Origin: Neoechinorhynchus agilis
Taxonomy: Eukaryota; Animalia; Acanthocephala
Length of the DNA: 64,000 nt
Direction of reading: 5' to 3'
Assembly: GCA_051530055.1 (NCBI GenBank)
Contig: CM121341.1
Span: 19,012,784-19,076,783 of the forward strand
Shown here one piece after another: positions 1 through 64,000 of the stretch. Numbering within the stretch: position 1 is the stretch's first letter; each line of letters begins with the position of its first letter. The position numbers were made by a program, and so were the translations under genes. The notes under the pieces were generated by a model. That model did no database searches. It had not been told where the DNA came from and was given only the letters and a program-made list of their open reading frames with translations.

Positions 1-1744
1 ATGGAAGTAAGTTGTGCTCAATGGTTTTTAAATTTTTTCCGCAAAGTGCAAGTTGCTCAGGATTATTTAGAAATGCAGTAAAATAAACAAGTACTAAAAG
101 CTAATACGGTATTACTGGCTTAGGGAGGATAGATCATCTTTAAGGTAAATTGTCTTGTAAGTTAAACACCAGACACATTTAGACAATGGTAAGAAACATT
201 ATACCATAGTGATGATCTCTATGAGCGTGTAATTGTCGATGTGTTAGAGATGCAGAGGCATGATACGTTTGACAACAACAAGCCTGATTGCGAACCCAAA
301 TTGAGGTTCCGACCATCTTGACCATCCTACCTTTTCTTTATTGCGAAGAAGTCCCACATGGAGGACGAAATATTAATAATTAAATTTAAATCATTTTTTA
401 TTTCTAATGACCAAAACAACCAATGGATACATATTTACAAAGGTAAGAACAATCTTATCGACATAGAGAACCAGCGGTTAGTTAGAAAATATACCCCGTG
501 AAACTAAATACTTGATTCCGCGTTGTTTTGAATAAATAATATGAAACAAAGTATTGCACTTGCACGAAAAAACACTTGGTCTCCATTCACGCTGCTACAA
601 ATGAAAAGTAATTGGGCCTCAAGGCTCACAAACGACCAAAGCTGAAAACACGACGTTCGATTTCGAGTTTTAAATGTTATAGATTACTTTGACCATTTGG
701 GATAAAACGAATTGCATCGAACCTCCACATGAATGATAACTTATGAGCCGTTTAAAGAAAAAAACATATTAGCTTAACACAGAAACACTACTAATTTAAA
801 ATGCGCTTTTCCCAAAAATAGTTTTGAAATACACTAGTAAATGATATGATTCGTTCGTTATTTAGGATTTATATAGATAGAAAGATGATAAAATTAAGTA
901 ATAAAAGGAGGAAAATACTAAAAAATGTAACATGTTATTTCATTGTTTTCATGGCCATACGAATCAATGTCAATTAACATTTGAATGCAGTGAAATCTCT
1001 TTGGTGAGCAGTGCCAAACTTACGGCCAGGGGGCCACATCCAGACGGTGAAGCAGCCTCACGTGACCTGCACTTATGCAGTTCATTGGAACTACAAAAAG
1101 TGGTTATAATATTAAACTTTTAGAGAGCAAACGAGTGATGTTGCCACAGTTCCCTCGCCTTAATGTTTTCCAGAAGAGATACACCAATTTCGTCGATTCT
1201 CTTCCTATCTCGGCTCTAATTGACCCTCTTATGGTCCACTTTCAGTGCAATCTTTCGCTGAGTACATTTGATGCAGATGCATCGGTGTAAGTGCAAAATC
1301 TTGGTTTATCTTTTCTACTTTGCTTTGATTAACAAGGGTTTGGACAAGTTCCATTTCTAAATATTTGTCTTAAATTTTTGCATGTGTTTTTGCCTGCGCG
1401 ATTTACCTAAATTTCGAGAGCAGCCCCATGTAAGAAAAGGTTCGGCAGAGCTGGCTTAGGCGATTAAACAGAAATGGAAATCTTATAATCGTACAAAATG
1501 GCTGATTCTGCTTCACAATCGCACGCTTGAAAATTTGAAGAATAATTAATTTTTTAGATTGAATCAGAATGCAGCAATCAAAGACGTGTTGTTAACATAT
1601 AACTTTAACAAGAATACTATTTAAAGTAATATCCCAATTGAAATGATCGAAATGAATATTTTAGTAAATTGACAGGAACTTGAAAATCTCTACCAAACGT
1701 ATGATTCAGTCAACTTTGTAAGCGCCTTTCTTTTCCACCGGTTA

Positions 1745-2722
1745 TTAGTGATTAATAGTCATTCTGATGTTCCTAACAATTAGAAAACGGGGAATAACAG
1801 GAAAAATTACATCCCAGTAAATGTAATGAGCTAAACATCCACATGTAAATCGAAGTGATCCGATTGAATTGAGAGCGCTTTTGACGAAATCTGCCGATGC
1901 TAAAACGTACCATCTATTACTGAGCCGATTTAACGATGGATCGTCCAGGATCATTTTTGTCACGACAAGACCGGGACAAACACATTGAACATCCACGTTC
2001 GTACTACTTAATTCACTCTCAAGCGCTCTTGAAAACGAAATGATTGATGCCTTACTTGCGGAGTATGCAGATTTAAAGGGAAAGTGATTGATTCCAGCGA
2101 CACTACCAATGTTTAAGATCAGGGGATTCTTGTTGGAATGTAACATGTGAGGGAGAATCATACGAGTCATATGGAATACCGAGGAAACATTAACTTGAGT
2201 GATTTGATTGATTAATATCGGGGAAACGTCCTCAAAACTAAGAGATCGATCATAACAAACTCCAGCATTGTTCACTAGGATACCAATATCGAGATTGTCA
2301 TCGACAGGACCTATTTTGCGTATTAACTCGTTTTCGATTCGATCGTACTCTTTAGGACTCATCAACGAGAAATCGGCCTGAATTGTACAAACCTGAACTT
2401 CGGGACATTCGGACACTATTTGAGACCGCACATTATCTAGTTTTTCTTGGGATCTACTAACGAGAACAATATTGAACCCAATTTCGGCTAACTGCTTCGC
2501 GTATTCCAGTCCTATTCCATCAGTGGATCCGGTGACGACCGCCCATTCGCCCATGTATTTGGGAGAAAGTAAAGCTGAACGCGATTTCAGCTTGAAGACG
2601 TAGAAAGTGTAGACGATTTTGAGGATATAGACCGCGATTCTTATGAAGGTCGGAATCGCCAATCCAACGATCAATAGTTGCAATCCAGCAGAATCTAACG
2701 CTTCTATCCATGTGCACTTCAT
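1745..2722 (-). CDS. HSD17B12-like: Intronless SDR of the HSD17B12 / very-long-chain 3-ketoacyl-CoA reductase family (paralogue 1)
   Basis: 325-aa ORF with N-terminal TM segment, WAVVTGSTDGIGLEYA (TGxxxGxG), ILVNNAG, and catalytic YSASK. Confidence 0.9.
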   Translation of the reverse strand: MKCTWIEALDSAGLQLLIVGLAIPTFIRIAVYILKIVYTFYVFKLKSRSALLSPKYMGEWAVVTGSTDGIGLEYAKQLAEIGFNIVLVSRSQEKLDNVRSQIVSECPEVQVCTIQADFSLMSPKEYDRIENELIRKIGPVDDNLDIGILVNNAGVCYDRSLSFEDVSPILINQITQVNVSSVFHMTRMILPHMLHSNKNPLILNIGSVAGINHFPFKSAYSASKASIISFSRALESELSSTNVDVQCVCPGLVVTKMILDDPSLNRLSNRWYVLASADFVKSALNSIGSLRFTCGCLAHYIYWDVIFPVIPRFLIVRNIRMTINH

Positions 2723-3039
2723 TATCTATAAATGATTAAAGAGAATCATAAATAAGAATTGATTTAAATAAGCGAATAAACTGAGAAGTAAAGCACGAGA
2801 ACATTTTAGCTTTAGTAAGCATCATTCTGTATTTTTATGAAAGAAATGTCGAACAAAAGCGAAAATGCGCCGCCGAAAGTTGTTATTTCGCTGTCTTTTG
2901 AAGTTAGAATTTTTCATTTCGAATTCATAATAATTATCAATGGGTTTTTTAAAAACACGTTTTATTTAAAAGAAGATCAAGTCACCGCGCATAGTACCTT
3001 AAATATCCAGTGAATCTTGTACTAATGGTTTAATTCGTA

Positions 3040-3520
3040 GTTGTTGTCTCTTGTTATTTCCTCCGAATCAATTCGCATTGGGAGGATTGAGCGGTTGAGA
3101 AAAAAGACCGGAAGTAGAGATTTGTGCGACGAAATAAAGGATGGAAAATGTTGGGGCGACGCGAGCGCTGTAAGGGGGTAGTAAAAGGCGAAATGTGTGA
3201 TAAAAATTGAAGAGGCGGAAGAGCATCGAGGCGCTTTGAGTGCTTTTGAAAGATTGGAGAGCGGTGTTCTTCTAAGGGCACGAGTTCGGAGGAGCAGATT
3301 ATAGCGCACGTCGTGTGAAAAGTATTAACTTTTGTGAATAGTTTAGAAGAAAAATTTCAGAAGGTTGGACTTGTGTAGGTGAGTGCTAAGAAGATAGAGC
3401 TTAATGGACCCCTTGCGCGACAAGATTGATATGTGCTTGTCCCACTTTAGATTTTCTTGAAAATAAAGACCGCGTATACGAACAGAGGAGAGACGATTGA
3501 CAGGAAAAGGAAAAAGTGGC
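3040..3520 (-). mobile_element. 3' remnant of an L2/CR1-group LINE reverse transcriptase
   Basis: Minus-strand frames read VRIRGLYFQENLKWDKHISILSRKGSIKLYLL (like KFLGV..DSNLSW..HI....K) and FRRTNLYFRSFF (like the L2-type C-terminus); stops and frameshifts present. Confidence 0.55.
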
Positions 3521-3580
3521 TGATTGGAAGGGCTATTTGAAATCGAGGGGTCGATTTGGCCGCACTTGGTGTAGGAAAAC

Positions 3581-4639
3581 TTAAAGATTGTTCGGGTTTA
3601 TTAAAAAGCACTGATTATTTTTCACGTCAAAATAAATAGCATCCACGTCTTTGTTAAGCCTTAATCCTTTTTCCGCCTTTTGCTGAAGCTCCATTGTTTT
3701 TCGGTACATGTTAATAACATATCTTCTTGGAAACAAGGGAAACAAAATCTCGTTATACACTAAATGATTGAACCATCCCGAAGTTACACCTTGCGATCCG
3801 ATTGAATTAATGGCACTTTTTACAAACGCTTTTGGAGTTGCGACATTCCAAGGTAACGTTTTACCTTGAACTGATGGACTCTTGTACAACATTTTCGTTG
3901 TTACCAGCCTAGAATTAACGCATTGAACTAGGACGTTAGTCTTTTCGAGTTCGTCACTAAGACCTTTTGAGAACGAGATAATACAGGATTTACTGGCACA
4001 ATACGCGGTTAAATACGGCAAGTGAAATCGACCACCAGCACTTCCAGCTGGCGAAATATTAACCGATATGATTTCATTGATCTTTTCGAATGGTAAATTC
4101 TAGTAAGGAACTAGATGATCGTAGGACACACCGACATCATTGACCAGAATCTTTACATCCAAAAATTCCTTCTGAGGTCCGATCTTCTCCTTAAATTCTG
4201 TTTCTATGCGTTCATATTCTTTTTTATCTGCCTCGCGAAAATCAATCTTGATTGTTATGACTTGGATATGCGGAGATTCTTTTAAAAGTTCACATATCAC
4301 TTGGTCATGTCGAGCTTGATTTCGACTGATTAATGCGATATTCAGTCCAAATTGACTTAGCTGTCTTGCATACTCAAGTCCAATTCCATCTGTGGATCCA
4401 GTAATGACGGACGGCCCAGCGATTTTTGTTATCCGAGGTCAACAGGAGCGAAGTAGGCTTGAGATTGAAGGCATAAAACAAATAGAGAGTTTTGAAGAAA
4501 AGAATAACAGAATAAATTAAAGTCGTAAATGGTGAAACTAGAATCAGCAGTTTGAAAATATCCGCAAGCATCAAATGCGGCATCGCTGTACCGTTGAGCA
4601 AACGTGAAAATCGCGATGCCCAAAGTTTTAAAGCTTCAT
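3581..4639 (-). pseudogene. HSD17B12-like SDR pseudogene (paralogue 2)
   Basis: Segments VITGSTDGIGLEYARQL, ILVNDVGVSY and YCASK; early stop, frameshift near 4410, TAG at ~4100, and an in-frame deletion of ~25 codons between two VNIS-like motifs. Confidence 0.85.
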
Positions 4640-7562
4640 TTTAATTTGAGGAATACTTATGATTCATTTTCTACTTTCACCACCAATATGACTATTGCCT
4701 GATTCATCCAAAGCAACTGCGCAAAAATCTGGGCCGATTCCAGAAGGTGCAAGAATTTTAGCAGAACGAGCAATTAAATGGTTTAAATCGTGCTATGTGT
4801 TTAACGAATGAAAGTTTGTCCGAAATTCATTTTTTCAATATCCCAACATAAAATCCTCAAATTGTGAAGCGTTATCGAAATAGGGTTCGCAAATTCTATT
4901 CTTTTACACTAGCGGTCTCGGCTGAAATGGATAGTTGCTTCATCGTAACATTAAATACGATTGCTTTGTGTTCGCATAGCGTGAGATTTATTGGCTTAGA
5001 GGCATTGGATGACTAACATAAAAATTGGTTAAAGCTTTTGTAATAATTTTTTCGACACATATTACGACATTTTTTAAGGCATTTGTTTCCAGCCGAGTAG
5101 GCTCCTTATGTAGAAGTAAACTGAAAGATTATCTACAACCAAGAAGTCCTTAGAAATGGTATTTGGCGTTTATTGTTAATTTTTTATGCAACAAATGTTA
5201 TCTTCAGCAAAAGGAATAACATTTAACTCACAAAAAATGCTAAATGTGTATTTGGGTTGCCGCGGTTGGAGTTCGATTGAGATTTTGAAATAAATTTGAT
5301 TCGTACTATAGTTTGGAAAACAATCATAACAGTAACTATAGAAAAATATCGACGCCAGAACTCCCCTTTAAACTGTTTTATGATCTCAATTATCATTGCC
5401 AGAAGTTTAATTATGTGCCAAGTGTGCTGAAATTCATATCGCCTACGAGATCGAGCAAGGCATTTACTCGTGATAACAAGAACAGTTTATAAAACATTCA
5501 CGCCACAACTCTGGATCATTCAGCTGCCATCCTGGTTTAATGATTGAATAAACGAATGTAACGTTTCTTCGTTGTTCAGTCAGACATAAGTTTGGCATGA
5601 GGAATGCTCCTGCCTTCGGATCGTTAGTGATTCGTCTGGTTCTCTTGGACAATTGATTAATCATGTCCTGCGCCGCACACTCATTAGTGAGTATCCTCCC
5701 ATCAGCAGCATTTTATGTCCTTTGTTTATGAGTCTTCGGCGATAATGGATTTTATCATTTTGGCACATTTAAACAGGGATTCGGGATCAAGTCCATTAGA
5801 CCACATCGACACAACTACGGAATGTACAAACTCAGCCAGTTTTTTACATTGGGGCAAGTATTTATTATTTTATCATATCTGTGGCTAGCCGGCTACGTTT
5901 TAGGTGTATGTGAAGTGATCCAAACATTATCTATAACTTCGGCTGATTATATTTCGATTTAGCACTATATGGCGGAGTGCTTGCTAGCTCCTACGGATAA
6001 ACCCTTCTTTGAGGTTATTGGGGTAACAGTTCAAGTTAATCAATTGGCTAAATACTATTCAGCAATATCTTTGAGCTGTCGATTTGTATCAAGATAGGTT
6101 TTGGGAATTTTTACGCAATTTGATAAGCTATAAAAAATGCCGATTAAACAATAATTTTTATGGGAAACCGAGCAATGCTCTGGTTGTTAGCGAATTAACT
6201 TAATGCACTTAAAGCGTTTAACGAAAGACAATTGAAGTTTTTACACTAAGAATTCTATCGTACCCTTAAATTCTAATCCTAAAAACAATATTATTTCTTA
6301 GGCAAACAAAGATTATGCAACCTGTATACAACTTTTATTTGTTCTTTTATCGTAGAAACTATCGGTTTTAATGCTTTTTTGCGCTTAACGATTAAAAGTA
6401 CTAAAGACACTCGCTTTCGTCTTTTAATGAGATTTATGTTCTTCAAGATTAATTTTCTAAACCCATTAACAAACTTATTTCTTTTAAAAACAAATCGCAA
6501 TTTGACCGCGCTTGAATTTGATAATAAGGTTTTACTTCATATTCACATTGTTTTCCCCTTTGAAGGCATTTCATAGCGAGTATATTGCATTACGGTCTTG
6601 CAAAAATTTCTCTCAAAACTCCTGGAGGGTAGATGACTCATTGCACTTTAGGCGTTTCATCTATTCGACGCTGTGCCAGAACGTCCCAGGGGCGAAAATA
6701 CAACATATTTCCATGCCATCACACTGAGAACGTAAAGCGTCCATAAACCTTTGAGCGTATTAAAATATTTGACTTTTCGAAGTGAGAATATGAAGTTCCA
6801 CGGTCAAAGGGCGATTATTTGTATTCCATGTCGCTGTCATTATGGAAATTCTGCGTATGGATCGTATATCCCACCGAACATTCGGGATAAGTTCTGTTGT
6901 GTTGCCTTAAAAATAGCCTTTCCAACTCACTGTGCTAGAGAAATCATCACTAAATCTGAGTCCTACGGATTTTAGTATCATTGCAATCGCCTAAGCGAAC
7001 CGTCGCGAATATGAAAAATCAAGCTGAGTTAAAATCAAATTTTTAAAGATGTTGTCAATAGTTTTTTGATGAGGATGCGATGAATAAAAGTAATATAATT
7101 TTTTTAATATTTCGCCCTCTATGTAGGACTACTTTAGAATTGTTTAAACGTTTTATTCGCCCCTCATCAATACAAAATCAGAGTTTTTCTTTTGGTATTT
7201 ATCCAAACCCGGATGTAAATTCCTAGATTTATTGCCAATATTTTGTCAAATCTTGGGATTTACATCTGGGTCTGTATAACTACCAAAAGAAAGTATTTTT
7301 ACCGTGAAGATAATAATCCAAAAAATAAGATTTGTTAAAAAATTCAAGTCAGCAAACATCCATTTTTCTCTCCTCCAATACTGTGAGCGTCTGCTTAATT
7401 TAAACAGCTAGAGGTTTTATTACTTTTCGAAATTTGCGTAGCTGTGAATTTATCTAAATAACAATGTCGATATGTGAGGTACTGTGGAATGTGATTAGAA
7501 TTGTTGTTTTATTGTACGTTGCGAATCCTGTCTCCGGTGTTGTCGTTACTCATTTATTTATT

Positions 7563-7602
7563 TGAGAAATATTTCGCAAGGTTTTCCCTGCCTCTTCAGT
7601 CA
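7563..7602 (-). ncRNA. Hammerhead ribozyme, inverted copy of the 8019-8060 motif
   Basis: Reverse complement reads CTGAAGA-G-GCAGGG-AAAA-CCTTGC-GAAA-TATT-TCTC. Confidence 0.7.
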
Positions 7603-8018
7603 CTGTCTAAAATGGAGATAACATAAACATCATGCACAGCCTGTCACGTCTGGATGCAGCTCAGATCCGCAGGTTTGCTAATACCCGAAGTGTGGGTGGG
7701 GGGTTCGATCCGCACACACCTCTTGCGGTTTGTTGAAGAATAATTTGTGGTGGATTTTGAAAAAGCGGCATTCCTAACCAGCGAACCGGATCAGATAAGA
7801 AGACTGATTCTTTAGGCCATTCACATCCGGGGAAGTCCAACGATGGAAGGCAACAAATCAAACTTCACTCTGGTGCTACCAAAGTTGCGTAGCATGGCGA
7901 ACAAATTTGTCGGCAACAAACCGCAAGAGGTGTGTGCGGATCGAGCAAACCCGCGGATCTGAGCTACATCCAGACGTGACCGGCTGTGCATGCTGTTTAT
8001 GTAATCTCCATTTTAGAT

Positions 8019-8060
8019 AGAGACTGAAGAGGCAAGGAAAACCTTGCGAAATATTTCTCA
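8019..8060 (+). ncRNA. Minimal type-I hammerhead ribozyme (Penelope pLTR)
   Basis: AGAGA-CTGAAGA-G-GCAAGG-AAAA-CCTTGC-GAAA-TATT-TCTC: perfect 6-bp stem II, palindromic stem III (ATAT), 4-bp stem I. Confidence 0.8.
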
Positions 8061-8171
8061 AATAAATGAGTAACAACACCGGGGACAGGATTCGCCAACG
8101 TACAATCAAATTCACTCCGATGACAATGATATATGAAATTATTGTTTAGGTGTACACCCGGTAAATAAATA

Positions 8172-8218
8172 TTTATAAAAGACGTTTCGAACCTCGTCGG
8201 GTTCATCATCAGTTCTAA
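8172..8218 (-). ncRNA. Minimal type-I hammerhead ribozyme (Penelope pLTR)
   Basis: TTTAGAA-CTGATGA-T-GAACC-CGACGA-GGTTC-GAAAC-GTC-TTTTATAAA: intact core, 5-bp stem II, palindromic ACGT stem III, GUC cleavage triplet, pairable stem I. Confidence 0.85.
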
Positions 8219-8915
8219 AATACAAGTGGATGCGTAATTATTTCGCTCTCACACGCGCTTATGGTTGTTTGTGTTATTTCATTTTTTAGCTGTACAGACA
8301 GAGCTTGTATCCTCGTTGGTCACTCATGCCCGGTTTCTGTTCTTTGATTAAGAAGGCTCCTTAATGAAGCGTCGAAAGTTATTGCGTTCACTTGCCAAAA
8401 CCTTCGTTTGGTCATAATTGACCACGTGGCCAGTTTGCACCTCGTGTAGTGCAATATTCGATGCTACCACCTTCTGAGTCTTGGAACGTTTATGTTCTGC
8501 CAATCTCGTTTTCAGATTACGGCCTGATTGCCCGATGTAATTGCTGTTGCATTGGCTACAAGTAATTTTGTAGACAACAGCTCTCTTTTCCACCTCCTGA
8601 TATTTTCGGGAAGTGAGGTTTCCTATCAGCACAGAAGGTTGAAAATAAAATTGGCATTTTATCGGCAGATCGCTGTTCTTCACAATCCTTGAAATTTTGC
8701 TGCGCCAACGGTTGGTTTGTGGGCCTATGTCTGGCACTCCAATGCGCAGGTCCATTCGGTTCGGGCCCATGGGTGTTTCTTTTGATTAGGTGTTCCTCGC
8801 ACATTCCACTTGCTCTCGCGCTGAACTAAGAACATCTTTGAGGTACCCCAACTTGCTGAAAATTCGTCTCAACTGTTGGATTTTGTCACTGAGGCACTCC
8901 TCACTGCAGATGTTA

Positions 8916-8947
8916 CTGATGATGAACCCGACGAGGTTCGAAACGTC
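8916..8947 (+). ncRNA. Hammerhead core, inverted partial copy lacking the 5' stem I strand
   Basis: CTGATGATGAACCCGACGAGGTTCGAAACGTC is identical to the minus-strand motif near 8180-8211. Confidence 0.65.
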
Positions 8948-9423
8948 TTTAATAAATAATGTAAAGTATCGCCCTTAAACGGTGGTTCCATCAACTCGAT
9001 CAAATAGTGTATTTGCGTTAATATTGGAAACATTTAGATGACAGATAAGACCACTTCAGCTAATACCAAAGAGAAATGCATGGAAGCAATGCAGAAAGAT
9101 CAAGAAGAGATGTGAGTGCACAGATATGATATTTCTATTTTGTGTTGTTGAATAGGATTAATCGGCTAGAGATTTTCAATGAGATGCTCAAAAATGCAGT
9201 CATTTCGATTAGGCAATCGATTTCTGAATATAACCACGATCGTTTGGACGTAATGAACGCCTTTTCGACGATTCATTCAAATTTGACTGCATTGGGTGAA
9301 CTGTGCAGGTAGGTGTTTCTAATTGTGCCGCTTAAAACAAAAAACGAACAAACCTGTGTTTAGAGAAAAACGAGAAAAACGAAGAGGAATTAAGTAATGT
9401 AACCACTCGATAACTCACAACGA

Positions 9424-10449
9424 TCATTCCATTTTTTCTTCGAGTAACTTCTTTCTTTTCGCTGCTTTTTCTTGGTACTTCATCATCTTTCGAACGTTCC
9501 AAGCCATGAGGCTGCTAGGCACGAAGTCGTTGGGTAGCTCACAGTAAATAAAATGAGCAAAGCATCCAGACGTAAGGCTTAATGATCCAACTGTGTTAAG
9601 GGCACTTCTAACGAAGTCCTCGGGACTTGGAACGTACCATTTTGTTCGGACTTTTTTATTCAAAGACTCAGCCGAAAGCATCTTTGTGGCAACGAATCCA
9701 GGAAAAACGCACTGTACTTTCACATTTGATTTTTCAAGTTCATTACGCAGGGCCTTTGAGAATGAGACGATCGATGCTTTACAGGCCGAATATGCAGTTA
9801 AATAGGGTAGATCCATGATACCACTGCTACTGCTGATATTAATTATAATGCATTTCTTTCCTGAGCGAAGCATGTGAGGGAGAACAATACGAGTCATGTT
9901 GAAAGCGGAGGAAACATTAACTTCCACGAGTTGATCGATTTTTTCAGCCGGTAGCTGTTCGAAAGGCATCAAGCGTTCATATGACACGCCGACATTATTG
10001 ACCAAGATACCAATATCAAGATAGTGGTTTACTTGTCCTATCTTACTTTTAAGCTCGTTTTCGATTCGATCGTATTCCTCGAGATTCATTGTACCAAAAT
10101 CAACCCGAATTGTACAAACCTGAACTTCGGGACATTCGGACACTATTTGAGACCGCACATTATCTAGTTTTTCTTGGGATCTACTAACGAGAACAATATT
10201 GAACCCAATTTCGGCTAACTGCTTCGCGTATTCCAGTCCTATTCCATCAGTGGATCCGGTGACGACCGCCCATTCGCCCATGTATTTGGGAGAAAGTAAA
10301 GCTGAACGCGATTTCAGCTTGAAGACGTAGAAAGTGTAGACGATTTTGAGGATATAGACCGCGATTCTTATGAAGGTCGGAATCGCCAATCCAACGATCA
10401 ATAGTTGCAATCCAGCAGAAAGTAATGTCTCTGGCGATACTGGCTGCAT
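9424..10449 (-). CDS. HSD17B12-like: Intronless HSD17B12/KAR-like SDR (paralogue 3)
   Basis: 341-aa ORF with TGSTDGIG, ILVNNVG and YSACK. Confidence 0.92.
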   Translation of the reverse strand: MQPVSPETLLSAGLQLLIVGLAIPTFIRIAVYILKIVYTFYVFKLKSRSALLSPKYMGEWAVVTGSTDGIGLEYAKQLAEIGFNIVLVSRSQEKLDNVRSQIVSECPEVQVCTIRVDFGTMNLEEYDRIENELKSKIGQVNHYLDIGILVNNVGVSYERLMPFEQLPAEKIDQLVEVNVSSAFNMTRIVLPHMLRSGKKCIIINISSSSGIMDLPYLTAYSACKASIVSFSKALRNELEKSNVKVQCVFPGFVATKMLSAESLNKKVRTKWYVPSPEDFVRSALNTVGSLSLTSGCFAHFIYCELPNDFVPSSLMAWNVRKMMKYQEKAAKRKKLLEEKME

Positions 10450-11637
10450 GGCCTAAAGAAAGTTGCGGTTTTGATGGTATGCAAGGAATGAATGAAGAGT
10501 GCAAAAGTGCACTGAAATGCATTCATTGTAGTGGAATCAAAGACATTATTCACGTCTTCGAACATGCATACGCCCTGACGAATGCATTCATGACACTAGA
10601 GAAATGCAACGAGGAAATAACGCAAAATGTGACGGAGAAATGCTCCGTCTGACCTTTCCCGAGTCCACTGACAAATCCACAATCTGGACTTGTTGATCCG
10701 ACGGAAACTAAGACGCCATTAGCAACATATGATTGATTTTTCCTTGAAAAAGAATAAAGCTGTGTTCATCCTCTACAAAAGCGCGGTCCCAAAAAGTCAA
10801 CTTAAATGCGAATTTCACCAAAACTCTTTATTCATTTTCAGCCAGAAAACTTACAATGGTTAGGATACAAACGGTGGGTTGAACGAATCGCGAAGGAACG
10901 AGGCAAGCACACAACGAAAGAAGATTTCAGGATCTACTATGGATCCTAATCATCAATCTGTTTGAATCTTCCATTTAAGATCTTAAAACTTTTTTGAACA
11001 ATGGTTTGTAATATTGTGACCTTTTCAAAATAAAAACGAACCTCTTCACCTGTGAGGTTATTGCAGATTTTTTAATTGTAAAAATGTTATCTGTAGATTG
11101 TTTTGGTCAAATTTTCTTTATTTCGCCAAAATGAATAGATTTTTTAATGATAGTTGGAAAATGTTTGGATTATTTCGATGCATTCGGATACGAAATGTAA
11201 CAGGATTTCCAAAGAACGATCAACCGTGAACATTTTTAAAAAGCGGAAATTTTCTTAGGTATATGAAATTTGTCACATTCAAACTGAAGTGAGTTTTTTC
11301 GTGAATTAAGAATACAGCAGCCTTCAAAAATTGCTGATACAAAAACCCTTTTTTGCTTGGGTTTTTGTTGCTCACATTGTGTAATTTGCACTAACATTGA
11401 AAAAAGGGCCATAGCTTAATATTAGATACCCTTTAAAATCTTACAATAGACGCTTTTATTAGCCAAAAATGCAATTTTGAGTGCTTCTTCGATGCTATAC
11501 TCTTTAAAATAGAATTTTCCTTCTTCACTTCGTTTTTATTAGGTTCGTTTTTTAAAAATGTGCAGCCTACACAATATATTTGTTCACATCACACCGACGA
11601 TTTACGATATAAACTTCTTTTCATTCTTAAGATATGT

Positions 11638-12654
11638 CTACCAGGGAACGTTGCTGACTCCACTATACTTTCGCCGTTGTTTCTCTTTCATTTCCTTTGT
11701 GTATGAACCGGTAATTCGTCCAGGAACATTTGCCTGTCCCATTTCGATGTGAATATAATGTACAAAGCAACCGGACGTAAGATTAAAGCAACCGATGCAA
11801 TTGATTGATTCCTTGACATACTGTTCTTTGGTTTGAACAAACCATTTCGGACGAGGAACCTTATCTGGACGATTTCCGGTCATCATTTTGGTCGCAACAT
11901 AACCGGGAAACAAGCACTGAACTTCAATTTTGTTTTTAAGTTCGTGTCGGAGTGCCCTTGAGAAGGAAATTATACACGCTTTGCTGGCTGTGTAGGCCGT
12001 AAGATGGGGCATTTGAATGTGCCCGCTAGCAGCACTAACATTAACAATCAATGGTCTTTTTGATACGGACTTTAGCATGTGCGGTATCGCGATCCGTGTC
12101 ATTTGCATGGCCGACGTAATATTTACATGAACGATTTTATCCAACAGTTTAGGATTAACTTCTTCAAGGGCTCTTAGGCGATCGTAGGTAACGCCAACGT
12201 TATTGATCAAAATACCAATATCGACCTGTCCATTAGGTGTTCCGCATTTCTCCACGAGTTCGCGCTCTATCCTTCCATAAAATTCAATTCCATGCTGCCC
12301 GAAATCCGCCTGAATTACAACAATATCGATTTGTGGCAATTCCGCGGCTAACTCATTCCTTACACGGTCCAGTTTTTCTTGTGATCTGCTAATAAGAACA
12401 AGATGGAATCCCAGTTTACCGTATTGTTTTGCGTACTCGAGTCCGATTCCGTCTGTAGAGCCAGTAATAATAACCCACTTTCCCATTTGGGCCGGGCATA
12501 GAATGGCCGAACGAGGTTTAAGTTTAAAGACATAAAAAGTGAACAAAAGTTCACAAATAATACGAGTAATTTTGAATATGGTCCTCAGTGCTGCCACTAG
12601 GAACACTAATGCTATTAGTGTAGAGCTAGACAAAAACTTTAAGTTGGTCACCAT
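11638..12654 (-). CDS. HSD17B12-like: Intronless HSD17B12/KAR-like SDR (paralogue 4); likely start at the ATG of MVTNLKF
   Basis: ORF with TM segment, WVIITGSTDGIGLEYA, ILINNVG and YTASK; the track start at 12771 is a GTG. Confidence 0.9.
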   Translation of the reverse strand: MVTNLKFLSSSTLIALVFLVAALRTIFKITRIICELLFTFYVFKLKPRSAILCPAQMGKWVIITGSTDGIGLEYAKQYGKLGFHLVLISRSQEKLDRVRNELAAELPQIDIVVIQADFGQHGIEFYGRIERELVEKCGTPNGQVDIGILINNVGVTYDRLRALEEVNPKLLDKIVHVNITSAMQMTRIAIPHMLKSVSKRPLIVNVSAASGHIQMPHLTAYTASKACIISFSRALRHELKNKIEVQCLFPGYVATKMMTGNRPDKVPRPKWFVQTKEQYVKESINCIGCFNLTSGCFVHYIHIEMGQANVPGRITGSYTKEMKEKQRRKYSGVSNVPW

Positions 12655-12994
12655 GGATTCGGGATGTGTCGAATTGAAACGGGTCAAAATGCCCTCGCGG
12701 CAACTTTTAGCAAGAAAAGAGCAACGAACAGGTACTTGCAACACCTTATCTATCACCAAACAGTGTGTCACTCCTTTGCAGACGCAGCAGCAGCCAATGA
12801 TTCAATGCCATAACGGGGTGTCAAAAACCGTCCGATGAAGTCAAAAGCAATTGCTATCCGAAAACCCAAATGCGACTTGGGTTTAAAGCGTTCATCTTCA
12901 TCGTGTTCGTATAGAAAATGCAAAAACCTTATTTCGGCGATTGCAAGCGCTGCCATTGTCTTTTAGACATCAAATAGGATCTATTAAGAAAAAC

Positions 12995-13450
12995 TTAATT
13001 ATATTGGATCATGCGAGTTTTATTGTCTTTCAATTCCTCAGCGTCTTCGACAAGCTCTTTAAGTTTTGCCTTTAGACCCTCTTCGACTTGAATCATTTCA
13101 TCTTTCGATATCCTAACTTTTTTTACACTTCCATGCAACTTGGAATATTCGTTTTTTAATTGTGCCACAGATTTGTCACACAAGTCTTTTGCTAGTTTAG
13201 AAAGTTGTTGACGCCTCTCTCCAGACATTTTTGGTATATGGATAAAAATTGAGTCCGCTTCAGTTCTCGTACTGTACCCAGATCTATCCAAGGCCGATTG
13301 AATCGGTACCATTAAATCGATACTAGGCACCTGAACCATAAATATTGCACTCGGTTGTTTTTCGTGTACCAGTGCAAGCTCGCCCAAACTTTTTATGCTG
13401 CCTGACTTGTTTTTCTTATTCGCAGCACTGTGAGCCGCCCGATCATTCAA
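12995..13450 (-). CDS. MRRF-like: Mitochondrial ribosome recycling factor-like protein, C-terminal exon (5' end unresolved)
   Basis: SLGELALVHEK..IQSALDRSG..IFIHIPKMSGERRQQLSKLAK resembles the RRF motif IPxxxxERRxxLxKxAK, followed by a helical bundle. Confidence 0.6.
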   Translation of the reverse strand: MNDRAAHSAANKKNKSGSIKSLGELALVHEKQPSAIFMVQVPSIDLMVPIQSALDRSGYSTRTEADSIFIHIPKMSGERRQQLSKLAKDLCDKSVAQLKNEYSKLHGSVKKVRISKDEMIQVEEGLKAKLKELVEDAEELKDNKTRMIQYN

Positions 13451-13699
13451 ATTTACTTTTAAGGGTGACTCTACTGTTCATAGATATAAAGTAAATAAAG
13501 GTTACAAATTTTGTTCAATCTAAAATATTAAAAATGACCACAAACACATTTCTGTTTATGACATATTCGTCGTTTTTTCGAAAAGAGACGTTTTCTCATC
13601 GAATTTTTCATTAGTCTCCAACTTATTTTAGCACGACTGCACGCATGGAAAAGCGCATTTTAGCGAGGAATTTATCTCCGATATTACACGCCGGATAAT

Positions 13700-14330
13700 T
13701 CCGACATTTTTCCAAGGTTTGGCTTTAAAATCACAAAAATTATAGCGTTATTCTGTGGACTATATAAGTTCGGACAATAGGTACGCTAAATTCGTTTTCC
13801 TGGACTCATTGTCCACTTGAACCTCTAAGCTAGAGTACCGCTGCCCCTTCAATGGTAATTTCAAACTAATGCTGGTTTTATTACCTTCCATCGGTTGAAC
13901 TGAGCAGCTTATTTCCATGGTTTCCATTATCAAACGATTTCGTGAATATGGTTGTACGCTTATCACATATTCGCGCCATCAAAATCAACTTGATGTCCAC
14001 AATTCATCGTATGATTTGATAAAACTTAGAAAGCATCATAAAGCCAACATGCATATCTGTGCTGTGAGATCCTTTTGCTGAGTCCCTGTTTGGTCTGTCC
14101 CACATATTTGGCTGGGCAGTCTTTGTAGTGGACCTCGTATACAACTTTATGCTGCTCATATTTTGGCTTTCCAGGCTACGCAAATCCGTCTTAGGTACGA
14201 CTGAATTGCATTGTCTACAAATTTTATCCCTATTTATTTGTGTTTGTCATTCTCAGTACATGTCAGGATTTTTTTCTCGTTTGTGGAAAGCTCTTCTTAT
14301 CGCCAATTCGGGATAGCCAATCGCTCTCAG
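13700..14330 (-). mobile_element. Degenerate Penelope GIY-YIG remnant
   Basis: Reads KVVYEVHYKDCPAKYVGQTKQGLSKRISQH...HTMNCGHQVDFDGAN, then RNRLIMETMEI..PMEGNK, with stops. Confidence 0.8.
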
Positions 14331-14429
14331 AGTTTGAGTAATGGAACGTATTTCAGCTTGTCGTAACCTGTATGCTGAGCATATTTTATGGGCTCTCAGA
14401 AAAAGGGATACTGCTGCAGATATGTTATA

Positions 14430-14900
14430 TAAGATATTAATGATACGCTTAATTATCCCGCTGAATATTTAAACAGACTTACGCCTTCAGGAATATCACC
14501 ACATTGCTTGACCTTAAAAAAAGGAGCAATAATAATTATGCTTTGAAATTTAAATAAGGATAAAGGACTATAAATGGCATTCGCCCCATCGTAATAGATA
14601 TTATGATGCACTCAATAAAAGCCAAAGTTATTTCGGAAAGGAACTAAGGAGAAGTTTTGATACCTCGTATAACTCTTCAAACAAAGTGACACCATTTTAC
14701 CATTTACTTTAAAGCGGCGGCAGTTTCCTATTATTCCAGAATTGGCAATTACTATTAATAAGTCGCAAGGGCAAACATTTGAAAATCTAGCAATTGATTT
14801 ACAAACGTCAATCTTCTCTCGTGGACAACATTAGCTCACACTGTGACGTTCTAGAAATCCAAACAATGTCAAAATACAAATAAGAGATACTCGGTAACAA
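14430..14900 (+). mobile_element. Helitron PIF1-like helicase C-terminal remnant
   Basis: NYPAEYLNRLTPSGISPHCLTLKKGAIIIML*NLNKDKGL*NG..IPRITL..LKRRQFPI..LAITINKSQGQTFE..FSRGQ. Confidence 0.88.
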
Positions 14901-15630
14901 CGAAAAGTACTAAATGATCAGTCAGAATTTACAAGAAATGAAGTTTTCAAAAAGTACTTCAAGAAAATAATAATCCGAAATAACCAGTCCGTAGAATAAC
15001 GCTAATGTTCGTGTTTTAGATGACAAACCTTGATAGTGTCGAAATTATCCGACGTGAAATATCGGAAATAAACTAGTGAATTTAAATCCGTTGTGGCAAA
15101 ACTACCAAAAGAAAACAGGAAATTATGGAATCTTACAAAATAAAAAATTGAATTCTTCCAAAAATGAAAGCAAAGACACCCGAATAGCTTCGATCGATGC
15201 AATGCTCACCCGTAAAGTAACGTTGTTATCTAAGACTTCTTTCAAGTGATTAAGGATTCGCTGCGATCTACCTAGAAAATCATCATAATGCGGAATAAAA
15301 GAATTAAGCTCAACATCGTTCATGATTCCGACTCGAGCCATCTTCTTCGCAGATCTCGTCGCCACGTTAAATATACGAGTGATCATCCGAACCTGTCGCC
15401 AAACAAAAAAACGATGAAGGCCAATCAAAATGCGGGTTCATATCATTTAGATTCTTTCCGATAAAGGAACTATCGTAACCGTTTCAAATCAATTGTAATT
15501 ATTCAAAAGGGCCACTGTGATCTAGCAGAGACCGAACAATCGGTTGATCGGATGTACAGTAGCAGATCGGTAGGTCGACCTTCACAAGCCCATAAGGCTG
15601 ACCAGCGTAAGACGGTTTGTTTCAGCGATC

Positions 15631-18600
15631 AGTGGAAAGGCACACACGATGGCTATGAATATTTAGCTCTCGTCATTTTTATATAATCCGTGCCATCTCA
15701 TCATCATTGTCTCCTTTACCAACTCCGATTCACAATAGGAAATTGATATCATTTTCATCATCAAGTCGCGATACAAAACAAGTAAAACCTAAGAGTATTT
15801 CTAGTACCCTTTCCCGATATTTTTCTTTTAATAATCGATGGCAAGACGGGAAAAATAAAGTTGACTGATCTCTTAGAAGCGATTTTGGGAAGAAAAGATT
15901 TAAAAGTTTACAATTCAACTTTGTCGCATAGTTGGAAAATCGATTATTTTAGGAATGGTTCTATGACTAAGCGATTCGCTGTCTCCAAACGAAGTAGCTA
16001 AAACCTTACCAAAGACCTGATGAATCCAAGAATTTTTAAGGCACGCAAACACAATGATGCGATTGCCTGCCATTTTTCTATTACCTAAGATAGAACGATA
16101 TTGGGAGAAAAAGGTGGCGAGAAATCTCGGAAAAAACAATCGTCTTGAACGGTTGAAGAACTCATTATTTAATATGTTGTAGCAACGTAGGCAGTTACCG
16201 TGATCCGGACATTCCGAAAACAAATAATAAGAATTCCAAAATTTTAAATGTTTGATCTTCGGGAATCCCGTTGCTCGGATTCTATTTTGATTTACCAGAG
16301 TTAGAGTGGAATCTTAAATAAAACTAGATCCCGAATTTCCTGGCTTACTTTGCGTGCCGTGCAAATCTTGATCTCTTTCCGAGTAGCAACATTAACAAAG
16401 ATTCTATTTCGAAATGTCGGAACTAATAGAAGACAAACGAATGTCGAGGGACTCAGTGGAAAGGCACACACGATGGCTATGAATATTTAGCTCTCGTCAT
16501 TTTTATATAATCCGTGCCATCTCATCATCATTGTCTTCTTTACCCACTACGATTCGCAATAGGAAATTGATATCATTTGCTTTATCAAGTCGCGATACAA
16601 AACAAGTAAAACCCAAGAGTATTTCTAGTACCCTTTCTCGATATTTTTCTTTTAATAATCGATTAAAAGACGGGAAAAATAAAGTTGACTGATCTCCTAG
16701 AAGCGATTTTGGAAAGAAAAGATTTAAAAGTTTAATATTCAACTTTGTCGCATAGTTGGAAGATCCATTCCTGTAAGAATGGTACTATGACTTAGCTATT
16801 CGCTGTCTGCTAACGAAGTATCCAAAACCTTACCAAGGACCGGATGATTCCTAGCATTTTTAAGGTACGCAAACACAATAATTCGATTGCCAGCCATTTT
16901 TCTATTACCTGAAGTAGAACGAAATTGGGAGAAAAAGATGGCGAGAAATCTCGGAAAAAACAATCGTCTTGAACGATTGAAGAACTCATTATTTAAGATG
17001 TTGTAGCAACGTAGGCAGTTGCCATGATCCGGACATTCCGGAAACAAATAATAAGAATTCCAAAATTTTAAACGATTGATCTGTGGGAATCCCGTTGCTC
17101 GGATTCTATTTTGATTTACCAGAGTTAGAGTAAAATCTTAAATAAAACTAGATCCCGAATTTCCTGGCTTACTTTGCGTGCCGTGCAAATCTGGATCTCT
17201 TTCCGAGTAGCAACATTAACAAAGATTCTACTTCGAAATGTCGGAACTAATAGAAGACAAACGAATGGCGAGGGACTCAGTGGAAAGGCACACACGATGG
17301 CTATGAATATTTAGCTCTCGTCATTTTTATATAATCCGTGCCATCTCATCATCATTGTCTTCTTTACCCACTACGATTCGCAATAGGAAATTGATATCAT
17401 TTGCTTTATCAAGTCGCGATACAAAACAAGTAAAACCCAAGAGTATTTCTAGTACCCTTTCTCGATATTTTTCTTTTAATAATCGATGGAAAGACGGGAA
17501 AAATAAAGTTGACTGATCTCTTAGAAGCGATTTTGGAAAGAAAAGATTTAAAGTTTACTATTCCACTTTGTCGCATAGTTGGAAGATCCATTCCTGTAAG
17601 AATGGTACTATGACTTAGCTATTCGCTGTCTGCTAACGAAGTATCCAAAACCTTACCAAGGACCGGATGATTCCTAGCATTTTTTAAGGTACGCAAACAC
17701 AATAATTCGATTACCAGCCATTTTTATAATACCTGAAGTAGAACGAAATTGGGAGAAAAAGATGGCGAGAAATCTCGGAAAAAACAATCGTCTTGAACGA
17801 TCGAAGAGCTAATTATTTAAGATGTTGTAGAGAAGTAGGCAGTTGCCATGATCCGGACATTCCGGAAACAAATAATAGGAATTCCAAAATTTTAAACGAT
17901 TTATCTGTGGGAATCCCGTTGCTCGGATTGTATTTTGATTTACCAGAGTTAGAGTAAAATCTTAAATAAAACTAGATCCCGAATTTCCTGGCTTACTTTG
18001 CGTGCCGTGCAAATCTGTATCGCTTTCCGAGTAGAAACATTAACAAAGATTCTACTTCGAAATGTCGGAACTAATAGAAGACAAACGAATGGCGAGGGAC
18101 TCAGTGGAAAGGCACACACGATGGCTATGAATATTTAGCTCTCGTCATTTTTATATAATCCGTGCCATCTCATCATCATTGTCTCCTTTACCCACTACGA
18201 TTCGCAATAGGAAATTGATATCATTTGCTTTATCAAGTCGCGATACAAAACAAGTAAAACCCAAGAGTATTTCTAGTACCCTTTCTCGATATTTTTCTTT
18301 TAATAATCGATGGAAAGACGGGAAAAATAATGTTGACTGATCTCTTAGAAGCGATTTTGGAAAGAAAAGATTTAAAGTTTACTATTCCACTTTGTCGCAT
18401 AGTTGGAAGATCCATTCCTGTAAGGATGGTACTATGACTTAGCTTTTCACTGTCTGCTAACGAAGTATCCAAAACCTTACCAAGGACCGGACGATTCCTA
18501 GCATTTTTAAGGTACGCAAACACAATAATTCGATTGCTAGCCATTTTTCTATTACCTGAAGTAGAACGAAATTGGGAGAAAAAGATGGTGAGAAATCTCG

Positions 18601-21600
18601 GAAAAAACAATCGTCTTGAACGATTGAAGAACTCATCATTTAAGATGTTGTAGCAACGTAGGCAGTTGCCATGATCCGGACATTCCGGAAACAAATAATA
18701 AGAATTCCAAAATTTTAAATGATTGATCTGTGGAAATCCCGTTGCTCGGATTCTATTTTGATTTACCGGAGTTAGAGTGGAATCTTAAATAAAACTAGAT
18801 CCCGAATTTCCTGGCTTACTTTGCGTGCCGTGCAAATCTTGATCTCTTTCCGAGTAGCAACATTAACAAAGATTCTATTTCGAAATGTCGGAACTAATAG
18901 AAGACAAACGCAAGGCGAGGGACTCAATGGAAAGGCACACACGATGGCTATGAATATTTAGCTCTCGTGATTTTTATATAATCCGTGCCATCTCATCATC
19001 ATTGTCTCCTTTACCCACTACGATTCGCAATAGGAAATTGATATCATTTGCTTTATCAAGACGCGATACAAAACAAGTAAAACCCAAGAGTGTTTCTAGT
19101 ACCCTTTCTCGATATTTTTCTTTTAATAATCGATTAAAAGACGGGAAAAATAAAGTTGACTGATCTCCTGGAAGCGATTAAGGAAAGAAAAGATTTAAAA
19201 GTTTAATATTCAACTTTGTCGCATAGTTGGAAGATCCATTCCTGTAAGAATGGTACTGACTTAGCTATTCACTGTCTGCTAACGAAGTATCCAAAACTTT
19301 ACCAATGGCCGGACGATTCCTAGCATTGGTAATCTACGCAAACACAATAATTCGATTGCTAGCCATTTTTCTATTACCTGAAGTAGAACGAAATTGGGAG
19401 ATAAAAAGTTTGCGAGAAATCTCGGAAAAAATAATCGTCTTGAACGATTGAAGAATTTATTATTAAAGATGTTGTAGCAACGTAGCCAGTTGCCATGATC
19501 CGGACATTCCGGAAACAAATAATAAGAATTCCACAATATTAAACGATTGATCTGTGGGAATCCCGTTGCTCGGATTCTATTTTGATTTACCAGAGTTAGA
19601 GTTTAATCTTAAATAAAACTAGATCCCGAATTTCCTGGCTTACTTTGCGTGCCGTGCAAATCTGGATCTCTTTCCGAGTAGCAACATTAACAAAGATTCT
19701 ACTTCGAAATGTCGGAACTAATAGAAGACAAACGAATGGCGAGGGACTCAGTGGAAAGGCACACACGATGGCTATGAATATTTAGCTCTCGTCATTTTTA
19801 TATAATCCGTGCCATCTCATCATCATTGTCTCCTTTACCCACTACGATTCGCAATAGGAAATTGATATCATTTGCTTTATCAAGTCGCGATACAAAACAA
19901 GTAAAACCCAAGAGTATTTCTAGTACCCTTTCTCGATATTTTTCTTTTAATAATCGATGAAAAGACGGGAAAAATAAAGTTGACTGATCTCTTAGAAGCG
20001 ATTTTGGAAAGAAAAGATTTAAAGTTTACTATTCCACTTTGTCGCATAGTTGGAAGATCCATTCCTGTAAGAATGGTACTATGACTTAGCTATTCGCTGT
20101 CTGCTAACGAAGTATCCAAAACCTTACCAAGGACCGGATGATTCCTAGCATTTTTAAGGTACGCAAACACAATAATTCGATTGCTAGCCATTTTTCTATT
20201 ACCTGAAGTAGAACGAAATTGGGAGAAAAAGATGGCGAGAAATCTCGGAAAAAACAATCGTCTTGAACGATTGAAGAACTCATTATTTAAGATGTTGTAG
20301 CAACGTAGGCAGTTGCCATGATCCGGACATTCCGGAAACAAATAATAAGAATTCCAAAATTTTAAATGATTGATCTGTGGGAATCCCGTTGCTCGGATTC
20401 TATTTTGATTTACCAGAGTTAGAGTGGAATCTTAAATAAAACTAGATCCCGAATTTCCTGGCTTACTTTGCGTGCCGTGCAAATCTTGATCTCTTTCCGA
20501 GTAGCAACATTAACAAAGATTCTATTTCGAAATGTCGGAACTAATAGAAGACAAACGAATGGCGAGGGACTCAGTGGAAAGGCACACACGATGGCTATGA
20601 ATATTTAGCTCTCGTCATTTTTATATAATCCGTGCCATCTCATCATCATTGTCTCCTTTACCCACTACGATTCGCAATAGGAAATTGATATCATTTGCTT
20701 TATCAAGTCGCGATACAAAACAAGTAAAACCCAAGAGTATTTCTAGTACCCTTTCTCGATATTTTTCTTTTAATAATCGATTAAAAGACGGGAAAAATAA
20801 AGTTGACTGATCTCCTAGAAGCGATTTTGGAAAGAAAAGATTTAAAAGTTTAATATTCAACTTTGTCGCATAGTTGGAAGATCCATTCCTGTAAGAATGG
20901 TACTATGACTTAGCTATTCACTGTCTGCTAACGAAGTATCCAAAACCTTACCAAGGACCGGACGATTCCTAGCATTTTTAAGGTACGCAAACACAATAAT
21001 TCGATTGCTAGCCATTTTTCTATTACCTGAAGTAGAACGAAATTGGGAGAAAAAGATGGTGAGAAATCTCGGAAAAAACAATCGTCTTGAACGATTGAAG
21101 AACTCATCATTTAAGATGTTGTAGCAACGTAGGCAGTTGCCATGATCCGGACATTCCGGAAACAAATAATAAGAATTCCAAAATTTTAAATGATTGATCT
21201 GTGGAAATCCCGTTGCTCGGATTCTATTTTGATTTACCGGAGTTAGAGTGGAATCTTAAATAAAACTAGATCCCGAATTTCCTGGCTTACTTTGCGTGCC
21301 GTGCAAATCTTGATCTCTTTCCGAGTAGCAACATTAACAAAGATTCTATTTCGAAATGTCGGAACTAATAGAAGACAAACGCAAGGCGAGGGACTCAATG
21401 GAAAGGCACACACGATGGCTATGAATATTTAGCTCTCGTGATTTTTATATAATCCGTGCCATCTCATCATCATTGTCTCCTTTACCCACTACGATTCGCA
21501 ATAGGAAATTGATATCATTTGCTTTATCAAGACGCGATACAAAACAAGTAAAACCCAAGAGTGTTTCTAGTACCCTTTCTCGATATTTTTCTTTTAATAA

Positions 21601-24600
21601 TCGATTAAAAGACGGGAAAAATAAAGTTGACTGATCTCCTGGAAGCGATTAAGGAAAGAAAAGATTTAAAAGTTTAATATTAAACTTTGTCGCATAGTTG
21701 GAAGATCCATTCCTGTAAGAATGGTACTATGACTTAGCTATTCACTGTCTGCTAACGAAGTATCCAAAACTTTACCAATGGCCGGACGATTCCTAGCATT
21801 GGTAATCTACGCAAACACAATAATTCGATTGCTAGCCATTTTTCTATTACCTGAAGTAGAACGAAATTGGGAGATAAAAAGTTTGCGAGAAATCTCGGAA
21901 AAAATAATCGTCTTGAACGATTGAAGAATTTATTATTAAAGATGTTGTAGCAACGTAGCCAGTTGCCATGATCCGGACATTCCGGAAACAAATAATAAGA
22001 ATTCCACAATATTAAACGATTGATCTGTGGGAATCCCGTTGCTCGGATTCTATTTTGATTTACCAGAGTTAGAGTTTAATCTTCAATAAAACTAGATCCC
22101 GAATTTCCTGGCTTACTTTGCGTGCCGTGCAAATCTGGATCTCTTTCCGAGTAACAACATTAACAAAGATTCTACTTCAAAATGTCGGAACTAAAAGAAG
22201 ACAAACGAATGGCGAGGGACTCAGTGGAAAGGCACACACGATGGCTATGAATATTTAGCTCTCGTCATTTTTATATAATCCGTGCCATCTCATCATCATT
22301 GTCTCCTTTACCCACTACGATTCGCAATAGGAAATTGATATCATTTGCTTTATCAAGTCGCGATACAAAACAAGTAAAACCCAAGAGTATTTCTAGTACC
22401 CTTTCTCGATATTTTTCTTTTAATAATCGATTAAAAGACGGGAAAAATAAAGTTGACTGATCTCCGAGAAGCGATTTTGGAAAGAAAAGATTTAAAAGTT
22501 TAATATTCAACTTTGTCGCATAGTTGGAAGATCCATTCCTGTAAGAATGGTACTATGACTTAGCTATTCGCTGTCTGCTAACGAAGTATCCAAAACCTTA
22601 CCAAGGACCGGATGATTCCTAGCATTTTTTAAGGTACGCAAACACAATAATTCGATTACCAGCCATTTTTATAATACCTGAAGTAGAACGAAATTGGGAG
22701 AAAAAGATGGCGAGAAATCTCGGAAAAAAAATCGTCTTGAACGATCGAAGAGCTAATTATTTAAGATGTTGTAGCAAAGTAGGCAGTTGCCATGATCCGG
22801 ACATTCCGGAAACAAATAATAGGAATACCAAAATTTTAAACGATTTATCTGTGGGAATCCCGTTGCTCGGATTGTATTTTGATTTACCAGAGTTAGAGTA
22901 AAATCTTAAATAAAACTAGATCCCGAATTTCCTGGCTTACTTTGCGTGCCGTGCAAATCTGTATCGCTTTCCGAGTAGAAACATTAACAAAGATTCTACT
23001 TCGAAATGTCGGAACTAATAGAAGACAAACGAATGGCGAGGGACTCAGTGGAAAGGCACACACGATGGCTATGAATATTTAGCTCTCGTCATTTTTATAC
23101 AATCCGTGCCATCTCATCATCATTGTCTCCTTTACCCACTGCGATTCGCAATACGAAATTGATATCATTTGCTTTATCAAGTCGCGATACAAAACAAGTA
23201 AAACCCTATAGTATTTCTAGTACCCTTTCTCGATATTTTTCTTTTAATAATCGATGGAAAGACGGGAAAAATAATGTTGACTGATCTCTTAGAAGCGATT
23301 TTGGAAAGAAAAGATTTAAAGTTTACTATTCCACTTTGTCGCATAGTTGGAAGATCCATTCCTGTAGGGATGGTACTATGACTTAGCTTTTCACTGTCTG
23401 CTAACGAAGTATCCAAAACCTTACCAAGGACCGGACGATTCCTAGCATTTTTAAGGTACGCAAACACAATAATTCGATTGCTAGCCATTTTTCTATTACC
23501 TGAAGTAGAACGAAATTGGGAGAAAAAGATGGCGAGAAATCTCGGAAAAAACAATCGTCTTGAACGATTGAAGAACTCATCATTTAAGATGTTGTAGCAA
23601 CGTAGGCAGTTGCCATGATCCGGACATTCCGGAAACAAATAACAAGAATTCCAAAATTTTAAATGATTGATCTGTGGAAATCCCGTTGCTCGGATTCTAT
23701 TTTGATTTACCGGAGTTAGAGTGGAATCTTAAATAAAACTAGATCCCGAATTTCCTGGCTTACTTTGCGTGCCGTGCAAATCTTGATCTCTTTCCGAGTA
23801 GCAACATTAACAAAGATTCTATTTCGAAATGTCGGAACTAATAGAAGACAAACGCAAGGCGAGGGACTCAATGGAAAGGCACACACGATGGCTATGAATA
23901 TTTAGCTCTCGTGATTTTTATATAATCCGTGCCATCTCATCATCATTGTCTCCTTTACCCACTACGATTCGCAATAGGAAATTGATATCATTTGCTTTAT
24001 CAAGACGCGATACAAAACAAGTAAAACCCAAGAGTGTTTCTAGTACCCTTTCTCGATATTTTTCTTTTAATAATCGATTAAAAGACGGGAAAAATAAAGT
24101 TGACTGATCTCCTGGAAGCGATTAAGGAAAGAAAAGATTTAAAAGTTTAATATTCAACTTTGTCGCATAGTTGGAAGATCCATTCCTGTAAGAATGGTAC
24201 TATGACTTAGCTATTCACTGTCTGCTAACGAAGTATCCAAAACTTTACCAATGGCCGGACGATTCCTAGCATTGGTAATCTACGAAAACACAATAATTCG
24301 ATTGCTAGCCATTTTTCTATTACCTGAAGTAGAACGAAATTGGGAGATAAAAAGTTTGCGAGAAATCTCGGAAAAAATAATCGTCTTGAACGATTGAAGA
24401 ATTTATTATTAAAGATGTTGTAGCAACGTAGCCAGTTGCCATGATCCGGACATTCCGGAAACAAATAATAAGAATTCCACAATATTAAACGATTGATCTG
24501 TGGGAATCCCGTTGCTCGGATTCTATTTTGATTTACCAGAGTTAGAGGTTAATCTTCAATAAAACTAGATCCCGAATTTCCTGGCTTACTTTGCGTGCCG

Positions 24601-27600
24601 TGCAAATCTGGATCTCTTTCCGAGTAACAACATTAACAAAGATTCTACTTCAAAATGTCGGAACTAAAAGAAGACAAACGAATGGCGAGGGACTCAGTGG
24701 AAAGGCACACACGATGGCTATGAATATTTAGCTCTCGTCATTTTCATATAATCCGTGCCATCTCATCATCATTGTCTCCGTTACCCACTGCGATTCGCAA
24801 AACGAAATTGACATCATTTGCTTTATCAAGTCGCGATACAAAACAAGTAAAACCCTAGAGTATTTCTAGTACCCTTTCTCGATATTTTTCTTTTAATAAT
24901 CGATGGAAAGACGGGAAAAATAAAGTTGACTGATCTCTTAGAAGCGATTTTGGAAAGAAAAGATTTAAAGTTTACTATTCCACTTTGTCGCATAGTTGGA
25001 AGATCCATTCCTGTAAGAATGGTACTATGACTTAGCTATTCACTGTCTGCTAACGAAGTATCCAAAACCTTACCAAGGACCGGATGATTCCTAGCATTTT
25101 TAAGGTACGCAAACACAATAATTCGATTGCCAGCCATTTTTCTATTACCTAAGGTAGAACGATATTGGGAGAAAAAGGTGGCGAGAAATCTCGGAAAAAA
25201 ACAATCGTCTTGAACGATTGAAGAGCTCATTATTTAAGATGTTGTAGCAACGTAGGCAGTTGCCATGATCCGGACATTCGAGAAACAAATAATAAGAATT
25301 CCAAAATTTTAAATGATTGATCTGTGGGAATCCCGTTGCTCGGATTCTATTTTGATTTACCAGAGTTAGAGTGGAATCTTAAATAAAACTAGATCCCGAA
25401 TTTCCTGGCTTACTTTGCGTGCCGTGCAAATCTTGATCTCTTTCCGAGTAGCAACATTAACAAAGATTCTATTTCGAAATGTCGGAACTAATAGAAGACA
25501 AACGAATGGCGAGGGACTCAGTGGAAAGGCACACACGATGGCTATGAATATTTAGCTCTCGTCATTTTTATATAATCCGTGCCATCTCATCATCATTGTC
25601 TCCTTTACCCACTACGATTCGCAATAGGAAATTGATATCATTTGCTTTATCAAGTCGCGATACAAAACAAGTAAAACCCAAGAGTATTTCTAGTACCCTT
25701 TCTCGATATTTTTCTTTTAATAATCGATTAAAAGACGGGAAAAATAAAGTTGACTGATCTCCTAGAAGCGATTAAGGAAAGAAAAGATTTAAAAGTTTAA
25801 TATTCAACTTTGTCGCATAGTTGGAAGATCCATTCCTGTAAGAATGGTACTATGACTTAGCTATTCACTGTCTGCTAACGAAGTATCCAAAACTTTACCA
25901 AGGGCCGGATGATTCCTAGCATTTTTAAGGTACGCAAACACAATAATTCGATTGCTAGCCATTTTTCTATTACCTGAAGTAGAACGAAATTGGGAGAAAA
26001 AGATGGCGAGAAATCTCGGAAAAAGAATCCTCGTGAACGATTCAAGAATTCATTATTTAAGATGTTGCAGCAACGTGGGCAGTTGCCATGATATGGACAT
26101 TCCGGAAAAAAATTAAAAAATTCCACAATATTAAACGATTGATCTGTGGGAATCCCGTTGCTCGGATTTTATTTTGATTTACCAGAGTTAGAGTTTAATC
26201 TTCAATAAAACTAAATCCCGAATTTCCTGGCTTACTTTGCGTGCCGTGCAAATCTGGATCGCTTTCCGAGTAGCAACATTAACAAAGATTCTACTTCGAA
26301 ATGTCGGAACTAATAGAAGACAAACGAAAGGCGAGGGACTCAGTGGAAAGGCACACACGATGGCTATGAATATTTAGCTCTCGTCATTTTCATATAATCC
26401 GTGCCATCTCATCATCATTGTCTCCTTTACCCACTGCGATTCGCAATACGAATTTGACATCATTTTCATCATCAAGTCGCGATACAAAACAAGTAAAACC
26501 TAAGAGTATTTCTAGTACCCTTTCCCGATATTTTTCTTTTAATAATCGATGGAAAGACGGGAAAAATAAAGTTGACTGATCTCTTAGAAGCGATTTTGGA
26601 AAGAAAAGATTTAAAAGTTTACAATTCAACTTTGTCGCATAGTTGGAAAATCGATTATTCTAAGAATGGTTCTATGACTAAGCTATTCGCTGTCTCCAAA
26701 CGAAGTAGCTAAAACCTTACAAAAGACCTGATGAATCCAAGCATTTTTAAGGCACGCAAACACAATAATGCGATTGCCTGCCATTTTTCTATTACCTAAG
26801 GTAGAACGAAATTACGAGAAAAACGTGGCGAGAAATCTCGTAAAAAACAATCGTCTTGAACGGTTGAAGAACTCATTATTTAAGATGTTGTAGCAACGTA
26901 GGCAGTTACCGTGATCCGGACATTCCGAAAACAAATAATAAGAATTCCAAAATTTTAAATGATTGATCTTCGGGAATCCCGTTGCTCGGATTCTATTTTG
27001 ATTTACCAGAGTTAGAGTGGAATCTTAAATAAAACTAGATCCCGAATTTCCTGGCTTACTTTGCGTGCCGTGCAAATCTTGATCTCTTTCCGAGTAGCAA
27101 CATTAACAAAGATTCTATTTCGAAATGTCGGAACTAATAGAAGACAAACGAATGTCGAGGGACTCAGTGGAAAGGCACACACGATGGCTATGAATATTTA
27201 GCTCTCGTCATTTTTATATAATCCGTGCCATCTCATCATCATTGTCTCCTTTACCCACTACGATTCGCAATAGGAAATTGATATCATTTGCTTTATCAAG
27301 TCGCGATACAAAACAAGTAAAACCCAAGAGTATTTCTAGTACCCTTTCTCGATATTTTTCTTTTAATAATCGATTAAAAGACGGGAAAAATAAAGTTGAC
27401 TGATCTCCTAGAAGCGATTAAGGAAAGAAAAGATTTAAAAGTTTAATATTCAACTTTGTCGCATAGTTGGAAGATCCATTCCTGTAAGAATGGTACTATG
27501 ACTTAGCTTTTCACTGTCTGCTAACGAAGTATCCAAAACCTTACCAAGGACCGGATGATTCCTAGCATTTTTAAGGTACGCAAACACAATAATTCGATTG

Positions 27601-30600
27601 CTAGCCATTTTTCTATTACCTAAGGTAGAACGATATTAGGAGAAAAAGGTGACGAGAAATCTCGGAAAAAAACAATCGTCTTGAACGATTGAAGAGCTCA
27701 TTATTTAAGATGTTGTAGCAACGTAGGCAGTTGCCATGATCCGGACATTCGAGAAACAAATAATAAGAATTCCAAAATTTTAAATGATTGATCTGTGGGA
27801 ATCCCGTTGCTCGGATTCTATTTTGATTTACCAGAGTTAGAGTGGAATCTCAAATAAAACTAGATCCCGAAATTTCCTGGCTTACTTTGCGTGCCGTGCA
27901 AATCTTGATCTCTTTCCGAGTAGCAACATTAACAAAGATTCTATTTCGAAATGTCGGAACTAATAGAAGACAAACGAATGGCGAGGGACTCAGTGGAAAG
28001 GCACACACGATGGCTATGAATATTTAGCTCTCGTCATTTTTATATAATCCGTGCCATCTCATCATCATTGTCTCCTTTACCCACTACGATTCGCAATAGG
28101 AAATTGATATCATTTGCTTTATCAAGTCGCGATACAAAACAAGTAAAACCCAAGAGTATTTCTAGTACCCTTTCTCGATATTTTTCTTTTAATAATCGAT
28201 TAAAAGACGGGAAAAATAAAGTTGACTGATCTCCTAGAAGCGATTAAGGAAAGAAAAGATTTAAAAGTTTAATATTCAACTTTGTCGCATAGTTGGAAGA
28301 TCCATTCCTGTAAGAATGGTACTATGACTTAGCTATTCACTGTATGCTAACGAAGTATCCAAAACTTTACCAAGGGCCGGATGATTCCTAGCATTTTTAA
28401 GGTACGCAAACACAATAATTCGATTGCTAGCCATTTTTCTATTACCTGAAGTAGAACGAAATTGGGAGAAAAAGATGGCGAGAAATCTCGGAAAAAGAAT
28501 CCTCGTGAACGATTCAAGAATTCATTATTTAAGATGTTGCAGCAACGTGGGCAGTTGCCATGATATGGACATTCCGGAAAAAAATTAAAAAATTCCACAA
28601 TATTAAACGATTGATCTGTGGGAATCCCGTTTCTCGCATTCTATTTTGATTTACCAGAGTTAGAGTTTAATCTCCAATAAAACTAAATCCCGAATTTCCT
28701 GGCTTACTTTGCGTGCCGTGCAAATCTGGATCGCTTTCCGAGTAGCAACATTAACAAAGATTCTACTTCGAAATGTCGGAACTAATAGAAGACAAACGAA
28801 TGGCGAGGGACTCAGTGGAAAGGCACACACGATGGCTATGAATATTTAGCTCTCGTCATTTTCATATAATCCGTGCCATCTCATCATCATTGTCTCCTTT
28901 ACCCACTGCGATTCGCAATACGAATTTGACATCATTTTCATCATCAAGTCGCGATACAAAACAAGTAAAACCTAAGAGTATTTCTAGTACCCTTTCCCGA
29001 TATTTTTCTTTTAATAATCGATGGAAAGACGGGAAAAATAAAGTTGACTGATCTCTTAGAAGCGATTTTGGAAAGAAAAGATTTAAAAGTTTACAATTCA
29101 ACTTTGTCGCATAGTTGGAAAATCGATTATTTTAAGAATGGTTCTATGACTAAGCTATTCGCTGTCTCCAAACGAAGTAGCTAAAACCTTACCAAAGACC
29201 TGATGAATCCAAGCATTTTTAAGGCACGCAAACACAATAATGCGATTGCCTGCCATTTTTCTATTACCTAAGGTAGAACGAAATTTCGAGAAAAAGGTGG
29301 CGAGAAATCTCGTAAAAAACAATCGTCTTGAACGGTTGAAGAACTCATTATTTAAGATGTTGTAGCAACGTAGGCAGTTACCGTGATCCGGACATTCCGA
29401 AAACAAATAATAAGAATTCCAAAATTTTAAATGATTGATCTGTGGGAATCCCGTTGCTCGGATTCTATTTTGATTTACCAGAGTTAGAGTGGAATCTTAA
29501 ATAAAACTAGATCCCGAATTTCCTGGCTTACTTTGCGTGCCGTGCAAATCTTGATCTCTTTCCGAGTAGCAACATTAACAAAGATTCTATTTCGAAATGT
29601 CGGAACTAATAGAAGACAAACGAATGGCGAGGGACTCAGTGGAAAGGCACACACGATGGCTATGAATATTTAGCTCTCGTCATTTTTATATAATCCGTGC
29701 CATCTCATCATCATTGTCTCCTTTACCCACTACGATTCGCAATAGGAAATTGATATCATTTGCTTTATCAAGTCGCGATACAAAACAAGTAAAACCCAAG
29801 AGTATTTCTAGTACCCTTTCTCGATATTTTTCTTTTAATAATCGATTAAAAGACGGGAAAAATAAAGTTGACTGATCTCCTAGAAGCGATTAAGGAAAGA
29901 AAAGATTTAAAAGTTTAATATTCAACTTTGTCGCATAGTTGGAAGATCCATTCCTGTAAGAATGGTACTATGACTTAGCTATTCGCTGTCTGCTAACGAA
30001 GTATCCAAAACTTTACCAAGGGCCGGATGATTCCTAGCATTTTTAAGGTACGCAAACACAATAATTCGATTGCTAGCCATTTTTCTATTACCTGAAGTAG
30101 AACGAAATTGGGAGAAAAAGATGGCGAGAAATCTCGGAAAAAACAATCGTCTTGAACGATTGAAGAACTCATTATTTAAGATGTTGTAGCAACGTAGGCA
30201 GTTGCCATGATCCGGACATTCTGGAAACAAATAATAAGAATTCCAAAATTTTAAATGATTGATCTGTGGGAATCCCGTTGCTCGGATTCTATTTTGATTT
30301 ACCAGAGTTAGAGTGGAATCTTAAATAAAACTAGATCCCGAATTTCCTGGCTTACTTTGCGTGCCGTGCAAATCTTGATCTCTTTCCGAGTAGCAACATT
30401 AACAAAGATTCTATTTCGAAATGTCGGAACTAATAGAAGACAAACGAATGGCGAGGGACTCAGTGGAAAGGCACACACGATGGCTATGAATATTTAGCTC
30501 TCGTCATTTTTATATAATCCGTGCCATCTCATCATCATTGTCTCCTTTACCCACTACGATTCGCAATAGGAAATTGATATCATTTGCTTTATCAAGTCGC

Positions 30601-32240
30601 GATACAAAACAAGTAAAACCCAAGAGTATTTCTAGTACCCTTTCTCGATATTTTTCTTTTAATAATCGATTAAAAGACGGGAAAAATAAAGTTGACTGAT
30701 CTCCTAGAAGCGATTAAGGAAAGAAAAGATTTAAAAGTTTAATATTCAACTTTGTCGCATAGTTGGAAGATCCATTCCTGTAAGAATGGTACTATGACTT
30801 AGCTATTCACTGTCTGCTAACGAAGTATCCAAAACTTTACCAAGGGCCGGATGATTCCTAGCATTTTTAAGGTACGCAAACACAATAATTCGATTGCTAG
30901 CCATTTTTCTATTACCTGAAGTAGAACGAAATTGGGAGAAAAAGATGGCGAGAAATCTCGGAAAAACAATCCTCGTGAACGATTCAAGAACTCATTATTT
31001 AAGATGTTGCAGCAACGTGGGCAGTTGCCATGATCCGGACATTCCGGAAACAAATAATAAGAATTCCAAAATTTTAAATGATTGATCTGTGGGAATCCCG
31101 TTGCTCGGATTCTATTTTGATTTACCAGAGTTAGAGTGGAATCTTAAATAAAACTAGATCCCGAATTTCCTGGCTTACTTTGCGTGCCGTGCAAATCTTG
31201 ATCTCTTTCCGAGTAGCAACATTAACAAAGATTCTATTTCGAAATGTCGGAACTAATAGAAGACAAACGAATGGCGAGGGACTCAGTTGAAAGGCACACG
31301 CGATGGCTATGAATATTTAGCTCTCGTCATTTTTATATAATCCGTGCCATCTCATCATCATTGTCTCCTTTACCCACTACGATTCGCAATAGGAAATTGA
31401 TATCATTTGCTTTATCAAGTCGCGATACAAAACAAGTAAAACCCAAGAGTATTTCTAGTACCCTTTCTCGATATTTTTCTTTTAATAATGGATTAAAAGA
31501 CGGGAAAAATAAAGTTGACTGATCTCCTAGAAGCGATTAAGGAAAGAAAAGATTTAAAAGTTTAATATTCAACTTTGTCGCATAGTTGGAAGATCCATTC
31601 CTGTAAGAATGGTACTATGACTTAGCTATTCGCTGTCTGCAAACGAAGTATCCAAAACTTTACCAAGGGCCGGATGATTCCTAGCATTTGTAAGGTACGC
31701 AAACACAATAATTCGATTGCTAGCCATTTTTCTATTACCTGAAGTAGAACGAAATTGGGAGAAAAAGATGGCGAGAAATCTCGGAAAAACAATCCTCGTG
31801 AACGATTCAAGAATTCATTATTTAAGATGTTGCAGCAACGTGGGCAGTTGCCACGATATGGACATTCCGGAAAAAAATTAAAAAATTCCACAATATTAAA
31901 CGATTGATCTGTGGGAATCCCGTTGCTCGCATTCTATTTTGATTTACCAGAGTTAGAGTTTAATCTTCAATAAAACTAAATCCCGAATTTCCTGGCTTAC
32001 TTTGCGTGCCGTGCAAATCTGGATCGATTCTACTTCAAAATGTCGGAACTAATAGAAGACAAACGAATGGCGAGGGACTCAGTGGAAAGGCACACACGAT
32101 GGCTATGAATATTTAGCTCTCGTCATTTTCATATAATCCGTGCCATCTCATAATCATTGTCTCCTTTACACGCTACGATTCGCAATACGAAATTGACATC
32201 ATTTTCATCATCAAGTCGCGAGACAGAACAAGTAAAATCC
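15631..32240. repeat. Tandem array of ~824-bp units: 20 full copies plus a ~160-bp partial copy
   Basis: Anchor A(G/A)TGGAAAGGCACAC at 15631, 16455, 17279, 18103, 18926, 19750, 20573, 21397, 22223, 23047, 23870, 24696, 25520, 26342, 27166, 27992, 28814, 29638, 30462, 31285 (variant AGTTGAAAGG), 32081; units are 822-826 bp and the last full unit is 796 bp. Confidence 0.98.
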
Positions 32241-34403
32241 TACACCACAAGTTGCTCGATGCGAAAAGCCGTAAGAATGAACACTGCATTTTGACGAATC
32301 AGAACAATTTACGTAATCTATAAAATGTGTGGTTTAATGAAATCTTCTAAGCACTGGAATTTAGGTGTGTTTATCGAAATTGCACCGCTGAAGTGGGATC
32401 TTTTTCTCAATATTTTATCAAGCAAGGCTTCAAAGGCACCTTAGATTATTGTAATTTTAATGTTGCCTAGATCGGTTGTTCTGTGGTCTACTAAAGAATT
32501 GCAAACAGAATGGTTTTTACCTCTCAATTAAATGTTCCAAAGGCCTTCTTTGATGCAGCTAATAAATGAAATCGGAAATCTATAACGTTCACTCATGAGT
32601 AAGCAATCATTGGTCATCTTTCGTCCACAGTCCTTTCAGATATTTTTTAAATTTATGTGGGTCTTCAAATGCTCACGATTACGGTTTGCCAGAATGGCAA
32701 AGGTGCTCTTAATATCCATCCGGGTTTCATTCAGCTGGGAAGGGATGCAAACGTGAAATTCACTTTTAAATACTATATCTCCTATTTTCGAACTGTTAAA
32801 TAAACACCATGCTTACTGGCGGTTATAGCGCGTGGGAAAACATTACTCTAAATCATGCATTTCTAATAAAATTCTAAAACAGAAATGCGTTGGAACGTTA
32901 ACTTACCGAACGTCAATTTAGATTTCAATTTGTGCTCTTGCGAAATACTATTTAATTTTGCAGCCGCATGATTGGTCAATTTTTTAATTGACACCTGGGC
33001 AATCTGTTGCAATGATCAGCAATCTACGACGGCGCGTGGAGATGTGAAGTGTGTTAAAGCAGCGACATCGAATAAGAAAGTTCGTCCCGCTTGTTGAGCA
33101 GTTCTAAAGTTTTATCGAGCTGATGTCTAGAACTCGCCGCCGCATTGTCTGCGAAAACGCCATTCCTTCCGCTTCCAACCGTCCGGACATAAGTGGTACC
33201 GAGGATATAGATATTTCTACCGTGCTTTGAACATGGTATGGCCACGATTTTGCGTCCGGATTAAGTGCGTTGCGAACGTGTTCCCTGAAACCTTGACGAA
33301 AAGGCCGTTCATTTTTCCATATCTGTGGATTAACCCGCGATCGTTCGCAGATCATCTCTTAAACCACGTTGCTTCCAGTTCAAATTGAATATTGTTGGCG
33401 ATTTGTGTCCATTGACTTTCTCGGTACGTACACGCACATCAAGGACGGTGCTGTACATATTTCCAGCGTTTCGAGATGTCCATTTCTCGTCAGGATTCGC
33501 CTAAATGTAGGCGCGCTTCTGTGGACAGCGATTCTCAAGATTATATATATCGGTGAAAATTTCACTAGCGACGTCCGAAAGGTGCTTCTACGATCGAGAA
33601 TGGGTGCCCGGATTGTCCAAACGCCGGAAATATGTACAGCATCGTGCCTTGGGAATTCCGTGGACACAAAAGATTGTAGAAACTTTCTCGTGAGTGGTAT
33701 ATCTACTAGAGTTCGAAATATCATCGTTTCATTTTTTTCAAAACACGAATTCTGTAATTGTGGATATTCTTAAGCAGCTTTCAGTTAAAGACATTTCAAT
33801 AGCAAAGGGATATTGTTCCCGATTATATATGAAACTAAATTCCACAGTACCTCATGTAAGATTGGTCCCTGAGAACCTCTGTTGCTTTGACTTCATTTTC
33901 TTTGACCAGAAGTAGAGTGGAGACTAGATAAAAAGATAGGATCAAATATTTTCGAAATAGACGATTTTCCTGAATGATTCCGAATCCCATTGCATGTTTA
34001 CCCCATTGGTCCTATGAGAAACCAATTTTACTAAAATTCTGAGAGTTGGTATTATGTTAGATATTAGTGACGAATAGTGTTTAAAAATGAGCAGCAAATG
34101 TATCTTGCTTCAAAGATTTTAAAGCACTAATTTGAGAGTTTGTAACTAAAAATGTTCAACTATCTTCTGGATCGATCGGCACTGTTCAAAAATAAACATT
34201 ATTACTAAAGAGCGGATTCAAAAACTAATCAAAACTGACGGTAAAAAATTGTGACTGTGTTGTGTTTTTTAAGAGACTCGAGATTCGTCCACGGTTAAAT
34301 GTACACAACGGTTGGGGATGAGGAGGAGGACTGATGTTTAAGATGACATCTCACTTAATCACTAAAATAATCTTACCTAAAAGGATTCGATAACTTTTAT
34401 TTT

Positions 34404-35534
34404 TCACGCGAAAATGTTTGTACTGCATCCAATGAATTGTTTTATGGGCTCAAAGTACGACCGTTTCCAACCTTCGGTACAGTTATCTATGAACCGATCA
34501 GGGACGTTTTCTTGTCTTAGCTCAAGGAGGGTGTGGTCTCCTTTATCTAAAAGTCTGATGGTGACTGTGGACATGAGACCATGAGGCCAGTTTCTGAGAC
34601 GCCACTTCATTCGAATACATTCATTTTGTAGTTTTTCAAGAAATTGGCCTTCGACATTACCGTCGTAAAGCACAAAGAATTGTTGGTCGAACTGTTGGCA
34701 ATTGCCTCTGGTCCACATTCTAACCAGATCCGGATCGGTCAGACATTTATAGACAAGATCCATCTCGCACTTGAATTCCTCGCTGATCGAAACTGTGTTC
34801 GTTTCCAGAGCGCCTGAAGAAGTTGCTGTTTGTTCAGTATCGAAAGCGGAATCTCTGGTAAAAAGAACCACCTTTGTTTAAAAAAGATTACGCTTTCATT
34901 CTTAGAGACCTAAAGCTCATATCGAGTAATTCGATCTTGAAGAAGGTAAAAGGATCGAATGACTCGATTCAAGCATGTCACCGTGTTTCTCTTCTTGGTA
35001 TCGATCAACAATTAAATGGACGTCGTTCGATTTCTTAGTGGGCAAGATCAAATCCTTCGCATATTGGAGCAAATCCTCGTGGTACCGCTTGAACAACGGA
35101 ACCAGTGATTGAAATCCTTCCTTCAACACAAACGATCTAACATTGAGATCATCTTCGTCTTGAACATCAGCCCGCACTTCCTTCGTCCAGTCCTTCACGT
35201 CGTGTGTTAGTTCAAAAACGGTCAGTTTTCCCTTGCTGGTTCCACTACAGTCAAAGCTTTCTACTTGGTAAGATATTGTCAAATTCCAATCGAACACAAC
35301 GATCAGCTTTCCTTTTCGATTACACACCATCGAGTCACCCTCCATTAGAGAAACTTCCTCAAACTTACCTCTGAAAAACTTGTTCTCGAACCGGATCGAA
35401 GCAATCGCGCTCTTAAAGAAGTCCTGACTCCACGAATCAGCCGATTTCTCACGCCAATGCCAATTGTTCACATTAACAGAATCGGGCCGATCTTCAACAA
35501 TCCAACGAGGATCACCTTCACCCAAGCGAGCCAT
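34404..35534 (-). CDS. AHSA1: Activator of Hsp90 ATPase 1 (Aha1); two ORF segments joined by one or more short introns in ~34860-35010
   Basis: MARLGEGDPRWIVEDRPDSVNVNNWHWREK is the Aha1 N-terminus; the second segment is the START-like domain (LYDGNVEG..WRLRNWP..GWKRSYFEPIK). Confidence 0.92.
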
Positions 35535-35644
35535 TGTGCCTAGCTAAGAAAATGAGTACTAACAAATTCGAAAATAAAACAAAAGCTCTTCTTGCACAAT
35601 AGCGCACATTCATAAAAAAAATTGAAAAATGAAACTGCTCATAA

Positions 35645-35900
35645 CTGCTGTGTTCGGCTCAATCCGGAGCCTTTATCAAGATCTGAAAGGTTAAGAGAAC
35701 ATTTACACGACTCTCATCTATAAAACGTAGTCCGCTTTGTTGCCTTCCATCGTTTTTGTCGAATTATTATGGCCTCCATTATAACCCTGTCAATGCGTAA
35801 GTCACTGCGAACCATGATTTTGGTTTTATCAAAATCCATAAGCTTAGCTTTAATGAACAACAAAATGTTGCAAAAAATCGATATTTAATCGTTTCGAGAT
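35645..35900 (-). mobile_element. Penelope 3' remnant with degenerate hammerhead
   Basis: MDFDKTKIMVRSDLRIDRVIMEAIIIRQK/TMEGNKADYVL, followed by TTGATAA-A-GGCTC-CGGATT-GAGCC-GAAC. Confidence 0.7.
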
Positions 35901-37731
35901 GGTGTCCGGAAATTATAAAACTCTTTCTTGGGAAACTTTAATCGTTGAAAATTTATTAATAACGAAAGTTTAGCGGTGTACACTTCAAAGAATAACAAGG
36001 CTATTTACTGATGATTGGAAGAGCAATAGTTTCTAGATTACAGGCACGTTGAATTATCCTCAAATGTAGCGCAATTTGATGTTGTGTTCAATTTAACGAA
36101 ATCGAAGAGTTTCATAGGAAAACGTACGAAACGCACAAAGTTAAAATTTCAACTGCAATACAGTAGAACAATCTAACGTTCGAATAGCACTTAAAAAGCA
36201 AGTCAACGTCCTTTCAAAAGAAAAGCAGTAATCAAATCGACTTTATCCGCGAAAAGAAAATTTCAAGCAAGCCAGTTGTCATGATATAAATTCGATCGAA
36301 CACTAACGACCTTTGAGAATTGAGCTTTGCACTGGTGTGGGTTTGTTTCTGTGATTATTCCCGGTATTTCTCTGCATTATTTTCATGTGAATATGTAGAA
36401 AATTTATAAGTTATAGATTATAATTTAAAGCCACAGTGAATTTTTTCTTTCTAAAAAACACTCATGATCGATGAACGGAAGCGAACGAGATACTTTTTGC
36501 AAAACGTCTATATTGCAAAAAGTTTAGTAACGATAAAACTAGCGATAAAGTTCTTAATCAGTTTTTTCCTAACTTGCGATTAACAAAATTGTTTAGGAAA
36601 ATTACGTGAGTTCACCGAAGAACAATTTGCAAAATAAGCAATTTCAAATAATAGAAAACAAATTCTCAACTTTTTCGAGAAGTGCTTTAATTTCAATTTG
36701 GATTCGATGTTCTTGGTTACAAAGAAAACAATGTGTTCTAGAAGTTTGGAATGCAAATAATAAAATTCTGAGACGGGACTTAATAAGGTACGGATAATGT
36801 GAGCGATTTCTACTAAAGCTCGGTTTCGTCCACTTTAAGTCTAAGGTCCTAAGATCGATGGCCCAGAAAATTAGGGTTTCTTAATCAAAAAAATCATCTT
36901 CAGATTTTTATTAGACTTAGTATCACACCCTGATAGTTTTCTGGATCCAGCTCCCGCACTTCCAGCAATAGTTTAAAACTTTAGATTGTCGCATTTACTT
37001 AGTCGTTAAAAACTTCCAGCTAAAAATGTTTACTTAAGCGCAAGCGATCGATAACTCTGATCTGTTTTCAAAAAATTAAAAAATGTTTAAATACTCAACG
37101 GCTAGTAAACTGTTCCGTAGAAAGATTCTTTGCTCTATTTGGTTTGTAAAATCGTTGATTCATTGACGATCTTGTACAGTAGCAATATTTTAGGATTGCT
37201 TAAAATTAAATTTAGACACATTTCGCTTAAAGATTAACCAAGAAACTATTTTCCTTGAATTTTCTGTCAAGTTTGATATTCCTTCGGCATAATTCTACCC
37301 ATTTGTAGACAGACAATAAAACCATGAATTGGTATGGAGATCCTTTTTAGTTAATGATTGTGAGCAAACATTCGATTTGTTTTTGCCAAGAGATTCTAAG
37401 AATTCGCTACGATATTCCTTCTGGCTCTCAAATGCGAATCCTATACATCATTTGTCATTTTGTGAAATAGAGAAACTATGTTCAAGATACGGATATGGAA
37501 CATGCCGTTACGACGGACTGAGAAGTAAAATTCGCTTTTGTCAGGATTATTTCAATTCCACAAAGTCGCGCAATCCCCCTTCAAAATGGGCATCAAAACA
37601 AAAAAACAAGTCTTAACTACCGGCTAAGTTAGTTTGACAACTACTTGATGAGTGTACGAAGTTGTTTTCGAGTCGGGACTATAAGAGAAACTGTATAGTG
37701 TACTACTCAACCATCTTTAACATATCCACGA

Positions 37732-39372
37732 ATGCTCTCATACTTATTTGCGGTGCGAGACTATATTAAGGATAAATTTTCTTACCTTGGTGAATCTATT
37801 GGAATCCTGCCGCCAAGAGATGAACCAGTTGTTACTAATTTCCGGCGTGGCACCAACTTCTTTGGAAAACTCGGGCCTTTGGCAGAAGACCCGTGGGACG
37901 TATTCAAACACCAGATTGAAGCGACTTATTTGCGGAACAATGCTACAAAAGTATGCAATACCCTGCAGAAGTTTGACATATCCCTCTCGGATCTGGCCAT
38001 GATTAAACGTCAGTTTCAGCGGTCAATGGACAAGGGTTTGGATCCCGAGAAGGGCCACTCTGACTTAAAGATGATACCAACATTTGTTACTAGAACACCC
38101 GATGGATCCGAGGTTGGAGAATATTTAGCCCTTGATCTTGGTGGAACAAACTTTCGGGTACTCCTATTTTTCATGACCGGAAGTCCTGAAACGAAACGCT
38201 TGAGGGCGAAGGAATATCACATAAATTTATCGATTATGCAAAGTGACGGCAAAACGCTATTCGGATTTATTTCCTCGAAAATAGATGAGTTTATGCGAAT
38301 CCACAAAATGGACAAGAAAAAACCAAGAAACCTTGGTTTTACGTTTTCATTTCCATGCCTCCAGAAATCTCTCAATAGTGGGAATCTGATGCAATGGACA
38401 AAAAACTTTGATTGTCAGGATGTGGTGGGAACCGATGTGGTTCAATGGCTTCAGGAATCGATTGAAGAACGTGGTTTGAACATCAAGGTCGTCGCTCTGG
38501 TCAACGACACCGTTGGCACCCTGATGGCAACAGCATTTCAGTACCCGGACTGTTCCATGGGGATGATTGTGGGAACAGGGACAAACGCTTGTTATATCGA
38601 AGAAGTAAAAAATATCAAAAATTTCGTTAATCTTAGCTCCAATGACCGATATATGATCGTCAATATGGAATGGGGAGGTTATGGTGATACTGACGAAGAT
38701 TGTAGCCTCGACAAATTCACAACAGATTTTGACCGGGAAATTGACCTTGGCTCAATAAATCCAAGGAAACAAAAGTTCGAGAAACTTATATCTGGAATGT
38801 ACCTTGGTGAAATTGTCCGGCTGGTTTTAGTCGATCTTTATGAAAAAGATCTTTTCGGCTACAAATATTCCAATAAGAGAACCACGTAAACCATTGGGGT
38901 CTTTTCTCGGACAACACATCTTTTTAGTTGAAAGACACCAATGGTAAATGAATTCAATAAGTCTGTCCTTTATACTCCAATGGGTTTTCTTTCAAAGTAT
39001 ATCTCTGAGGTCGAAAAGGACCGAGGCCTCTCATTTAAGAGGACGAAGCCAATAATGGATTTATTAGGTCTTGAAGATGCTACAATAGACGATTATGCGA
39101 TCCTTCATGCTGTCTGCAAATCCGTAACCCAAAGAGCAGCGAAACTATTGGCAGCGGCAATGGCTGCTACACTTGAGAAAATGAAAAGAAACGATCAGAC
39201 TATTGGAATAGACGGCAGCCTTTATCGGTACCACCCAAAATTCATGCAGACGGTAGAGTTTTACTGTAATCTTCTTTTGGACAAATCAATACAATATAAA
39301 ATTGCTCTTGCTTCGGACGGATCGGGAATCGGCGCTGCGTTGGCTGCAGCATCGGCTAATAAAGAACATTGA
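37732..39372 (+). CDS. HK: Hexokinase copy 1, split into 385-aa and 143-aa in-frame ORFs by TAA 38887 and TGA 38929
   Basis: [61 protein letters not shown], then IGIDGSLYRYHP and SDGSGIGAAL. Confidence 0.9.
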
Positions 39373-39744
39373 TGCACAAGTTTTACAAAATTAATGTTAA
39401 TAAATTTTAAACAGGGTTTTGGTTTCCAAGAATTAATCGGGTACTTTTAGTATCAAACACCGATTACTCAAACAAATCGCGAATGAATACAGTACATTCA
39501 AAGAGTTCTCTAGATTGTTTTACAAAGTATAGCAAACAAAAAATCGTAAACGTGACATCAGTCGTGAGTAAAGAAATAAATTTTTCTTTCAAAATTAGGC
39601 TCGATTACTTGGAAGATAACATTGGAAAGCAAAACTTTTTAAATTGAAGCGGATTTCTGAGATTGTCACTAAGCAACGAGTACTCCTTAAAATAAAAAAT
39701 GTATCATATAGATTTGAAGGAACTAAAAATTAAGTTGATAACTA

Positions 39745-40501
39745 ATGTGTTGTTGGGCGGCGTTCATTGTACTTTTCTTAGGACAACAGATCTCTGTTAC
39801 ACTTGGCGACGATATCAATCCTTCAATCCAGTCGCATTTCAGCAACAATCTTGTTCAGTGCATGAATAACCATCGTAGCCATCATGGCTCACCACCACTT
39901 TCTCTGAGTCCGCAATTAAATGAGAAAGCCAAGGAGCGTGTTAAAAAGATGATGCACGACCAATACCTGATGATCGACAAGGGGGAAACTATGTTTTATT
40001 TTAAATCTACGTCAAATATCCGTAATGAAGCGGATAACAGTTTTGCGCAGTGGGCCATCGGATTGTGTAGAATAATCGATGCATCTAAGACTTTGTTGTG
40101 CTCGTGGAAGCATCGTTTGTTGTAAAATGTGGTATTGTCAAATATTGGATTACGACTTTTTGGAAGGTCGATACTTGCCAAATACAACGAGCTTCACACA
40201 AATGGTTTGGAAATCTTCTACATCTGTAGGTTTCGGAGTTGGCGTTTACGAAAACCGGGTTGACCGAACGAAGTTAGACTACTATTTTCTTAGAATATTC
40301 TCTCCGGCAGGGAACGCTCCGAGGACGACCGGTTATGAAAACCCGTACATCCAAAATGTCCTTACTACCAAATTTGATTATAAAAGCTATTGTGATGCAT
40401 ATAAAAAGACAACAAAAAGTATGGCAAATAAAACATCAGAAAGCTTAGTTCAGATCGAGTTGAATATTAGGAAGCATCATTACGGCGAGAGAAGGGATTA
40501 G
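39745..40501 (+). CDS. Secreted CAP/SCP (GAPR-1/PR-1-like) domain protein, copy 1; short intron inferred near 40050-40110
   Basis: Signal-peptide-like N-terminus, NNHRSHHGSPPLSLSPQL, KMWY..YDF, FTQMVWKSSTSVGFG, FSPAGN. Confidence 0.85.
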
Positions 40502-41446
40502 TACCTTGGAACCAAGTTGACGGTCGGAGTAATGTTTATGTTGATTTATTTTATCACTTTAAAAAATGTTTTTGATTTGTACTTGCAAGTGTTTCAATCT
40601 GTATTAGCATTTTACTGCTGATTCAATACTTTTATAAATTAAATTTATTCCTCATGCTTAATGCTGACTAAAATGTTCCTGTTGTCGATATAAAATTTCT
40701 TTTTAATCATGTGTTTTCGCAACCACAGCGCTGCAGTGGAGGCCTGCATGCGGCCGCTCATATAGCTACAAATTTCTTCCTCCAAGGAAGCAAACCAGCG
40801 ATTACTTTATCCAGAAAAATTAGCATAGAAAAAGTAAGACATTGAAGAAATTGATTTAAAAGTTTTATTTATTGAACGGAAAAGGCGATATTCTGTGGAG
40901 ATAAATTAGAAATTCTACGTAAGGTGTTGTTGGGTCCAAATGACAATATTAAAGCGTCGTAACTAGCCAAGTCAAAAAAGAAACGCGAAGATCAACCTGA
41001 AGTAAAAAATTAAGATTAACAGAGCTTGGGATCGTTTTTCAATAAACACATTTCTGTTATTATTTTGGTCGCTTGTCGACACCCGAGAGAGATCGCGTTA
41101 AAGTCAAATGTTTATATTTCGAGTGATCGTATCGGTCATTTTATCAATTCAAATTGCTTGAAGGTATAAAGTTTTTCAATTCTCTACATTATGACTGATT
41201 CAATCGAAATATACATTCGACTATAAAATAATAACGCAAGTATTCCGTTAAATTGACGAACGATCGGCATCTTTCGATCTAAACGAATTTCAAGAAACAT
41301 CTTCTCTACCGGGTAATCTTCAAAAATGGTCCGAATGATTTTTGGGTTGTCTTCCGGATAATTTCCTACTTTCAGCCACATTCGCATAGTTCAATCAATG
41401 AAGGTATTCTAAAATATCGTGGGAATTCTGTGAGATTTATCTCTAC

Positions 41447-43027
41447 ATGTTGCTTCAATCTGAGTTGAGAGTTGGATGGAGTCGGCTATTTATCTGCCGA
41501 GCATCCACACTCGGCACTCGCCGCGAATTCACAAAGAGTCAAAGCAGTGAGGCTACTAAAACCTCAGCTCCTGGAGATAGTGGACGATTCCATCTTAGCG
41601 AAAATGTAGTAACCGTATTTGGTGGCAGTGGTTTCATTGGTAGAAGTTTAATATCGAGATTATGTGAGTGTCTTAGTTTCTTTAATAATAGCATAAACAC
41701 AAGCAATAGGCAAGCTTGGTTGTCAGGTTAAGGTTCCATATAGAGGTGAATTGTATCACTTAAGAAGTTTGCGAGTTTCCGGTGAACTGGGTCAAGTTCA
41801 GTTTTGTCCTTTCAACGCAAAAGATGTTCAATCGATTGCTCGAGCAATGAAGTATTCAAACGTTGTTGTGAATTTGATTGGAAGGAGTTGGGAAACAAGG
41901 TTTGAATTTTTGAAGTTTAAAGAGATTTACGATTGATTTGAACTTATCAGCAATTTCCCATTCGACGCTGTTCACGTTGACGTTGCTCAAACTATAGCTC
42001 GTGAGGCACAGCGACTCGGTGTTCAAAGATTAATTCATTTTTCGTCATTGAACGCTTCTTTGAATCCCCCACGGTTTTACACTCGTACTGGATCAAGATT
42101 TCTCATCTCAAAAGTAAATTGATAAAGGAGCTTTATTCTTGTGTGAAACGAGAATCGTTAGGCGAAAGGAGAGGAAGCCGTTCTCAGTGAGTTTCCCGAA
42201 GCTTGCATTGTGAGACCCGCTGACGTCTATGGTTGGAACGATCACTTTATCGCCTATTATAATCACATGTGTAAGCCCTTTCTATCGATATTTGGTACCA
42301 ATTCTATAATGCCAAGTTCGACGAAGCATTACCAACCGCTTTATTCCCTTGTACGCTCGTGGACGTCGAACTACAAAGATTCCCATTTCGGTGTGTAGTC
42401 CGCTTTTTTCGATAATAACATCCACATTTGGAAAAGATACACAACGTAATAGATGGCATCGTTGAACTTTGCGATCGTGATTGTAACATCGCTAATGGAC
42501 AAATAGTGGAATTCTATGGGTCGGTCAAATTGTTTCCATTTCTAAGCTTCACGGTCTTCATATTGCAGACCCTACGGATATTCGCTTCACGACATCATCA
42601 AGTATTTAATCACTTGTCTGCGACGAAAAAGCACGATTTCTTGGATGCTCCCGACAACTTTGGCTAAAGTGTTCATTACGAGCAAGTTGATGACGACAAC
42701 CAGAGAAATCAATATTGATCGCCTTGAAAGGGAATTCACCAGTGATACAATTACCAGTCCGTACAGCCTTCAGAATCTTATTGCGGACGATAGGATGCTG
42801 TCCTTGCCGCATATGTGGCCACACGTTTGTAGGTCAGCAGCTTTTCCACTTCTAAATTATCCTTTAAACTGAGAAATAGACCTTATTGTACTGGACTAAT
42901 ACATGGCGAGACTTTTGAAAATCAGCCTGAACCGGAATGTCTGCATGCTATACCCGTAAGTGAATTCTGTAACTTCCAAAAGGACACAGCAGACGAAGGA
43001 ATCGCGTTATCGCTGAAATCATCCTAA
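41447..43027 (+). CDS. NDUFA9: NADH dehydrogenase 1 alpha subcomplex subunit 9; at least 8 exons
   Basis: VTVFGGSGFIG, VKVPYRG, YSNVVVNLIG, VRPADVYG. In-frame GT-AG introns: 41664-41709, 41900-41950, 42114-42161, 42271-42316, 42391-42436, 42520-42568, 42833-42879. Exact 3' end uncertain. Confidence 0.92.
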
Positions 43028-44099
43028 ACGATCAAATCGGTGTTTTTAAATATAATACATTTAAACGTGAACTGAATGTAGTCGCTTACATTTGTAGATC
43101 TAAAAGATCCATTTTTAGTTATGCCGAATCAATTAAAATCAACTTTAGGCGTAGTAATTTTCTGCTTTTTAGATCGCGCCACTAAGACGATCTTGAATGC
43201 AAATATCCATGCGTTCACATCCTTATTATTGAATTATCGAATTAGGTGCCAACGTGTTGAAATACTTAATGTTTGCCGCTCATAAGCTAACCACGGGGGG
43301 GGAATATTGGCAATGTCGTTCTTATTCACTCAAAGTGCATAAATTTCGCAATATTAATAAATTTGGGTTTTCGAAAAATCACAAATGTTACTGTTGATCA
43401 AGAAGCATATAATTAATCGTTAATAATTTCACGATACCAACAATTTTGAACCTTTTCGTTCTTTGGAAAATGATTCCGCAGTCTAATAAGTAGATTCTGC
43501 CTTTCATAGCCCGATAAATTCACTCATTTGCACACCAAGGGTTTTTCAAAATTAGGCCGAGTTTTATTGTCTAGCTTGATTTCTTATACGTTCTTTAGGT
43601 CCTCCGAGGGTTTGTTAGAATGGCGCCATCATTATTTTGTTTCTTCGATTGCGAAAATAAACCAGGGAAAAAAACAGCTATTGAATATCTGAACAATATT
43701 GTTTATGCCGCTTTTGTGGACGCATATAAAATCGCTTTAAATAGACGACAGAAGTACCACTTCTTTTTGGCACCTATGAACTTCTGTATTAAAAACATCG
43801 TCTTTGGCAACAGTAGCGATGAAATTCTTCGATTGGTCGGAGTTCACCACAATACGTCATTTCTTTGCCTCAGTTGTCTCACTAAGTTTTTATGTTGCCT
43901 ATGAGCCATTGCAATAATATGATTGTTAATTCTGTGATCTATGTCAAATCCGTCAGCTTGCAAATAATTAGCATCAAAGAAGTCCGGATGACGATTCCGG
44001 TAACGTTGATGGAATGAAGAATTTTGCAATTTACTGCAAAGAAAACAAATGCTTTGAACTAAAATCAATCCGCCGGCATAGGTTACTTTTCGTAAACTA

Positions 44100-45865
44100 T
44101 CATAAATTTATTTGTATACAATTTATCTATGCATTGTTTACAACCTCTCCGCTTCTATTCATCGGCGCTGGCCAAAATGCTAGCCGCGTTGCCCCGTTGC
44201 ACCGCAATGCTTACTTTTTGGGCTAGGAACGAAGTCGATTTTGGCTCTCCAGTTGCCGCGTTGATTCGTTTCCCCAAGTCCTTCACGAGAGCCAGTGTCG
44301 ACCCTCCCAAGGTACGTTTTCACACCGAAGGGAACAAAATGGTAATTTCGGATTAGCTCCCTGTATTTCGAGCATTTCCGCTCCTCTGCAGCCGTCTCCG
44401 CTCGTCCTGGACCTTTTTTTTCGAGTGGCTGATGTTGGAGTTTGTCAACGTGTCCACACACATTGCATCCCACAACAAACGTTTCCCCTCCCGCCAAGGA
44501 AAAATGGTCACGCCATCAGGGCGTCTTCCATCTAATCTACAAAGATTAGTGGGTTCTAGAATGTTTGGGAGGGAAAGCGTTTTTAGGGTCCTACTCAGAA
44601 TGGCATTGATTTCAGCATGCCTTGGAAATCGTCCCGCTGACGTCGTGCATATGAGATCGTGTCTCCCCGAAGCGTCCACTATAGTGCCGCAGCGATGAGG
44701 GATGCAAATCGGCAGGCCTGATCTCAAGGATACTGCGATCCTGACGACTGAGTCAGCAAGGAGAGTTCCAAGTTTCCCTACAGGGAGAGCATTCAGCCAC
44801 GCGCCCGACTCCTTCGTGGAACAGGCTACCAGCCGGACCTGAGACACCTCATCCAGAAGATCTTTGAAAGAGTTGTGAATCTTCTGAACAAGAGGAATGT
44901 CCCAAGACGACTGTTTGCACTCATTCGCGGGGAGCTGGTTGATGCCTGTCAATTTATGCCATTGATATAATCATGTTTCAAAGATCGCATCCTTCAGTGA
45001 TGTGCCTAAAATGGCATCGGCATAGACTTTACTTGCCCGGCAAGAAGAGAGGAAGGCAGGTAAAGCGACGTCTGAAGTGGTGCGAACTCCCAAACCACCA
45101 TAAGCCATGGGAAAAGTAACCTGTCGCCAACCTGTGTCCGAAAATTTGACATTCAATATATGCCCCAGTTGCTTACGAATTACCCCGTCGAGCTCTCCTA
45201 ACAATTTGTCTTCTCCGAAACATGGAGCTGCTCCTAGCTTATGAAGCAATTTCGGCATATAGAGGTAATTCTTGATCAAGAAGAGACCCTCATGTGCCGA
45301 AAGCTCAGAAGTTCGGCCGCAGAGCAACTCAATTTTCGGGATTTGTGCGCGCAGGTCCTTCGCAACATTCTCAGCAAGAACGCAGCTCCCGAGGAGTGTG
45401 AGCTGGTCAAGGGTGATCAAACCTAGACCAGGCGCAACTGATTCAAAATCGCTAGAGATTTGAGAACGCTCGTTTGCAGTTGCGTTCAGGATTAGAAGTT
45501 CGCATTTTTGGGGATTTATTTCTATTCCCAAGCGAACAGCTCCATTCACGATCCTTTGAAGGGCGCCTAAAACAACACTTGGATCGCCACCGAGTGTGGC
45601 ATCGTCCAAGTGCCAAGCGTTGAAAGAAGAAAACATTGAATGGGCAAGATCATTTACTGCGACGGAGAAGCCTATGGGGTCGAGTGGATCTCCCTGTTGT
45701 ACACCGCTCTGCGACCAAATTATTTTGTCGTTGTACAGCAGTAGCGTATGTTTAGCATATGCTCTCCAGAAATAGGGGTAAGCCTCTGGGACGACATCCT
45801 CAATCGCTTTTAACATTATTTCCCTTTTTAAGGTATTGAAAGCATTTTTAAAATCTATTTGATTC
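44100..45865 (-). mobile_element. 5'-truncated CRE/SLACS-clade non-LTR retroelement (RT plus restriction-like endonuclease), frameshifted
   Basis: IDFKNAFN, GVQQGDPL, WHLDD, GGLGV, AWLNALP, PICIPHRCG..DASGRHDLIC, RPDG..PWREGKRLLWD, FVPFGV. Confidence 0.9.
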
Positions 45866-46472
45866 TGGCAATAGCAGAAAAATAAAAAGAAGAGCAATTC
45901 ATTGGGTTTATTTAAAGTTTCAATTGAGAAAAGATAGACAGTACGGGTTCTAAGTCTACTTAAAATTATTTCTTTAATACACAATGAGACTAAATCGGTA
46001 AATGTATTCGCTAACATTATCGATCTTTTATACCCCTTTTGTTCCGATCAGAGGTCGAATTATTCAGTAGATAAACGGACATAGCTTCAACAATCATCCT
46101 AGTAATTTAATGGCATGTGTGAGATTTCCTTAGTAACTCAGCTCAATTTTTGATTTACGATTTCACCCCCTCAAGCCATTCAATAAATCGCTTTGTAGAA
46201 TTCCATTCTATGAATTATGTTTTTAAGCATTCATTTAACACCCTCAAACACAGACTATCCTTCTTTTTATTAATTGCCCACGGAGATACAATCGCATCAT
46301 TGGCTGCAAAAACATTTGACCAAAAGTAATTTTATATTATAAAAGTATTGAATCAGCAGTAAAATGCTAATACAGATTGAAACACTTGCAAGTACAAATC
46401 AAAAACTTTTTTTAAAGTGATAAAATAAATCAACATAAACATTACTCCGACCGTCAACTTGGTTCCAAGGTA

Positions 46473-47229
46473 CTAATCCCTTCTCTCGCCGTAATGATGC
46501 TTCCTAATATTCAACTCGATCTGAACTAAGCTTTCTGATGTTTTATTTGCCATACTTTTTGTTGTCTTTTTATATGCATCACAATAGCTTTTATAATCAA
46601 ATTTGGTAGTAAGGACATTTTGGATGTACGGGTTTTCATAACCGGTCGTCCTCGGAGCGTTCCCTGCCGGAGAGAATATTCTAAGAAAATAGTAGTCTAA
46701 CTTCGTTCGGTCAACCCGGTTTTCGTAAACGCCAACTCCGAAACCTACAGATGTAGAAGATTTCCAAACCATTTGTGTGAAGCTCGTTGTATTTGGCAAG
46801 TATCGACCTTCCAAAAAGTCGTAATCCAATATTTGACAATACCACATTTTACAACAAACGATGCTTCCACGAGCACAACAAAGTCTTAGATGCATCGATT
46901 ATTCTACACAATCCGATGGCCCACTGCGCAAAACTGTTATCCGCTTCATTACGGATATTTGACGTAGATTTAAAATAAAACATAGTTTCCCCCTTGTCGA
47001 TCATCAGGTATTGGTCGTGCATCATCTTTTTAACACGCTCCTTGGCTTTCTCATTTAATTGCGGACTCAGAGAAAGTGGTGGTGAGCCATGATGGCTACG
47101 ATGGTTATTCATGCACTGAACAAGATTGTTGCTGAAATGCGACTGGATTGAAGGATTGATATCGTCGCCAAGTGTAACAGAGATCTGTTGTCCTAAGAAA
47201 AGTACAATGAACGCCGCCCAACAACACAT
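46473..47229 (-). CDS. CAP/SCP domain protein, copy 2
   Basis: Protein identical to copy 1. Confidence 0.85.
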
Positions 47230-47601
47230 TAGTTATCAACTTAATTTTTAGTTCCTTCAAATCTATATGATACATTTTTTATTTTAAGGAGTACTCGTTG
47301 CTTAGTGACAATCTCAGAAATCCGCTTCAATTTAAAAAGTTTTGCTTTCCAATGTTATCTTCCAAGTAATCGAGCCTAATTTTGAAAGAAAATTTTATTT
47401 CTTTACTCACGACTGATGTCACGTTTACGATTTTTTGTTTGCTATACTTTGTAAAACAATCTAGAGAACTCTTTGAATGTACTGTATTCATTCGCGATTT
47501 GTTTGAGTAATCGGTGTTTGATACTAAAAGTACCCGATTAATTCTTGGAAACCAAAACCCTGTTTAAAATTTATTAACATTAATTTTGTAAAACTTGTGC
47601 A

Positions 47602-49242
47602 TCAATGTTCTTTATTAGCCGATGCTGCAGCCAACGCAGCGCCGATTCCCGATCCGTCCGAAGCAAGAGCAATTTTATATTGTATTGATTTGTCCAAAAG
47701 AAGATTACAGTAAAACTCTACCGTCTGCATGAATTTTGGGTGGTACCGATAAAGGCTGCCGTCTATTCCAATAGTCTGATCGTTTCTTTTCATTTTCTCA
47801 AGTGTAGCAGCCATTGCCGCTGCCAATAGTTTCGCTGCTCTTTGGGTTACGGATTTGCAGACAGCATGAAGGATCGCATAATCGTCTATTGTAGCATCTT
47901 CAAGACCTAATAAATCCATTATTGGCTTCGTCCTCTTAAATGAGAGGCCTCGGTCCTTTTCGACCTCAGAGATATACTTTGTAAGAAAACCCATTGGAGT
48001 ATAAAGGACAGACTTATTGAATTCATTTACCATTGGTGTCTTTCAACTAAAAAGATGTGTTGTCCGAGAAAAGACCCCAATGGTTTACGTGGTTCTCTTA
48101 TTGGAATATTTGTAGCCGAAAAGATCTTTTTCATAAAGATCGACTAAAACCAGCCGGACAATTTCACCAAGGTACATTCCAGATATAAGTTTCTCGAACT
48201 TTTGTTTCCTTGGATTTATTGAGCCAAGGTCAATTTCCCGGTCAAAATCTGTTGTGAATTTGTCGAGGCTACAATCTTCGTCAGTATCACCATAACCTCC
48301 CCATTCCATATTGACGATCATATATCGGTCATTGGAGCTAAGATTAACGAAATTTTTGATATTTTTTACTTCTTCGATATAACAAGCGTTTGTCCCTGTT
48401 CCCACAATCATCCCCATGGAACAGTCCGGATACTGAAATGCTGTTGCCATCAGGGTGCCAACGGTGTCGTTGACCAGAGCGACGACCTTGATGTTCAAAC
48501 CACGTTCTTCAATCGATTCCTGAAGCCATTGAACCACATCGGTTCCCACCACATCCTGACAATCAAAGTTTTTTGTCCATTGCATCAGATTCCCACTATT
48601 GAGAGATTTCTGGAGGCATGGAAATGAAAACGTAAAACCAAGGTTTCTTGGTTTTTTCTTGTCCATTTTGTGGATTCGCATAAACTCATCTATTTTCGAG
48701 GAAATAAATCCGAATAGCGTTTTGCCGTCACTTTGCATAATCGATAAATTTATGTGATATTCCTTCGCCCTCAAGCGTTTCGTTTCAGGACTTCCGGTCA
48801 TGAAAAATAGGAGTACCCGAAAGTTTGTTCCACCAAGATCAAGGGCTAAATATTCTCCAACCTCGGATCCATCGGGTGTTCTAGTAACAAATGTTGGTAT
48901 CATCTTTAAGTCAGAGTGGCCCTTCTCGGGATCCAAACCCTTGTCCATTGACCGCTGAAACTGACGTTTAATCATGGCCAGATCCGAGAGGGATATGTCA
49001 AACTTCTGCAGGGTATTGCATACTTTTGTAGCATTGTTCCGCAAATAAGTCGCTTCAATCTGGTGTTTGAATACGTCCCACGGGTCTTCTGCCAAAGGCC
49101 CGAGTTTTCCAAAGAAGTTGGTGCCACGCCGGAAATTAGTAACAACTGGTTCATCTCTTGGCGGCAGGATTCCAATAGACTCACCAAGGTAAGAAAATTT
49201 ATCCTTAATATAGTCTCGCACCGCAAATAAGTATGAGAGCAT
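47602..49242 (-). CDS. HK: Hexokinase copy 2, with the same internal break
   Basis: Mirror of copy 1; one visible amino-acid difference (FLTKY vs FLSKY). Confidence 0.9.
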
Positions 49243-50485
49243 TCGTGGATATGTTAAAGATGGTTGAGTAGTACACTATACAGTTTCTCTTATAGTCCCG
49301 ACTCGAAAACAACTTCGTACACTCATCAAGTAGTTGTCAAACTAACTTAGCCAGTAGTTAAGACTTGTTTTTTTTGTTTTGATGCCCATTTTGAAGGGGG
49401 GATTGCGCGACTTTGTGGAATTGAAATAATCCTGACAAAAGCGAATTTTACTTCTCAGTCCGTCGTAACGGCATGTTCCATATCCGTATCTTGAACATAG
49501 TTTCTCTATTTCACAAAATGACAAATGATGTATAGGATTCGCATTTGAGAGCCAGAAGGAATATCGTAGCGAATTCTTAGAATCTCTTGGCAAAAACAAA
49601 TCGAATGTTTGCTCACAATCATTAACTAAAAAGGATCTCCATACCAATTCATGGTTTTATTGTCTGTCTACAAATGGGTAGAATTATGCCGAAGGAATAT
49701 CAAACTTGACAGAAAATTCAAGGAAAATAGTTTCTTGGTCAATCTTTAAGCGAAATGTGTCTAAATTTAATTTTAAGCAATCCTAAAATATTGCTACTGT
49801 ACAAGATCGTCAATGAATCAACGATTTTACAAACCAAATAGAGCAAAGAATCTTTCTACGGAACAGTTTACTAGCCGTTGAGTATTTGAACATTTTTTAA
49901 TTTTTTGAAAACAGATCAGAGTTATCGATCGCTTGCGCTTAAGTAAACATTTTTAGCTGGAAGTTTTTAACGACTAAGTAAATGCGACAATCTAAAGTTT
50001 TACACTATTGCTGGAAGTGCGGGAGCTGGATCCAGAAAACCATCAGGGTGTGATACTAAGTCTAATAAAAATCTGAAGATGATTTTTTGATTAAGAAACC
50101 CTAATTTTCTGGGCCATCGATCTTAGGACCTTAGACTTAAAGTGGACGAAACCGAGCTTTAGTAGAAATCGCTCACATTATCCGTACCTTATTAAGTCCC
50201 GTCTCAGAATTTTATTATTTGCATTCCAAACTTCTAGAACACATTGTTTTCTTTGTAACCAAGAACATCGAATCCAAATTGAAATTAAAGCACTTCTTTT
50301 CGAAAAAGTTGCGAATTTGTTTTCTATTATTTGAAATTGCTTATTTTGCAAATTGTTCTCCGGCAAACTCACGTAATTTTCCTAAACAATTTTGTTATTG
50401 CACGTTTGTATTCCAAATTCTACTAATGCGATAACCAATCAAACCACCAATTAGTATACAATTTTTGCAATTGTGTAGCAGAACA

Positions 50486-51499
50486 ATGTGCGATCCTACG
50501 ATAAAAAGTCAGCATTTTGATAAAATCGATCAAGCTATTGGAGAACATCCAAGCTCAAAACGACAAACATATGAACATGTTATAAAAGATTACGACGAGT
50601 TAAAAGAACTTACCGAATCGGGCAATTTAATAGGCCAATCCGAGCAATATTTTACGAGGTTGGTGAGTATCCTTTCTACGAAATCCGAAAAGTTTGACGA
50701 TGATGTCTCAGTTGTGGGACCGCAACTTATAGATGAGTCGCCGAAAACAGAATGTGAGACGGAAGAGAAGCCGGACTCAAAAACAAATGAGCAAAACTAT
50801 TTGTCAGAATTACTTGAAGAATTGGAGCAGTTCCGAAAAAAGGAGAAAAACTGGCAAAATAAAAAGCTTCAAGTTAAACTCAAATTGTTCGAATTTCGCG
50901 AACAAATGGAGAAACGCATAAGTAGTGACAAAAACGATTTTTTTGGTGTTGCTCAGGAAGCAAAATCGATGTTTACCAGAGTTGTTTCAGGCATGGAAAT
51001 GAAGTTGGATAATCTACGAGATTCAAACGAGAAATTAAAAAATGCTCTTAAAGCGACAGAGCATCATAGCGAGGATCTACAAATGGTTGTTCAATGCCTC
51101 AATGAACACGCCGACAATCTTGATTTGATGTTATCCGACAAAGATTTTGAAATCGACATTCTTCAAAGACAAAGGAAAGAGTTGCTAAATAAACTGAAGG
51201 GTCTTGAAACAGATTATCAACATATCGTTACGGAGAACACTAGACTCCTCGGTGCCATGGGATGGAAATTAGTTGAAATGGAATACGATATAAACGGTGA
51301 AAACTCGAAATGCACCGCGAATCTCTCGAGTTACTTTGAAAATATATGGCCTTTCGCTGCACTCAATGGATACTCACATGAAAAACGCAGTGGAATCTCG
51401 GAGCTCGTGAAAACAAGAGTACGTCAAAATATATTCAGGCCGGTCTGTTCTGTGTTAAATTGGATCGCAAATATTTTCAAAAGGAAAAAAACGGATTAA
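50486..51499 (+). CDS. Intronless coiled-coil protein of unknown function (~337 aa)
   Basis: Long uninterrupted ORF from the ATG at 50486; E/K/L-rich heptad-like centre; C-terminal amphipathic segment (FRPVCSVLNWIANIF). Confidence 0.7.
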   Translation: MCDPTIKSQHFDKIDQAIGEHPSSKRQTYEHVIKDYDELKELTESGNLIGQSEQYFTRLVSILSTKSEKFDDDVSVVGPQLIDESPKTECETEEKPDSKTNEQNYLSELLEELEQFRKKEKNWQNKKLQVKLKLFEFREQMEKRISSDKNDFFGVAQEAKSMFTRVVSGMEMKLDNLRDSNEKLKNALKATEHHSEDLQMVVQCLNEHADNLDLMLSDKDFEIDILQRQRKELLNKLKGLETDYQHIVTENTRLLGAMGWKLVEMEYDINGENSKCTANLSSYFENIWPFAALNGYSHEKRSGISELVKTRVRQNIFRPVCSVLNWIANIFKRKKTD

Positions 51500-52289
51500 G
51501 AACTTTATCTATAGTTTTATCGTTAATAAACTTTAGGCAATGTAGACGTTATGCAAAAAGTATCTCGTTCGCTTCCGTTCATGTGTTTTTAAATTATAAA
51601 TCAATAACTTATAAATTTTCTACATACTCACATAAAAATAATGCAGAGAAATACATACCAAATTGTGCTAAATATTAACCAAGAAATTTTGTGCTTTGCA
51701 TTATCGGTTGTTATGATCACGAATAATCTATTCCGTTAAAATTGGACGATCAATAGTCAAAGAAATGGCGCATTTTGGTGAACTCCGACCAATCGAAGAA
51801 TTTCATTTCTACTGTTGCAGACGATGTTTATAATACAGACGTTCATAAATGCCGAATAGAAATGGCCTTCTGCTGTCTATTTAAAGCGATTTTATATACG
51901 TTCATAAAAACGTCAGAAACAATATTGTTCGGATACTTCATAGCCGTTTTTCCTTGGTTTATTTTCGCAATCGAAGCAACCAAATAATGATAGCGCATTC
52001 TAACAAACCCTCGGAGGACCTAAAGAACGTATAAGAAATCAAGCTAGACAATAAAACTCGGCCTAATTTAAAAAAATTCTTGCCGTGCAAATGATTGAAT
52101 TTATCAGGCTGAAAGGCGGCGTATTGTTTTGAACTCCGACCAATCGAAGAATTTCATCGCTACTGTTGCAAAAGACGATGTTTTTAATACAGAAGTTCAT
52201 AGATGCCCAAAAGAAATGGCGCGAAGGCCTTCTTCAGTCTATTGCTTGCAGGTGCCGAAAATTATCAAATAAATCAATCAAAAAAGTAG

Positions 52290-52590
52290 TTAAAGAACAT
52301 AAGTATGCTCTGGAGATAGGTTCGATGCCAGTTCTGCTATACTCAACCATTTCGCCCAACAGTACCACTTAATGGGCATTAACAACGCTACCATTTTGGC
52401 ACGAAGTAAAACAAAATTGAATCGTGTGATTATGGAGGCAATATTCATCCGCCAAGTGGAAACGGTTGAAGGGAATAAGGCGGACCTTAGGCTCGATCTT
52501 AGGACAGTGTATATTGATCCATCCCCCCACGTAATTTTTTAGACCTTGATAAAGGCACACGATTGTGCCGAAATATCGGATTTTAAAATA
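52290..52590 (+). mobile_element. Penelope 3' remnant
   Basis: EHKYALEIG..NHFAQQYHLMGINNATILARSKTKLNRVIMEAIFIRQVETVEGNKADL, followed by a hammerhead. Confidence 0.75.
52540..52585 (+). ncRNA. Hammerhead ribozyme with U3-A8 core variant
   Basis: CC-TTGATAA-A-GGCAC-ACGATT-GTGCC-GAAA-TATC-GG: 5-bp stem II, palindromic ATAT stem III, AUC triplet; stem I only partly paired. Confidence 0.7.
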
Positions 52591-52639
52591 AAATTCCTTT
52601 AAATTTTCTACGCCAAAAGATAACCACTAATGGGTAAAT

Positions 52640-53010
52640 CATGAGTATGTTTGAGTCCAGTTTAATTGAAACCACTCACTAATGAGCCCGCCATCAAGAC
52701 CAATTCGCTTCGACCGGGGTGTGAAGCAAGATCTTCTATCACCACGGCTCTTCAATATGCCTCGACGAAGTACAGAATGACCATAGAGAGACACTGAATG
52801 ACTTACATTCCTCAGATAGTATATGCCGACCCAATAGGATGAACTTATCACCCAATAAATGTCGATTTTATACGCAATGCTACAAAAACGGAAAGTTGGT
52901 TATTGGAACAACGCCATTTCTGAGCATCGAAGAAAACCCGGTGATTGCCGTTCTCGAGGGTGACCCAGTCAAGTATTTGGATGGCTCACCATGGTCAAAT
53001 ACAAAGAAAA
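52640..53010 (+). mobile_element. Degenerate non-LTR RT fragment (clade uncertain)
   Basis: Frames read IRFDRGVKQDLLSPRLFN, IVYAD, MNLSPNKC and VKYL. Confidence 0.6.
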
Positions 53011-53149
53011 CAAGATGTAGTCCATCTTATTAAGCTGCTCAGTTGAACCCAACACAGGCCACGCACCTTCTCAATGATTATGTCATCAAAAGCCGATAGC
53101 GAAGTTGCAGAGCCCAGTTGATATTTCGGTCATAAATTTTGAACAAATT

Positions 53150-53578
53150 GAACAGTATTACAGGGCAAGTCTTAAAAGACTTCTATTCCTGCCTAAATAT
53201 CTGAGCAAAGGCATTGTCAATACCTGCCACTGAGTCGAGGTGGATTCTGCTTTAGATCGATCAAATTTTAGGTAATGTAGTGTCGCCGTTAGAACTGCAG
53301 CACACCCGGAGCTTTCCGCCTGTGCAAATAATAGCGTCAATGAATGCAAATGATCAACCGAATTTAAAAAAATGTTTCAATGTCCATCTACAGTCACAAT
53401 GAAAGCAGGCTGCGACACAAATGAAATTAACAACATTATAACTCATAGATTCAATGCGAAATAACCTTGAGAGCTCTCATGTAACTTTTATAAATCGGTG
53501 CCTAACCAAATGCCTCGATATCTAATTAGTGACGTGCATGAATGGATTACTGAGATTCCTACTGTCCCTGTCTGCAGC

Positions 53579-53612
<34 letters not shown>

Positions 53613-55400
53613 GAGTAACAACGGGGATCTGTGAAGAACCACCTGATTGAGAGGAAACTGTAGGTTTGATGATGGACAATTTTCTCGCTAAACACAGATC
53701 GAGAGATTTCGTATATGGAGCAGAAAACGTATTGTAAGGAGAGCACAATATCGTGAGAGTCCGTAGAGCGGATAATCACACGAATCTATTTTCCGGAAGG
53801 GTCATTAAAGTATCCGAAAAGGAAGTTTATGCCGGCATTCTGCAAGTTCTTTATTATTTCTTTGTTATGCGCAAATGAATATTTTTAGGGCGGATGTAAA
53901 TGTTACCTAATAAAAATTCCTTTCCTTCGAAACGAATAGAAAAAATGGCATAAAAAAAACGGGTGAGATACCACAAAATGGATAAGAGACCCTGTGAATT
54001 GAGGAAAATCTGAAGTGACTGAGGACAGTCTTTTAATGCCTTCGGGTAAATCATGAAGTGTGTGGATACTTTTTGTTTCCTGGATGAAAACCGCCTCGTA
54101 TTTCTCAACTTCGACCAGTATTTTAGGAGTACCCAGACGACCACCGGAGTTCCATTGCACTAACCTTAACTCGGCCATAGACCGGCTCGCTTCTTTTTAA
54201 TTAGCTCCACTATACCCTTCGAGAACAATTGTTTTGGTTCATCAGTGACGTGTCGAATGAAGGCTTCGTAGTCGTTCATTTCACTGTCCAAAATGGTAAC
54301 TGCTCTCGACTCGTCTACCATTGGAACATGAGATCTTTTAACATATGCCTGAGCTCCATTAGATGGAATTAAACTGATTCGATTAAGGCTTTGAGAAAGG
54401 GAAGTGGTCAGTCAGCCTCTCAAAGTATTTTTCCAGCCTTTTTTCGAGGTTGTGGATCGCAGCACTTATCCTCAGGTCTGCCACTTTCAAAATATTTGTT
54501 CGAAATTCGCTCAATATTTGATCAAGATGCTTTATCTCGTTGTTTGTTGGTTGTATTGACTTTTTAGCAGCAGCTTCTTGATGCGCGAGAGAGTGTGAGG
54601 CTGACGGCATAGCGTCCATCCTTGATTTCATGCTTCTTTTTTGGACACCTTTGTTTTGGCCCAATAAACAATACTTTTGAAGACCGTGCAGGTCCTAGTG
54701 AAAGCGCAGTGTCCTTCTTGTCCACAGTTTGCTCATCTTTTTAGTCGTCTCGAGCAGTTCACACTCGAATACTAATCACCACAGTACGCTCAGGCGATTT
54801 TCTTAGTCGGACACTGTTGTCCCCGATGACTCCACTGCTGGATCCGAGGAAAAGTATAACATCCAACCTAAACATTTCATTCATCGTGAATGTAATTTCC
54901 ATAGATTGGAAAAACATCTTCTTTGTATCAGGGAGTTCATCCTGTCGATGTCGGCTTTCAGTACAGCTCTGGTAATTGATTTCCCTGACTTACGAGATTT
55001 ATTGAAAAACAATATATTGCATTGACATTTTTCTTCGAATACGTTCTTGTCGTCCTCGTCGAAATCTGGCGAAATTCCAGAGATTAGAAACGTTGATTCG
55101 TAGGGGCTGTTCTCAAAGGCCGTTCCAGGGATCATTCTCGGTGTCAAGAAGTTTTCAAATTGTTTCCGATATACTTCCTCCGAAATAAGTGACTTTAATA
55201 ATGAGTTGTACGTCATCATTGAAGGATCGGAGCCAGGGAGCACGTTACTCCCTATATAACAATTCTCTTGGTTGAATCGGATTGGAAATAATCGAAACGG
55301 AGTACTGCTACTTTCTTGATGGAAATTCGACATTAGCTGGATCAGATGAGGAGCTAATTTGGCAAGCACCGAGAGGTGCATGCGCCCTCTTCTTAAACAA
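53150..55400 (-). mobile_element. 5' part of an I/Jockey-group LINE: ORF1 with degenerate triple zinc knuckle and ORF2 AP endonuclease; no RT
   Basis: ORF1 QQWSHRGQQC..AYCGD..NC..ANCGQEGHCAFTRTC (~54700-54860); ORF2 MAELRLVQWNSGG..FIQETK..LLGNIYIRP..SLDLCL. Confidence 0.75.
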
Positions 55401-55452
55401 AATAAATAAAACGTGCTGTTGAAGGTAATAGCTGTTTTAGATCCGAAGAGGA

Positions 55453-55880
55453 TTAGGCGCTTTGGTTTGTATTTTTAGCAAGTAATCGCTCTTTCATTCC
55501 CGAAGTGATTTGAATCTTCATAACATTAGGCGGCCGTTTACCACCCTCCGCCGCATCCCTGCTTCTCCCGGTCATTGAACCTACGTTCAGGGTGCTGATT
55601 CGTATTTTGAACGCGACTCGCTTCTTTAGCCGGACCCGTCGTTGATCCCGTAACCCTGAATAATTTTTCACAAACCCCCGGGCGCCGGGTTTGCGCGTCG
55701 CATGAAGGTAACGGGCTAGCCCGATTGATCGGAGGCATTAAACTTGACATTGCTGGTGTGTTTTTGGCTCAGGTTTTACGGCCGGATGCCCTTCCTGACG
55801 CCAGCCCTCCCCATTTGTCCGGGCTTGGGACCGGCACCGAGTTACCCCGATGGCAGGGTTCCTGTGCGGAATCGAATCAT
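55453..55880 (-). mobile_element. 5' end of an RTE-clade element (5' UTR plus start of the AP endonuclease)
   Basis: IRISTLNVGSMTGRSR is typical of RTE APE N-termini; ribozyme motif upstream. Confidence 0.75.
55799..55869 (-). ncRNA. Twister ribozyme (type P1 with P3 hairpin); cleavage site apparently degenerate
   Basis: AA-CCCT-GCC-[ATCGGGGTAACTCGGT]-GCCGGTCCCAAGCCCGGACAAA-TGGG-GAGG-GCTGGCG matches the twister core GCCGGUCCCAAGCCCGGAUAAA..GAGG. Confidence 0.85.
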
Positions 55881-56049
55881 GCCTCTAATAACTGCGCAAA
55901 CCCTCGAAATAGACGCTGTAGTCAAGGTGGTTAAACCCCTTTATGATCGGTTTCTGTAATCATCTCCAACTTATCATAATATAACTAGGGATGTCCATTC
56001 CCTTTTAGACCTTATTATTCTCAAGAAAAGGCTTAATTTACTACCTCAG

Positions 56050-56410
56050 GTTGACCGTCGCAGGTCTCTATTACTCTCTTTTAACGCGAGGATAAAGATT
56101 TTGGAGCAACGGATCATTTTTCTGCGAAGATGTGTCTCCAGGCATGTTATCCCCGCTTTCGTTAACAGAATGGTCTATATGAGGGGCAAGCTGGTCAACA
56201 GGCGGTCGATTCGTGCTACGTTGGAGAAACTTAGAGAACAATGCCTAATGATGAGCTTGAGGAACTCTAGGGAGTCATTGCATTTTCTCAAGCGGAATTT
56301 GTTCAAGTACGGACAGCGTTGCACTCCTCTGATTCCTTTTCAGACAACCGAAGAAAAGCTTCCTGACAAAGACGCAAGGCGTCGAAAATTTGAAGCAATA
56401 AACAAATAAA
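56050..56410 (+). mobile_element. Probable N-terminal fragment of a Penelope ORF
   Basis: EQRIIFLRRCVSRHVIPAFV resembles the PLE N-terminal xxFLxRCxxxxxIP motif. Confidence 0.5.
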
Positions 56411-56449
56411 ACACCCATTTTCCGTTCAATAATAAATCTGGAATAAACA

Positions 56450-57530
56450 TGAGGGTGTTGGGAAAAGAGGCTTTCCATAATATTCTCTTAATAATACCCC
56501 GACTAGGCTTAGCGCATACCTTTAATGTAAACCTCTCCCTTCGCAAGGCGACGAAGTACCGACCACCCCGAAGTCACCGCCCAAAGCCAAGCAATCAGAC
56601 GATGGATATTGCGACGGATCAGATTCACCTCCCAGCCTTATACCTCCAACAAGGCTCAGGACGATCTCAGCATCGGATAGGTTTTGCCGAAATTCCAAAT
56701 TACATCACAATGTGTTCAAATCGCCTACAATCGACGCTGGTGACGCAGATAATTTGAACGCGCCACTTATAGATCACGTTCAACCTGAGAAGACCAACGC
56801 TGCCGGGCTCCCACGCGTCTCTACTGGTTTGTGTCCGGTTTGCGGTAAGTCTTTTAAATTAACCAATCTGGGGGGTTTTGTTTGTCCATGGTCCCCGGGA
56901 TCTCCGCTGTAGTGGGTCTGGTTCTCCACCACAATTAACCGAACCTTTCGTGCCTGAGACCCCTCAGATCACCACTGACTCTATTTCGATACCTGATATC
57001 GTGCGGTTTCTGCCCAGGAACGTCCTGAAACGGATCCCTAAAGGCGCGCGATATCTGGTCGCCAAAGCATTTACGGGATTGCTCAACGATTGCGTGCAAA
57101 CGAACTGTGCGCCATCATGGACACGGCTCTTCGCTTTCCCGCGCTTAGTCATCTGCACCAGCGGTGATTCTGCGGTGTCTTTGACATCAACAATCAAGGA
57201 AAGGTTAGCCTACTTTGAACAAATATTTAACAATTTTGAAAGGAATCTGCGCGAGGTTCGTAAGGGACGCACGAAGGAAGAGTTTCGCTGCCGTTTTTCA
57301 AAACGATCACTGACTGAGCGTGTCTCTTCGAAGCTTGCTGACGGGGATGTTCGGGGGGCTGTTCGGTTATTGTCATCCTCCGACAGTTTCGCAAAAGGAG
57401 ACAGCGAGACGCTACAAATACTCCGGTCGAAGCACCCATGTAGTAGCGGAAGTTTTGAAATTCCATCTCCTCCCATACAAGAAAGGACGCCCACTCAAAT
57501 TTCGACAAACGAAGCAGGGTATTTGGAAAA
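56450..57530 (+). mobile_element. 5' part of a CRE-clade element ORF (zinc finger plus pre-RT region)
   Basis: CPVCGKSFKLTNLGG/FVHGPR..CSGS, then LKRIPKGARY..WTRLFAF..KLADGDVRGAVRLLSS..TLQILRSKHP. Confidence 0.8.
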
Positions 57531-57890
57531 GAGTGAGGCAGCATGAATACGCACTCAAACGAAGTGACGTGTCATCGGCCATCTTTAATCGCGCCGTGCA
57601 AATCGACCACACAATCGACTTCGGAGGAGCGAAGGTGAAAATGGTGGAGAACGGGCTCCAAAGAAGGCTCTGATCAACGAAACTCTTCTCATCAACGCGG
57701 AGATTACAATGGAAGGCAACAAGAACAACTTCGCTCTTGTCCTTCCGACAAATAACCTCCGTGGTGCAGTAGCGCATAGGGTGAAGCGTCACCTCGGAAA
57801 TTGATGGTCCCACGTCCAGGGGTTAAATGAGCTCCCCTACTACATGTGATTTTAGATGCTTGATAAGGAAGTTGAGGCCTCGAAAAAATT
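57530..57890 (+). mobile_element. Penelope 3' remnant
   Basis: EYALKRSDVSSAIFNRAVQIDHTIDFGGAK..INAEITMEGNK; degenerate TTGATAA..CCTCGAAA motif near 57860-57885. Confidence 0.7.
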
Positions 57891-57899
57891 TGCATGTTT

Positions 57900-58850
57900 A
57901 CAAATAAATCTCGAGGAGGGAAAAACTCGCGGTATAGAGAAAATAAACTGAACCCCTCGAGGGAAAAACTCGATCGAATTTTCGATATAGTTAGCTATTG
58001 GAATTCAAAAGATGAAATCTCAAATAATGGATCGTCAGCCTGTTTTAAGGCCACAAATTTGATTTCACGAGAGACTTTAACAGATATTGCAAAGGTCATC
58101 ATTCACGCTCCACCGGAAGAGTGGGTAGAAACCAATTTAGTAAAAAGATCTTAACCAAGAAGCGCAGGAAGGTGGCCTCTGAGGGGGGACGTTAGGCCAA
58201 TTGTAACGTGGAACTCTCTTGTTTCGATCTATGAACGCGCCCTAGACAAACTAGTTTTACGATTTGCTTTTGAAAATAATTGTATAGACCCAAGATGTCA
58301 TGGTTTTTACCTAATAAGTCAGTGCACTCGGCAATTTCGGAGATTGTGTCTAATTTTAGGAATTATTAGAAATCAATGAATGTTTTGATTTCGTTTGATA
58401 TTTCTAAAGCATTCGATTTTATAAATATTGAATTCATTACACATATTCTAGAATACTTCCACTTCCCATATAACCTTATTGCAAGAATCAACAATTCTCT
58501 GTGTTCAAACCGATTTTTCTTCCAAGGCGATCCCTCTCATACTATTCATTTTCAAACGATCTTATTTTGTTTAGCCTCACAGTTCGTAATTCAAAATTGC
58601 AAAGTATGTAAAGGCATCACCCTATACGCCGATGACATTACGGTTGTAATAAAAGAACCCAACTATAAGACAGCAATCAAGAAACTGTACGAACTATTTA
58701 CCTGGCTCAACACTATTCTACCTCAAATGGGTCTCACCCTCAAAAACTCAATTTATTCTCAAATCGAAGTCGGTTGTTGGGAAACGTCGATTACGGGAAT
58801 TCTATAGCAGCATTTTTCACCTGAATTCGGCTCCAAATTTCATTAACATT
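57900..58850 (+). mobile_element. Degenerate L1/Tx1-like RT fragment
   Basis: DVRPIVTWNS..DPRCHGF, LISFDISKAFD, QGDP, LYADDIT. Confidence 0.7.
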
Positions 58851-58904
58851 AAAATTCTTGATTACACCTTTTCATGTAACCTCAGACCTCGATATTCTTT
58901 CACG

Positions 58905-61900
58905 ATGATCGGACTTGATGTTACTGATTCTTGTCGGTCACGTAAAAGAAGCAGCTCCGGCGGCCAGACAGCTACTGATAGTAGCCTGTCAACGCGGGGT
59001 AGGTGTGCCGCTCCACTTGGTGATGCAGCGGCGAACGGGAGCAACAAAATCCAACAGTGCAACAGGAAAAAGCGAGGGGGTCTTAGCTCTCGCCGACGAC
59101 TTGAGCGTCGAAATGAGCGAAACTGTCGCCGGAGGCAACGAAAGCGTCAGTTGAAGCTCATCACCGTGGTGGGTACGGACTGTTCAAGTGGCGCTGACAG
59201 CCGTGGGCCCTTTGGCCCAGCTATTTCAGATAGAAGAGGACTACGAATCGGATCCTTGAATTGTAGGAGTCTGCGAGCGCAATGGCGTAGGGGACCCCTG
59301 GCCAAATTGACAAGGGACGCTAGAATGGATATTGTGTTTTTACAAGAATTGCGCATAAGAGGCCAGTCAGACACAGACGTAAATCAGGAGGATTTAGGAG
59401 GAGGCCGGTCATTATGTTACCTATCTGGGAACAGTCGAGGAAATGGAGGTGTAGGCGTTTATTTATCACCCCGCCTCCGAAACTCAGCACTATGCCGTCC
59501 TATAACTAACCGTATCCTTCATGTCAGCATAAAGCTTCGGTCGAGAAATCTCTATGTTTTTTGCTTATATTCACCGACCTCCTCGTCGGATGAAGAGGCG
59601 GTTGAAGGATTTTATGGAAATCTAGCCGAAGCATTAGATGATGTACCGAGTAGAGACACCCTCCTAATAGCCGGTCCGCATTCCGAAAGATCGCTATATG
59701 TGTTGAAAGGCGAGAATCAGAACAGCCGACCGGTACTTGTTTGAGGCGCTGGAGCGGCATGATATCGTGTCTGCTAACACTTTATTCCGGAAGCGTCCGT
59801 GGCGTTTGGCGACGTTTATGGGTCAAAATAATCCGTCCAAACATGCCATGGGAAAAAATCCCAAGAGATGCTCAGCTTCACCGTATATTGTTGAGACGTA
59901 GGTAAAAATGTCGCGTCAAAAACGCTGACACATTCACAGTTGATGGGCTACCAACCGGCCACAAGTTGGTGATGTGTCAGTTGAGCATGAGTGACTCGTT
60001 GTTCCGTACGCCTCAGCATTTTCCACGTCCGTTCTATGGCGCCCTCGCTAATGAGGAGAAGAGGAAAGAGTTCGATATCGAACTAGAGAATCAACTGAGC
60101 TCGATGCCAGCTGCTGAAACGGATATTGATTTTTATTACAAGTCAATCTGCGACGCAGCGACCGAAGCGGCCGAGAAAACCCTCCCAAAAATGACACGTA
60201 TAAAAGCTGCAAAGGTTATATGGCAGGAGGACTGTGAATTTTAGGCAATGGCTGAGCAGATAAAAACTCTAAGAAAAAGAGGAAAACGATCTGAGGCTCG
60301 CATTGCAAGTCTTGAACTTGCCAACCTCTATAATGAAAAGCAAAAGGCTTCGATAGAGGATGCAGTTCGCGGGATCGCATATAAGGAAGGTTTTGTTCGT
60401 ACCTCCTAAGCATGGAGAGCGATAAACACTCTTACGGGAAGATCCCAAAGACAGCCAACTTTGATTGAAGGTCCCTCCCCGGAAATCAGAAAAAAGAGAA
60501 TCGCAAATTATTTTGCGGAAATTCTCAATTCGCCATTATCGTATTTGGAAGTTAGTCCTGCACTTCCAAAAGGCACAATCGTCCCAAGCACTGAGGCATA
60601 CTTCACTGGACCGATTTCCGTGAAGGAAGCGATCGCTGCGGCGAAAATGATGCGTGCGAGACGTGCATCAGGCCCAGGTGGGATAATGGCATGGCGGAAA
60701 GGTCATACCGATAACGAATGGTGGCTCAGTACCTCAAATCTGGCAAACCGCGCATTTAACAATGATTCCCAAGAAATTCTGCTCGACAAAGGTGGAGGAC
60801 TAGAGAGGTATATCCTTGATGTCCAACACGGCAAAACTTTTCAGCAGCATTTTGAGACGCCGAATTCAGTCAATCCTCGAACCGTTTCTAAGAATTGAAC
60901 AGAACGGCTTGAGGAAAGGTCGAGGCACCACAGAACACATATTGGCTTTGAGGAGGATCCTTGAGGAGGCATGAATTCATCAAACGGATGTGACGCTGGT
61001 ATTTGTTGATTTCCGTCGAGCTCTCGATTCGGTAAATCGAACGATGATTGGCGGTATCTTAAAGGAGTATGGAGTGCCGTCTATCATTGTCACATCAGTT
61101 ATGGCATTATATAAAAACACAAGGTCCGCCGTAAAGACAGTTGACAGTTTGACAGAATACTTTTCCACCACTTCAGGTGTTTTGCAGGGCGACACATTGG
61201 CTCCTTTCCTCTTCATCTTGGTGCTTGATTGGGTAATGAGATGGGCACTACCGAATGATGAAGATGGATTTCTTCAGTTGAGGAAAAGAGGTCGCAGGTA
61301 TCCTGAGATACGCGATTCCTACATGGCATATGCTGACGACATCGTATTGATGTCCCCAACAGTCGAAGGAGCTCAACGCAATCTAAATAGACTGTGCGAG
61401 AGGGCGAGTATGATTGGTCTGACCATCAACTCGAAAAAGACGGAATTCTTGACGATTCCGCATGTCGCGCATACAGTCTCTGGCGAAGGGCCGAATGGCG
61501 TTGGGCAATTAAAACAGATAGAGCGGTATGTCTATCTGGGAGATGTCGTTCCTGAGGTGAGTGCGGATGTCAGCCGACGGAGAGCTATAGCTTGGAGAGC
61601 AATGGGGCAACTTAAACCACTGTTTGACAGTGAGTCTTTGCCAGATGAACTCCGTTCGCAGCTGTTCAGGGCTCTAATTGAGAGCATTCTCTACTACAAT
61701 GCAGAGGCCTGGACACTGTCACCAACGGCGACGAGGCAGTTGGACCAAAATCATTCATCTCTCTTACGTGCGGCGTTCAGGGTTAGATGGTCAGATAAAG
61801 TGACCAACAAAGCACTGTATAAGAGAGCCGAAGTCCAACCGCCCAGTGAATATTTGCGCCGCAGACGACTGCAGTTCACGGGCAATATAATTCGGTCCGA

Positions 61901-62137
61901 GGCATCTTGCCCACAGGTCGTACAACAGTTCCTTTTCTGGAAGCCAACGACATTGTATCGTAAAGGCAAAGGGAACTGTCGTACATACGATGACCTGATT
62001 TTAAGAGACGTGAATTGCCCGCATAACAGGACTGCTGTCGTGTATTTTAGATCCATTGCGGAGTCTAATTCTATTTGACGGGCTTATACCTACGGTGCAA
62101 CGTAGGAAAGTACCGTTGCATACAATACAATACAATG
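58905..62137 (+). mobile_element. Near full-length, degenerate RTE/RTEX-like LINE (APE plus RT) with (TACAA)n tail
   Basis: LRIGSLNCRSL..IVFLQELR; RGISLM..EQNGLRKGRG; VFVDFRRALDSV; GVLQGDTLAPFLF; YADDIV; YVYLG; tail CATACAATACAATACAAT at ~62120-62137. Confidence 0.9.
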
Positions 62138-62959
62138 TAACCTCAGTATTAAATTTGACATGAGTAAGTTCAAACGTCTACTGAAAACGGCTAAAGCGAA
62201 GGCATTAGGAGCACGCAACTTATATTTAGATAATCAAGCCACTAAAACTATTTGAACTGCCTGGGCAATCCCAGGCCTCGTCTTTTATTCAAGAGGACCT
62301 TCCCCTGAGCAAAGACCCAAATTCGTTGGCACCTTCCTAGAGACTGAGGAAGACCCAATTCGATTGGAAACACAACGCATTGGGCCGACAATATACTCAA
62401 TTGGACGAACCTGAACAAATAGGATAAAGAACCTCCATTGACAGTACCTATGCACCTACTGTAGCAAATGGTCTCATTCACTTTGTGTATGTTTTTGCAA
62501 CCTGACGTTGCAGCGGAGGGTGACAAACGGCCACCCAATGTTATAAAGGTTCACTTACTCTCGGAGTACAAATTACATTTGCTCTCTACTTGTGTGGTAT
62601 ACAGCAGTTAAGCCCTGGAGAAGGATGCCCAACTCAAAGGACCTCATGCCCAGTTGAAATCTTCAAACGTAAATCGGAAGGCCTATTTAGTCTACCCCAC
62701 TCAAGGATGGCCAAATGTATTAGCTATCCCGTCCAATCCGGTCATGCCTAAACAATCACTGTAATATTAAACCTTTACCCCGTGGGTTCGTTTATTCATA
62801 AACCGCGGCGTAAAAAGGATCAATCATCTCACCTAGTATGCTGGAACAATGAGGTTATACTTAGCAATCCAAAAATAGCTCTTACGCTATCGCGACTTCC
62901 TAAATTCCAAGCTTTCCAAGGAAATTTTCAGTCTCCACAACTTAATAGCCGAGTATGAG

Positions 62960-63121
62960 CCTAGAAGACAGGCAGGAGCCAGAGCAGCAGAAGGGAGGAA
63001 ATTACGAAAATATAGGGATGTAACAAGGGCCCAATATTTTGTCGCCTTCGGAGTAGAGACGTATGGAGCGCTTGGCGCTCGGCACTCACTCTGTTCCAGT
63101 ATCTCTCGAAGAAATTGACAG
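62960..63121 (+). mobile_element. CRE-type restriction-like endonuclease C-terminal remnant
   Basis: [35 protein letters not shown]. Confidence 0.7.
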
Positions 63122-63732
63122 CAAGGAAACAAAAGTTCGAGAAACTTATATCTGGAATGTACCTTGGTGAAATTGTCCGGCTGGTTTTAGTCGATCTTTA
63201 TGAAAAAGATCTTTTCGGCTACAAATATTCCAATAAGAGAACCACGTAAACCATTGGGGTCTTTTCTCGGACAACACATCTTTTTAGTTGAAAGACACCA
63301 ATGGTAAATGAATTCAATAAGTCTGTCCTTTATACTCCAATGGGTTTTCTTACAAAGTATATCTCTGAGGTCGAAAAGGACCGAGGCCTCTCATTTAAGA
63401 GGACGAAGCCAATAATGGATTTATTAGGTCTTGAAGATGCTACAATAGACGATTATGCGATCCTTCATGCTGTCTGCAAATCCGTAACCCAAAGAGCAGC
63501 GAAACTATTGGCAGCGGCAATGGCTGCTACACTTGAGAAAATGAAAAGAAACGATCAGACTATTGGAATAGACGGCAGCCTTTATCGGTACCACCCAAAA
63601 TTCATGCAGACGGTAGAGTTTTACTGTAATCTTCTTTTGGACAAATCAATACAATATAAAATTGCTCTTGCTTCGGACGGATCGGGAATCGGCGCTGCGT
63701 TGGCTGCAGCATCGGCTAATAAAGAACATTGA
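63122..63732 (+). pseudogene. HK: Third, 5'-truncated hexokinase copy; the duplicated segment runs to the window end
   Basis: 63122-64000 matches 38762-39640; carries the FLTKY allele of copy 2. Confidence 0.85.
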
Positions 63733-64000
63733 TGCACAAGTTTTACAAAATTAATGTTAATAAATTTTAAACAGGGTTTTGGTTTCCAAGAATTAATCGG
63801 GTACTTTTAGTATCAAACACCGATTACTCAAACAAATCGCGAATGAATACAGTACATTCAAAGAGTTCTCTAGATTGTTTTACAAAGTATAGCAAACAAA
63901 AAATCGTAAACGTGACATCAGTCGTGAGTAAAGAAATAAATTTTTCTTTCAAAATTAGGCTCGATTACTTGGAAGATAACATTGGAAAGCAAAACTTTTT

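Follow-up and report, generated by a model that had tools for sequence, protein, structure and literature searches.

What is the 16.6-kb tandem array of an 824-bp unit that lies on the largest scaffold of Neoechinorhynchus agilis, approximately 330 kb from the scaffold end? The array was analysed within a window of 64,000 nucleotides. The initial annotation read it as an amplified, decaying protein-coding sequence, that is, a satellite born inside a gene, and named a repeated functional element of unknown type as the fallback. The former reading found no support on any point that could be tested here. The fallback did: the most conserved 90 nucleotides of the unit carry a box C/D snoRNA-like element. 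With a confidence somewhat above even, we interpret the locus as a non-coding tandem array whose unit is centred on an orphan-like box C/D snoRNA gene.

Structure of the array

Repeat detection confirmed a head-to-tail array in the annotated place (15631-32240) and with the annotated unit length; the limits obtained here are 15629/15631 to about 32243. The array (15629..32243, unstranded) consists of 20 full units followed on the right by a partial unit of 162 bp; this agrees with the earlier observation that its two ends are out of phase by about 160 bp. Copies u1 to u11 start at 15629, 16453, 17277, 18101, 18924, 19748, 20571, 21395, 22221, 23045 and 23868, and copies u12 to u21 at 24694, 25518, 26340, 27164, 27990, 28812, 29636, 30460, 31283 and 32079. 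The start-to-start spacing is 822-826 bp, the last full unit being 796 bp long; the copy number is 20.2, and the identity between units is 90-100%. Tandem Repeats Finder missed the array because its longest period is 500.

The array also has a higher-order structure, as the mean identity of units is 0.966 at lag 3 versus about 0.95 at other lags, and a periodicity of three units is seen over parts of its length. Pairwise identities define a block of approximately 2.47 kb present in three copies, u3-u5, u6-u8 and u9-u11 (17277..24693, unstranded), with identities of 99-100% for u5/u8/u11, 99% for u4/u7/u10 and 99% for u3/u9. A second three-unit block is present in two copies, u13-u15 and u16-u18 (25518..30459, unstranded; u13/u16 99%, u14/u17 99%, u15/u18 98%). 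The units u1, u14 and u17 form a distinct subfamily with mutual identity of 97-99%. These are the units at 15631, 26342 and 28814 that the initial annotation had set apart as closest to a coding ancestor; they do stand apart, but not as the nearest to a coding state (see below). The mosaic pattern of variants and the three-unit blocks suggest that unequal crossing-over and gene conversion, acting in steps of one and three units, enlarged the array and maintain its partial uniformity.

The array occupies a single locus. A 30-mer from the unit has 21 exact or near-exact matches in the genome, every one of them within the array. Two unit-specific patterns and an RNA model detected no second locus in the 46.2-Mb N. 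agilis assembly, which comprises 102 contigs (PMC12690905). The array is a satellite in the sense of head-to-tail copies of high identity; it is not one in the strict sense of abundant, multi-locus, heterochromatic or centromeric DNA, which would form numerous arrays or take up much of the genome. A search within the unit for sub-repeats, terminal inverted or direct repeats and inverted repeats returned none of note.

Coding potential

On the minus strand of the consensus unit, one frame stays open for 113 codons, a length reached by only about 3% of mononucleotide shuffles, and in two units an open frame of 183 codons is present. The cheapest reading path on this strand requires 5 breaks per unit versus 8.2 +/- 1.6 in dinucleotide shuffles (P 0.04). 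Taken by themselves, these figures would fit an exon-bearing segment of a gene that was duplicated and is now gaining stops and frameshifts. However, 20% of the intergenic strand-tiles of the same window are equally low in breaks, so the few stops and frameshifts pointed out in the initial annotation are not special; real exons need 0-1 breaks. The density of stop codons, whose comparison with shuffled sequence had been set as a check, is no lower than in dinucleotide shuffles: there are 44 stops per unit on the minus strand (47.9 +/- 4.2 in shuffles) and 49 on the plus strand (52.6 +/- 4.3), and nearby intergenic tiles have about 46 +/- 7. The supposedly ancestral units u1, u14 and u17 carry 45-46 minus-strand stops, compared with 41-48 in the remaining units, and their cheapest paths have 4, 6 and 5 breaks, respectively, that of u10 having only 3.

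The frame of the last unit had been described as continuing into the right flank, where we observed no notable open frame, the best ones having 6-7 stops per 219 codons. The ORF at 15123-15428, taken for a sequence similar to the unit, shows no relationship to the frame of the unit (BLASTP E 6.9). No unamplified copy was found elsewhere in this genome. The 96 variants between units are distributed over codon positions 1, 2 and 3 as 28, 32 and 36, that is, with no position bias, and the synonymous share is 27% versus 22% expected at random. The part of the unit that carries the open frame is its most variable part.

Similarity searches agree with this. Comparison of 15 stop-free unit frames from both strands with Pfam produced chance-level matches only, the recognition score in the protein atlas is low, in the range of non-proteins, and a word-based protein search with a 93-aa frame returned no match. 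An exhaustive phmmer search of 1.84 billion representative proteins yielded two matches, one to a bacterial surface protein of 2560 aa and the other to a repeat protein of 1558 aa. Both were judged spurious and rejected as homologues, since their scores sum over 10-14 repeats at about 35% identity. In view of the ordinary stop density, the equally readable intergenic tiles, the unbiased variants, the empty protein searches, the missing single copy and the high variability of the open-frame part, we consider the origin of the array from a decaying gene fragment very improbable.

Candidate box C/D snoRNA

The candidate element is located on the minus strand and in each copy spans the region from (unit start - 6) to (unit start + 86). 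In u7 (20565..20657, minus strand), taken as the representative, it consists of a terminal stem AGG-A-GAC / GUC-CCU, a C box AUGAUGA, a C'-like box UGACGA, a candidate guide GUGUGCCUUUCC and a D box CUGA. The C box is present as two overlapping copies, and the box-to-box length is 76-79 nt, within the 60-120 nt expected of box C/D snoRNAs between a C box RUGAUGA close to the 5' end and a D box CUGA close to the 3' end. The C'-like box has one mismatch, and there is no recognisable D' box. The terminal stem comprises three contiguous pairs (GAC/GUC), a one-base bulge and three further pairs (AGG/CCU). It is retained in both the minimum-free-energy and the centroid folds; the z-score of the fold is only -1.4, and this predicted fold has the guide partly paired within the RNA. 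The copies differ too little from one another for covariation to be seen.

No other part of the unit matches the strict combination of C box, D box and stem. This combination does not occur on either strand of the remaining 47 kb of the window, and it arises in 2.3% of shuffled units. A relaxed scan of the unit for more box C/D candidates found none. In Rfam, a 161-nt stretch has seven weak matches, five of them to box C/D families, all on the minus strand, and four of the latter place boxes C and D on the same bases. The scores of the element are 15-19 bits, far below the gathering thresholds; the best of them, 18.8 bits for snoZ152 (cut-off 50) and 18.2 bits for SNORD45 (cut-off 42), do not make it a member of a curated family. 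At gathering scores Rfam reports nothing in the entire window, and there are no tRNAs. A covariance model of the element, run over the genome, recovered only the 21 array copies and one chance-level AT-rich match.

The candidate guide is predicted to form 12 base pairs, two of them G-U, with the 18S rRNA segment GGAGGGGCACAC (L004 1475-1486), the pairing beginning at the second nucleotide upstream of box D. For a 12-bp guide placed correctly relative to box D, comparison with shuffles gives P 0.026. A methylation guide is expected to pair over 10 or more bp up to box D or D', and its target base is the one opposite the fifth nucleotide upstream of the box. Here the predicted target nucleotide, a G at L004 position 1478 (about SSU position 1187), would be paired as G-U, an uncommon arrangement in methylation guides, and this 18S position is not known to be a conserved methylation site. 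A SNORD45-like D' guide to the 18S segment GCUAAUACAUGCC is not claimed, as its pairing has two mismatches and the D' box is absent. To judge by these motifs, the RNA may be made, processed to a stable form and bound as a snoRNP, for which the proteins would be fibrillarin, Nop56, Nop58 and Snu13.

Conservation within the unit

Among the 90-nt windows of the unit, the one that coincides with the element has the lowest diversity (pi 0.012 versus a mean of 0.053, rank 1/824), and of the invariant runs, those second and third in length fall within the element. Boxes C and D and the guide are intact in 16 of the 21 copies. Among the damaged elements, that of u5 (18918..19010, minus strand) has the D box changed from CUGA to UUGA and the C'-like box from UGACGA to UCACGA; the same changes are found in u8 (21389-21481) and u11 (23862-23954), both on the minus strand. 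In the partial unit u21 at the edge of the array (32073..32165, minus strand), the C box AUGAUGA became AUGAUUA. The low diversity over the element could reflect local homogenisation instead of selection.

A stretch of 41 nt is identical in all 20 of 20 units (21270..21310 on the minus strand in the representative unit). It is situated 85-125 nt downstream of the D box and contains a splice-donor-like motif AAA|GTAAGC. An acceptor-like motif UUUGUCUUCUAUUAG is found approximately 30 nt past the D box, and these two motifs bound a possible 74-nt exon in each unit. A scan for structured RNA marked a hairpin-rich stretch at consensus positions 481-660, without covariation.

Genomic context

On the minus strand, the array is preceded by an AHA1-like gene with Aha1_N and AHSA1 domains (34404..35534, minus strand) and followed by an exon of a gene similar to the mitochondrial-type ribosome recycling factor, RRF (12995..13450, minus strand; PF01765, E 1.5e-11). 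The latter gene has a single locus in the genome, with one exon only detectable. The snoRNA-like element is on the same strand as both flanking genes.

The 117 bp that adjoin the left end of the array (15513..15629, plus strand) are 100% identical to C1:11067246-11067362, which lies 8 Mb from the array within an open frame of 174 codons, and share a 1-nt microhomology with the array at the junction. This segment is likely to be filler DNA from a recent break repair. The ends of the array are then probably out of phase because the left end was cut by a recent break and repaired with this filler. A template-switch retro-chimera was ruled out as the source of the exon fragment at this junction, since its orientation is antisense to that of the snoRNA-like element.

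The region around the array is rich in near-identical segmental duplicates, and assemblies often mis-size regions of this kind. Together with the perfect identity of the left-junction segment to a distant locus, this might suggest that the copy number or the junctions arose as artefacts when the long reads were assembled by the hybrid procedure. However, units diverge by up to 10% and form a structured mosaic with a three-unit pattern, which collapse or over-expansion would not yield. Moreover, length-filtered ONT reads were used to build the assembly (PMC12690905). Of all the explanations considered, an assembly artefact seems to us the least credible.

Discussion

The proposed structure is a locus-specific, non-coding tandem array (a macrosatellite) that would carry one box C/D snoRNA-like gene per unit on the minus strand. 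The main rival is a plain non-coding macrosatellite without a functional element, its box C/D-like motif having arisen by chance or survived as a dead relic, and its dip in diversity reflecting the placement of conversion tracts. This is a serious possibility, although we rate it clearly lower. It agrees with the weak Rfam scores and the weak terminal stem, and with a guide in which two of the pairs, including that at the target position, are G-U. It would also account for the amplification of three copies of one higher-order position despite the destroyed D box and for the longest invariant stretch (41 nt) lying outside the element. On the other hand, three roughly independent rare features coincide on the same 90 nt, their probabilities being 2.3% for the motif, 2.6% for the guide and about 2-3% for the diversity minimum, and the genome demonstrably has snoRNA genes in tandem rows.

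An origin of the array from a transposable element, for instance by unequal exchange that multiplied an internal or a terminal segment of a retroelement, is quite improbable. A search of the genome with the whole unit revealed only one similarity outside the array, 78 bp with 79% identity at C2:9638057-9638134 on another scaffold, in repeat-rich DNA approximately 3 kb downstream of a remnant of an LTR-retrotransposon integrase. However, this match covers less than 10% of the unit, no transposable element protein domain is seen in any frame, the unit lacks terminal repeats, inverted or direct, and the genome contains no dispersed single copies of it. No snoRNA-like partner was found at the 78-bp match.

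Among known systems, the closest in space is an array of 142-bp units of the SNORD74/snoR44_J54 type, 9 kb beyond the window and in the same subterminal region of the scaffold. It contains clear box C/D snoRNAs, with a match to snoR44_J54 of 41 bits (E 1.7e-6) that is itself below the 48-bit cut-off of this family. As in the 824-bp array, the tandem snoRNA arrays of N. agilis are formed by head-to-tail units with a box C/D element, and both intact and damaged copies are present. The likeliest assignment of the 824-bp array is another member of this set. However, it is atypical as a row of snoRNAs, having a 745-bp spacer per element and a guide of no recognised family. In the other arrays the unit length is 140-1120 bp and a snoRNA occurs every 110-230 bp, compared with one element per 824 bp here, and their guides match Rfam families at 35-41 bits, whereas the element of the 824-bp unit is weak and has neither a family nor a known target site.

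In the mammalian SNORD115 and SNORD116 clusters, a non-coding host gene is made of tandem units, each with an orphan box C/D snoRNA in an intron; the short non-coding exons on either side are spliced from unit to unit. The similarity to the present array is in the kilobase-scale units, each with one box C/D snoRNA or snoRNA-like element that has no canonical rRNA target, and in the non-coding spacer; the donor-like and acceptor-like motifs around the possible 74-nt exon of each 824-bp unit would extend it, splicing being only putative. By analogy, the array might be an expressed non-coding host gene, each unit being a short exon and an intron that releases an orphan box C/D snoRNA. We regard this layout as unlikely. 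There is no sequence relationship between the two systems, and the acceptor-like site of the 824-bp unit is only approximately 30 nt past the D box. Human macrosatellites DXZ4 and D4Z4 resemble the array in having a single locus, a long unit, a few tens of copies and a higher-order substructure from unequal exchange. They differ in that their units are larger and some contain an ORF (DUX4 in D4Z4), while the 824-bp unit has no supported ORF.

Thus the story of a satellite born from a gene is removed as unsupported, and a testable reading of the locus as a snoRNA array is offered instead. If no such RNA is produced, what is left is an ordinary locus-specific macrosatellite. If the host-gene layout holds, an arrangement of the SNORD115/116 type, with a lineage-specific guide, would have been invented independently in a rotifer-related parasite. 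In the compact 46-Mb genome of this parasite, many guide-RNA genes are arranged in satellite-like rows, among which the 824-bp array, as one more snoRNA row, would have the longest spacer and the least conventional guide. Provided that the RNA is made, the locus would be a natural system for the origin, homogenisation and decay of tandem snoRNA arrays in a non-mammalian animal.

Array structure and genomic setting

A repeat search of the window confirms the tandem array described in the initial annotation, with about 20 head-to-tail copies at a start-to-start spacing of 822-826 bp; Tandem Repeats Finder, which stops at periods of 500, misses them for that reason alone. When the 824-bp consensus unit is aligned back to the flanks, the limits are sharp, with a start at 15629-15631 and an end at about 32243. 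The right end consists of 162 bp of a 21st unit, and this confirms the earlier remark that the ends are out of phase by about 160 bp.

The units are 90-100% identical (mean 95%), and those three positions apart resemble each other more closely (0.966) than those at other lags (about 0.95). Numbered in succession, u5/u8/u11, u4/u7/u10, u3/u9, u13/u16 and u14/u17 are 99-100% alike. Therefore, parts of the array were recently duplicated as 2.47-kb blocks. The matrix of variants across units is a mosaic, as expected under unequal exchange and conversion.

In the whole assembly (102 contigs, 46,219,100 bases, as published in PMC12690905), two unit-specific patterns and a unit-derived RNA model match this array only. 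Thus the array is a single-locus repeat and not a dispersed satellite family. The sole unit-like sequence outside it, 78 bp with 79% identity to consensus positions 196-272, lies in the opposite orientation on another scaffold, C2 (C2:9638057-9638134; positions 5058-5135 of the stretch L001), about 3 kb downstream of the remnant of an LTR-retrotransposon integrase (L001 334-1988). Pieces of 50 nt in the surrounding DNA recur in other tandem arrays.

The window is subterminal on the largest scaffold (C1, 19.4 Mb), about 330 kb from its end, in a region that holds rDNA copies, segmental duplicates and retroelements. The array, either intergenic or within a long first intron, lies between an AHA1-like gene upstream (34404-35534, minus strand) and an RRF-like exon downstream (12995-13450, minus strand; a single exon of this gene is detectable). 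To its left are three short-chain dehydrogenase (adh_short) paralogues in a row (1745-2722, 9424-10449 and 11638-12771, all minus strand). Two open frames for hexokinase, each 385 aa long (37732-38889, plus strand; 48085-49242, minus strand), with identical Pfam scores, inverted orientation and a reverse-transcriptase ORF between them (44971-46017), are a recent inverted segmental duplication. On the plus strand, an Exo_endo_phos endonuclease ORF (58905-59744) is followed by a reverse-transcriptase ORF (60990-62078), as is usual in non-LTR retroelements.

Coding potential of the unit

The initial annotation read the array as amplified, decaying protein-coding sequence, and this is not upheld. 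Over three frames the consensus has 44 stops on the minus strand and 49 on the plus strand, compared to 47.9 +/- 4.2 and 52.6 +/- 4.3 in dinucleotide shuffles (P about 0.2 on both strands) and about 46 +/- 7 in intergenic tiles of the window. Compared with simple shuffles, both strands show the same apparent depletion of stops, which is thus a dinucleotide effect. The longest consensus open frame has 113 codons, a length reached by only about 3% of mononucleotide shuffles, and two near-identical units have a frame of 183 codons. If frame changes are allowed, the cheapest reading path on the minus strand has 5 breaks per unit versus 8.2 +/- 1.6 in shuffles (P 0.04); equally few are found in 11 of 54 intergenic strand-tiles, and real exons of the window have 0-1.

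The 96 between-unit variants in the 113-codon frame are distributed over codon positions 1, 2 and 3 as 28, 32 and 36, with 27% synonymous (random change would give 22%), and some indels there shift the frame. The frame-bearing middle (consensus 240-640) is the most variable part of the unit. No unit frame on either strand matches Pfam, a word-based protein search found nothing, and the atlas recognition score is 1050, well under the 2300 attained by 91% of known-family proteins. Searched exhaustively with phmmer, 1.84 billion representatives yielded two matches only, both to long repeat proteins. We reject these as spurious, since each score is a sum over 10-14 short segments that are about 35% identical.

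The related claims fare no better: the left-flank ORF said to resemble the unit is unrelated to it, the right flank contains no open frame, and the three units thought closest to a coding ancestor form one subfamily with no fewer stops than the others. A very old or lineage-specific coding origin is conceivable, but nothing supports it.

Candidate box C/D snoRNA

The alternative offered in the same annotation, a repeated functional element, is plausible, as a box C/D-like motif lies in the least diverse 90 nt of the unit. Diversity is lowest at consensus 819-824 and 1-85 (pi 0.012 versus a mean of 0.053, rank 1 of 824 windows), which also includes the second and third longest invariant runs. 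The unit's only strict box C/D candidate coincides with this segment on the minus strand (for example, 20565-20657 in u7), and the same scan finds none on either strand of the other 47 kb of the window. In the candidate, the stem AGG-A-GAC leads into the C box AUGAUGA; about 66 nt with a C'-like UGACGA follow, then the guide GUGUGCCUUUCC, a single A, the D box CUGA and the closing stem half GUC-CCU. The predicted guide forms 12 bp, including two G-U pairs, with 18S rRNA GGAGGGGCACAC, and this pairing begins at the second nucleotide upstream of box D. Five of seven weak Rfam matches on a 161-nt stretch belong to box C/D families and lie on the minus strand (11-19 bits only), and four of these five place box C and box D on the same bases.

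We consider it somewhat probable that the array is a single-locus, non-coding tandem repeat whose copies, each with a box C/D snoRNA-like gene at its core, are maintained by unequal exchange. The main other possibility, an inert motif, we regard as less likely. Points of caution are the weak terminal stem, the lack of a D' box, a fold z-score of -1.4, and a predicted 18S target base that would fall in a G-U pair, at a site not known to be a conserved methylation site. Both boxes and the guide are intact in 16 of 21 copies; the D box is changed to UUGA in three copies, all of one higher-order position, one copy has guide changes, and an edge copy has a damaged C box. A strict candidate arises in 2.3% of shuffled units, and 12 bp in box-D geometry is reached by 2.6% of shuffled guides. 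As three roughly independent features at the level of a few percent fall on the same 90 nt, we prefer a real snoRNA-type element over chance, on sequence grounds and allowing for its having been sought post hoc.

The other 745 bp contain no sub-repeats, terminal repeats, further snoRNA candidates or notable Rfam matches. Consensus 481-660 is rich in hairpins (fold z of -2 to -3.4 for either strand) and shows no covariation. Among these hairpins is a perfect one of 8 bp, CAATCGTT-CAA-GACGATTG, which is followed by TTTTTT and lies about 300 nt downstream of the candidate snoRNA (21079-21097, minus strand, and the same place in most other units). A 41-nt run, 85-125 nt downstream of box D, is identical in 20 of 20 units, occurs nowhere else and includes AAA|GTAAGC, which resembles a splice donor. 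A pyrimidine tract with a terminal AG, similar to a splice acceptor, is found 20-30 nt after box D. Speculatively, these motifs could delimit a 74-nt exon per unit, recalling the layout of the mammalian SNORD115/116 host genes.

Array ends

The left junction coincides with the final base of the D box in the snoRNA-like element, and the 162-bp phase difference leaves 21 snoRNA-like elements and 20 spacers. The 117 bp just outside (15513-15629) are 100% identical to C1:11067246-11067362 (L013 1747-1863), 8 Mb away, within a 174-codon open frame that ends at GAG|GTATGT and has the sense opposite to the element; microhomology at the junction is 1 nt. Since units differ by up to 10% and this patch is perfect, it is much younger than the array. 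We read it as probable filler DNA, inserted when a recent break was repaired and the array was trimmed; this would be an ordinary explanation of the out-of-phase ends. An assembly chimera is less likely.

Further left, a 1.1-kb stretch (14252-15362) has 99.2-99.6% copies 63 kb rightward, inverted (L014 1215-2325, C1:19077998-19079108), and 15 kb left of the window (L015 1998-2711). A high-copy dispersed repeat of about 135 bp at about 14980-15115 has dozens of genome matches (79-91%). On the right flank, unique sequence extends for 690 bp before a dispersed repeat begins.

Neighbouring snoRNA array

At 9 kb beyond the window end, a 142/286-bp tandem array (C1:19085552-19090916, L005 2053-7417) contains about 33 box C/D snoRNA genes and shows that this genome does have tandem rows of snoRNAs. 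The genes score 34-41 bits against snoR44_J54/SNORD74 (E as low as 1.7e-6), under the Rfam gathering score of 48, and thus curated cut-offs miss real snoRNAs in this lineage. The element of the 824-bp unit is a far poorer match to known families.

Both 18S copies (L004 1466-1500, L002 2686-2720) read GACGGAGGGGCACACCAGAAGUGG, whereas the usual eukaryotic sequence at that position is GACGGAAGGGCACCACCAGGAGUGG; this would be a lineage-specific variant in a very conserved helix.

The array belongs to known kinds, macrosatellites and tandem snoRNA arrays, and its significance is modest unless the snoRNA-like RNA proves to be expressed; it would be another tandem snoRNA row of this genome, with an unusually long spacer.
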